Source of the DNA: Rhizaria sp. SCN 62-66
Taxonomy: Eukaryota
Direction: 5' to 3'
NCBI GenBank assembly: GCA_001724265.1
Contig: MEDY01000095.1
Location: forward strand, 1 to 64,000
Length of the DNA: 64,000 bases
Shown here piece after piece: positions 1 to 64,000 of this stretch (position 1 is its first letter; every line of letters begins with the position of its first letter). The notes beneath the pieces are model-generated. The model did no database searches. It was not told the origin of the DNA and was given only the letters and a program-made list of their open reading frames with translations. The position numbers and the translations under genes were made by a program.

Positions 1-3000
1 CGCTGCGGATGCTTGAGGGCGTCGTGGCGCGCGCACTGCGCGGCGAGGAGCGGCGTGTGGTCGAGGCCACGGCGCTGCAGTTGCGCAGGCGCCTCGACGC
101 GGGCTTCCGCCGCAAGGAGGCCGCCAGGGACGCGCTTGACCGGGCTCGGACGCGGGCGCGGGCGGCGGCCGCGCAGGCCGAGGCCGCGGCGGCCGTGGCG
201 GCGGTTGCAGCCTCCGCTGAGACAGCGTCTGCGGACTATGCGAGCGCGGGCGAGGCCGTGGCGGCGGCCGAGGCCAAGGCGGGGGCGATGGCGGCGCTGT
301 TGAGGCGACTGGACACGATGACGCCGCAAGACTTTTCCGCGCTGCTGGCCGCTGTGGGCGCGGGCGCGGGCTCTGGCAAGCGTGGCAGCAGCGCGAGCGA
401 CCGCGCGCTGCTCGCCGAGGTGCTGGAGGCGGACCATGAGCTGGGCCACGGCCAGAGCGAGTTCGCGCGCGTGTGGGCCGAGCTGCAGCCGGAGACGTAC
501 TTCAACAGCGGTTCGGCCTTTACCAGCTTCCCTGTGGGCTCGCCGACCGAGGCGCAGCCGCAGACTCCGTCGCTGTGGTCGGACGCCGCCTCTGCGCCCG
601 TCTATCCCACAGACCCCAACGCATCCGCACAGCAACAGCAACATCAGCAACAGCAGCAGCAGTGGCAGCAAGAACAGCTGCAGCAGCAGCAGTTCGGCGC
701 GTCGTACGTGTCGCTGCCGCCGAGCGACTTCGCCGTGGCCGTGGCGGCCGCGCAGCGTTCCGGCCGCTGGCTGCTGCCCGCGCTGTTTGTGCTGCGCCGC
801 CAGTGGGCCGCGCGCCGCCGCACCGCTGTCGCCATTGGTGTCGCGCGCGCCGAGGCCGAGGCCGAGGCCGCCGAGGCCGCCGCGCTCACAGGGGGCGCGG
901 GCGGCGCCAACGGTAACACCAACGGCAGCAACCACCCGCGCCGCCGGCTTGCTGCCGCCGCCGCTGCGGCCGCGGCCGCAGCCGCGAGTGCGAGCGGGCG
1001 CCAGAACAGCGGCAGCCTCGACGTGCTCATCGCGCAGATGCTGCCGTTTCCCTTCACGCCCGCGGCCGCCGCGCCGGTCCCGCCCGCGGCCGCTGCCGCC
1101 GTGGCCGCGGCCGCTGCCGCGGTCTCGGGCGCGGCGGGCGCGACGGCCGCGGCCCTGCAGGCGCCGCTGGAGATGGAGCTGTTCTTCGCTGAGGAGCGCA
1201 TGCGGGAGGAGAACAGGGAGGCCGCGGCGGCCATGGCTGCCGTGGAGGCGGTGATGCTGCTGCCGCCGCCGATGCCGCTGTCGTCGACGCTTTCGATGAC
1301 GCTTGACGCGCAACAGCAGCAGCTACAGCAACAGCAGCAACAGCAGGGCATTGTCGACGACCTCAGCTCTTCCGCCGGTCTCGGCCTTACCGCGTCGGAG
1401 GAGGGCGCGAGCGCGGAGGTCGTCGCCGAGCTACAGCAACTGCTCGCGCCCTCGGACTCGCACACGAACCTCACGCTGCTGCCGCTCGTCTCGCAGCTGC
1501 AGCACCGCCAGCAGAGCGAGCTGCAGCAGCAGCTGCGGCAGACCTCTGGCGCCGTCAATAGTAACAAGAACTCTGCTAATGCTGCCAGCGTAAGTGTGAA
1601 GCCTGGTGAGCCTAACACGGACGTTGACAAGCTTCTGCGGGCTCTGGCGCGGCTTAACTTGAGTTCGCATCGCACCTCTGCCGCCGCATCCGCCGCCGCC
1701 GCTGTGGGCGCTGTTTCGATTCCTGTATCAGCCTCTGGGGGCTCCGCCGCTGGCAAGGCCGGCGCCCTTCGCCACAACGGTCACTTGCCGGCCCCTGCGT
1801 TATCTGGCACGGCGAAGCTGAGCGAGCAAGAGGAGCTGCGGCTGCTGCAGCGGCAGCAAGAGCTGGCGCTGACCGCGCGGCGGCGCTTGACGCGGACGCG
1901 GTCAGCGCACGCGGCCAAGGGGAAGGTTGGCGGCTTGATTTCGGGCCACAAGTCTAAGGGACTGATGGACGAACTGAACTCAGTTGCGGACGATGCTGTC
2001 GACGATACGTTTAATGACGCTGATAATAACGATGGCAGCAGTCCCTCAAAGAGCAAGAAGAAGAATAGCGCTGGCAATGACGGCGACGACGGCACCGACT
2101 CAAGCATTAACGGTGATGCTATTGACGAGAACGCTGCCACATCTTCAATCGCATCATTCAACAAACAGCAAAAGCAACAGCAACAGCAACATCACAGCAA
2201 CGCCAATGCCCGCACTAAGTACGCGCATAAGTCCCACGGCGAGCGAGACTTGCTGCACTGTCCGGACAGCGCCAGCGAGTGCGACAGCGACGGCGACGGC
2301 CACGGCGACGGTGACTCTGGCGGTCGGCCCGGCAGCCGCCTTGGCGCGCGGCCGCTGTTGTCGCCCACGCGCCGCGGGCACCATAACCGCAAAGTCAGCG
2401 TCAACGCCGAGACATGGCTGCACAACAAGCACCAGCAGCAGCTGCAGAAGACGGCGCAGCGGCCGCACCGGCGCCGCAGCGGTGATAGCGCCGGCTCCGG
2501 GTCCGGGTCCGAGACCTGGACGGTGGCCGACACGGTGGCCGACACGGAGGCCGACGCGGCGGCCGAGGCCGAGGCGGCGGCGCTCGAGGGCGGCGACAGC
2601 TACAGCTACAACTCCGCCAACGCGGGAGAGCGCAGCCTCACCAAGGACCGGCGTGCCGGCGCGCTGCGGCTTAACTTGTCGTTGACGCCGCACGGCAAGG
2701 AGGTGGGCGCTGCGTCCCCATGGTCCCCCCGCGCGGTGGGCCACGCCAACACCGTGGCAATGACGCCGCGCTCCTCGGGGTTTGTGGCGCTGCCCTCGCC
2801 GGCGCTCAGCCGGCAGCCGTCCGCATCGTCGGCCAACAGCAGCATCGGCGGCGCGGGCACCGACGCTGGCGGCGCTGGCAATGGCGGCAAGGGCAACGGC
2901 GGAGGCTTTTTCCAGTCTGCTGGCGCTGCCCTAGTTGCAGATCGGCTTACGAAGCTCGAGGCCAAACTCATGCAGGTGCGTAGCTAAGAATTCTCTTGAT

Positions 3001-6000
3001 TCTTTCTTATTATGTTCAAAGCTCAATTGTCGTGTTTATTTCTACTCTGTATAGCTCACTATGTGCTCATATCTTGTTTTTCTTGCTTTGTATTGTATCC
3101 CATAGCTGCCCGGTCTGCCCCCCGGTCTGCTGACCTTCGAGTCCCTCGAGGCCGCCTTCCTCTCTTGCCTCCGCTCCGCGCAGGAAAGCCTCGGCGCGCT
3201 ATCCTCCTCGGCTGAGCTAATCTCGTCCAGCATCGCAGACGCCGAGGCGCTCTACGACGCGCCCCTCGATCTCTCTTCGCTGCCACAGGCCATCAGGGAC
3301 CAACTACTCAAGCAGCAGAAACAACAGCTTAACATGAGCAAGTCTTCATACGCAGACTCCGAGTCTGACTCGTCGGGTAGCAGTTGCAGCCTTAACGCCA
3401 CTGCGAACACTCTCACTCCCGCCGACCTGTTGTCCCGCGCCCGCGCCGCCGCCGCGCTCTCCCACACGCTGTCCTCGACCTTTCACCGCTCCGCCGCGGC
3501 CGCCCGCGCGGCCCGCGCGCGCGCCTCGGAGCTGGTGCCCGCGGCGGAGACGCTGCGCTCGGCGCTGGCGGCTCACGTCGCTGCGCTCTCTGACGATGCC
3601 GCCGCGAACGCGCGCGACGCCCCCGCCTTCCCCTATAGTAAGCGCCCCAGGGAGCGCGGCGACGGCGACTGCCTCGGTGATGTCGCGGCGGGCTACGCGG
3701 TGACTGTGCGGCGCGTGGCCGAGGCCGAGCGCAGTGTGCAGGCGCTCGAAGCCAGGCTCGAGGCACGGTTCCGCAAAATTCGCCGCGAGCGCGGGGCGAC
3801 TGTGAGCATGGTGCGGCGCCAGGGCGAACAGCAGCAGCAGCAACAACAACATCACGCTCTGCAAAACTCCAACACCAGCAACAGCAACGCGTTGGCATTG
3901 CAGCATCAAGACCGACAGCAGCAACAGCAGCGGCAGCAGCTAGAGCAGGAGCCAGGCGGTCTGCTGAGCGTGTTCAGCAGCGAAATGCAGGGGCTCGAGC
4001 GCGCTGCAGTGTCGAGCACTGCCAGGCGGCGCGCTGCGCGCGAGCAGCGGCGGCTCGACCGCGAGACGCACCGGCGGGAGAAGGCGCAGCGGAAGCGGGA
4101 CAGGGACGCCGCCAAGGCCAAGGCCGGCAATGACGATGATGTTGGCGGAGTGACCGTGAGCAGCGGCAACGCGCTGCACCCGCACTTGTCTCTTTCGTCG
4201 TTCACGTTCTCCGACTCTGACACCGACTTCAGTCCTGTCTCTGGCTCTAGCTCCGGCTCTGGCTCCGATGACCCCGCTGTTCACAACAGCGAGTTGGATC
4301 AACAGCGGCTGGGTCTGGATGAGTCCGAGGCTCTTCGCACTACATCACACAGTAATAACAGTAGCACTACCATCAACACGTCTGCTATTGTTCAGGCCGA
4401 TCACCACAATCACCGTCACAATCACCACCATCGCCACAGTCATCATCACAGTTACAACTTATCTGTTGCTGCTCCCTCGACAACGATGGCGACGGAGCTG
4501 GGCTCGATTTTTTCGGCCTTGTCCTCGACGCTGCCGCGTGTCTCGGCCCTGCACGCGCGCCTGGATGCCATTGCCGCCGCGGCCGCCGCCCTGGCCCGCG
4601 CGCGTTCCGCCGACTCGGCCGCCATGGTGACCGCTGTGGCGGCCCTGGAGGCGGCGCGCCGCGAGAGGGTCATGGCTCTAGCCCGCGATCACGGTCACGG
4701 CTATGACAACGCCGTTGCTGTTGCTGCGGGGGGACTGAGGCGCCCGGCCACCGCGTCGGCGTCCGCTGCCACTGTGGCCGCGACTGCTGCGCTGTCGCGG
4801 CCCAGCACATCCGCCGCAATTGCCCGCAACTCCAACGCCACCCGCCTTAGCAATGCAACTGCCAATGCCAGCGTCAGTGCTAGCGGCACCGGCGGGGGGC
4901 GAGTGCGCGGCAGCGGCAGCGCTGCGGTGGCCCGCTCGGGGGTAGCGACTGCGGGGGGCGTTGCGACGGCGACAGTGTCGACAGTGACTAATGACGAGAG
5001 CAGCATGTTCTTCAACCGGAGCAGGCGCAACAACAACAGCAATAACGCCGACGCGTTTGACACCGCTGCCAGTAACGTCGCCGCGTGTTATGAACCGCAG
5101 TCGCAATATGTTGATATCAGCTCCAGTAATGCTGCCGCTGCTGTGTTCATCACAGAAGTGCCCTCATTCAACCTTACAAACACGCACACTCTCACAAGTC
5201 CCCGCAGTCAAACCGGTGGCCTGCAGTCACCGCTGCAGTCCCCGTTCCAATCACCGACACACGCACTGAGCAACCCCACTCATGCCAGCGCTAATCCCGC
5301 CGCGACGACTGTGATCACCGCGAACGCCGTTCTCGCGAGCGCGGCCGCGATTAACAGCGGCAGCAGCACGATCGTGCCCGACGTCGCCGCGGTCGTGGGC
5401 ACTTACATGGCTGCGCCCCCCTTAGACCGTCTGCGCATGGGCGCCCCGGTCCCGGCCCCGTTTCTTCCCCCCGCAGCGCCCCCCGCCGCAGCCGCCGCGT
5501 TGCGCCCTCGCACCGCGCTCTACAGCGGCCGCACTGGCGCTGCCGGTGACGCTGCCGGTGTTGCGGTGGGTGGGGCCGCGCAGACAGACTTGAACGCCGC
5601 GCTGGTGCGCTCGCTGGCGACGACCAAGAGGCTGAACAACAACAACAGCAGCGCGAGCGGCAGCTACGGTGTCGCCGGCGGGCACACGCCGGGCTCGGCT
5701 GGATACTTGCACCCTAATGCTGCCGCGACTGGGGGTGGCAACTTCAGTGGCGTCATGGCAATAAGCGGCAACTTTCAAGTTGAGTTAGAACAACGCAAGC
5801 GCGCAGCAATTGCCCACAATACTCGCAACACGGTTGGTCGGCCTGCGACTGCGCGCGCCCCGTCCAGCTCCGCGTCATCCGGTGGTGGGATGACAGCCAA
5901 CCGGCAGGCAGGCACAGTGTCGTTCGACACTATCACGGACGGCGAGCAGTACCACCGTGGCATGCTGTTTGGCAACAGCAGCAATGCGACTGATACAGCG

Positions 6001-6246
6001 GCTGCCGCGAGCACTGGTGCGACGCAACAGCAGCCGCAACAGCGACTGTTTCAGCGCCCCCGCACGAGCACTGGCTCAACTCGCCCCACGACTGCAAATC
6101 CCAGTCAGAATCGCGAGTGGATGGCCCCGGCGCCCCTGTCGGAGTCCGCGCTGACCGCAGACGTGGTTGCCGCGTACAGGCGCGCACAGGGCAAGGGCAT
6201 CGCGCACGTGATGTTTCACCAGCATGGCCACACGCACACTAAGTGA
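1..6246 (+). CDS. Large low-complexity/coiled-coil hypothetical protein, 5'-partial, 2 exons in window
   Basis: Exons <1-2975 and 3106-6246. Phase-0 intron 2976-3105 (GTGCGT...CATAG) joins ORF 9..2987 in frame to ORF 3334..6246. Ends in TGA. Rich in Ala/Gln/Asn/Ser; no domain recognised. Confidence 0.75.
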
Positions 6247-6480
6247 CTTCCTGACGCGACTAACTTCCGCACACACTGCACACCCATCGCACTTGACACA
6301 ACACATCCTTTGATTAACTAATTTTTACACTTTTACATTAGCAACATGTTTCATATTCTTAAAATCAGCAATCGCAATACATTGTACTATTATCTTCACA
6401 TGTCAATTTATCGATTGATATACGATACAGTTTGTATTAAAATATTGACCACACGAGACTTGAATATCTAACAACGCCGC

Positions 6481-7859
6481 TCACTGAGCGGCCGCAAACT
6501 TCGCCACGGCCTGCTTGAGCGCCTCCTTGGCCACGGCAACGTCGTCGTCACCAACATTGAGGTGCGTCACGAAGCGGATCTTGTCCTTGGCCATCGCACT
6601 CACGCGCACGCCGTGGCTGGCCTCCATGGCGCCGGCCAGCGCGCCCGCGGTCACGCCCCGCGCCAGCAGCGCGGGACTCAGCACGCAGTAGACCAGGTTG
6701 CTGTGCACCTGCGCCTCATCGACCGACAGCGGCGGCTCCGCGCCGGCAGCGCGGCCGAGCTCATTGATGAAGGCGGCAAGCTCCTTCGCGCGGCGGTGGT
6801 CATCAGCCATGCGCGCGACGTTGTTGCGCAAGGCGTACAGTGCGGCCGCGGCAATCACACCCGCCTGGCGCATGCCACCGCCGAGCGCCTTGCGTGTGCG
6901 ACGCGCCCTGGGCAAGCCGACAACAAAACGCAGATGCGAGAGTGACAAAGAGTGCGTGAGACATGAGAAGTTAGCTTTGCAAGAGAGACGATTTGACACT
7001 GTTCCGGTCAAACACATCAAATATAACACACAATACACTCATATAATTTAATAATATAATGTAATTCTACGTACTTGGCGATGAAGACCTTGGAGCCGCA
7101 GAGCACGGCGCCGACGGGGGCACCGAGGCCCTTGGACACACAGACGGAGATCGAGTCGCAGTGCTCCGCGACGACCGCGGGCGAGACGCCGAGCGCAACG
7201 GCGGCGTTCCACACGCGCGCGCCGTCGTAGTGCACGGCCACGGCGCCGGCGCCGGGGCCCGCGGCGGCGCACACGTCGCTGGCGCCCGCCGCGTTGTTGT
7301 CGCCGCCGTTGGTCTTGTTGACGACGTCGCGGAGCGCGGCGAGCCACTGCAGCGGGGGCACGGAGCCGCCGCAGAGGTTGTGCGTCGTCTCGGCGCACAC
7401 CACGCGCGTCTGCGCACAGTGCACGTTGCTGCCGTCCTTGATCATCTCGGCCAGCTCCGTCAGCGAGAAGGTGCCGTCGGCGTTGTTGGCCAACGTGCGC
7501 ATGTGGACGCCGCCGAGTGTGGCCGCGCCGCCCTGCTCGAAGATGTTGATGTGCGACTTCGCGCCCACAAGCGCCTCGCTGCCGCGCGTGTCGCAGTGCG
7601 TGAGCAGCGCGAGCAGGTTGCCCATGGTGCCCGACGGCACGAAGAGCCCGGCCGCCTTGCCCACAGCGGCAGCCGTCTCCTGCTCCAGCAGCGTCACAGT
7701 GGGGTCCTCGCCGTAGACGTCATCGCCAACGGGCGCGGAGGTCATCGCAGCGTACATCTCCGCGCTGGGCAGAGTCACGGTGTCGCTACGGAAGTCGCTG
7801 ATGCGGCGGGAAGGGGCGGCTGCCTCCACGGGGACAGGCTCGGTGGCGCTGTAGCTCAT
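6481..7859 (-). CDS. GLY1: Low-specificity L-threonine aldolase (PLP-dependent, GLY1/LtaE family), 403 aa
   Basis: Exons 7859-7075 and 6907-6481; intron 7074-6908 GTACGT...CCCAG. Motifs DFRSDTVT, GDDVYGEDPTV, FVPSGTMGN, HYDGAR, PLP lysine in SKGLGAPVG, and the spliced FIAK|ARRTRKALGGGMRQAG. Ends in TGA. Confidence 0.95.
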
Positions 7860-8248
7860 GAACAAAGGGTCTGCGTTACAAGGGATTTCACACGGGTACA
7901 GTGTGATTCAGAAAGTATAATAAGTGGGATAGTTAAAAACAATTATTTTAAAGTCGAAAACACTATCGGCATTCTATTTTGACGGATAACATGATAGTTA
8001 AGCAATTTCGCGTCTTCTCGTCACGTCGCTTCGGCAAAATCGCATCGCGCAATTGGGTTTGGACTCAGGTGTAACACTCACATTTCCATAAATTTAACTT
8101 GCATATCAGAATTAAATTCATTCAATTTTGTGTATTATACAGTTTCCACAGTAAGGCCATCTTAAAATTATGTGATGCATTTCACATGGCCTTCGGGAGC
8201 ACGACATTATCAGACACTATTGCATTTTCAAGTCACATTCTGAGCTGT

Positions 8249-11200
8249 TCACTCCGCCCACGTAACCGCGATGATCTCGCGCACGTTGGAATTGCCGTCC
8301 TGGAACACCCGCAGGCGGCGGCACACCATGTCCCCGTCCACGGTCACCTGGCCGCCCGCGACGGCCGCGCTGGCGCCCGCGGCGGCGGCGGCGGCGGCGG
8401 CGACGGCGGCGGTGAACGCGGCCGTGGAGCCGCCGACGCCGAAGTAGTAGCGCTTGGCGGCCACCAGTGCGACGCCGCCGCGGCGCAGCAGCGTGCGCAG
8501 CGCGGAGACGAAGATCGGGATGGTCTCCATGCTGAGGAGAGCAAGATGGGGGAAACAGCAACAAAATATGCATGGGGTAAGAGAGCGAGAGCAAGTTGGT
8601 ACAAATCAAAAGTAGAGCCGTATCGGGGAGTAAATCGTATTTGGGCGTATATCGTACCTATAAATGGTTTCCGCGGCAAGAATGAGGTCGAACCGGCGGT
8701 GCGAGTCCAGCGGCTCCGACCCAGCCCCGGGCGCCGCCTCGATCGCAGCGGTTGCGTCCGCGGCGGTGGCGGCGGCAAAGGGCAGGGGCTTGACCATGCG
8801 CGCGACCGCGGGCGCGCCGGGGGCGGGTGTGAAGTGCGCGCACTCGGTGTAGCCGGCGACGCAGAAGGACGGGAAGCTGGCGGGGCCGACCGAGGCGGTC
8901 ATGCCCATCACGGCCACCGCGGGCGGCTTCACGCCCACAGCCGAGTCCGCAGCAGAAGTCTCGGCAGCAACGGTCAACGCGCTAGAAGCCCAGGTCTCCG
9001 CGGCGCAGAGCAGGGTAATGAGGGGCACCTGGGGCTTGGGCTGCTGCTTCTGAGAGGTACTTACACTGGCGGCGTCGGTACTCACATGGGTGCTGGTCCA
9101 CTCAACCGCGCAGTGCACTGGAGCAATAGTATTCGCGCTACTCTTGGCGGCGGTCGGCAGGCTCAGCAGGACTGCGCTGGCAACAATGACGCTGCTGTTG
9201 CTGTCGCCGCCCTTGAGGGGAAGGCAGAGCAGAGCGCGCTTGCTATGAGCGCTGTGAGCGGCGGTGCTGTCGGCTGAGCTGTCAGTGAGACGGCGCACGG
9301 CGCGCACGAGCGCAGGGCTCTCATACCACGCACTCGGAGACTGCAGCTGGGGCTGAGAGGCCGTGGCGGCGAGAGAGGAGAGAATGGCAGTGACCGTGGG
9401 CACAGCCTCACCCGCACTCGCGCCCACACTCTCAGTCTTAGGAGCGCTCTTGTCCTTGTCGCTGTCTGCAGCGACCGTGGACGCCACGGGTACCAGGGGT
9501 TCCAGAGCTGCGGCGGGCACGGTGAGCGTGCGCGCAGTGACCGCGAGCATGGCCACGGCCGCCGCGGCCTCCGTCTCGGTCATCGTCGCACTCACATCAC
9601 CGCTAGCGCTGCTTTTACAATTCGCGCTCGCGCTCGCGTTCACGGCGACTTCCCACACGGTCACACTCACGTCGCTCTTACACGTACTCTTGTCCTCACC
9701 GTGACTGTAACAGTCACTGCCGCTGTGGCTGTGAGCAACCGTGAGCGGAAGCCGTACTTCATCGCCGCCTGCCACGGCCACCAGCCGTGGGCCCGGGCTG
9801 GCCCGCAGCAGCAGCTCAGTGAGCGCGGCATCGCCCCACGCGCCCGAGATGAAGCGGGCGCGCGCGCGGCGCTGGGATGCCACCGTGGCGACTGCGGCCT
9901 CGACGGCAGCGGCGACAGCGGCAGCGGCGGCAGCGGTGGCAGCGGTGGCGGCTTCAGCGGCTTCCGCGGCAGCAGCGGCAGCGGCAGCAGCGGCTTCAAC
10001 ATCAGCATCGTCGTCCTCGTTTTGGGCGTCATTGTTGTCGATGGTGCCAACCTCCTCCTCCTCCTCCTCTTTCTCGGCGTTTGTGTCCTGCTTGGGCTTG
10101 GCCTCGCCCTCGTTGCCTTCATCGTCGCTGTCGCCCTCGCCGTCGCCGTGGTCGATGACGCCGTCGTCGTCCTCCAAGTCGAACTCAACCTCGTCGCTGC
10201 CGGCCTCCGTATCAGCACCGCCCTCTTTCTTCGTCGCAGCAGCAGCAGCGGCGGCGGTCTCCGCGGCCGTCTCGGCCTCGATCTGCGCGACAAACCCGAC
10301 GATGTCGTCGTCTGCGTCGCCGTCGAGCGCCATCGCCTTAAGCAGCTCGTAGCGGGACATGTCGCGCCCCTTGGTACTGTTGACCGATGACGCGCTCGTA
10401 CGCGCGCGCGCCGCCGCCTTCGCCGACGCGCCGCCGCTGCTGATGCTGCTAGGGTCCTTCGCGGTGTAGGCGGAGGTGTCAGTCTTGAGCTGGTTGGCGG
10501 CGGAGAGCGCCTTGAGCGCGCGCTGGCGGTCACCCGCGGTGGTGGCGGCGCGCAGCACAGCCAGCGCGGCGACCGAGGCGGCCTCGGCGCTACCCGCGGC
10601 GACGGCGGCGGCAGTCGCGGCGTCGACCAGCGCTGCGCCACCAGCAGCACCAGCAGTCTCAGCACTACGCGCCGCCGCCGCATTGTTCTTGTCCGAGCTA
10701 CTGTCAGCGTCGCCGTTGATGTTGAGTTCCCAGGGCACAAGCGCGGGGGCGCCTGCAAGCCTGAGCGCCTTCGGCACCGTCTCTGCGCTGAACACGTCCG
10801 CGTTAAGGTCCTGGAACACCACGATGCTCGCGCCGCAGTGGCCCTCGTCCGCTGCGCCGGCGGCCTGGGCAGCGGCGGCGTGAGAGACTGCGTTAGTGCC
10901 CGTGGCGTGGGTCGAGGCTTCGATGCTTGTGTTGTTGGCATGCAGTGCGAAAATGCCCGGGATGCCGTGGCCGCAGCCCAGCTCCACCACGCGCGCGCCG
11001 TGCAGGCTCAGCCCGCGCACCACCGCCGCGGCGGACTTGGGGTCGCCCGCACTCACACTCTCACTCGCACTCTCATTCGCCCCAGCGTTGTTGCCGTTGC
11101 GGAGCGCAGCGGTAACGGCGGCTTCGTACGCGTCGGCGGCAGCAGTGGCGTCCGGCGCGCTGTCCTCGCCGGTGACGATGTCCTTAAGTAGCTTGAGCAG

Positions 11201-11590
11201 GTCGGAGGAGCACTCCCACTGCTTGAGCCCGCCCTCGTACACGCCCTTGACGACATCCGTGGTCGCGGTCAGCTGCGCCAGCGCATCGCTCGTGCGGTAC
11301 AGCGCCGAGGACAACGGGGAGAACTCGGCCGCGCGGATGCGGGGGGGCGCGGTGGGCGCGGCGGCGGCGGCGGCGGTAGCAGCAGCAGGCTCAACAGTGG
11401 CAGCAGTGGAGCTAGCGGAGGCGGACGTAGACGCAGAGGCTGCGGAAACGGTGCTGGCATTGGCGGCGGCAGGGGCCGCGCTAGGGGCACCGCCGAAGTT
11501 GAACTTGAAGCCACCGCCGGGGGCAGAGGTGGCGGGCACGGCCGGGGGAGCGGCGGTGCCTTCTGGCGCGGCAAAGTTGAACTTGAACAT
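8249..11590 (-). CDS. METTL18: Histidine protein methyltransferase (METTL18/Hpm1 family) with large low-complexity insertions, 1071 aa
   Basis: Exons 11590-8658 and 8531-8249; intron 8657-8532 GTACGA...CTCAG. Motifs MFKFNF, DVVKGVYEGGLKQWECSSDL, VELGCGHGIPG, VFQDLN, FISGAW, FDLILAAETIY|S, AAKRYYFGVGGS, NVREI. Ends in TGA. Confidence 0.9.
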
Positions 11591-12016
11591 CGCGCGCGCG
11601 ACTGTAACAAAGAAGAACAGAGTGCGAATAAAGAAATCGAGCATTTATAGTCATGAATTAGCCCGATAAAACATTGTTACGCACAATGACGATCATATTG
11701 GTGAGAAGTACATTGCTCTTTTGTCTCGCACTGCGGACGGCACGAGAGGGGTCGCGGTGCTGCCGAGCGGCTGTGGTCGAGGGTGGGGGGTCGGCCTTCA
11801 AAATCAAACGCGTATACTTCTAAACATCCGTTGTTAGTATTGCCCGTCTTAAGACCAGGCACAACGGTGGTTTCTTATTTAGTCCTCTTTTTATACCGCT
11901 ATATATCCTTGTTTTGCCCTCGTTTGACTCACACACCAACTCAAATTTCCACCCGTTTCTCCAGTCCCTTCTTTCTCCAAACAGTTGCTGCTGCCGCGCC
12001 ATACCGCATCTCCAAC

Positions 12017-14932
12017 ATGAGTCTCTCTACGGTCTGGGTCAAACGCGCCGGGTCCGACGAGGACGAGCAGGCTGTACGTTATATCTTGTTTTTTGCGTCA
12101 CTATCCCTCACTTCGTAGCAGTCGTTGCCCCAGCAACGGCTATACGAGCGTCCATCGTCATTTTTCTCTCCTGCTCACGCATCTAAAATCACTCTGTCAT
12201 CTTCTTGGTTTATTGTTATATAGGTCACCTACGACCCTTCTGTCTGCCTTAACGTTGAGTCTCTGAAGCAGCAAATCGCTTCTCAGCTCTCCCTCTCCGA
12301 GCCCCTCCGCCTCCTCCAACTCCATCTTGTCAGCAGCAGCAACAACAACAGCGCTGGTGCTGACGCTAGCACAACAAGCAATGACGGCGCTGCTGTCGCT
12401 GCAGGCGGAGTGAAGCTGTCCCCGCGCACGCTGCTCGCGTCGCTGCCGCTGGCTGACAGCGACAACAGCGTCATCCTCGTCTCCATCCTCCCCTCCCCTG
12501 TCTCACCTGCTCCCGGCAACACCTCCGCCAACACTGCCTCGAGCAGTGCTGCGGACCGTGGCGCTGCCGCTGCCGCACACAACAGCAGCAGCGGCAGCGG
12601 CGCCCGTGTGCTGGCCTGGGACCTGCCCACATCCGCGCCCGCGCAGGCCGCCGCGGCCCACGGCCACTACACCAGTTCGAGCCCGCTCACGAGCAGCACT
12701 GGCGGCTTGATGACTGCGACCGCGACCACTGCGAACACGGCCACTGCGAGTGCGCGTGCAGACGCCGTTATTGTGCCGGCAGCTCTTGCCGCCGCTATCA
12801 ACGCACTCCCTGAGGCGAACTTCGCGGGTGCGCCTGCTCGAAGTGAGACGCCCGAAGTTGAGTCCGCGCCCGTGGGACCTAAAAACGCCAAGACTGCTCT
12901 CATGTCCGCCTTTGTTTCCGCTTACGAGTCCTCCGACAAGAGGGCTAACACTCATGCGAGCGCTGGCAGTGGCGATGCTGGCAGTGATGCTGTTAGCGAC
13001 GAGACTGCGACCGCGACCGGCGACGTTGGCAACGTCGCCGACGAAGACACGGACAACAACGCCGTGATCGACTACGATACTTCGCTGCCGTCCGCTCCCG
13101 CGCCCTTCACTCTGTCATCCACTCTTGCTGCGCTCCGCCCCCTGTCTCTCCAGTCTTCCACGCCGACTGCGACTGCGGCTGCGAGCGCGAGTGCGAATGG
13201 CCAGATGGCGACCCCGTCGCTGGCCGCGCTGGGCGGGCTCCAGGCGCTCGTGCTCGCGGTCACCTCGGTCGCCGCTGCCGCAGACCCCGCGCTGTGCCCC
13301 GAGGACGTGATGATTTTTCGGAATCGCGTGTCGGTGGAGAAGGTGCCCGTGGGCCAGTTCATCGACGTCGCCGTGTCGGCGGCATTGTTCGCCCTTTCTG
13401 CCCCCGACTCTGCCCTGGACTTCAACAACAACAACAACAACAACAACAGCAGCAACAGCAGCAATACCAGCAGCGCGGCCACTGCGAGCACTGCGTTGCC
13501 GGCCGCTTCTAAGGGTGCCGCGCCCCCATCTAAGGGGGTCATGCTCGCGGTCCGCCTCTTCACCCACATCGTCGCCCTTATCGCGGAGGCCTGTCTGCCT
13601 CCCGCCGTCGCCGCCGCCTTCGCCGCCGACCCCGTCGCCGCCGCGCCGCTGCTCGCCGCCCTTCCGGGCGCAGAAAGCGCCGCTAACAAGATCAACGCCA
13701 GCGCCAGCGCGAGCACTAGTGCGAGTGGCAGTAGCCGTGGCAGTAGCACTGCGAACGCGGTGAGCGACGTGACCGCGCTGCTGTCGTCTTCGCTGGGCAA
13801 CCTGGCCAACTGCCTGCGCACGGCGGCGCTGCACGCGCCCGCTGCGGCGCGCTACCAGGCCGTGCTGGCGCTGCAGCGCGCGCTGGGTGACGAACGTGGC
13901 GCCGCCATGACGCTCGTGAACCTCGCGGGCGCGCTGCTGGGCGCAGGCAACGGTGCCGAGGCCGCCAGGACTTACAGTCTCGCAAAGCAGACACTGCTCT
14001 CGCTCGCGCGCGCCAACGCCGACGCCGACACCGACACGGACACTCAGGCGAACGCCACCACTAGCTCGAATGCTAGTACGAGCGGCGCTGGCGATGCGGG
14101 TGTGGGTTCTCCTGTCGCGGCGGTGCTGGCGAGCAACAACGCTGCGCGCAAGGCACGCGAGCAGCGGCGCGCGCAGCGCGCGCAGGCGGCCGCAGACCGG
14201 CGCGCGGCGGCACACGCGGGCGAGGGTGTGGCGCGCGCGCTGGCCGCGACGGGCGACGTCGCCACAGCCGTGTCCGCGCAGACCGAGGCTGCGGCGCTGT
14301 GGGCTGAGGTGGCGGCCGCCGAGGCCGCCGCGGCCGCCGACGCGCAGGCCGAGGCCGAGGTCACCGGCGCCGCGGTGACCGGCGCGGCAGACGGGGCCGC
14401 GGCGGTGGCGCGCGCGGCGGCGGCGGCGGCGGCGGGCACAGCGCGCGCGCGGGCGGGCGCGGTGCTGGCGCTGGGGCAGATGCTGCTGTCACAGCGGCGG
14501 CCCGCTGAGGCCGCGCCGGCGCTGGTGACCGCGGCAGAGCTGCTGACGCAGGTCAAGGCCGCTGAGGAGAGCGGGCTCATCGCCCCCAACCCCGAGAGGG
14601 GCAGCGCTGCTGCTGCTGCGGCGGCGGGAGGCCTCAGTCCGGCCGTGAGTGTTGGCGCGGGGCAGACGGTGGGGCTGCTGGTGAAGGCGCTCAACATGGC
14701 GGCGACCGCAACGGCCATGGCCGGCGGCGCCGCCCCCCCGGTCAAGGCGGCCGCAGCAGACGCAGAACAGCAGCAGCAGCATGTGGCCGGTGCTGCGGCG
14801 GCGCTGGTGCGGGCCAAGGCGCTGTGGGAGCGCTGTCTGTTAGAAGGGGAGCGGGCGGGGCTGGACCGCGACCAGGGCGTCGCGGCCAACATCAAGGTGT
14901 GCGAGCAAAAGCTTGCTGCGATGAACAAGTGA
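12017..14932 (+). CDS. Protein with N-terminal ubiquitin-like (Crinkler-header-like) segment and C-terminal TPR-like repeats, 921 aa
   Basis: Exons 12017-12073 and 12224-14932; intron 12074-12223 GTACGT...TATAG. N-terminus MSLSTVWVKRAG...NVESLKQQIASQLSLSEPLRLLQLHLV. TPR-like LGNLANCLR...YQAVLALQRALGDERGAAMTLVNLAGALLGAGNGAEAARTY. Ends in TGA. Confidence 0.7.
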
Positions 14933-15477
14933 GACTCTATCTGGGACTCTGGCAACTGTCCTTATTCTTAAAGTGACGTTGGGTACTTAGAATATTTTCA
15001 TGTATCAATATGGTATGTTGAGGGTCGATATCAGTGATTGTTATGTTTTTCTGTAATGTCATAAATGTTTTGAAGGATACGTGTTTGAATACATTTTGTT
15101 TGTTTCTTCTTTATCAAGCGGCACTCGAAACATGTTCAATGTTCATGAATAAACAAAGATTAGATTCATTGTATCTTTCACAAAAGCTAGTTATTTTTAG
15201 ATTAATCTCATCTTTCACAATCTGGTCGTTCATGTTGAATCAAAGTAATCGGTTGATGTATTCTTTATGCTGTTCGTCAGTCACCTAGTACCTTTGACAT
15301 GAGGAGCTAGGTTGATAAGTTAATAAGTTGGTAAGCTTGATAAATTGATAGTGATAGAAATACTCATACAAATATTTGGATAGATGATGCATTCTCAAAG
15401 TGAATCAAAGGAAACATGAACTTTGCAGCAGTCGTTATAATACGGAAACTCCTCTTAGCAACAAATACGGCATGGGT

Positions 15478-18400
15478 TTACCCCACGGTAGCAGCGTTAC
15501 GCAACAGCGGTCCTTTCTCCGCCGCCATAACGCTCGCTTTGCCCAACCTAGCCATCATCACCATGTTCGGCGCATGCTTCGTCACCATTGTCGTCGCAGC
15601 GGCAGGGGAGGCAGTGGCCGCACCGCCCCTCCGCCAGTCCCCACCCTCCGCACCGCCTTCGCCGTCACCATCGCCGTCGCCGATGACCTTGGCGCGCGCG
15701 CGCTTGAGCTCGCCCTGCTCGCGCTCCAGCTCTTTGGCGATCCACACTGGGACCGTGGGCACGGCGGCGCGCACGGCCCAACGCAGCAACAGCAGCACGT
15801 GTTCGTACACGAGTACCGCCAGCAGCTTCTCTGTCCCGCTCAGCCCGGGTAGCCATGAGTCGAGCTGCGCCGACGCCAGGCCAAGAATGAGCGCGTTGGT
15901 GGCGATGGCCATGAGCGCCGTAAAGTGCAGCACGTGCAGCCAGATGCCGAGGCCGCTCGCGCGGCGCGCCAGAGGGCGGCGCGCGGTGCGCAGATGCGTC
16001 CACGCGCCTGCCGAGCGAAAAAACAAGAACCAAGAAACGCATGCGACATTGTTAGAAACAAATCTAGAGCAGACAGAGAAACAACAAAAAAGATCATTCA
16101 GCTATGTGCGACTAATATGTAGCGTTGTTGCGTACCGAGGCGGATCGAGATGAGGTTCTGGAGCATGATCGCGATGGGGGCGAGCGGGAAGGCAACGGAA
16201 AACAGCGCCACGTAGCCGAACTGCACCATAAGCGCAGCGCTAGACTTAAAGTTGTCCTGTGCGGGGCGGCGCGCCTCGGCCCAGGCCTGGGACAGCGAGC
16301 CGCCGGCGCGGCGCAGCGCTGCGGCGGCGCGGGGTGCGGCGGCGGCAGCGGCGGCCTGAAAGTAAGAACAAGGCGAATCGTAAAGAATATGATTATTTTT
16401 GTAAGAAATGATTAAAAATCAAGATATGCAAAAGGAAAAATAAAAATAAATTCAGATAAGTTCTTTATGATTGAGCTGTCACGTACCTGTGGCAAGGGCG
16501 CGGGCACGTATGTGCTGATGTCCCCAGCCTCTTTGCTCTGAACTGCCGCCGCCACAGTCGCCGCGGCCGCCTTGCCAAGCGAGCGCCGCGCCGCCGTAAG
16601 TGCGGCGGCCCGGTGGATCTCCGCCTCGGCCGCCTTGCGCAGCGCGGCCTCGGCGCGGCACTTGGCGACGGCGGGCAGCAGGTGCGCGATGCCGAAGCTC
16701 GACACCGTGGAGCTGACCAGGAACACGGCCAGAGAGGTTGAGACGCGAGCCAGGTTCCCGTCGGTAACGATGTAGTAGTAGAGGATCAGGAAGGCGTTGA
16801 TAAAGCGCAAGGGGAACACCTTGAGCACGAACGCGCGATCGTACGCGGAAGCCTAACGAAACAGTAATGATCGAAAACAGGTACAAGAAGAGAATGTGCG
16901 TTAGAAGACTTGTTTGCTAATGAAATTATTGGAAATTGGTAAGTGTCACGTGAATTATAAAATGGAATCTCGTTGGGTGCGCATATTCACGTACCGTCTT
17001 CCAGTTCTCCCAGTTGTTGAGTGTCTTTGCAACACGCTGGTAAAACTCGTCATAGAAGGGGAAGAACAGACCCCAGAGCACTGGGGCGAACTCGATCGGG
17101 TACCTCAGCAGCGCCGCCGCGGCCTCCGCAGTACCGTCCGAGCCCGAGTCCGAGCCTGAACCGGAGCCGGGAATGGCCGGCGCGGCGCCGTTAGTTAAGC
17201 CGTCCTTGGCGAGGAAGAGCCAGAGCATGGCGCCGCAGGAGAGCGCAGTGAGGCAGAGCAGCAGCAACCCGCTGACAGCAACCTTGGCAGCGCGGCGCTG
17301 CCACGGGTAGTACCGCTCCGGCTGGTGGAGGTACGGACACAGGCGCAGCTCGCCTTCGAACTCGGGGCGGCACTGGGAAACAAAGCACAAGAGTGCACGC
17401 ACACATAGTGATCACGAATCAAACATGTGAGATATTTTGGATAACGTTGTGAGTATAAGACAAATAAACAGTATTTGATGTGAAATTGTTGAAGTTTAGT
17501 GAAATCACGTACCTTTTCGTCTTGGTTCTCGTAGCCGAGCACGCCCCAACGGTAGGCCAGCTCGACGCAGTGGCGGCGCCAGAACTCGATCAGACACGTC
17601 GTCCACAACCCGAGCGTGACGGCGTAAACGGGCACAAGCGGCGAGTCAATAAAGCCGGTGCGAAACTGGTAGACAGCCAGGCCCAGACCCAGCAGGGCTG
17701 GGAAGATGAGCCACTGTGTGTGGAGATCAAACGTAACGAAAGTAGAGAAAAAGTTAGATTGCAATGCGAATTAAGAGCAAAGAAAATCCGTTACAAGCGT
17801 TGTTACTGCCAATATTTCGTACCTTGGTGTAGAACTCAAGCCATGCAAAGTAAAAGGCCGTTTGCTCGCCAAAGTACTCGGCGATCTCGTCGAGCGGTTG
17901 CGAAAAGAATGAGCTCACGAAGTGGCCAACGGCCGCGCACCCGCCCGCGAGCGTGTTGCGCCCACCAAGCCCCAGCGCGCCGCCAGCGTCGTCGGCCTCG
18001 ACCTCGTAGCTGTAGCCGTCGCGGCGGGCAGCAGCGCCCGCCGCTGCAGTCGCAGTCGAAGTCGATGCCGCGGCAGCGGGCGCCTCGACGTCGCCCTCGC
18101 CGCAGTGGCCGTTAGCGTCCGCGCCCACTGCCGCGGCAACCGCGGCGGCGGCGGCAGGCCCCCAGGCGCCGCCCGGGTGCTGCTGCATCTGCCGCAGCAG
18201 CCGCTCCTGCCTGCGGCGGCGCGCGTCGCGCTCTTGGCGGTCGATCCGCGCCCGCGCGCGCTGGGCGACAGTGAGGTCGGTCACCACGCCGGGCCCCGCG
18301 GCGGTCCACGGCCGCAGCCAGGGCTCCAGCTGCGCCAGCCGCGCACGCATGTGCAGCGGGAAGCGCGCAACAATCGTGGCGCCCAGCGGCGTCGCCTCGA

Positions 18401-21400
18401 GTAGCCCCGCGCCGCCGGCGTCGCAGCGCGAGCGCAGAACGTGGTCGATTATCACCTGGCGCTCGCTGGAGCGGAAGACCGAGGACGCGTCGCCGGAGCC
18501 GGCGAAGTGCGAGCGCAGGGAGCGGTGAAAGGCGCAGAAGCCGCCTTGGCGCAGCCGCATGCGCAGCCCGATGCGCTCGGCCTCAGCCTCCAGCTTCGCG
18601 GGGGGCGCGTAGAGCTTCAGAAGCACTAGGCGGTAGCGGGGACGACCGCCGCACACTGATGGTGTTGTACAATAAAAGGACGTGGAAGTAATATTAGTTA
18701 AAAATCAAAAGAAGACCTCAAGTATTGATTTAATGTGTGATATTGCAATTCACGATATTTTTGTGCAACGTACGTCGCTCTTCGTAGATCTTGAGCGGCT
18801 CGCGCTTGACGAGCAGCCCCGAGGCCTCGAGCCGCTTTTGCACCAGCACCGACGACACTGCGCGGGTCCGCGCCTTAACCTGCAACACACGCACCCCTGC
18901 GCTACCGATCAGCGCGGGCATTGAAGAGGACAGCGCAGAAAGGGCAGAGCTGCGCGCGGCATGCAAGTTTGATGCGTTAGCGGCGACTTCACGTTGATTG
19001 TGACCGTGAGACGTCTCATTGTTGCCGTCAGCAACCTCGGCCTCTCGGTCGAGCTCAATACCAAGGCGTCTGCGGGCGAGCGCGTCGCCCTCCGCGGCGT
19101 ACACACTGGTCCGACCGGCGCTGCGCCTGGCGGAGCCCGATGGCGAGGCAAAGCCCGAGGCGGAGCCGCTGCTCGTAAGCGGGGGCTTCTGGGCGGAGCG
19201 GGACTGCATCGGCTGCTGCTGCGCGTCGCCGCGGCTTGCAGAGACAACTTGAACAGCTTTAAGTCCGCTGTTGCTGCTGTTGTGTTTGAGTCCCAGCGAA
19301 GGAGTGCCCGTGGCGTTGTGGTGGGGGCGGCGTCTCTGCGGCGTGCCCTCTGCGCTCCGACTGTACCCGCCCATGTTCATGTTCGCGTGGGGGCTTGCAT
19401 GGCCAGGATACCTGTTCTCGCAGTCGCTCTCGTTTCCGTCCTCGCCGTCAACGTCATCGCTCATGTTGTTGCGATTGCTGTGATTACGAGGCGAGAGAAC
19501 AAGAGGGCGCGCGGGGCGGGTAGGCAGAGCCGTGGAGTACTTGGACTGATCTAAGTATTGCTTGTTATGACTGGGCCTCGCAGGCCGCCGGGGCGACTCA
19601 AGCCCGCTCGCGTGCGTCTTGCTGGCCAGCATTGCCTTGGTAGTTTTGCTCGCAAACGCCGCCGCCTTCTCCTCGGCCTCAGCCGCCGCCGCGACCGCCG
19701 CCGCGACCGAGCCCTCGAGCTCGCAGTCGCCCGCGTCAGGGCCGCAACCGTCGTCCCCGTCCGCGGCGGCGGCCGAGTGCTCCAGCGCGGCGCTGATCGC
19801 GGCGGCGGCGCGGCACCGGCGCTCGCGGGCCTCGAGCCGGAGCTGTGCCAGCGCGATGCTTGCGTCGGTGACCGCGGCGCTAGTCACGGAGTGGGGGCCC
19901 GCGAAGCGCGAGCCGGCAAAGCGTGAGGCGCTGGCGGCGCTGGAGGTGTTGCTATCGTTGTTGTTGATGATGTTGTTGCTGGTCCATTGGCTACTGCTAT
20001 GCGGCAGTGCGTTGTGACTGTGGGCGTTGATGTGGCTTGCACTGCTGCTGTTGCAGAGAGCGTTGTTGCTAGCGGTACTGCTGCTGCTGTGGGCCAACAT
20101 TGCAGTCCTGCTGTCGCCAACACCCGCGCTAAAGCTACTGCTGTTGTTGTGCATACGCATGTCCATGTTCGCACTGTCGATGTCGGTGGTGTCGCTGGTG
20201 TCCAGGAGCGTGCTCTCATTGGCCCCCACAAGCCAGTCCTTGACCACGACCGCATAGTCGTACCGGTCGTCGTTCATAAAGTTTGACCGGCGCAGCATCG
20301 CCACGCGCCGCAGTACCTCGGCCTCGTAGCAGTCACTCTGCGCGCTGTGCGGAGCCGCCAGCTGCGCCAGCGCATCGGCCTCCGCGTCGGCTGCGGCCAC
20401 GGCGGCCGCCACGGCGGCGGAGCGCGCGGCAGACGCGGTGGCTGCGGCCGATGTTGACGCATCAACAGGAGATGCGGGGGCCGCGGCTTGACTTTGAGGT
20501 AAGACGGGGCGAATGGGACGGGGAGGAGCAGTCACATCCACACGGCCAGCAGAGCCGCTGTTGTTTGCGAGAAATGTCGAGACAACGATCACCCCGTCTT
20601 CTTCCTCACCTTCCTGAACTTGATGCTGCTGCTCATCGTCGTTGTAGTAACCACTGTCGTTAAGATATTCGGGAGTATTGTTATTGTTGAAGTTAAAGTC
20701 ATAGTCATACTCGTCATCGTTCGCATTGAGTGTGGCGTCGCGAGCAATGTCGACGCTGCTCACGGTCACGTGACCCTCATCATTGTCGTTGCTGTTGTAG
20801 TCGTAGTCGTAGACCATCTGACGACGGCCGCCATGAGCATTGTTGTTGTGGGTAGCCATGGCAATAGCGCTAGCCTCCGCTGCAGTCGCAAACGCGGCCC
20901 CGCGCTTAGCCCTCTGCTGCGGCGACTGCACCTCACCGTCACCCACCTGACTACGAGCCGCACTGCCGCCGCCGCTGAGGCTGCGGCAGTGACCGTGCGC
21001 GCCGTCGCCGTCGCCGTTGCTCCCGGCACGGCTGCGGCTGCGCGCGCTGTGCGTGGCCGCGCCGGTCAGGAAGCTGGTGTCGCCGCCCCAGGCCCCCGCA
21101 GCCTCGCTCTCCGGATAGTACTCCGCGTAATGGAGCCCACGGTCACTATAGGACGACTGCTCGCAGTCGCCGTCATCTGGTAACCTCTGATCCCCCTCCC
21201 GCTGCTGCTGCTGCTGCTGCTGGTGGTGCTGGTGCTGCTCACAGTCACTCGCGCCTTCGCCAGAGTCGCCAGCGTAGTTCTGGCCACGGCCGTAGCGGGG
21301 CACACCCTCCTGCGCACAGTCGCGGCCACCGTCGTGGTCAAAATTGCCATCGTCGTTGCCATATTGACCATAGTACCCGTGTGTCGGTCCGATGGCGGCG

Positions 21401-21585
21401 GCGGCGGCGGCGAGGTGCCCGTGTGCCGCGCCCGCGTGCACCCGCAGCGCCGCGGCGTCGATCGCGGTCGCAAGCCAGGACCGAAACACCGGCGAGTGCA
21501 CGTCGTCCTTGCCGCCGTTAGCGCCATTGCCGGTGCGGTTGATGTTGCTGTTGGTGTTGGGGGTGAAGCCGCCAGCAGCGTTGTG

Positions 21586-21680
<95 letters not shown>

Positions 21681-22303
21681 GGACTCATGACTTTGCTGTT
21701 GCAATAATCGTCGCTGACGGGGTACTTAGACCGCCGGGGGCTCAGCGGCGTCGTCACCAAGTCCCGTTTGCGCCCGCTCGACGGACTCACGATTGCAAAC
21801 CCTGCGGCACGGCTGCCTTTGCTGCTGCTGTTGCGGCTGCGGTTATTGGCTGCATCACAGTCGCTGCTGCTGCTGCTGCTACTCTCGCTCTCGCTGTTGC
21901 AGTCGTAGCCAGGGTGATTGCCGTGGATGGGCGCGGCGGATGGAAGGAACACGGTGACTGTGGGCAGAGCGGTTGGACTGCGAACGTTGTTGATATCACG
22001 ACTGTCGTAGGGGGCAGCGGCGGAGGCCACAGCCGCGGCGAGCGCTGCAGCAGCCGCGGCATCGGAGCGCGGGGCGCTGGGTGTAGCGGGCGAGCGAAGC
22101 TGTGCGGTCGTATGCGTGGGGACTCCCGTGTTTGCGACGGTGGCCGGGGAGAGCGCTAGCGGACGCAAGGGGGACGGGGTCGAGAGGGGCATGACGTTGT
22201 TGGGGCTTAGGATGTGCGCGTATGTGCGCGGGGGCCGGCGGGGCGGCGATCCAACGGGGGATCCCGGAAGACCATGTGATGTGAGTGTGGGATGCGGCTG
22301 CAT
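15478..22303 (-). CDS. Anoctamin/TMEM16 family membrane protein, 7 exons, with an apparent 1-nt frameshift near 21681 in exon 1
   Basis: Exons 22303-18774, 18655-17823, 17713-17513, 17372-16995, 16852-16487, 16355-16136, 16007-15478. Motifs FRSSERQ, QPLDEIAEYFGEQTAFYFAWLEFYT, EFWRR, RPEF, LNNWENWKT, QFGYVALFSVAFPLAP, RRP...GIW...TNA, VYEH. Ends in TAA. Confidence 0.92.
21587..21680. repeat. Perfect (GTT/AAC)~31 microsatellite in anoctamin exon 1
   Basis: Uninterrupted 94-nt TTG repeat; reads as poly-Asn in the downstream coding frame on the minus strand. Confidence 0.97.
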
Positions 22304-22641
22304 TGTGCCACGAGAGTGCGCGCGGCAAGGAACACCAATGCAACTCAGAGTGGTTTAGGGCTTGGAAGAAAAGCGGATTCTTCGAGCTACATATCGTTGT
22401 AAAAGGAATGGTTATAAAGAAATAGTGTGAATTAATCATGATAGTTTATGATAACAGTAGTATCATTCAGTTTGACAATGTATACATGGAGAGATTCAAA
22501 CTAAGCAAAGCCGCTTGATATAGCCGTTGCGCAGCTGGAATTTGACCAGCCGACTGGCTGGACGGCGACCAGCAAGAGCTGAAGACCAGAGGAAAAACGG
22601 CTGTGAAAACTGACACGGTATTTCGTGACATAGTCGTTGAT

Positions 22642-23420
22642 ATGGAGCGTCTTTACAGCAGGTACGTCCCCGTGGCCTAATTGCATCATGTTTTTATTTG
22701 TAGTCTCTAAAGTCTTTGTCTCCCTCACTTACCCGTCCTTCTTTTTCCCTCCTGTTACCCTTCGTTGCCGGTCACTCGCTTCGCCACTTTGTTTGGCCCT
22801 GCAGTGACCAGATCGCGGTGCCCCCGGAGCTGCCCGCCATCCTCAAGGCCTTCACTAAGGAGGTCATCCGCTACAAGTACGTTCTACTCATCGCTACTCG
22901 GTTTCGTCACTCTTGTTCGCGCTCGAGTCGCTGTCTCTAACTCACACGCTTTCTTGATGATACTCATCTTTGTCCCACTATCTTTGTTCCTGCCTTGCTA
23001 CGTATAGCCCTGCGGATCTTGTCGCCTTCTCCCGCGACTACTTCACCCACCTTGCTGAGGGCCCCGACAGTACGTTTGCCCCCCTGCTTGATGAAAGCGG
23101 CTCCGCTAGAACTCGCATTGTTCTTCATATTTCAATATGTTCACTCTCCAACTATTTGGTGTATCTCGAGACAAATAGCATGTGATGACCTGATGATGGA
23201 CTATATCATTTGAGCATGATTATTTTACTCAACTCACGAGAGATCCAGTCGTTTTATCATAGCACCGCGCCTTTAATCAACTGCAATTCTCACTCCTTCG
23301 TTTCATCCTATCTTGTTCTCTTGTTCCTTGTTGCTTCTGATTTGTTGCGCAGGCCTGCGCGAGTTCCTCGACGTCTACGAGTCGCGCCAGCGTCCCAGCC
23401 CCGACTCGAACGACGGCTAA
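22642..23420 (+). CDS. Small RIIa dimerisation/docking domain protein, radial spoke protein RSP11/ropporin-like, 73 aa, 4 exons
   Basis: Exons 22642-22661, 22805-22876, 23008-23069, 23353-23420; all three donors are GTACGT. Product MERLYSSDQIAVPPELPAILKAFTKEVIRYNPADLVAFSRDYFTHLAEGPDSLREFLDVYESRQRPSPDSNDG, matching the QIxVPxxLxxILKxFTKEVIRxxPxDLxxFSxxYF pattern. Ends in TAA. Confidence 0.88.
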
Positions 23421-23928
23421 GCAACGCCAGACGGGGCTCGGCAACAACACAACATGTTTCTGTTTTATGTGATACGTGTTACCAGCCTAAAATGACGGCA
23501 GAGCGAGGCAGAATTAACGTTAAATGTGTATTGTGCTATGTTGTTATTAAGGGGAGGTATTAGTAGGTAATGAATGTTAGTAAGAACCCAAACACTGCAT
23601 AGTTGATAAGAGAAACGACAACCAGTCACACATGGGCTTTAAACGGATTAAAGACGTCGACTGCGAGTCAGGAAGAGAACTTGCTCGTGTTTGTGACCGT
23701 TGCGTAAATAGTTTGAAGAAATAGTTTTTAGTAAACAACAAATAATTAGATTAATGTCTGATTAATGACAGATAAACAAAAGAAATAAAACACATCAAAA
23801 GGACAAGCCAAGTCATTTTGTTCTCCGTTGCTTGCTGTACGTTTTGTGTGGAAGCAATATCGCAGGAGCGTTAGCGCCCAGATGTAGTGTTGCTTGAAAT
23901 GCTGTGCTTAAAAGTGAACGCGACAAAC

Positions 23929-26900
23929 TTAATATGTCTCAACCTCAGCGTCCGCCTCTGAGTTCATGGCGGACACGAACAACCCTCCGTCGTCGCCATT
24001 CACGCGGTCATGGCCGTGGTCGAGCCGGAGCTCGTTCGCCTGCTCCAGATCGGGGTTCTGCTGCAGCGCCAGACCATGTTCTTGCTCCTGACTCTGCTCC
24101 ATCGCCTGCTGCTGTTGCTGCTGCTGCTCTGGCTCAGACACTGGGTCAACAGGCGCGGGCACCAGCGCGGACTGATATTCCTGACTGTTGTTGTACTCAT
24201 CGCCGGCGTTGTGGTTGTTGAATGCAGCGGCGATTGCAGCAGCCATGGCATCGTCGTGGTTGAGGTCGTTCGCCGCGACATCAGCGTTCTCAACAGCAGG
24301 TGAATCAGCGTTAGCGGCAGTAGGTTCAGGAGCAGCTTCGGTCTCAACCTCAGCAACAAAGACGGTGTCAGTCGCTGTTGCGCGGGCGTTGGTAGCAGGC
24401 GTGCCAGTGTTGTCGTTGGCATCATGAGCAGGCTTATCGAGCGTGATTGCATCAGAATCAGCGGTGTTCGCGTCTGCGTCCGCAAAGACGGGGGCTTCAA
24501 CAGCTGCTTCGGCTGTCAGTGGCGCAGTCGCACTCTCATGGTTGGCCTCCGTGTTGCCGTCAGGAGCGATGGGTGTGGTAGCGATCGGCTCGGTCTGCGC
24601 CTCCGGCTCAGTAGTTGTCACAGCAGCAGCGTCAGCCGTGTCTGAGCCAGCAACACCATCAGCATCTGCTGCATTCACCTCTGCCTCTGCCTCGACTACG
24701 GGCTCAGCATCAGTGGCAGCGGGAGTCGCGATAGCCGCCGTTGCAGCCGCAGGCACAGGCACAGGCGCGGGCTCAGGTTCAGGCTGAGCTGCCGGCTGCG
24801 ACTGCGGCTCGGTCGTCGTCCCAAATTGCGGCTCAGCAGTGACAGTGACGGCATCGACGGCAGGCTCCGGCTTCGCATCAGCACCGTGAGTCTGCTGTCC
24901 TTGCTCTGACTGAGTCTCAGCCTGCACATCAGCCTTGGCTTCGACTGAGACCACGGCCACAGGTTCTGGCACAGGCATCGGCGCCCTCTCACCCGTCGCT
25001 GCCGTCTTCGCAGCAAGCGTAGGCGGAGGCGGCGCATGTGCAGGCATGGGCGCCGGCGTAGTGGCAGCAATTGGCGTAGTCGCAGCAAACACCTGCGTCA
25101 GCCCCGCTACACGCGTCCCATGCGTACCCGTCGCAGCGGACCCATGCATTCCTGTCGAAGCGGGCCCGTGTGTTACTGGGGTTGCCGTCGTCGCAGTCGT
25201 CGCTGATGGCCCGACTGTGGGGCCGACAGCGGGTCCCCTTGTCGTCGCCGTCCCGGGCCTCCGCACCCCCCTAGCACTGCTGACGCTGCCGCTGTAGCCG
25301 CTGCTGTTAGGGGCGCCGTACACCGCGGCCGCCGCAGACAGCCGCTGAAGCGCGGTGCCAGTGTACGGCACGCCCGACAGCGTGGTGGTGCCGCCGGTGG
25401 ACCGCACGAGACCGTGAGCGTGGCCGTGGGCGTGAGCGTGGGCTGGACTGGGACCGTGAGCAGCAGCGGCGCCGGGCTGGTGGCCGTGGGCCGAGGCGAG
25501 GGCGGTCGAGTTGGGGCCGGGGAGGGTGCGCGAAAGCGAATGCGCGTGCGAGTGCTGATGCACGTGAGGGTTGTTGACGGCACTGCTGTTGGGCAGGCCG
25601 CTGAAACCACTCTGCCGCGCCTGCGACTGCGAGTGGTTGTGGACGCCTGTCAAGTGACCGTGAGCCTGCGCGTACGCAAACGACGAGTAGCCCGCCTCAG
25701 TGTGGTGATTGTGAGCAGCAGAGTGGCCGTGGGCGGCGGCCGCGTGCGGCCCCGCCGCGGCGGCAGCAAAGGCGGCGGCCTCAGCTGCGCGCTGCTGGTC
25801 CCGGCGCGCGGCCGCCAGCACCGCGGCGCGCATCGCCGCCGCCTTCTCCGCGCGGCCACTGACGAGGGGCGCGGCGGGAAAGGCCGCGGGGTGACCGTGG
25901 GCGGCGGACGGGGGCAAGGCCAGCGCGAGCGACTGCGAGCCCGCATAAGACTGAGACGGTGCGTGTGCGTGTGAGCGGGGATGCGCGGTGACGGGCCTGC
26001 GCTCGCGGCGGCGGACCACTGGGCTAGCGGTCACATCCGCGCCTTCTTCGTTGGCGCTAGAGTTGATGGGGTCGAGCGGCAGCGAGGCGTTGAGGCCCGA
26101 ACCCTTAGTCGGGGTACTGACACCGCCTTCTGGAGCATTACCGTCAGGCCTCACTGGTGATAGAGCATGTTGTCGCAATTGTTGTTGCTGTTGCGCGGGA
26201 CGTGAGCGCGAGCGAGAGCGCGACTTGATCGACGCGCGGGCCGGCGAGTGCGGCGAGTCAGAGTGCCCGTCGTCAGATGTAAGTACATCGTCACCAGGCA
26301 AGGGCTGCAGCAAGACAGCCCACTCAGTGCCGTCCTCGAGACCGGCCAAGTCGGCATCGTCACAGCCTTCGGCGTTGTGCTCTGCACCAAGATCACTCTC
26401 GTGCTGCCTCTGCTGCTTGCGGTGACTGCTGCTATTAGTTGCAGCAAGCGTCGCACACTGGCCGTCGGCAGTGGTGTCTTCTGAGCGAGGAGGCAAAGGG
26501 CGGCGGCGCAGCGCCGCGGCGGCGGTAGCCGGGCGCACAGAACGCGGCGGCCGGGCGGAGCGACTGTGGGCAGCACGGTGACCGTGAGCAGGCTGGCCAT
26601 CCCCGCCGTCGTTGTCGCCGTTTTCGTTGGCGAGAGGCATAGACAGGTACAGCGCAGCGGCATCTGCAGAGGCAGCGTCAGCGCCAGCGTTGCCGCTACT
26701 GCGGATCGGACTACGGTTCGCGTTATAGCCATTGCTCGCGTCGATGTTGTTGGGAGCAAAGATAACAGAACCCGCGGTCGCAGGCCTCGCGCTGTTTCTC
26801 GCACTAACGTTGTTGTTATCAGTGGAGCTGTCGTTGTTGTTGTTGCCTTCACCACCGCCGCGACGGCGGGCACTCACGAGCACTCGCGACCGGGGGCCGC

Positions 26901-29900
26901 CGGCTCTCGTTTGCTGCTGGTTTTGCTCAGCATCACCGCCGTCAGCGACCTCACCGTTCACGTTTGCGCTGTTCTTGCGTGTCGGCGATGACGACGGAGG
27001 CCGCGGGCGCATGCGCCTCTGCTGCTCTTGCTCGCCACTGAACTGCGTCTGTGAGAAGGGATGCGACCGCGACTGTGAGCGCGAGTGCGACCGCGAATGC
27101 GACCGGGGGTGCGCGGTGGCGGGCCTCGCTCTGGCTCTGGCACTGTTGCAGTTATTTGCGCCGGAGTGATTGCTCTCATGAGAAGCATTATTGGTGTAGC
27201 TCGCATCGTTCTCGTTATTGCCGTAAGTGCCATTGTTGTTTTCGGCGTATCCAAGCATCGGCGCCTGCTCATTCTCACCCAGCTGCTGTTGCTGCTTGCG
27301 CTGCCGACGCCGCGCCGCGCTGGCGCCGGCGAGCCTCTCGGCCTCCGCGTCGGCGTCGGCGCCCCACAGGCCGCCCTTGGTAGGCTCGACCCAGGAGAAG
27401 CCCTCCCAGCCGCCGCCCTGCTCGCCATCACCATCATTGCGCTGCCGCTGCTGTTGTTGTTGGCGCTGGTGACCACGGTCAGTCAGCGCCGCCGGCTCTG
27501 CGTCCTCGTCGCTCTCACTGAAGCCCTCGCCGCCGTTGCTGTGAAGACTGTGGCTATGGTCGTGGTACGCGTGGTCGCCGCTGGTGGTAACCCTGCCACC
27601 CACCGCGGTGCCCTGCAGCGCGTAAATGACCTTCCCGGCCGCGGCGCGGGCGTGGATCTCCCGCACCACGCGCCGGTTCACGCGCTGCAGCTCGCGCTCC
27701 TGGGCGCGCAGCCCACGCACGCGCTCCCGCAGCGCCGCGGCGCGCGCCGCCAGCGCCGCCGCCACGTCGCGCCCGTGCACGGCCGCCGCGGCGCGCAGCA
27801 CGGCGCCCGCCGCGCGCTGCCGGCGCGCCTCGGCGGCTTCTACACGTAATACAGCGGCGTCGCTCTGAAGGAAGCCCACGGCGGCCTGGGCACGGGCCAG
27901 GTCGCGGCCGGCCGCGGCGGCGGAGGCCTCGGCGGTCCTGGCGGCGGCAGCGCGGGCCGCGCTCGCGTCGGCGGCCTCGGCGGCGGCGACGCCAGCGGTT
28001 GTGACCTGGATAGCAAGCTCCGACGCGCTGTATGAAACAAAGAAGGGAAACAAACAGCACCAAAAGAAAAGAATTAGATAGGAAATCGATCAAAATAACA
28101 TGTTACAAAATATAATTAAACAATATTTCAAATATATCTTTGTTTCTACGTACAGAGCGCGTGACGCCGCAAGCGCACGCAAGGCGGCCTCAAGCGGGAG
28201 CCTGAGCCCCTCGGCCAGCGCGGCAGCTTGCGTGATGAGCGGCCCGGCCGCGCCCGGTGCGCGCGCGCGGCAGAGTGGGGCCGCAGCGCGCGCAAGGCGG
28301 CAATATGTGTCGGTGTACACGGCTAGCTCCGGCCGCGTGAGGGGCAGCGTCAGCGGCAGCGCGCGGCGGGACGCGGCCGCCAGCGCGGTCGACGACGGCC
28401 CGTCGCGGGCGCTGGCGCTGGACAAACTGATGCGGCCGGCAACGCCGTCGCGGTCGCCGCTGCTGCTGCTCGCCTCAATGCGGGGGCCGTACTGCCACTC
28501 CTGCTCGTCGTCGTCATCGTCCTCTTGGTTATCGTCGTAACCGCAGTTGATATCACCGGTAGCCGTTGCGTCACCCGCTCTATCGTCAGTGCCACTATGA
28601 CTACTGCCAGCGGTGACGGCTGTGTTGTTGGCGCCCAGCTGCAGCTCAAGCAGCGACGACCCGCGGGCCGCGCTGTCCTCCGCAAATGGCGCCACGAGAG
28701 CGGTCACGGCAACGAGAGACGCGACCGCGCCCGCCGCGCGGCGCCGCCACAGCCGCGTCCACACGAACGCGCGCAGTGCCAGCGCCTTTAGCGCAGTGCG
28801 GAACGCGCCGGCGCGCTCGTCGGCCACAGCCTTGGCCTCGGCGGCCTTGGCCTCGGCGCGCGCGCGGGCGGCCTCGGCGGCCTCGGCGCGCCGCTGCCAC
28901 TCGTTGTCCGCGTACGCCGCCAGCGCAGCCTGAGATGTGAGAAGGCAACAAATATAACACGTAGATGTGAGGCAATGCAAATAATGTCAAGAGAAATTTG
29001 TGTAAAATCGCATGCGTAGATATAAATACGACAATTCAACATTAGACAACGCATATTACGGAACAAATATTTCAATACGTACCTGTGCTTCGAGCGCGAT
29101 TTGGCGCTCGAGCCTTAGCGCGCGCGCGGCCTGCGCCAGCGACAGCCCCAACCCCAGCGGCAGCTGCGGCAGCGCGCGCGCCTGGCCCTGCTGCCACGCC
29201 GCGCCCGACGGGTTGACTGCCCAGTCGTCGTCAGCGTCGGCTGCAGTATAACCAAGCACGTACGGTGAGTCTCTACTGTGCGACGTGGTGCCATCTGCAG
29301 TCGCCGCGTTGTCTGCGGACTGGCTGGCAATAGCCTCGGCGACGGCCTGGCGCAGCTGCGCGGTGCCGAGCGGGTGCGGCCCGTCGAAGCCGTAGACGGC
29401 GCCTAGCACCGGGTGCAGCGCGGGCGCGCGCCACTGCACCACGACGCGGCCCGACTGGCCCTGCGCCGCCAGTCTGCGCCGCGCGCCCGCCATGGCGGCC
29501 GCCACGGCCGGTGGCGGCGGCGGCGCGTACGCGAACACAGACACCGCGCCGCCCCCAACGCCATTATCAATCGTGAACGCGGAGGCGGCGGCGGGGCCGA
29601 GGCGCGCGGCGGCGAGCGCGCGCATGAGCAGCGGCGGCAGCGTCTGCGGGTCAGCGCGCGGGAAGCTGCGGCCGCGCGCAGTCGTGAGCGACGACTCTGG
29701 CGGGGAGAAGGGCACCATAGCGCGGCGGCGGCGGTCGCGGAGGCGGAGGGTGAAGCCTGGAAGGCCGGGCGCGAAAGGAACCACGGACGCCGCGGCCTCG
29801 CGCGCGCGGGACAGCGCGGCGGCGGCGCTGCGGCGAGCCTAAAATAGAGCAAAACAAAACAGAAAACAGAAGAGTGGTGTTATGATAAATTGTCTTGCTG

Positions 29901-32900
29901 CAGATTTGATATTGATTTTGTTGTAAAAATAATAAAACGTACTTGCATGAGCGCAGGCAGCCCCGGCGGCGGCTGCAACTGCCCCCAAGGACTGTTGCTG
30001 CTTTGTTGCTGTTCCTGCTGCCGCTGCTGTGCAGTCTTGGTGCGCGCTGAGAGCTCCGTCTCGAACATGCTGAAGTATGCGTCGGCGGCGGCCGCGGGCA
30101 ACGACGGCAGCAGCGCGGCCAGCGCGCAGTCTGACAGCCAGCGCAACGAGCCCGAGCCCGCCGCCGCGGGGGACGGCGGCACTGGCCCGCGGTGACCGTG
30201 ACCGTGGACAGAGTGACCGTGGGCAGCAGCCGATGGGTGACTGTGAGACGCAGAGTGACTGTGCGCGCCGGCGGGCGTGGGCGGGACCAGAGTGGCGCCG
30301 ATGAGGCCGCTAGACCGGTTTCCGCCGCTTCTGCTGCTACTGTTGCGCTTGCTGCTGCTGAGACGGTGGATCGAGCCGCGCTTGTCATCACCGGGAGACA
30401 CTACAAGGCTCGTGCTCTGCTGAGAATACGTACTCGCGGGGGCATCGTGACTCTCCTTATTCTCACCCTTACTCATACCGGCAAGAGCAACATCGGCAAT
30501 AACGCTGGCCTGGTCACGAATGTTGTTGTTCTTGCTATTGTGACTACGTTGGTCGATCGCGTTCAGCGCGCTGGCCACCGCGGCGGTCACGGCCCTCTCA
30601 GTGGCGGCGGCCAGGTCAGCCCGGAAGCCCTTGCCCAGCGCGCGCGCGGCGGCCGCAGGGAGCCGGCCCGTGAGCGCGACGACCGCGGACAGCGCGTCAC
30701 CGCCGACCGTGAGCCCGTGGCAGCGCGCGACCACCGTCGAGAGGTCGTCCTCCTCGTCCTCGGGCTCGTCGTCGCCGGGAGTGCCGCCGACGCCGCCCGC
30801 CCGCGACCGTGGCCGTGGGGCGCCGAGGAGACCGCCGGTGAGCGAGTTATTGTCACTGGTGGCGTTGGAGTTGTTGCCACCGAAGCCGCGGGAGCGGGTG
30901 CGGCGGTTATTGTTGCTCTTACTGGCCTTGGGCGTCGTGAGCCGCGGCGCCGGCAGCAGCGCCGCGCGGCCGCCATCCCGGTCAGTGATGTCGCTGCTCC
31001 TGCCGTCGCCGCCTTCGCTGTTGTTGTACGCGGCGTCCGCGGCGGCCGCGGCGGCGTCCTCGGCCGCGGCAGCCTTGAGCAGCGCGGCGGCCTCGTCATC
31101 CTCAGGCGCCACGCCCGCTACCGCAGCCGCAGCCGCGACGACGCCGGCGGGGCCCGCTGTGGCCTCGTCGCCGGCACCGTCCGCGGCGACCGCGGCGGAC
31201 AGCGCGGCCGACACGAGCGCGTGGTCCTCGACTGCGGCCGACAGGTCCAGCCGCGCAGTGGCCGCGGCGGCCAGCGCCGACTCGAGCGTGGCGCAGCGTG
31301 ACGCCAGCGCGCAGGCCGCGGCCGAGGCGGCGGAGGCCGCGCGGGACGCCGCCGCCAGCGCCAGCGTGACCGAGGCCGGGGACAGTAGCGGGGGCTGCAC
31401 CAGCGCTTGTGTCGGACAATCTGCATGCTCTGCGTCTGACTGCTGCGGCTGCTGCTGCTCGAAGCTGCTGTCGTGCGACTTGATAGAGCCAGTGGGGGAA
31501 GCAAAGGGGGAAGCGAAGGGGATGAGAGGGCGGCTGCCTTGAGACGAAGCAGCACTGCTGCGAAGGCGAGCGCTATTGTCGCCATCGCTTACGCTGCTGT
31601 CGTCTCCGTCCTCTTCCTCGGCGATGAGGCTGACGTGCAGTGCGGAGGGCGGCCGCAGGACGGTAGCGCCATCCTCAGCGCGGCCCGCAACGCCGTCTCC
31701 AGACGCAGGCCCAGCCTCAGCAGCAGTCGCAGTAAGAGTCTCAGCGGCTGTCTCTACGACTGCGCTACTGTTGCCGTCGTCATTACTGATGATGATGTGA
31801 ACAGAGGCATTCCGGTTACCGCTGGGTGTCTTCTCGGGAGAGCTGATAGCCGAAGCAGTCGGGGCCACGATAACAAGACTACCAGCCGAGTCATTGCTAT
31901 CGCGATCGTTGTTCGCAGAGTCAGCCTGCGCAGCCCAGCGCCCCGCAGCCTCCGCGGCCGCAGTCTCTGCCGCGGTCACCACGGCCGCCGCGAGCGCCGC
32001 GTCGCTCTCCCATCTCGCCCTGACCGCGGCCGCCGCGGCCTCAGCCCGCGCCGCTGCCGCCGCTTCGGTGGCCGCGGCCGCTGCCTCAGCGCGATCTGCC
32101 CGCGCGTGCGCCGCAGCGGTGTCGGCGCGGGCGGCGCGGGCCTCGGCGCGCGCGGCGGCGGCCGCGGAGGCGGTCTCGTGCAGCGCCGTGGCCTGCGCCA
32201 GGAGCAGGCGGCGGAGCGCGCGGAGGGAAAGCTCCGAGAACACCGGGTCCACGACCAGCGGCGCCAGAGAGGCCGAGATGGGCACCGTCAGCGGGGGCTG
32301 CGCCGCCGAGTGCACTGAAGCAGTCGCAGTCCCAGTGACTGTGGACTCGTCGGGCGCGGAGACCGTGGGCACTGCAGCGGCGTCGGTGGCCGCATCAGCG
32401 TGCGAGGCAGAGTCTCCCTCAGAGTGCGCGGCGTCGGGCTCGGTGGCCACGACTGTGGCCGCGGGCATTATGTCGGAGTCGGAGCGGGAGACGCTTTGAT
32501 ACTGCTGTCCGTTCTCAGGCTGCTGTGTCTGCTCTGAATCTTGATGGGCTTGAGCGGAAAGAATTTGCCTCTGCTGCTCAGGCGTCGCCACGAGGTCGAC
32601 CGACAACGCCAGATAGATGCCTCTGACGTTATTGGCACCGGCGCTATCCGTAGTACGTGTACTTGCACTCGTGTGGGAAAGATCACGGTAAGGGTCAATC
32701 CCGTAGCAGATGTCAATGGCGACAAACACGACGTCGCCGTTGTCGCCACCGTTAGCGCTGACGCTGTCGTCGGTACTCTGTGCATCATGGGCGATAACAT
32801 CAGTCGTAGCCTCAGGATGCTCAGCGTCAGTCCAATCAAAGACGGCGGTTGTCGCTGCCACAGTCCGCGTCGTACTCGCCTCCGCCGCGCTATCGCTCTG

Positions 32901-35900
32901 GCCGTCACTCCGACCCTCGCTCCGCCCCACCGCCGCCGCGACGGCGGCCGCGACCGCCCCCGCCTCTGCCTCTGCCTCGGCGGCCTCGTCCCGCAGCAGC
33001 GGCGCGTAGCAGTGCGGGAACAGCGTCCCCGCCAGCGGGCCCAGCGACGCCAGCACAACTGGCCGGCTCGCGTCCGCGATCGCAGCGGCGCGCGCGGCGG
33101 CCTCGGCGGCCTCAGCCAGTGCGGCGGCCTCGATCGCAGCAGCTTCGGCCTCGGCGGCGGCCAGCGCGGCGGCCTCGGCGGCGGCGGCCTCAGCGGCCGC
33201 GGCGGCGGCGCGGGCGGCGGCGGCGGGCGCGAGGAGCGGCAGCTTCGACAGCAAAGCGACGGTCGCCGCGGTGGCCGCGGCGGCCGTAAGAGACGTGTAT
33301 GAGAGGCGGTCGCCGTAAGCAAAACTGCGACGACGCGCGGGCAGCCCTTGCTGAGCGGCGGCTGTGGTGGCAGCAGCAGCGGCGGAAGCTAGGTGGCGGG
33401 CCAGAGCCAGGAGGTCTTCAGCCAGAGCGGGCGTGACTGCAGCGGCGGTGACCGTGGGCAGCAGAGCGACTGTGAGAAGCACGGAGCCGTCGGGGCTCAC
33501 GGCAAGCGACAGCGCCAAAACATCGGCGTCTGGGTCTGCGACAACAGGAATGTACTGTTGCTGCTGCTGCTGCTGTTGTTGTTGTTGTTGTTGCTACTGC
33601 AGCTGCTTGTTGAGCGAGTGTTGAACCTGCTCCTCCTGCTCGAAGTGTTGTTGCTGTTGCTCTTGCTCGAGATGTTGTTGTTGCTGCTGTGCAGTCATCG
33701 TAAGAGCGAGTTCCAGACTGAGAGGCGTCGTGGGGCGGCCAGTCAAAGCCAGTTCAACAATCACGACATCAGCATCACGATCGCTCTCAGCCACACTGAC
33801 AACATTGGCATCAGCCAAGGCGACAGCAGCAACAGCACTGGTCTCGGTAGCGTCATCGTCGGCCGCAACTACAGTCGCCTGCTCAGTCATAGTTGCAGCC
33901 TCGGCATCAGTGCCAGCCTCAGCCTCAGCGTCGGTCTCAGCGTCCGCGACCGTGGCAGTGCTCGTCGCCGCTGCAGTCTCAGGCGCAGCTAAAGTGTCGG
34001 CCGTGGCCTCAGGCAAAGCAACATGCGTCGCGTCGCCCCTGCTGTGAGTCAGCGGCGTTGCGGCAGTCGGCAGGCTGTTGCGCCGCATACTTAGACTGCC
34101 CCTGCTGCTACGTACACTGTCGTCCTGCTGCTGCAACTGCAAGTCCTCTCGTTGCTGCCCCTGCTCTTGCTCTTGTTCTTGTCCTTGTTGTTGCACTTGC
34201 TTCTGCACATGCTCTTGCCGCTGCTCCTGCTCCTGCTGCTGCTGTGCGATCAACGCCAGCTCCAGCGCAATGGGAGTCGACGGCCGGCCAGTCTGAGTCA
34301 GAGTCACGGCGACAACATCCGCATCAGCAGTGCTGTCACTCGCACTGGCGTGGGCCGTGAGAGCGTCCTGATAAAGCACAGTTGCGCTCTGTTGTTGCAG
34401 TTGCGGCTGCTGCTGTTGCAATTGTTTCTGCAGTTGTTGCAGCAGCTCTTGCTCACGGTTGACACGGTACTGCTGCGTCAGCATTGGCTGCGACAGCGAC
34501 CCAAGCAGCAGCCCCTTAGGCGGCCCCTTAGATGAGACCGCGTCCTGCGCCTCCGGCCCCCTCTGCGCGGCGTACGGCGCAAGAAGCAGCGCCCGGATCG
34601 CCCCCGCGACCGCAGCAGCGGCCTCGCGGCCCGCCCGCGCCGCCGCGCCGTCCTCAGCCGTGGCCGCGGCCTCGGCCTCCGCAGCGGCCCGCGCGCCCGC
34701 CGCCGCCGCCGCTGCGCGCGCTGCGGCCTCGGCCTCTGCCTGGCGCGCTGCCTCCCGCTCTGCGGCCTCCTGCGGCGACGGCGGCGGCGCGGGCAGGTCC
34801 AGCATCAGCCACGGCAACTCCGCAGCGGCGGTCTCGGTGGCCAGCTCGGCCTCGAATTGCGCGCGCGTCAGCCAGCGAGACTCGTGGTCGCTGCGGGCGC
34901 CGGGCTGACGCTTTGCCGCGCTAGAGTCTGCGTCAGCGTCCGCATCTGCGAAGGAATCAGAGTCGCTAGGGTCGTCGCCGTCGGGGCCCGCCTCGGTGGA
35001 GGGCTCGCCGGTGAACTCGCACAGGCCCGAACGTGGGTGGCGCCACGTCGTGACGCCGTCGCAGCGCCGGTAGTAGAAGTAGCGACCAAACTCCTCACTA
35101 TCCTCATCCTCATCATCGTCCTCGTCCTCGTTCTCATCTACGTCTTCATCGTCAGGGTCATTGTGGTGGCCTGACTGGGCTCTGGCGGCCCTAGCAGCCC
35201 GCGCCTCTGCTCTGGCCTCCGCCCTGGCCTCGGCGGCCGAGGCGGGCGCCCAGAGCCGCACCCAGGCGAACGGCGGCACCGTCCACGCCGTCACCATCGC
35301 AACGCCAGAGCCAGAGCCGAAGCCGCCGGTAAGCTCAGTCTCGTTGCCGGGCTCGAGCCCAGCGCCGCTCTCGGACATAGGGCCAGCGGGCATGGAACCC
35401 GTGGGGATGGGGCTGATGGGGATGAAGCCGGCGGGAAGGGGGCCGGCGGGGACGCAGACGGAGCCGGCGCGCGACCGCAGCGGGCGGCCATGGGCAGCAG
35501 TGGCGGCGGCGCCGGGGTAGTCCGGGATGAGGGCCTGGCTGTGGCTGTGGGCCATCAGACGGCTGCGGCTACTGCTGTGCGCGGCGGTGTGCAAGCTGGG
35601 GGACAGTGGCGGCGACTGCGGCGGCGGGGCGAGCGATCTGAAGCCGCGCTTCGACCGGCGTGACAGCGACTGGGACCGTGAGCGCGATTGTGACCGAGAC
35701 CGAGACCGTGAGCGTGACCGAGAGCGGCGTGACTGCGCGTCATAGCCTTGTTCGTTTTGAGTGTCGGCGTTGTCGTCATTGTTGTTGATGGTGTTGTCGT
35801 CGTTCGTGTCCCGGTCGCTGAGCAGGCTGTGGTTGTACCGGTCGCGCGGGGTGGCAAACCCGACACTGTCGAACTGGCCAAACAAGGCAGACTGGCCTCC

Positions 35901-36630
35901 ACCGCCGCCGCCGTGCGTCGCGTCCACGTTAACATCCGCGCTCGTATCGTCTTGGGCATCGTGGTTGTGACTGAAGCTTGCTGTGGCGGCTGCGGGAGCG
36001 CTGAAGTACACCAATCCTGTCTCTGGATGCGGGTGCGCGGTCCAGATCTCCACCAGACGGCGCCTTGTGCGGCTAAGTACCCCCTTAGACGGGCCGCCGG
36101 GGAGGAGGCCCTTGAGCTCGGCCAAGTAGTACGAGCGGGGGTGCCTCTCTTCGGGATGTGGCAACTGCTGATGTTGTTGCTGCTGCTGTTGCTGTTCCTG
36201 AGTGCTCGCATCACCGCTAGTGTGAGCGTTGGGGTTGTTATTGCTGTCTTGCTGCTGCTGCTGCTGCTGCTGACCGATAGCAGGCAGTGTAAGTGCCCCG
36301 GATCTAAGTACCTCGTTCATCGTCTGCTCGACAATGGCCGCGGCCCACAGCCGGTAGAAGGGCTCACTGCCCGCCGCGTAGCCCGCAGAGCCGGCCCCGC
36401 GCACCGCCACAGCCACCGACGCAGCAGCAGCCGCAGCAGACTCGGCAGCAGAGTCGGCAGCAGACTCGGCAGTCGCGCCAGTCGGAGCTGTCGGTGCGGC
36501 GTGGCCATGACCGTCGTCGTCGTAGTCGTTGTCGGTATCGTTATAAGGGCGGGTTTCCGGGTCTGTGCTGCTGTTGGTCGCAGTGACTGGGACAGCTGCG
36601 GCGGTCTCGCTCGCTGCAACGGGGGGACCG

Positions 36631-36671
<41 letters not shown>

Positions 36672-37184
36672 CGGTAGCTGGGACTGCAGGTGCAGCTGCG
36701 ACGGCGACTGCGACTGCGATTGCGCAGTGGCGCTCGAGACTGAGGGCGACAAAGGGTGATGACGCGGAGCCAGATTGGACGGCGGCGGCGCAGGCACATG
36801 CAACTGCTGCTGCTGCTGCTGATGCGACGGCTGCTGCGGCGGCATAGGGACAGGTCCAAGCGCGAACTCCGCCGCGGCGGCCGCTGCAGCCTCTGCCGAG
36901 ACCACCACGGCCGAGGCGGATGGCGACGACGCGTACGCCGAGGCAGAGGCGGTGGACGACACCGAGCGCGGCGAGAAGGCGATCATATGCGCGCGCTGAG
37001 CGAACTTCTGCGCGCGCGGGGATGAGCCCGGCACGTCGGCCGCCAAGCCCGCCGCGGGGGAGTGTGGCGCGACCGTGACGGCCAGGGTGGCAGGCGCAGG
37101 CGCGGGCGCGGGGGGAGGCGACGGCCGCAGAGCTGTCAGAGCCGTTACGGGGCCCGCGTGGGCGCCCGGGTCGGCAGCGTCCAT
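23929..37184 (-). CDS. Giant (~4290 aa) low-complexity/coiled-coil protein with WW-like motifs; one in-frame TAG at 33594-33596
   Basis: Exons 37184-29943, 29838-29083, 28929-28154, 28027-23929; all donors GTACGT and phases consistent. WW-like VPPFAW...GRYFYYRRCDGVTTWRHP and WTAHPHPETGLVYF. Ends in TAA. The 5' end is uncertain (possible extra exon near 37603-37463). Confidence 0.72.
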
Positions 37185-37735
37185 GCCAGAGTGCTTCGGC
37201 GAATAACGCGCGCAGACAGCCCTGATATGGCAATTGATACCCGTTAGCGGAGTGAAATTAGCACACGCCTCGATCTAAGCTGTGAGGTATGCTGGTTGAA
37301 GCTTTTGGTGACTGTGAGCGAGGCAGTGTGAAAGGGACCGGACAAAGAGCGGTGGTAACCAAAGTAAACATTCGGGTTAGCGCATATAATTGAAAAATAA
37401 GTACATTCTGCAACAATAATATCTGATTATTTTGAAATGCACACCAACAACGGTCTATGTACATCGTGAGAGACCGCCAAAGACATGCTCAATTTGAGGC
37501 GGCCGCCGCCACAAGCCACGCTGGTCAACCGCTCGAGTCCGGCATTGCCCGCCGCGTGGGGCTTGAGGGCATTTTGTTCGAGTTGAATATGTCGTTTTCT
37601 CATCGTAACATTGTGAAATAGCGTGGGTATACATTTTGCCGACACTCTTTTGCGCAACGCTAGAAACCTACTATTCCGCAATCTTACATTTATCGCCCTC
37701 TGTCGCGCTTTCAGCTTGATCGATCCGCGCCTTAG

Positions 37736-39438
37736 ATGGACACGAACTTCCAAGAGTGGGAGGAACACTCAGACGTCTAGCAAGACGCCGAACTAACTCA
37801 AGACACGCTGTATTCGCGCCAGTTTGTGGTCGTCAATGAACCGTACGTGTCTTAGTTGTTTATTTAGTGCTTCAAACTTGTTTATCTGATGAATTCCGCG
37901 CCGGATGCATTTCCCCTCCCTTCCCCCTCTCTTCCCCGATCCCGACCGCGCTCACATCCACTCATATTCACCCTTTTCCCCCGACATTTCTCTTTGTTCA
38001 TGTTTGCATTTCCTTGCTCTCGCCGCTCCAGACGCCCCGGGCGTCACAGCGACAGCGACGACGACAGCGACAGTGACGGCAGCGGCTGTCACAGCGGCAT
38101 CCACAACTTCGCCGCCGCCGATGCCGCCAGCGTCAAGAGCAGCTCATCAACGGGCGCCGGCGGGGCCAACAGCGCGGTGCTGACGCTGCGCTTTGGCCCC
38201 GTGGCTACCGCTACTGGTGCTGCTGCCGCGCCCGCTGCTGCCGCTGCGGCCGCGGCCCAGCCGTTGACAGTGACCGTGGGCTCCACAGGCTTCCGCACAG
38301 TCACTGCTACTGCTCTCACAGCTCCCACTATGCCTACGACTGCGGCTGCGGACTCTGCTGCCGACCGCGCGGGTGCGAGCGCTGCTGCGGGTGGGGCTCC
38401 ATTCAAGCTCACTCTGGGTCCGGCGCTGCCGCCCACGGTCACTCTGCCCCACGGCAGCAGCGGCAACAGCAACCATGCGCACCGCAACAACGACTATGAC
38501 AACGACAACAACACTGACAGCGACAACGTAGCGAACGCCAGCACTGGCACTGGCTCCTCCGAGAACAGCACTGCCGCGAACAATGCTAACACGGCAACGA
38601 ACAGCCGCAAGCGCGCGCGTGTGCCTGACTCCCACTTAGACGCCTCTATGGAGCACTTAGACAGCGCGGACACTGAGCACTTAAACGACAGCGACAACAC
38701 AAACACCAACAGCAAGAACGGGCGCGGCAAACACGCGCGCAAGGCTCCCACCGCTGCAGCAGCAACGACTTCAGCGGCAACAGCTGATGTGGCTCTGATC
38801 CCGAGCAGCCGCAGCAGCCGCAACAGCAACAGCAACAGCAACAGCACTAACACCAGCGCCAACGCCAGCGACAACGACGACGAAAACGACGACGGTGATG
38901 ATGACAACAATGATGGCGACGATGGTAGTCGCGGCCAGACTAGCAGCGCCAAAGCCCGCGGCCGCGGTGCCAAGGCCGTGCCCACCGCAGCGCAGACCAA
39001 GAGCAAGAGCAAAGCTAAGACCCCGGCCAAGGCGGCCAAGACCAAAGCGGCGGGCGACAGCGGCAGCGGCGGCGGCAGCACCCGGGGCTCGCCGGCCTTC
39101 ACTGGTGCTGCCTTAATCGGCGCCGGCACCAGCCCCGCCGCGCTCCCGATGGCGATGCAAATGCAGCAGATGCCGCAGATGGCTCTGCCGATGATGATGA
39201 CCGTGCCCCTGCACATGAACACCATGGGTGCCGTGGGCAGCATGGCCAATATGGGAATGATGATGCCGATGGCGCTGGCGATGCCGGTGGGCACCGCTCC
39301 TGGGGGCACTGGCAGCGCCAGTGTCGGGGTCGGTGTCGGTGTAGGCGGCGGCGGTGGGAACAATGCCGCTGCGCTTAGCAAGATGCAGCAGCAGTTGCAG
39401 CTGCAGCACATGCAGCTACAACAGCAAATGATGTTGTT

Positions 39439-39478
<40 letters not shown>

Positions 39479-39652
39479 AAGCAAAGCAAGGGCAAGAAGG
39501 ACTCTGTCGCCGCCGCCGGCCAGTCTAAGTCTGGCTCGAAGAAGGCTTCTGCCGCGTCCAATGCGACTGATGCTACTGCGACGGAGGCGGAGGCAGGCAC
39601 GGTGACGGCTGTTGCGGCGGCCAAGACTGCTCGCAAGCGCAACATTAGTTAA
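37736..39652 (+). CDS. Low-complexity hypothetical protein (Met/Gln/Lys-rich C-terminus), 575 aa; in-frame TAG at 37778-37780
   Basis: Exon 1 37736-37842 (MDTNFQEWEEHSDV*QDAELTQDTLYSRQFVVVNEP), phase-2 intron 37843-38031 GTACGT...TCCAG, exon 2 38032-39652 in the frame of ORF 37889..39652. Ends in TAA. Confidence 0.7.
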
Positions 39653-40514
39653 GCCGGGCTTGAATATAGCAAGCCGCGTCTGACCCTGTGCCTGCCCCGT
39701 GTTGATTTCGCTCTCGTCCATGCCTTCGCTGCTTTGCTGTTTCCTCATTCGCTACTCTTCGTGTTGATTTGCCGCCCCTGCTGGTGTATTGTCTTTTGCC
39801 GACTTGTTGTGTTGCTGTGTGTCCCATCACTCAGCGTTTGTGACAATTGCATTCCCAGACACACTCGCAAGTGCGCGTTTCCTCGCTCTGTCTTACGCTC
39901 GCACTGACCACGCAGTACAGCGCCGTGCTACTACTGAACGTTTGCCGCAATTACTGTGACGACGTTCACATTCATCACGGTGTAATGCTGCACCTAACTG
40001 CGCTGTAAATGCACTGCCCTATGGAGTACGAAGCATCGGTCAACTACTGCTCTGTTTTACTCTGCTTGGCATGGCATTTGAATGTCTAACTAATGATTGG
40101 TTTGCTTTAAATAGTTTGTTACTATCCAGTTTCCACTGTTTACCTATCCATTGTGTCGTTACCTAATGTTTTTAACACCTCCTACAAATGTATTTCGCGT
40201 GTTAAAAACTATGACTAGTTTAGAGGTATCCTCTGTTGTTTTCTTTTCTACTTATGTGACTTGTTTACCGACTCAGTCGCAATATACATCACTCTTCCAT
40301 ACGCATATGTTAAATTTTAATCCTATGCACTAAATACAAGTTAATAAACGCGACCATGTTTTATTTTTCCTAGTTGTTATGTCATTGCATTGAATCGATT
40401 TTAAAGTTAAACGTATGAGGGTTTACACGTTAGTGTCTCACATGGACGCAGCATCACCTCGCTCACAGCGGTGCGTGTTTACAGGCCCTCATTTGCATCA
40501 TGCCTTAGGGTTGC

Positions 40515-43500
40515 TCAGCGAGCGCACGAGTACCCTTCGCTGGCGCCGGGCCCGGCCCAGTGCCCCCAGTCGCCGTGTAGCGCCTGCAGACTGCGGTGCG
40601 AGACGGGGGGGCGGATATCGATGCGTGTGACGCCGCGCCGCAGCGGGTCTGGGACCGACACGGCCGCGCTGCCTGCTGAGCTCTCCATGCTTGTGCTTCC
40701 ATTTGTAGAAATGTTGTCGTTCTCGCTGTTGCGATCAGCGGGGTTGATATTGGTTGGGAAAACAACATCTTCGGTGGCGTTATGAGAACCAAACTCCTTG
40801 GCCTCAAACTCAAGCCGCTGGCTCAACTTATCTCCGCCATAAAATCCTACTGCAAACTCGCGTCGCTGCGGTCTATACACCGGCAGCGCTGCCGCTGACT
40901 TGAAGTGCAGCTCTTCGTCCTCTTGGCTCTCATCCCCATCACCATCATCATCATCATCGCTGTCGCTGTCATCGTCGCTGACGGTCGCAGAACTTGCACC
41001 TCGACTGCTATTGCTCACGCCACCCGTCTCAGTGGGGCTATTTTTAACACTGAGATCAAGCGCAAATCCACTGTTCCTGAGCTCCGGCCTTGCCGCCGCG
41101 GCCGCCAGCGCCCGCAGCGTGCGTCCGCTGACCGGCGCGACTGTCTCCGCCGCCCACTGCAGCAGCTGCCAGGGCGACAGTGCCCCCGCGGCGGCGGCGT
41201 TCAGCTCGCCGCGGCGCCACAGCCGCGTCTGCTCCGTCGTCTGCCGCCAGCCCTCGTCAAAGCGCGCCTGAAGCGAAGTTAGGCCGCGGCTTAGGCGAGC
41301 GGTGGACTCGCGCCACGCAGCAGCGAATACCGACGGCGGCTGCTGCGCCAGGAACTCAAATGCACTCAATAAGAACGCGTTGGCACGGGAATAGTATAGT
41401 GCAGGGTTGTGTTCCTCTTGAGCCCCCTGATTGCGTCAAATCAATGCCCAATAAAAGGGTTAACGGATTTTAGGCGATAAAAATATTGATCGCCGGAAAA
41501 AAAGAGAAATGTTGTCAGCGCGAGTAAATTTACAAATTTTAAAGTATAGTGAACAAATACATCTATAATTAAATTTCGCAAAGTATTCAAGTATATAAAA
41601 TAAAATCAAATCTTTCCACCAATAATTACTGCTATTAAATAACATATGAGCGCAATATCTTCTGTTTTAGTTTGGGGTCACGGACCTGAATGACAATGGC
41701 GAACGTCTTCGGCCCTCCGGCAGCCCCAGTGGCACAAATCACGACATAACCGAGCTGTTGCTCCGTACGCAGCGTATGGAAACATCTCTCCTTGACAATA
41801 TCAAGGAAGATCTCTGTCATGACATGTCTCCCCAGTGCGCTGTTGTACACAGTCTCACTCACAGCCGCGCGTTGCTGTTGTTCACGGTCACTCAAACTGC
41901 CTTGCGCGGCCGCCTGAGCCTTGGCAAGCGCGACAGCAGCAGTGGCCTCCACGCTGCCACTGCCCGACGCCGGGACGACCTCCTCATCGTCCAGACCGAG
42001 ACTGCGGCTTAACATATCGTCCTCGCGCGGCGTCAGCGGTGGCGCCGTTTGCAGTGACAGCAGCATGGCCGAGTTGGGGTCCTCAACAATGTAGGTTGCA
42101 GCGCGGTAACGCGTGTGGTACCCGCGGGCCTGCGTTCTCACAGTTACTGGTACGGACGCCGGCCCGTTCACCGTAGTCGCAAGCGTGTTCATGTTGCGGT
42201 GAGCGATCGCAGCAAGGTCACTTGAAAGGGTGGTTTCACCATTATCGTCACTTGAAACATCACTATCAGTTTCCGTGTCTGTTTCGACGTTGTTGTTAAT
42301 GTTCTCATTGTTTCTGCTAAAAGTGGTGTTGATCGCAACCCATATTGGCTTTTCAGGGATCACGGTCAGTAGCGCAGTCTCGGCGGGCCGCTTCAGGCGC
42401 TGCGGGTGCGGCATCTGTGCGCACTGCATGTATGTTAAGCCGCCACCCGTGCTCGAAGTCAGGCCGCCAAGCTGTAGCGGTGGTCCTGCTAACAGGGCAA
42501 TGACGGCAGCAGCGTGCCGCTGTGCCTTTTCGCTTTCGCTCTCGTCATCGTTGTCATCCTCAGTGTCGCCAATACTATCACTGCTCATGTTAGTGTTTGC
42601 AGCGCGAGTTGAGCCCGCATCACTTCCTGTGTTTGGAGCACGAGTAGTAGCACTATGGCTAGCAGGGGTACTTGCGCTTGTTGCAGGCGCGTTTACAGTT
42701 GCGGCGGCGCTTGCGGCGGAGTTCGCGATGAGAAACCACTCCGGCCCCGCGCCGCCGGCCACTTGCAGCGCGCGGCTTAACTTCTCGCCGTACCCGCGCG
42801 CCTCGGCCACGGTTGCCGCGCCGTGCACGTAGACCTCCACAAGCGCGCCCGCGGCGGCCACGGCGCGCGCCAGGCGGGCGACATCGGCGGCTGTCGGCGG
42901 GGAGCTGAAGGGGCCGCGCCCCGCGGGCGGAGGTGAGTCAGTCGCAGCGGCAGTAGCGTCAACAGCGCCACCGCTTGTGGTGGAGTTAGTTTTTACTGGC
43001 TTGAGCCGCAGGCCTGCCCAGCGCAGCGTACCGAGCGCTTCGTCTGTAGGCGCAACGAAAGACAGCAGTTCACGCTTGCTCTGCAGGTCCAGCGAGCCCT
43101 CGACTTCGCTGGCGACGACGGTGAGCTCGAGAAACGGCATGCCGTAAACGCGGGTGTGGATGCTGTCCACAGTCGCTGCTAGCGCAGAAGGGAAGGCAAT
43201 CGAGCACGCGGACTGAGGTGAAATGCACACTGTGCTCACATCGTTTACACTGTCACTGTTGCCGTCGCTGGCTATGTGCGTGCGATTAGTGCCAGAGTGA
43301 GTTGATGTAGGGATGCGCTGCAGACCTAACAGAGCAATAAGCCGTGCAAGTTGACTGGTGAAGATAGGCGCAGTGTCTGCAAACGCTGTGTAGGATACAG
43401 TCAAGCCGCGACGAGAGGACTGTGCAGTAAGTTTTGCGCTCGCTAGCTCGCCATACGCAGTAAGAACAGAGCCCATCTCCTCGATCTAAACGAAATAATA

Positions 43501-46500
43501 CAACATAACATTATTTCAGAACTAAATAAATTCTAACTTCAATCATCACATGTCAAATACGTTATTTCTCAAAGATTACCTCATTAGAGTTGACAATTCA
43601 CGTCATATGTTACACGTACCATTGCGGCCCACAGCATGCTCATTGCCTTGACTGCGACACTGTCCATCGCAACACGCCACACCTTGCCTTTGGCATCAGT
43701 AACCGGGATTTCCATTGGAAAAATGATCTCAACGCCGACAAACGCGCGCGGAATGACCTCACCCGTGTCCTGGCGCAGCCACACGAGTGCTCGGCTGTCG
43801 TTGCGCACAACGAGCGGCGCCCCGCCGCACTGCGGAGAGCTGGCGCTCACGCCGCTGGGTTCTGCAGCGGTGCCCGTGACGGCAGGGCTCGCGTTGCTGT
43901 CAGCGCTATCCGCGCTCATTGTGTTAGCGTCGTGAGTGCCGTTATGTGTGGTAATTCTTTCACAAGGCGGGACTACGAATGACTGAGGAATCAGTGGGTT
44001 CAACGGCGGCAAGTTGGCTTGGAAGCAGGGGACAGCCTGTTGTTTCCTACGGTTGTTGCTGTTACCCTCACAGGGAAAAGGGTTGATTCCAGACCGGGCC
44101 TTTACCCACACTTGTGGAGCGTCAGGTAAGGGGTACTTAGACTTGGCCTCAGGCACTGTGAAGACGCGCACATCGACGCTGTAGTATTGCTCTGTGACAA
44201 GCCTTCCGTCCCCAACAATCTCAGCATCATGGCTGCCACCGTATATAGCGCTATCCGCACTGCGGTTGCCAGTGTCACTGCTATTTCCGCTGCTGCGGAC
44301 ATTCTCCGTTCTGTTCCCGTTCCCCCACAGCATCGTCGGCGCCGTCACCATCACGAGCGCCGTCTCCGCGCGCACTGCGGCCAGCACCGCCGCGATTGCC
44401 CGCGGCGCGTACACCCGCCGCATCGGCGGCGACAGCGCGTCCGCGGGCGTCACAAAGGGCCGATTCAAGTGGCTCGCGCGACGGCGCACGAAGTCAGACG
44501 CGGTGGCCTGGCGGTCCGAAAAGGCGAAGGTGAGGTACTGGCTCGCGGAGAGGTCGCGGAAGCGGGCGCGGGACAGGCCCTGGGGCACGCTAATTACAGA
44601 CAAGTAGTCTGAAGACAAAATAAAATGTGTTGAAAACAAAGCATAGGACGACATAAACTTGTGAGAGTCATCTGAATTAAATACCCATAAAACTTAGCAC
44701 TGATGCTGATGTGACGATACGCGTGAGCTTGTTACTGAACCTACACATGAGTACGGCGACAACGTCCCGCACTTTCTCAGCGCCGGCCTCGGTCAGCGTG
44801 ACCTGCACCACGATTGCGGCTGCGGCAGCCATCTCGCGCATAGGCTCGGCCTCAAGCTTGTTGGCCCAGCCGCGCGATTTAAGATAGGCCGCCGCGCCGC
44901 CTGCGTGCGGGTGCGCAACCTGGTGGCACACGAACTCAAGCGGCTCTGTTCTCACAAACGCGTCCTGCGACGGTAATGCCCTGTGTGTCAATAAAACAAA
45001 GTAGCAAGAGAGAGATCAATGCAATTAGGCATTGGATGTGTGAACGTTGAACCAACAAATGTTCTTAATATTAAAAGCTGATGCGTACCAAAAGAGCGTG
45101 ACGGAGCGTTCTCCACCAACAGATGCAATTGACATAAGCGGAAAGCCTGTACCGTTGTGCAACACTCCAGAAAATGGGTGCGAAAAGCCCCGTGGACGTG
45201 GCCTAACTTCCCGAGGAGGCAACTTCTCGTTATTTTCAGTGTCGGCTTCTGCAGCGGTTGCGGATGCAGCAGTATTGAATGTGTGCGCAGCGTTTGTAGG
45301 GTACGTGGCAGAGTTTGCGGTGAAATGAGCCGCGGCATGCGCAGTATCAGGCTCGTATTCACCGCGCGTGACAAGCGCCGCTAGTGCCGACGGAGACAAC
45401 AGCGGCAGCGCCAGAGCTGTTGGCTCTTTGTCAGTCTCTGCGTCGATAAATCTAGAATCAGAACGAGAGTTGACATGACCGGGTAGTGTCGCTGGCATAG
45501 CAACTCCACTAGTAGCGCCATTGATACTGCTTGAATGGTCAGCGTTACGATGCCCAATTTCCGAACTATTGTTGCTGTTGATAGAGAAGTAGTCGTAGTC
45601 TGTAGCATCTGTTCCCAAGGCCCCGGCCATGTTGGCCCTGCCACTCACAAGCGCTAGCAACGTTGGATACCTAATCGCAGCAGCCTCAGTCGCATTACCC
45701 GCGCTCGCAGCGTCAAAATTCCCACCCGCGCTGGGTTGCAGCGGCAGCGGGCTAGCGGTCGTGTTGAGCGACGGCTTACTTGTAGGCACATCTGAGAACA
45801 ACTCCACAACAAGCCTTTCTGCACTATCCAATGGCTCTGTAGTGAGCACCGACAGCGCCATCCTCTCTGCTGTGTAGTGCGCGCGGTGGAATTCCCTCAG
45901 GTCCACAGCTGTCCACGGGCGTTGCAGCGTCTCGCGCGTGCCTGTCCCAAAGTGGTGCATTGGGTGCGCTTTGTCTGCGACAAACCGCAGTGCCTGCCAC
46001 TGGCGCCATGAGTCGGAGAGCAGGTTCTTCTGGTGCTCGGCGTCGACGGCAGCGCGCTCTTTGTCCACCGCGGTGGGAGACAGCAGCGGTGCGACGAGAA
46101 ACTGAGAGAAGATGTCGAGAGACGCCGGCAGCGCGGCGGGGGAAATTTCGAAAAAGTAGTTTGTTTCCTCATCCGATGTGAACGCGTTGTAACTGCCACC
46201 TAAACAATAGACATCCAGTCAGCGAGGAAGCAATGCTGGTGAGTTGCGACTTGAACAAAATAAACATAGGTCAAGAAAAAAAGTAAATGTGCGTTTGACG
46301 AACCATGTTCTGACAGAAATGAAGAGAATTTGTTGATTTCTGGGTATTTTTTGCTGCCCATGAAGAGCATATGCTCTAGAAAGTGCGCCAGCCCCGGCGA
46401 GCGCGGGTAATCTGCATTGCTCCCCACGGCCATGCTCAGTGCCGCGGCCGCGCGCGGGGCCGCCGGGTCGCTTACCAGCAGAACCTTTAAGTTGTTTCGC

Positions 46501-48218
46501 AGCACTACGTAGCGGTGCGTGCGCGGGGACTTGTTGGGCGCAACCACAGCGTCGCCAATCGTCATCAGCGCCGCGACCTGGGGCTGCGTCAGGGGCTGGC
46601 CTGTGTTGGCGTCAGCGTGGGCCAAGAGTTTCTCGGTCCAGGCCAGCGCAGCGGGGCGGGGCACAGCGCGGACCATCTATGCGCCGCCGGGGAAAGAGAG
46701 AAAGTCGGACGATATCGCACCGACGCGGCTGGCTGCGCCGTCACTGCTGCTGCTCAATAAGTCTGCCTCGGTCCCCGCTGCTCCAGAACCTGAGCCCACG
46801 GGTAGCCCTGTGCCACTACTGATGCCGCCACTGCCACTGCTGTTGCTCGTGCCAAGCGTAACAAAGAGGAAGATCGCGAGCAAAACGATGACAAGCAGCG
46901 CCGACAGCGCGAGAATGCGCGCCGTTGTGGTGTTCTGACAGGGCGACAGGCGCCAACACCAGCGCCGCCAGGGCTCCGCCGCCGCGCCCGCCGCGGCGGC
47001 GCTGGCCCTGCGCCGGACGCCGCTGCCGCTGCTGTCTTCAACGCCGACCGCGAACACCGCGGGCGAGGGCTCCGGGCGGTGGCGGCGCGGGGGCAGCGGG
47101 GGCGCCAGCCGCTGGCGCTGCTGCTGCTGCTGCTGCTGTTGCAGCTGTGGCTGCTGCTGCAAGGCAGGCATCGGGGGAAGCTGCGACTGCGCTTGGTAGC
47201 TGTGGCTGTCAATCGCCGCGCCGCCGTCGGAGCCCTCGAGCGTATGTCTGCTGATTCCGGTGTAAGTGCCTCCGTTGCCAGTGTAAGTGCCAGCATAAGT
47301 GGACGGCACATCGCTCTCGCCGCTGGCAGTGTTGGGCAGTGCACTGTACGCGCCCGCGCCGCCGCCGCCAAAGCCGAGGCCGAGGCCAATGCTGCTTAGA
47401 CGCGACTGCAGCAGCGAGGGCTGGCGCACCGCTGTGGGCACGCCGCCGCTCGCAGTGTTGGCAGGATCAGCGCTGTCACTCGCGGTTGTCAGTCCCTCGG
47501 TGACGTTGATGTCGGAGGCGCCGCTGTCGGATGGGCCCAGCACTGGCGGCGGCAGCGGGGGTCGCGCGGAGCTGGAGCGGTGCCCGTGGGCGCTGCTGTA
47601 ACTGCGACTCTGGCTGGACGGGGCAGAGGGAATGCTGTGTCCGTTTTCGTTTGTAATTTTGATGTTGTTGTTGGAGCGACGGAGGCCCGATGCTGATGTC
47701 AGGGGAGAATCATATGCGATGCCGCTGTCGCCGTGCCCGCCAGCCGCCCCTGCGGCGCTGTGTTGCGCATGTGAAGTGACGACACTAGGGGGACGAACGC
47801 GGTATTTAGCTGGGTTAACAGCTGTTGCTGTTGCCGTTACGCCCGCATCAGTCGTAGCGGTGGACTCACGGGGCTCAAGGACACTAAACAAAAGCATGAA
47901 ATAAAAAAACCAGAGGAAAAAGATAAGCCCAGCATTGATAGGTAATGTAGATCGAGATAAGTCTATGATGTAGACGTACGTGGGGTTGATGGTGACCGCA
48001 TGGAGCGCGTTTTCTTTTTCATCTGCAGCTGCAGCTGGTGAGACGAGAGCGGGAGGATACACGGGACCTTTGTCTCTGACCTCGCTATTTGTCGGCTTTG
48101 CGGGAGGAGGAGTACTTGGGTCCGATAACGGACTGCCGCGGGTATGCTTGTGGTCGTCAGCGTTGCGCGGCGGCGGGCTCTACTTGCTCGGGACAGAAGG
48201 CTTGTCGTGACGACTCAT
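40515..48218 (-). CDS. M16A zinc metalloprotease (insulinase/pitrilysin/nardilysin family) with N-terminal extension and transmembrane helix, ~2288 aa; in-frame TAGs at 48180-48182 and 46677-46679
   Basis: Exons 48218-47980, 47883-46304, 46199-45089, 44980-44745, 44608-43620, 43485-41686, 41426-40515. Motifs LRNNLKVLLVSDP, PGLAHFLEHMLFMGSKKYP (HxxEH), H|GGSYNAFTSDEETNYFF, KERAAVDAEHQKNL, HPMHHFGTG, LKSRGWAN, FHTLRTEQQLGYVV. Ends in TGA. Confidence 0.9.
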
Positions 48219-48624
48219 GGCTTCACTAGCGTTCGCCTTGCACTTCGCGTTTCTAGACTATACACAGGCTGTTAAAGAGTGTTGATACAACAATTGATAA
48301 GTGTGAAACTTAAACCGTGTAGTTTTTATTTATACTTTGATTTCAGTGTGAATTCATCCGAGGTAAACAGTAGTTTTTTAGTCGAGGCGTCGATATGATT
48401 TATTGTTGAACACATGCTGATGCCCACGGTCACTTCGTGTACTTCAAGTTAAAAATCGCAAGTTAAAAGTTATTTCAAGTTGTATTCAACGATTATTTTT
48501 AAAATTGTTGCCCATATTTTTGATTTCCTTCATTACATTAGTTCAATTTGAACTTTTCAAGTCATCCTCTAAGAATAGACGTTTTTGCACAGTCACACAA
48601 ACGTGGGCGGTCTACATTTAATTC

Positions 48625-51600
48625 TCACATGTACGCCCTTTGGTCCTCCTTAACATCGTTGTTACTCGGCTTCTGTCCGTGAGCAACGACCTCGCCCATC
48701 GGCAGCTTCACCGGCCGAATCACCTTGCCCCCACGGTTGAGGTTGGCGTTTGCGCCCTTGTTGGCGTCGCGCAGCACATCGTCAAGCGCCTCTTCATCCT
48801 TGTTGTCGGTCTCGCTTGCAGTTGCGGCGGCGAGTGCAGCGGCGTCTTGCTGCGCCAGAGCTAGCGCGGCCTCCGCAGAGCTAACAGTCGCGCTCGCGCT
48901 CGTCTTGATGCCAGCAGCACTGCTCGCTTGCGGGTGGCTACGAGCGCGACTGTGCGTGCTTGCGCTAGCGCTCGCGCGGGCTTCAGTCTGGCGCTGCGCC
49001 CACGCGCGCGCCTGCCCCATTGCACTCGCACTGCGTTGCTCCTCTTGCTGCTGCTGTTGCTGCTGCTGTTGTTGCTGCAGTCTCTGCTGCAGTTGTTGCC
49101 GCTGCTGCAGTCTCTGCTGCTGTTGTTGCTGCTGCAGTCTCTGCTGCTGTTGCTACTGCTGTTGTTGCTGTTGCTGTTGCTGCTGTTGCTGATGTTGCTG
49201 CTGCTGCAGCAGTCTCTGCTGCAGCTGTTGTTGCTGCAGCTGTTGTTGCTGCTGTTGCTGTTGCTGCAGCTTCTGTTGGTGGTGCCCGCGGCCACTGCTG
49301 CGACTCTGGCTGCGCTCGCGCTCGTTCTCATCCACCGGCACAGTCACGGGCACAGGGACAACCGACGCAGGCATTGCAACGCCGTCGCGCGCCGCCGCGG
49401 CCGACGCAGTGCGGACGAGATCAGCGCCCACTGGCAGCGTCTGCCGCAGCCGCTCGCGCAGCACGCCGCCCAGTCCCTCGCTGTTGCCCACACCGGCGTC
49501 TGCACTCACGCTGCCGCGCTTAACGCCACTGGTGTTAATGGGCGTGGACATTACTGTCCCAAGCTGATAGCCGCAGCCGCTGCTGGCTTCCACCGCACCG
49601 GCGCTTCCCTTGCCAGCGGCGGTGGCTGCGGCGCGTGCGTAGCTGCTCGAAGGCCTGGGCGCGCGCCGGAGCTGCTTGCGCACTTCGACAAGCGCGTGCG
49701 CAAGGCCGGCGCGGGTGCGAAAGTCAAGCCGCGTGTCAACGACGCCGGCGCGGGCGAGTCGCCTGCGGAACAGCAGCGCGCGCGCCGTCACAGCGGCTGC
49801 AGCGGCTGCCGCTGCCTCAGGACTCGCACCGCCCGCGGTCACAGCAGCAGCGGCAGCGGCGGGCGACAGAGGGCCCCGCAGTCGCAGAGACTTGCTGCTG
49901 GTGTTGACGGTCAAGTTGCTTGGACTTGAGCCTGTGAACTCGCCGATGCGCTTCTTGAGCCAGTGGACAAAGCCTTTGGACTTCTTCGGACCCGCTGGAG
50001 CTTCGGCAACAGTAGCAGTAGCAACTGCAGGGCTACTGGCCGTTAAGCTGCTACTCTCGCCACCTTGGCCCGGCGACTGCGGCTGTGGGGTGTCACCACT
50101 GGGCACAATGTTACCACCAGCGCCGACACCACTGATCATGATTGAGCTCACGGTCACGTCGTTCTCCTCTTCATCCTCTTCCTGTGAAGACTTCTGCTGA
50201 CGCTCGCGCTCACGGATATCCTTTGCCTTCTCACTCACAGCTGCAGCAGCGTTAACGCCGCCAAGGCGCCGGGCGCGTGCCGCATCAATGCTCGCGCGCA
50301 CGTTAGGCGGCACCGCGCAGCGCGCGAGCGGGGCCCGCAGTTTGCGCGGCGGCGCGGGCGGCCTTAGCGCGCGGCGACCCGCAGCCAGCACAGCTGCAAA
50401 GCCGGGGCGGCGGCGCGGGTCGTCTTGCGGACCGCTGAGCAGCACCAGAGAGGTTAGCCGCTCGCGCAGCGGCAGGCGCTGGCGCAGATAGCGCGCGCGG
50501 GCTGGTAACGGCACGTGGCGCAGGCGCGCGCGCGCCTGGGCCATAACGCGCGGACTAAAGCGGCGCGGGCCGCCAAGGCGGTAGTCACTGATGACGCGGC
50601 CGCTCTGCAGTGTGTACGCACCCTGCGACGCGCGCGACTGCAGCAGCTTAGATCGCTCGCTGACACTCATCCCCGTGGTGTTTACGCTAGAACTGGCGCT
50701 CGCGCTGGAACTATCGACAGTCGTGGCTCTGCCGCTAGCGCTGTCCTTGTCTGCGTTTGTGGCAGTGGGCCTGAGACTCTTGCGCGCGTTGCGGAGCGCG
50801 AGCCCGAACGTCCGTATGTTAAGCCGCCGCGGGTCTGTGCGCGGCGCAGATGTGAGTGCGATCACAGTGGGCACAGAGCGCTCAAGAATGGGTCGACGCC
50901 ACGGCATGTTGAGCGGTTGCTGCTGGGGCCGGAAGAAGGCAGCGTCAGCTGTGCTCTTGCTTTGTGTGTCAGCGCTGGAGCCTGCTCTTGACGCCCTTGC
51001 GCTGGTAGCAGGCGCCGGCGACAAATTGAGCGCATTGCGCACCTTGTCCATCAAGCCAGCACCACCGGCACTGCTGCTTGCAGTGCTGCCGCTGCTGCTG
51101 ACAACGTCCTTACCATTGCCGCCCGCTTGAATGTTGTTCATGTTAAGGAACGCGGGGTAGACCGTGCGCAGCGAGTTCTTGACCGCGCGCAGTGACTGCG
51201 CAAACCCGACCCGCATGCGCGGATCAATCGGGCCGAGACCAAGCCGCGGCCGCGCCGGCACAAAGCCTGTCGGCAGCGCAAAAACGGTGCCCGCAAGAGA
51301 GCGGCGGACGTGCAGAGGGGCCGGGCGCCGCAACTTTGCGCGCGTCACGGCGAGCGAGGCCAGGAAGCCTACGGGGTCAGAACGGCGCGGATCTTGCGGC
51401 AGGATAGGCAGGTCCCAGCGGTCCTAAGCAAAAGTGTACAAACATTTAAAAAACATCAATTATTAGGAGGGAAACATAAATCGACATGAAATGACGTTGC
51501 CAAAAAGTATTGACATCATATGTTAACGTACGTGCGCATGCCTCACTAAGTGAGCCTCCTTACTCTTGGACACGCCAATAAACAGCTTCTTCACAGCCTC

Positions 51601-54600
51601 ACTCAGCCCACCACTGCCACGGTCGGCCACGCCACTGCCTACGACGGAGCCCGCGACCGCAGCGCTGCTGTGGTAAGAACACTCCTCCGGACTCACGTGC
51701 CGCAGCGCGGCTTTGCCCCGCTCCAGCGCACGGCGGAACTCGCACACGTTGCTGCGCATGTCACCCTCGCCCTGCCGGCTCAACGCCAGCGAGGTGGCAA
51801 ACCCGCGCAGCCAGAGCGGCGCCTGACCCGGCGTGCGCACGTGCCGCAGCGCCGCCCGCACGCGACGCAGCTCCTTTGCAAAGCGTCCAGCCGCGAGCCG
51901 ATCGTTGCCTGCTCCGGCGACGCGCGGGTCGCGCGGCCGCGGGTGCTTGAGCCCGTCAGCAAGGCGGTATCGCACTTCGCCGCGCGTGGGCGTGTCGCTG
52001 CGGCCGCGGCGCGCCTCGCGCTCAGAGTCTGCCAGTCCCCAGCGCGCTGCCTGTGAGATGGCGGCCGACACAAGCTCGCTCCGCAACGCGGGGCCGTTGA
52101 AGTAGCGACAGTCGAACAGCGATACTGGGCGCAGACGCGCGTAACCACGCCTCAGAGCGACCTCAAACGCGGACGGAAAGCAGCGCGGGTCCGGGCAGCG
52201 CGCGCGCAGCGTTGAGCAGCAGTCAGGACGGGTCTGGCGCGGCAGCACGGGACGCAGGAGCTTCTTGGCGGCAATCAGCGCCGCCTGAAACGACGCCGGG
52301 TGAGACCGCAGCGGGCACGCGCGCATACTGCTGCGCTGTGACTTAGTCATGCCGCTCCCACTAATGCTGCTGCTATCTGGGGCCAATACCTTAGGCTGTT
52401 GTGAGGCGTCGTCGGCAGCGCGCAGGGCGGCCAGTGCGCCGCTTGCATTACGGCACTCGATCTCCTTGTTTGTCAGGCCCTGCGCTAGAGCGGCTTCGCG
52501 TTCCGTGCGCGCGCGTGCGCAGAGCGCCATCCGCTGCCCGTGGCGCGCCGCGCGCGCGGCCAGCTCGCGCACGTATTCGCGCTCCTCGGCCAGACTGCAT
52601 CCAATGCTCCCGAGCGCGGCACCGGGGCCCGCCGCGGCTACGGCGTCCTCGGCCTCGCTCTCGCTCGCGCTCGCGCTGTCGCAAGACTCGTCGTCGGAGT
52701 GGCCATGCGCGGGCGAGCGCCCGTGGGCGGCCGTGCGGCGGTTTGCGTGCCACAGCGCGCGCCAGCGCTGGCGCAGCTGCCGACGCTGAGCGCGCGCTGC
52801 GGCGGCCACGCCCACGGGCTGAGCCGCGGCAGCGGCGGAAGTTATGGGGGCCGACTGCGCGCGGGCTAGGGCGGTGTCACAGCGCAGCAACGCGGCAAGT
52901 GCGGCGGCCTCTAGCTCAGTAGAGCTGCCGGCGGCCCCTGTCGCGTTAGCGGAGTCGATGATTGGAGTCGGGAGGTCAGGACTCGCGTTGCCAACGCCAG
53001 TGCTTGAGTCACTGCTGTCAACGTGCACCGCGGTTTTCGTATTGTTGTAGATGGGCAACTGGCCGAGACTAGACCGCTTCAGAAACGCATCGATGTTGCC
53101 TGCGCTGCTCTTGCTCTCGCTTCTACTTTGGCCGTGTCTGCGCCCAGCCGCGTTCTTGGCGGGCGTGGACAGCGCAGAGAACCGGCGCAGTGCGTGGCAG
53201 TCGTCCAGCGCCGCAAAAAAGGCCGCGGGCGTGCGCAGGACAACTGCGAGTTCGGCGGCCGCGGCGGCGTCGGCGGCAGCGCGCGGTGACTTGAGCGCCG
53301 CCACTGCGCGTGCTTGTAGAGGCATGCGCTATGTGCTACTCTGCGGCCCTTGCTTGTCTTGCCCCTGCTGCGCACAGTAGGTTGAGAGCAGAGAGTCAGG
53401 ACTTGCAGCGCTCGCGTGCGTGGCGGCTGTGGCTGCCGTGGCTGAGAGGCGACGAGTGGGCATGATCGGCGAGTGGCGCGCGTTAATCGTGGTGCTAGCA
53501 TGGGGGTCACCGCGGACATCTTGGCCACTTGTGTAAGGCGCACTTGCGTGTTGCGACGCCGATAATGGCGTCAGCACCAGCGGCCCTCTTTTGTTTGAGC
53601 GCTCACCAGACCCCGAGGCAATGTTGATGGTGCTGTCCGGCGGAAGTGACACCGTCAGCATGTCGTTCGTGCGAGGAACACCTTGGTTATCGCTAGCGCT
53701 GCCACTTACGCTGGTAAATCCGCCGCTAGTAACGCGTTGCGCAGCCGGGCGAGCCATCGCGTTGTTGTTGTTTGTGAGTACCGAGTCAGTGTGAGCGCCG
53801 GGCAGCGAGGGCGACAGACGCTGCGCACGTGCGCGCACACGCGCCGCCGCAACGGCAGCGGCATCAGACGCGCGCATATCACTCTCGTCTTCCTCCTCGC
53901 CGTCGCTGTCGTGGTAGCCGCGCGGCACGCTCGGCGCGATGTTCATCGCGCTGGTGCTATCAGCGCCGGGGATGCCGCCGCGAGCGTCAGTCTTGTTGTT
54001 CTCAGTGCTGTCATCGACCTCGTGCTTAGCATCGTCCTTGCCCTGCGGCGCGGGCTTGCTGCTGCCCGCGCCGGTGTCCTTTGTTGCGTCACCGGTTGTG
54101 TCACGACGCAGCATCATCACCGTATACTCGCGGACCGGCCGGCGCGCGCGCTCAGTGGGGGTCTCGGCCAGCGCACGTAGCACCGCAGTGGAGTCACGTT
54201 GCCGCGCGCGCGCTGAGGGCGGCGGCAGAGGCAACGTTGGGAACGCATGCATACCAGCGGCAGCTGTGGGAGTTGCTGTAGGTGTTGCAGCAGTTGCGAA
54301 CGAGCTGGCAGCGGGGGTAAGCGGAATTCGAGTGGAAGTGGAGGGGGCGACACGGGGTGTGCTTGAGGTACCGTGTGCGGGCTTGTGCTTTGCGCTGTTA
54401 ACAGCAGCAGGAGTAAGTTGCACAGCGGCAGTAGCCGGGGGCTCCGTTGCGCTGCAACTAGAATCCGAAACAAGACCAGGGCAAGTGGTGATGCAGTGTG
54501 AGACGGAGGAAGCATCAGGAGAAGCAATGATCGATTGAATGAGCAAACGTACGGGCGGTTTCGATTGCGGGCGTTATGAGGCCGGCTTAAAAACGTAGAC

Positions 54601-54686
54601 GCAAGAGGAAGACGGTCGTTTTCCTGCACAAGCGCGTCAAGAGAAGACTGAAACTCGCGCTCTTGCGCCGAGATAGAGTTGCCCAT
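48625..54686 (-). CDS. Putatively N-myristoylated protein with ~10 WH2-like repeats and a poly-Gln tract, ~1952 aa; in-frame TAGs at 53329-53331 and 49153-49155
   Basis: Exons 54686-54553 (MGNSISAQERE...), 54457-51532, 51423-48625; both donors GTACGT with matching phases. ORFs 53329..54546 and 51523..53325 are in the same frame separated only by TAG, as are 49153..51348 and 48625..49020. Ends in TGA. Confidence 0.75.
49044..49270 (-). repeat. Compound CAG/CAA poly-Gln tract with recurring CAGCAGAGACTGCAG (QQRLQ) units
   Basis: Seen directly; contains the in-frame TAG at 49153-49155. Confidence 0.9.
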
Positions 54687-55771
54687 TGCTGGAGTCAGAC
54701 AAGGGCCAGACCGCAACTTGAAATTCGATGCCTAGTGAAGACTGAAAGCAATGATATTTAAGAAACAGGTTGCTAAATTAGCATTGTTTTTAAAAATACA
54801 AAGATCTTACTTGAAGTAGCTTTTGTTCGGTGGGGACTTAATTTGTTCAAGTTAACTTGAGTTCTTGCCCAAGCGTAGCATCGTGTCATCTGCGCACAGT
54901 CACAACGTCATGACCGTGGGAAAAACTTTAAGCGTCAATTTAGACAGGATCTATGATGATATACTGAGTGCACACAAGATTTCTCAATGAGACTGCATCT
55001 TTACAATGCGTGTCTGCGCAGTAGTAGGCCAATCCTAGCTCTTCGACCACTTTCATCGTTTTTCTGAGCAGCTGGAAGCACGCTCACAGTCATGGATTGG
55101 AGACGCAAGGGGTTGAAAAAGGTTAAGTACTTTTATTCTTAAAACAGTTACCATTATTCATAAAAAACAGTGCGTTTTTCTTTGAGCTCTATCTTGGCAC
55201 GTCCAAATACAGACTCAATTGATTCTAAGTAGTGCAGTCGCAGTCGAAAGACAGGAGAGGAAACTGTGTGCTTGTGGACGGAGACAATGACACACAGCGA
55301 TAAATAACGCATTAGACACAGAGAGAGTTACAATATGGCTGGAAATCAAAAGCCAATCACAATCTTCCGTGACATTGCCACAGCACCGCAACGAACGCAC
55401 TCCGATGGATATCCAGAGGGCAACTTGCGTTAGTAATGTTCACAACGGACAGGTAATATGTGCTACATACATTGATGAGCCATTAGAGACACGTTACAAC
55501 ACGGAACATCAATGAGCTCAGCACAGTGCAGATGACACTATCCACCGTGCGGTTCACGACGTGATCGTTCCTGTTCCGATATCCCTGTTTCTGAGTCACA
55601 CTTTCACTTGCGATAGTTTGCACAAACAATAAACACACTCGATATTAAACCACAGACGCAAAATAATTCAAAAAACAAAGCCTGAGATGCTATCAGATTA
55701 CCTTAGAAGCATCAACGAATTACATTCAGCGGTGAGTTTGATTCTCGCACACCGTAGAGTTTGCATTCACT

Positions 55772-57326
55772 TTACGCGTCTGCAACCATGAGCTCCACAG
55801 CAGCCCGCATGACCCGCGTGGCTTCGGCGAGGGCAGCGTCGCTCGCGCCGCTGATAGCGCCGTCAATCTGACTCAGCAGCGCGCCAACACCGAGACCGGC
55901 GGCCGTGCCGTCGTCGTCCTCCTCCTCGCAGTCGCCGTCCTCATCCTCGTCTTCGTTGTCTTCGCTGCCGGTCTCGGCACAGTGCTCTCCGCCGCTGCCG
56001 TCATGGCTCGCCAACGGAATCGGCGCGGGAGCAGCGAAGCGGAACACCGGCACCACGGCGACGGCGGCGGGGGCTACAGTCGCGGCGACGGCCCGCATGT
56101 TCGCGGTGATGGGCGACGTGACGATGACGGGATTCGACCGCGCGACCGAGGCCGCGGCCACGCTGCTGTTCGCGTTCTGGCTGCTCCCGCCGACACTGCT
56201 GTTGCCCTTGATGCTGCCGTTATTACTGCTACTGCTGCTGCCACGGCCTTTGCCGTCGTCGCCGCAGCTGCCGATCAGCGCGCGCGCGGCCGCCGCAGTG
56301 GCCTCGCGCGCGGCGTCGGCGCGCGGGCCTGGCGGCGCAGCGAGCGCGCGCGGGAGCACGGCTGCCACGGCTCTCACTACGGCTAGCAGGCGCGCGTGCG
56401 GGGACAGCCTCGCAAGGTCGCCGGCCCCCGCAGCGGCGGCGTTGTGCACGTAGGCGGCGCCGGAGAGCGTGCCGGCCCAGACGGGCGCGGGGGCATCGGG
56501 TGCGAGCGCCGAGGCCAGCGCGGCCAGCGACTGCGCCAGCGCCGCGCCCACGCCGCCCGTCGCGGCCACAGCGCTGACCGACGCCGCCGCCGCTGCCGCC
56601 GCTGCAGTCTGTTGCTGCTGCTGCAGCTGCTGATGTTGCGAGCTGTGGCTGCTGCTGTTGTTGTACAGCAGCGTTTGCTCTGCGGAGCGCACGGTCTGGA
56701 TCAGCCTGCTGTTGGCGTCTGAGCGCGAGCGTCGGTGCGGGCTCATCGGCGACAGCGCGGTTTTAGCACTGCCACTCGCGCCGACACCGACATCGCCACC
56801 GCTGCCGCTGACGCTGGCACTGGCGTAGCTGGCGTGCGCGGCCTTGGAGTCGAGGATGGAGATGATGCGGGTGAGCACGCCGCGCAGGTGCTGCTGCCGG
56901 ACATTGAGGTACGCCGCGTCGCTCGCGCTCAACCTGCCGGCCGCAGCAGCAACCGCAGCGCCGCTGGTGTCGTTGTCACTGCGGACAGGGACGACGCCGC
57001 CCGCCGCCGCGGTGGCGGTGATGGCGGCGGCGTCGAAAGACAGCGACATGGGCCCCGCGATCGAGGCGGGCCCGCGGTAGCCGCTGCCAGTGACGTACAA
57101 CGCCTCAGAGCCGTACTTGGAGCCGCTGATGTCGCCGCTGCCACTGAAGCCCGCCGCGGACATCGTGTCGTAGTTGCCACTGCTGCCTGTGCCCGTCCCG
57201 GTGCCCGACCCAGTGCCAGGACCAGGGGCGGCGACTGGAGCAGCGACAGCGCCGCTCGCGTTGTAGTTGGCGTTTTGGCCATTTAGGAGCGGCGTGTTCC
57301 AGAATTGTCTGCCACTCGCGCCGTCC

Positions 57327-57359
<33 letters not shown>

Positions 57360-60300
57360 AGTTGCACGGAACCATGCACGCGCTCCACAGCGGCGGCTAG
57401 CGCCGCGGCGGCCGCGGCGGCCTCGGTCGGAGAGTAGGACGGGAGCGAGAACATCGGCGTCACCAGCAGCGGGTTCCCGCCAATGGTGTTCCCGTTGCTG
57501 TGGCCCTGGCTGCTGAGGTTCAGAGGCGCCAGACCGGCGCGCGGCGGCGGCAGCAGACTGACGGGCGTCGCAGTCACCGCTGCCAAGTCGGCGCCTCCGT
57601 ACATCTCATGGCCGCGGGCATGGCCGTAGCCGTTGAGGCATTCGGGACCGCTACCGACGGAAGTTAGGCCGCTACCGATGGAAGTCAGGCCGGAACGCGA
57701 GGTCGACGGCGCGTGCCCGGGCATGAGCGTGACGCCCGCGAAGGGCGTCGGCAGCGTGGTCCCCGCAACAGAGCCCGGCGTCTGCGTCGCCAGTCCCCCG
57801 AACGCCCCCGCGCCGCCGTGGTGGGCACCGGCGCCGGTGCCGGTGCCGGCGTGAAGGTGTACACTGGCGTGCGCGTGCGCGCCAGAGCCGGGGGTAATAA
57901 AGGTGGGCAGCGCGGCCGCGGTGTCGTCGGCCGAGGCGGCGGCGGAGAGGGGAACCGCGAGCGACTTCACAGCATTGGCAGCAGCAGAGGCGGCGTTGGC
58001 GCTGTGGTGGCCGTTGTTGGCGACCGACAGCGGCGAGCCATAGTTGCCATTGTTGTTGTGACCGTTGCCGTTGCCGCTGCCGTTGCCGTTGCCGTTGTTC
58101 CCGGTGTTGTGATTGTTGTTGTGGCGCGGGAGAAGCGGGAAGCGGGCGGTGGGCGCGGCGACGGGCGGCGACTGCGTGGCGGGCTGCATCGCCAGCGACG
58201 CCAGCGTCTGCAGCGTCGTCGCCAGCAGCCCAGCGCCGCGCGCGCCGCCGGGGCTGCCGCCGCTGCCGGGGGTAGCCACAGCGCCAGAGCCAGGGGTGGC
58301 GGGGCTGGTGACGGTGTTGCCGGGGGTCGTGACGCCGCTGCCGAGAGCAATCGCGCCCATGCCGGCAGTACCGTTGCCGCTGCTATGGCTGTGGGGCGCG
58401 ACCGCGGGCCAGACGAAGCGCGTCTCGCCGGCAGCGACGGCCTCGCTGGGGGACTGCGCGCCGGTGCCTGCCGCGCCACCCGCGCCCGCGCCCGCGGTGG
58501 CAGTGGCGTTGGCGGCCGCGCCGGGCGTGGTGTTCGATGCGGTGTAGGGCGACTCGGGCACCGGCGGGACAACCGGGAACATGTGCCCGTGCGTGCCGCC
58601 GTAGCTGTAGCCGTAGTGCCCATGTCCGTGGCCGTGGTCGTGCCCGTGACCGTGTCCGTAGGGGTGAACGGAGTGGCCGTACGTCACGGCCGCGGTGACG
58701 TGGTGGTGGTTGCCGCTGCTGTTGCTGCGGTGGTGGCCGCCGTATTGCCCGCGGTTCTGCGCTGCCGCCGCCGCCGTGGCCGCGGCCGACAGCGGCAGGC
58801 GCGCCGTGACCGAGGACGGCACGGAGCCGGGCGACGTGGCCGACAGCGATGGCGGCACCGACGACAGCGACGCACTCACCGCGGACCGCGTCGGAGACGA
58901 TGGCCCGTGTCCAAGTCCGTGTCCATGGGTGACGCCGCCGCCGTTGACGGCGTTGCCGGCGGTGGCGGCGCTGCGGCGTCTAGACACGGACCCCGGCGCG
59001 TGGCGGCGGCGCCGGCGCACGCCGCGGCTGCCGCTGTCGCCGGTGCCCAGCGAGGGCACCACAAGCAGCGGCGACAGCAGCTGGTGGTGGCTGCTGTGGG
59101 ACGCCGCCACGGCGCTCAGGTCGCCGTTCGCGACCGCGACGGCGGCGCTCTTGGCGGCCGCCGCGTGGGCCGCGGCCGCGGCGGCCTCAGCGGCGGCGGC
59201 CTCGGCGCGCGCGGTCGCGGCCTGGCCGGCGCCGATGACTGCGCGCAGGGCCGCCTTGATCCCCGCCAGCGCGCCGGGCTCCATGCGGCCTAACTTTGGC
59301 GCACTCGCAACATCGGCAGCCTCGGCAGCAGCCGTCGTGTCGTCAGTCTTGGCCTCAACAGTCTCGACCGTGACAGTGACGCCTGTAGCCTTCTCGGCCG
59401 CCGGCTCCGCCGTGGCGTGCGCCTTGGCCGCCGCGGTGGTGAGCACGGAGCCGATGCGACGCAGCACCGAGCGTAGGCGGTCGCGCTTGGCCTCGGCCTC
59501 GGCCAGCGAGAGGAAGCGCCCGTCGACCCAGTGGCCCAGCGCGCCGTCCGGCCCGCACTCCGGCGCGGGTCCGCGCGCGTGCGCCGCCGCCTCCGCCGCC
59601 GCCTCGGCCGCAGCCGCCGCCACGCGCTCCGCCTCGGCCGCCGTGGCGGCTGCTGCCGCGACGATTTCGGGGCTCACACCGCTGCTACCATCGGCGGCAG
59701 TGGCGGCGGCGCAACCGGCGGCGGCGTTTCTGGCGACGTCGGCGGGGTCGATCGAGATGACGGCGCGGGTGGGGGCGGGCATGATGGGCGTGAAGGCCGA
59801 AAGGTGCAGCATCGGCGACAGCGGGTCACCGTCGCCCTCCAAATCGTAGCTCACGCCCGCGCTGTAGCGGTCGGCGAAGTTGGGCGTGGCGGCCCCGCTA
59901 CCGCCGCCGCCGCCGACTAAGACGACGCCCGCGACCGAGGCACGCCCGCGGACGCGTCCGTGGCTGTGGCCGTGCGCGCCCGCGGCTGCGGCGCCCGCGC
60001 GGCGCCCGCGGCCGCCGCCAATGCGCGCGCGCGCGGGGGCGTCGACCGAGCCCGGCACAAAGCCGGGCGTGCCGAAGACTAGATCCAGCGCGCCCGCGCC
60101 GCCGGGGAAGCCGGGCGTATGACTGGGCCCACCGTGGCTGCCATGGCCGTGACCGTGGCCGTGGCCGTATGTGTGCGTGGGCACGGAGAGGATGGTGACT
60201 GACTTGCGTTCAGCCGTGAAGCCCGGCGGCGGCGGCATCGTGTCGCCGCCGCCGCTGGCGCCAGTCGGCGCGGCGGCGTTGGCAGCTGCTGCTGCGGCGG

Positions 60301-63300
60301 CCGCGGCGGCGTTGGCGGCTGAGGGCAAGAACGGCGAGCTGATCAGCGACACGCGCGGCCGCTTGGTACCGCCCGCAGCGCCCGCGCCCGTGGCCGGCGT
60401 CGCGCCCCCAGCTGTCGCGGTGTTGCTGACGGGGAGGCGCAGTCCGGCGGGCACCGAGTACGCCGAGGCGACGGGCGACGCCACGGAGGCGGCGGCCCAG
60501 TCGGCCGTGAGCGCGGGCGACTGAGCGTACACGAGTCCGGCCACGGAGGCGGCGTGCGTCGACCGCCGGTGCCCGTGCGCGTGGGCGTGGTGCCCATGGT
60601 CGTCACCGTGCGAGTACGCATGATGCGAGTGCGCGTCTGACCCGGGCCCCGGCGCGGGCCCCGGGGCGAGGCGCGGCAGCGGTAGCGAGGTGAGCGCGCG
60701 GGGGAGCGCCACACTGCCGCTGACGCTGCGGCCGTCGCCGCCGCCCTCGGAGCCCGGCGACTGCTGCAGGTGCGGGTGCTGCGGCGGCGAGTGCTGGAGC
60801 GCGCCGTCGACGGACCGCAGCAGGTTCAGCGCCGAGAGCGCAGATAGTGCCGACAGGGACACCGTCGAGTTCGCAGCCGCAGCTGCAGTCGCGACATCAT
60901 TAACGGCGGCGGCGGGTGAGGTCCCGCGGACGCCCGTCGAGGGGTCGCGAACACCAGCGCCGCCCGTGGTGGCGGTGCCTGTGGCAGAGCGAGAGGACAC
61001 GGAGCCCGCGGGGCGGCGGCGGCGGCGGCGCGTCGACGCTGCGCCGTCCGTATCCCCCACCCCCGCACTATGGCCGTCTCCCGTGGTGATGATGACGACG
61101 GACTCTCCGGCCGCGGCGGCGTCGGCGGGGACGGAGCTGGACACGGAGAGCTTGCCGCTGCTGGAGCCCGAACCGCTGGTGTTTGTACTGCTGGCCGCGG
61201 TGGCGCCGCTGCGCACCGAGCGCCGCGACGCGCGCCGCAGCTGCCGGGCCTGAGACGCGTTGGACCCCACCGTCACGGACCCATGCGTACCAGCGGCGCC
61301 GGCGCCAATGGCGGCGGCGATGGCGCTGGTTGAGGCCGTGGACGAGGACCGCTGGCGGCGCGGCACCGGCGGCAACGCGCCGTGCCCCGCCCCGTGCCCG
61401 TGCGCGAACACGATGCCGGGGGGCAGCGTCACGCCCAGGGGCAGAGTGACTCCCGGTGGCAGCGTGACGCCGGGGGGCAGAGTGACGCCGGGCGGCAGCG
61501 CAGTGATGAGCGGCGAGATGACCCCGGTGGGCGGCAGCGCGCCCGAGGCCGGCAGCGGCGCGCCGGGCGGCAGCGGGAGTCCGGGCGGCGCGGCCGAGGG
61601 CAGCGGCATCGCGAACCCAGGCGAGTGCGCACCGAACGTCACCTGTCCGGGCGCGGCTGCGGCCAGCGCGCTGCGGTTGCGCGAGCGCGACTGCGAATGC
61701 GGACGCACGCGCGAGCCGCGCCGCGGGCGTCTGCCGGGCGTGCCGCCTCTGACGGCGCCAGCAGCAGCGCCGGCGGCCTCGCCCGACGCGGACCGTCGCC
61801 GGGACCCGCTGGCGCTGGCTGACCCAGCGGTGCTCGTGCGGACAGGACCAGCGCCAGCAGCAGTGCCAAGAACACCAGCGCCAGCGCCAGGACCACGGTT
61901 GGCGCTCGAGGCGGAGCCGGTGGCGGAGGGGAAGCGGGGACCGGCGTCGGGGAACGGCAGACAATACGGCTGCAGCGCGGACATGCCGGCTGGAGACAGG
62001 TCGGGGATGGCGCTGCCGGCGGTGGGATTGCGGCCGGCGCCGGTCAGACCCACCACGTTGCTATCGACCGGGTCTGCGACGGGCGAGGTGACGACCGCTG
62101 GGCCCGCGCCGTCGACGTAGTGCTCGCGGCTGCGGGGGCGGCCGCGGGGACTCGCACCGGCGGCCTCAGGCCCCGTCACAGTTGGCATCACGCCGGCGCC
62201 AGCAGCAGCAGCGGCGGCGGCGTTGGCGCGCTGATGCTGGCGCTCGCGCTTGCGGTGGTACGCGGCCGACGTGATATCGTTGTCGCCGTCCTCGTCGTCC
62301 TCGTCGTCGTCGTCGTCGTCGCTGTCGTTGCGGTTCGCGTACCGACGCAGGTGCTCGAGACTGGCGTCATCATCATCATCATCATCATCATCGTCGTCAT
62401 CATCGTCGTCGTCGTCGTCGCTGGACGTGGCGCGGCCGCCGCGGGCCGCCTCACGCGCGGCGACGGCGGCGGCTGCGGCGGCGACGGCCTGCGCCGAAAG
62501 CGCCGCCGTGGTGGCGGCCGCGAGCGGGACACCGCCCACGGTCACGCCGCTGCTGCCCGCACCGCCGACGCCCGCCAACGAGCCGCGCATCGAGGGCCGC
62601 TTCGCCGCCAGGATCGAGGTGCCCGTGCCGAGGCCGGCCGCGGCGGAGGTCGCGCCGCCCGCCGCAGAGGCGCCAACGCCGCCGGGGCCGCCGGCTCCGC
62701 TGCTGCCGGCGCTGCTGCTGGCGGGCAGGGCTACGGTGAGGTTGATGGCGTGGACCGCGAAGGGCGAGTCGCCGACCGCGGCCGGCAGCAGCACCTGGCG
62801 GCGCGGAGCCGGCGGGTCGGGGCTGCGCGCCGCAGGCCCCGCCGCGACCACAGCTGGCGCAACCGTTGCAGTCGCGATAGCGGCAGTCGCCGTGGCTGCA
62901 GTGTGGTCAGCGCCCGCGCCCGCAACAGGGGCCGCGGGTGACAGGGAGGTCGAGCTCGAGCGCGGCGCGGCGGCACGGTCCATGGCCACCGCGCTGTCGC
63001 GGCCGTGATGGTAGGCCGCGGCTGACAGCGGCGGCGGCGACATGAGGCCGCTGCCGAGGCTCGAGACCGAGTGCGAGGCCGACAGCCCCAGAGCGTGGCC
63101 GCCGACGCCGACGCTGCCGACGCCGAGGCTGTGGGAGCCGGGGCCTGACATGAGCGCGGCGGCGGCGCTTGCGGGGCCGACGGCGTCGCCGGTGGGCGTG
63201 GTGTCGCCCGTGACGGCCGACACACTGGCGCTGCCCACTTTGCCAGTTAGACTGGGCGGTCCGTTGCTGCCGCCCGTGGTGGCGGCCAGCCCGAGCCCGA

Positions 63301-64000
63301 GCCCGAGACCCAGGCCCAGCGAGCCGGCGGAGGGGCCAGAGACGCCAGCGGCGTTTGTCGCCGCACCGGGCGACACGGGGGACGGCGAGGCCGGGAAGGG
63401 GCCCGTGAGCCCCAGCGACAGCGGCATCGCGCAGCTCCCATGCGCGCCATTGGCGGCCGCGGCCGCGGCGGAGGCGGAGCTGCGCCCGGGGGTGCCTGGC
63501 TGCGTGTGGCCGGGCGAGGCCGCGGCGGCGCTGACGCTGCCGGCCTTGCTGACGCGCGTGCGCAGCGACGAGAAGAGCGCGGGGCGGTCGACGACGCAAG
63601 TCGCCAGCGACGGCGAGGCCGGGTTGGACACGGCGAGGTTCGGCGGCGGCAGGTCCGGCACCTGCAGCAGCGAGACCGGCAGTGGGGACACGCCGCGGTG
63701 GCCCGAGGAGATCAGACCCAGCGCGGACGAGGACGAGACTGAGGAGGAAGACCCCATGCGGCCCACAGACGGTCGGGAGCCCGCCGTGCTCGCGGCGACA
63801 CCTACGCCAGCGCCAGTGGTGGTGGGCGCGGCGGCGGCGTTCGCGGTGGAGCCGCCGAGCGCACTGCTGCTGCTACCGCTGCTGGCGCTGCTATGGGGCT
63901 GTGAACCGCCGGGCGTGGGCAGCGGCGATGGCTGGCCGTGGCCGGGGCTCTGGAGGCCCGGCTGAGTCTGCGCCTGCGCCTGCGCCTGAGTGGCGGAGCC
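55772..64000 (-). CDS. Very large (>2740 aa) Ala/Gly/Ser/His-rich hypothetical protein, 5'-partial, single exon in window
   Basis: The frame of ORF 55772..63766 stays open to the window edge at 64000. Ends in TAA. Poly-Asp tracts, LPPGVT repeats, HG repeats; no domain recognised. Confidence 0.75.
61410..61498 (-). repeat. 18-bp coding tandem repeat encoding (LPPGVT) x5
   Basis: Translation LPPGVTLPPGVTLPPGVTLPLGVTLPPGIV, with synonymous differences between units. Confidence 0.85.
62285..62420. repeat. (GAC/GAT)n tracts encoding two poly-Asp runs
   Basis: tcg/tca trinucleotide runs on the + strand. Confidence 0.85.

Follow-up and report, generated by a model that had tools for sequence, protein, structure and literature searches.

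Nuclear codes in which UAG alone is reassigned

The sections of Panek et al. 2017 (PMC5304391) drawn on here describe two non-ciliate nuclear codes in which only UAG has become a sense codon, those of Iotanema spirale (UAG = Gln) and of the sainouroid rhizarian exLh (UAG = Leu). In exLh, 384 in-frame UAG codons were counted in 71 genes, Leu was the residue at 82 of 86 hyperconserved positions, and genes ended in UAA (56) or UGA (15), never in UAG. For the cases found by mining metagenomic assemblies, the consulted parts of McGowan et al. 2024 (PMC11687900) report that UAG makes up 18.5–31.8% of Gln or 6.5–10% of Leu codons, that 78–91% of genes carry it, and that suppressor tRNAs were found. 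In the oligohymenophorean ciliate PL0344, according to the portion of McGowan et al. 2023 (PMC10553269) used here, UAA and UAG specify different amino acids.

The locus studied here comes from an uncultured wastewater/sludge eukaryote (Rhizaria sp. SCN 62-66) and lies in a GC-rich (0.55–0.76) stretch of 64,000 nt of contig MEDY01000095.1, hereafter the window. As in I. spirale and exLh, insofar as the cited sections describe them, in-frame TAG codons coexist with genes ending in TAA (5) or TGA (6); none of the 11 genes of the window ends in TAG, a tally already given by an earlier note on this DNA and reproduced here. Unlike in exLh, there are only 4–6 TAGs, in 3–5 of 11 genes, and no homolog aligned any of them with a conserved residue; unlike in both organisms, as presented there, the window is GC-rich and two TAGs abut an ATG. 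UAG seems uncoupled from UAA, as in PL0344 and in the cases of McGowan et al. 2024. UAA is still a stop in the latter cases and here, where it ends five of 11 genes, whereas both codons are sense in PL0344, as far as the cited portions of these reports go. Compared with what the consulted parts of PMC11687900 describe, the contig does not look like that of a ciliate, being long and GC-rich and having spliceosomal introns with GTACG donors, and TAG is scarce: it accounts for 0.023% of codons and for four of 793 Gln-type codons (0.5%), a frequency some 40-fold below that of known UAG-reassigned lineages.

On balance, we favour the reading that UAG is translated by cytoplasmic ribosomes in this eukaryote, with UAA and UGA acting as terminators.

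Six in-frame TAG codons and the coding signal around them

The earlier note had reported six TAGs within gene frames, and its coordinates, strands and peptide contexts proved right for all six. Five are on the minus strand, at 33594–33596 (poly-Q linker of G6), 46677–46679 (PGGA*MVRA, G8), 48180–48182 (putative first exon of G8), 49153–49155 (QQQQ*QQQQRLQ, G9) and 53329–53331 (QSST*RMPL, G9), and one is on the plus strand, at 37778–37780 (putative first exon of G7). That they interrupt otherwise continuous frames held for 33594, 46677, 49153 and 53329, in three of 11 genes; the case is weak for 48180 and 37778.

Coding potential was scored with a codon model whose training set was seven further ORFs from the window. 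At the four robust sites, both flanks of the TAG gave +32 to +471 bits in frame 0 over 124–1217 codons and lacked any further stop; each of the remaining five frames was negative (−9 to −861 bits, with 1–55 stops). Long same-frame coding stretches are thus joined by four real TAGs in three genes. When TAG was treated as sense, the minus-strand score of our own gene finder rose by 72 bits; run under the standard code, the finder split G9 into three genes and G8 into two, and forced G6 to carry an invented GC-rich intron of 228 nt. The possibility that the TAGs lie inside introns was rejected on the basis of flanking GC and missing donors: sequence no more than 60 nt from the TAGs had a GC content of 0.51–0.69, as against 0.28–0.46 in six introns, and a GTACG donor was absent from the 400 nt upstream of the TAG at all four robust sites.

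Contigs of two or three other sequencing runs, from other studies and other years, carried the same TAG at four of the six sites: 46677 (X3 record 4, X4 record 14), 48180 (X3 record 5, X4 record 15, X5 record 20), 53329 (X3 record 8 and X5 record 23, the latter cDNA-like with a depth of 38) and 37778 (X3 record 1, X4 record 10). The remaining two, 33594 and 49153, are uncovered by the pieces listed and lie in poly-Q (CAG/CAA) repeats, where the contigs of other runs break. This location is what would be expected if the TAGs were artefacts of assembly or sequencing, or were removed or edited in mRNA. Moreover, the poly-A RNA contig X9, which spans 46677, extends 20 nt into intron 46210–46302 and may therefore be DNA or unspliced RNA. 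Such an origin is nevertheless highly improbable, given that the four other sites are unchanged even in X4 and X5, which represent slightly divergent strains (differences at ~0.2% of positions), that TAG 53329 is intact in spliced cDNA-like X5 data and is the codon at which a spliced transcript of another strain (P0143) stops, and that TAG 33594 directly adjoins unique sequence (the repeat following it is only 39 nt long, and the tract from TAG to unique sequence 42 nt). Differences between strains also show coding constraint downstream of the TAGs: the ORFs there contain nine synonymous and nine non-synonymous differences plus one 3-nt in-frame insertion, and differences are far denser in non-coding DNA than in ORFs.

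The poly-Q TAG of G6 and two TAGs beside an ATG

Of all sites, 33594 speaks most strongly for translation through TAG. G6 (23929–37184, minus strand; obtained with our own gene finder, its end read directly) encodes a low-complexity protein of ~4300 aa that matches no Pfam family; it has 3–4 short AT-rich introns and ends in TAA. TAG 33594 separates two ORFs, 1226 and 1237 aa long, that share a frame, and its flanks score +314 and +471 bits without any stop. The next in-frame ATG comes only at +376 codons, and the intervening 375 codons are stop-free and score +128 bits. A restart downstream of the TAG was therefore ruled out as an explanation at this site. In addition, copies of a 30-aa repeat unit of G6 lie both upstream and downstream of this TAG (u2 versus u3, z = 4.6, equalled by 0 of 500 shuffles).

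As a separate observation, the ORF downstream of TAG 33594 (P0137) is present in identical copies on four contigs.

G9 (48625–54686, minus strand, TGA end) is modelled to start with MGNSIS and to encode ~1950 aa if both of its TAGs are read through, with introns at 54458–54552 and 51423–51531. The protein contains at least nine WH2-like repeats by pattern match and no Pfam family. The 51422/51531 joint is spliced in frame in X5 record 22, an X5 contig of similar depth spans TAG 53329, and P0143, which also begins with MGNSIS, has exon 1 joined to exon 2 and ends at TAG 53329. These data, together with the absence of AT-rich promoter-like sequence before the ATGs that follow the TAGs, establish that G9 is one transcription unit. 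A single spliced mRNA thus contains two long ORFs in the same frame with TAG 53329 as their sole separator (upstream, 373 codons, +89.5 bits; downstream, 599 codons, +82 bits; no stop in either). The second TAG of G9, at 49153, lies inside a long poly-Q tract; the 175 codons downstream of it score +43 bits without a stop, and no ATG follows before +45 codons.

G8 (40515–48218, minus strand, TGA end) is a multi-exon M16A insulinase-like gene with Peptidase_M16, M16_C and M16_M domains (Pfam); its exons were mapped by tblastn with homologs, and intron 46210–46302 was read directly. TAG 46677 separates an N-terminal ORF of low complexity that bears a transmembrane segment (401 codons upstream, +96.8 bits, no stop) from the insulinase domain (+32 bits downstream).

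Two of these TAGs have an ATG in close proximity: ATG 46674–46676 is the very next codon after TAG 46677, and TAG 53329 is followed by CGC and then by ATG 53323–53325. Two or more sites with an ATG that near would occur by chance with p = 0.003 (four sites) or 0.008 (six sites). A neutral sense codon is not expected to sit beside Met, so that this adjacency speaks against TAG being a plain sense codon, and both sites have the appearance of stop–start junctions. Under a standard code, 46677 and 53329 would be true stops at such junctions, with termination–reinitiation or an internally started transcript giving rise to the downstream protein; the poly-Q TAGs would be recent nonsense or truncation mutations, and 48180 and 37778, located only 12 and 14 codons past an ATG, would end small upstream ORFs.

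Several observations fit this scheme. The N-termini of five of five M16 homologs project to within ~43 codons of ATG 46676, and three of five to within ~10 codons, so that the insulinase is complete without the upstream ORF. The sequence across the 46677 junction folds into a stable hairpin (z = −2.97, matched by none of 200 shuffles). The sole ortholog of G9 found among 1.84 billion representatives searched, P0141 (47% identity over 268 aa and 77% over a 43-aa block), starts ~7 residues ahead of the conserved RM that follows TAG 53329, and given this start, the ORF boundary at 53329 may be conserved. A prokaryote-style gene caller likewise starts ORFs at the post-TAG ATGs on five and seven contigs.

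The standard-code scheme is nonetheless unlikely in our view. It leaves 33594 unexplained, where ~3100 intact codons over 3–4 introns lie downstream, 375 of them before any ATG, and where the G6 repeat unit straddles the TAG, and it requires two independent nonsense mutations to have been fixed among 11 genes. The two ORFs share the same frame in both pairs, which has a chance of 1 in 9 if they are unrelated. AT-rich promoter-like DNA is missing before the internal ATGs, and other gene pairs are 234–1086 nt apart. The upstream ORFs of 373–461 codons are, to our knowledge, far longer than those that allow reinitiation. The known termination–reinitiation junctions, among them the UAAUG-type overlaps in caliciviruses and in influenza B, belong to viruses, and their downstream ORF is usually in a different frame. 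The junctions at 46677 and 53329 resemble these in that stop and next start are 0–3 nt apart, but they involve cellular ORFs of 373–1530 codons in the same frame.

Codon counts, terminators and the decoding of UAG

The earlier note had argued from the exclusive use of TAG. Its statement that exons are free of in-frame TAA and TGA was upheld: conservatively delimited exon segments, 26 in number and 17,447 codons in total, contain four TAGs and neither of these two codons. Its corollary, that random mutation should have hit CAA and CGA as well, carries less weight than the note gave it, since CAG (597) is three times as frequent as CAA (192) and 24 times as frequent as CGA (25), and random nonsense mutation would therefore also yield mostly TAG. 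Among the codons that a single step turns into a stop, none is more frequent than CAG, which again suits the standard-code scheme. Precursor codons one step from TAG (2266) outnumber those of TAA (733) and TGA (473), and for this reason the TAG-only specificity is not significant (p = 0.18–0.23 with four sites, 0.08–0.11 with six). The lack of TAG among the 11 terminators reaches only p = 0.02–0.17 if TAG is assumed to end 30–15% of genes, and the count becomes two of 13 if the two upstream ORFs are taken as separate genes.

The TAGs could also be sites of programmed or leaky readthrough that yields short and long isoforms, in an otherwise standard code in which TAG ends genes elsewhere. The rarity of in-frame TAG would be expected if TAG mostly terminates, and the base after TAG is C, the leakiest context in eukaryotes, at four of six sites, the next codon being CAA at three of six. 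This explanation appears quite unlikely: the full readthrough motif CARYYA was matched at none of the six sites, no downstream structure is common to them (z is −0.2 to −1.1 for five of the six folds), and TAG ends none of the window's genes. Moreover, four sites in three of 11 genes would be an excessive density, one that lies far above all readthrough densities known to us.

Translation of UAG, the claim of the earlier note, is thus the simplest account of the 375 ATG-free codons (+128 bits) after 33594 and of the spliced mRNA carrying TAG 53329; it is weakened by the two TAGs abutting an ATG, by the start of P0141 at 53329, by the lack of significance of the TAG-only pattern and by the rarity of TAG relative to known UAG-reassigned lineages. 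Decoding of TAG as opposed to split genes is an inference from the window, as would be any choice of the amino acid encoded and any extension of the behaviour to the whole genome. Since only four of 17,447 codons are TAG and two of these four abut an ATG, we think that decoding is evolutionarily young or incomplete rather than a mature reassignment. Mechanistically, a tRNA with a CUA anticodon would decode UAG, its simplest source being tRNA-Gln(CUG), one anticodon change away, and eRF1 would have to recognise UAG poorly; no tRNA gene was found in the window.

The two weak sites are in putative first exons. TAG 48180 lies 12 codons after ATG 48218, in an exon scoring only +13.7 bits over 79 codons; it can equally be the stop of a small upstream ORF, and the start of G8 at 48218 is valid only if both TAG 48180 and TAG 46677 are translated. 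TAG 37778 lies 14 codons after ATG 37736, in an exon (+12.5 bits over 35 codons) whose end is marked by a consensus GTACGT donor (37843). It, too, can just as well terminate a small upstream ORF, and under the standard code G7 has an alternative start at 38000.

Coding context of the in-frame TAG codons

Six in-frame TAG codons had been taken in the earlier note as the sign of a code in which UAG is read as an amino acid and UAA and UGA are kept as stops, and all six are present in the window in the peptide contexts reported for them. Four of these codons, all on the minus strand (33594 in gene G6, 46677 in G8, 49153 and 53329 in G9), have coding signal on both flanks, as judged from codon log-odds: in frame 0, the flanks score +32 to +471 bits over 124–1217 codons with no other stop, versus −9 to −861 bits and 1–55 stops in the other five frames. 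The two weaker sites, 48180 (minus strand, putative first exon of G8) and 37778 (plus strand, putative first exon of G7), lie 12 and 14 codons past an ATG in short first exons that score +13.7 and +12.5 bits; with standard decoding, they would do no more than end small upstream ORFs. In-frame TAG is found, in other words, at four robust sites in 3 of the 11 genes, plus the two weak ones.

An intronic location of the TAGs was rejected. The spliceosomal introns of the window (e.g. 51423–51531, 46210–46302, 29839–29942 and 8531–8656) are short (~95–150 nt) and AT-rich (GC 0.28–0.46), carry a near-invariant GTACG-type donor and lie within GC-rich genes, the GC of the window ranging from 0.55 to 0.76 (4-kb bins). 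Around the TAGs, the GC within 60 nt is 0.51–0.69, and none of the four robust sites has a GTACG donor in the 400 nt upstream. The sole intron that could be invented under the standard code, 33800–33573, has a GC of 0.53 and scores as coding.

That the TAGs are an artefact is very improbable. When contigs of four other sequencing runs were aligned to positions 33500–53400, the TAGs at 46677, 48180, 53329 and 37778 were each recovered unchanged in 2–3 runs, and those at 33594 and 49153 are in no listed contig. These last two sit in CAG/CAA repeats, and 33500–33608 and 49035–49278 lie outside the cover of the listed contigs (the RNA evidence used throughout consists of assembled contigs, not raw reads). 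Two of the runs, X4 and X5, represent other strains, as their differences from the window (~0.2% of positions) show. The strain differences show that the ORFs are under constraint: those within ORFs comprise 9 synonymous changes, 9 non-synonymous changes and one 3-nt in-frame insertion, whereas non-coding changes are far denser (4 in about 870 nt, 5 in about 260 nt).

The site that matters most for translation through TAG is 33594, where one frame is divided into ORFs of 1226 and 1237 aa; ~3100 intact codons, spread over 3–4 introns, lie downstream of this TAG. No in-frame ATG follows until 376 codons further on, and the 375 codons that precede this ATG score +128 bits with no stop. Furthermore, a 30-aa repeat unit present twice upstream of the TAG occurs again 19 residues downstream (z = 4.6, 0 of 500 shuffles as good). 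Within the repeat-unit region of G6, 235 nt (33666–33902) are bridged by a join in the contigs of all three runs X3, X4 and X5. Since DNA runs show the join as well, splicing is unlikely, and a repeat-copy variant or collapsed assembly is the probable cause.

Gene ends and the rarity of TAG

Genes were delimited with a purpose-built simple gene finder, which combines codon log-odds derived from seven TAG-free ORFs of the window with a pattern for donors and a term for intron composition; every junction broken by the gene finder was also read directly. This procedure reproduced the earlier count of 11 genes, none of them ending in TAG: six end in TGA (6244, 6481, 8249, 14930, 40515 and 48625) and five in TAA (15478, 23418, 23929 (or 23465), 39650 and 55772). 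Counting the ORFs that precede 46677 and 53329 as genes in their own right would give 2 TAG ends among 13. The claimed absence of in-frame TAA and TGA was likewise borne out, 26 exon segments, conservatively drawn and totalling 17,447 codons, containing 0 TAA and 0 TGA versus 4 TAG. The TGA and TAA codons found at ORF ends within genes fall in introns with a GTACG donor. UAA and UGA are thus kept as terminators and absent in frame.

The minus-strand gene model gained 72 bits when TAG was set as a sense codon; under the standard code, the model has to break G9 up into three genes and G8 into a pair. The corresponding score changes with TAA or TGA as sense were −33 and +46 bits; these are imperfect controls, since a codon set as sense cannot end genes and in-frame introns fuse TGA runs. 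A first strict codon-score scan, passed by one TAG and by no TAA or TGA, had too high a threshold to inform.

As an argument against random mutation, the TAG-only pattern turned out to be weak. Codons one mutation away from TAG, TAA and TGA number 2266, 733 and 473, respectively (689, 192 and 117 by transition only), so that random nonsense would be TAG 65–69% of the time; the probability that all sites are TAG is then 0.18–0.23 for four sites and 0.08–0.11 for six. With a TAG share of 30–15%, assumed in view of stop-codon use in other eukaryotes, the absence of TAG from 11 gene ends has p = 0.02–0.17. For an unrestricted codon, the all-frame average (723 TAG triplets over the six frames) would predict ~98 in-frame TAGs. 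TAG in fact makes up 4 of 793 Gln-type codons (0.5%) and has a density of 4 per 17,447 codons, roughly 40 times below that of known cases: TAG is strongly avoided in frame.

TAG–ATG junctions in G8 and G9

Stop–start spacing is observed at two of the six sites, where ATG is the first codon after TAG (46677, TAG|ATG) or the second (53329, TAG CGC ATG); at the other four, the next in-frame ATG is 45–376 codons away or does not occur before the next stop. Met makes up 1.18% of codons, which puts the probability of two or more such sites out of four or six at p = 0.003–0.008; a TAG that is simply a sense codon leaves this proximity unexplained.

In G8, which encodes an M16 insulinase, the N-termini of 5/5 M16 homologs project near the ATG at 46676, three of them within about 10 codons. 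A stable hairpin (46655–46688, minus strand) encloses the junction, with z = −2.97 in a 120-nt window and 0 of 200 shuffles as good. Poly-A RNA from run X9 was discarded as evidence for 46677 in mature mRNA, its contig extending 20 nt into an intron. Upstream of the proposed start (ATG 48218), X4 carries a G>A change at 48284, by which a CAA codon of the open frame (minus strand) becomes TAA; the stretch above ATG 48218 fits a 5' leader, not coding sequence.

G9 (48625–54686, minus strand) starts with MGNSIS, which we take to be a myristoylation-type start. It has no Pfam match and contains at least nine copies of the motif F..AL......LR.V, WH2-like by eye; a WH2-like repeat upstream of 53329, considered as a sign of a single protein, gave a degenerate match only. 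G9 is a single transcription unit. A contig of X5 joins 51531 to 51422 in frame across a GT..AG intron (minus strand, 108 nt), and the X5 contig over TAG 53329 has a depth of 38 versus 34 for the splice-joint contig. The database protein P0143, encoded by a 1789-nt contig from another strain, has a first exon (MGNSISAQ...) that corresponds to window positions 54686–54553 and is spliced to exon 2, and it terminates exactly at TAG 53329. Together, P0143 and the X5 contigs establish that the ORF upstream of 53329 is real, expressed and spliced, with its own start.

Searched exhaustively with HMMER, exon 2 of G9 matched three proteins, namely the window's own halves (P0138 and P0140) and an ortholog, P0141, encoded by a 28.8-kb metagenome contig and 47% identical over 268 aa (77% over a 43-aa block). 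P0141 does not span the TAG: it starts (MHAAAARMGS...) ~7 residues before the 'RM' that follows TAG 53329. Conservation of the start or of the TAG would account for this, as would an intron in the relative. The ORF boundary at 53329 may accordingly be shared by this relative. At its other end, P0141 finishes with ...HAHVR, the residues in which G9 also ends when its translation is continued into the conserved GTACGT intron, and from this alignment the intron position and donor appear conserved between G9 and the source of P0141.

A plain, fully established sense codon must take the ATG adjacency, the start of P0141 and the M16 N-termini as coincidence, all of which a standard code with stop–start junctions would accommodate. 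We nevertheless regard the latter as unlikely: it needs two zero-spacer same-frame ORF pairs without promoter-like DNA between them, efficient restart after ORFs of 373–461 codons and, in addition, the fixation of two nonsense codons in genes that are otherwise intact, of which 33594 cannot be rescued by restart. If it were nonetheless right, such long same-frame ORF pairs coupled at TAG–ATG would be unusual for a eukaryote. Site-specific readthrough, for its part, seems improbable. The base after TAG is C at 4/6 sites, but none of the six matches the full readthrough motif in its familiar form; a search for a shared RNA fold at the TAGs found none, one window of six (46677) having z < −2, and the sites display neither a common 3' context nor a common recoding structure downstream.

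On balance, we lean towards UAG being translated in this organism, likely recently or incompletely. Such decoding would most simply involve a tRNA with a CUA anticodon and an eRF1 with weakened UAG recognition; in the 64-kb window, a tRNA scan and Rfam gave 0 matches each, and the eRF1 gene is absent. It is conceivable, though doubtful, that the organism is at an intermediate stage of reassignment, with UAG both decoded and still partly terminating. This state would select UAG away from gene ends (0/11) and exclude it from nearly all coding positions (4 of the 17,447 codons), leaving it only where failure is cheap, i.e. right before an internal AUG allowing restart (46677 and 53329), an arrangement possibly conserved in a relative, and where the CAG-to-TAG pressure is highest, i.e. 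in poly-Q tracts (33594 and 49153).

The earlier preference for Gln as the amino acid stands in part. Two TAGs interrupt otherwise pure Gln runs, and one transition converts CAG to TAG, which makes Gln the most economical guess; Leu and others are also compatible, since no TAG in the window aligns with a conserved residue or marks one amino acid at conserved homolog positions. No TAG lies inside any Pfam domain, and searches for a homolog spanning a TAG gave nothing beyond the window's split ORFs and generic relatives of the M16 or aldolase proteins. In DNA alignment, the repeats within G6 were too divergent to assign an amino acid, the TAG being paired with GGG.

Known UAG-only codes and the source organism

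UAG-only reassignment is already known (Panek 2017, PMC5304391; McGowan 2024, PMC11687900). These two papers describe it from a single fornicate, a single rhizarian and a small number of ciliate lineages, in all of which UAG is already a common codon: it represents 18.5–31.8% of Gln or 6.5–10% of Leu codons in the ciliates (PMC11687900), and 384 in-frame UAGs in 71 genes were counted in the rhizarian exLh (PMC5304391). Unlike in the ciliates and exLh, as described there, UAG here amounts to 0.5% of Gln-type codons, and unlike the known ciliate lineages the source is GC-rich and non-ciliate. In the literature on UAG reassignment, activated-sludge protists included, no such organism was found described (supplementary lists were outside the scope of this search).

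If it holds up, the present case would add an independent member to the UAG-only codes, marked by the rarity and non-random placement of UAG. Its disappearance from gene ends, together with its near absence from coding sequence, could reflect an early or incomplete reassignment. Such a case would bear on the long-standing choice between two models of codon reassignment, codon capture and the ambiguous intermediate.

The evidence comes from one 64-kb window and 11 genes. The same DNA is found in bioreactor, wastewater and activated-sludge runs of several studies over about ten years (2015–2025), from which we conclude that the source is an uncultured eukaryote of these systems; with this recurrence, DNA, RNA and possibly enrichment material should be obtainable. 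The splice-donor motif was sought in the literature as a lineage clue, with nothing useful returned. A search of metagenome contigs with P0019, a threonine aldolase 59% identical to that of the window, gave 80 loci, all at ≤51% identity, and none of these loci entered the analysis. The closest non-self proteins to the window's threonine aldolase are 59–60% identical, animal sequences coming next (~53%).

The ORFs of the window are long, of low complexity and rich in Ala, Ser, Gln and Asn, and Pfam names three genes only: the M16 insulinase (G8), the threonine aldolase and an anoctamin (TMEM16; 15478–21855, minus strand), which has at least five introns and a low-complexity N-terminal region of ~1000 aa. 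A small gene at 22642–23420 looks, by eye, like an RIIa-domain protein.
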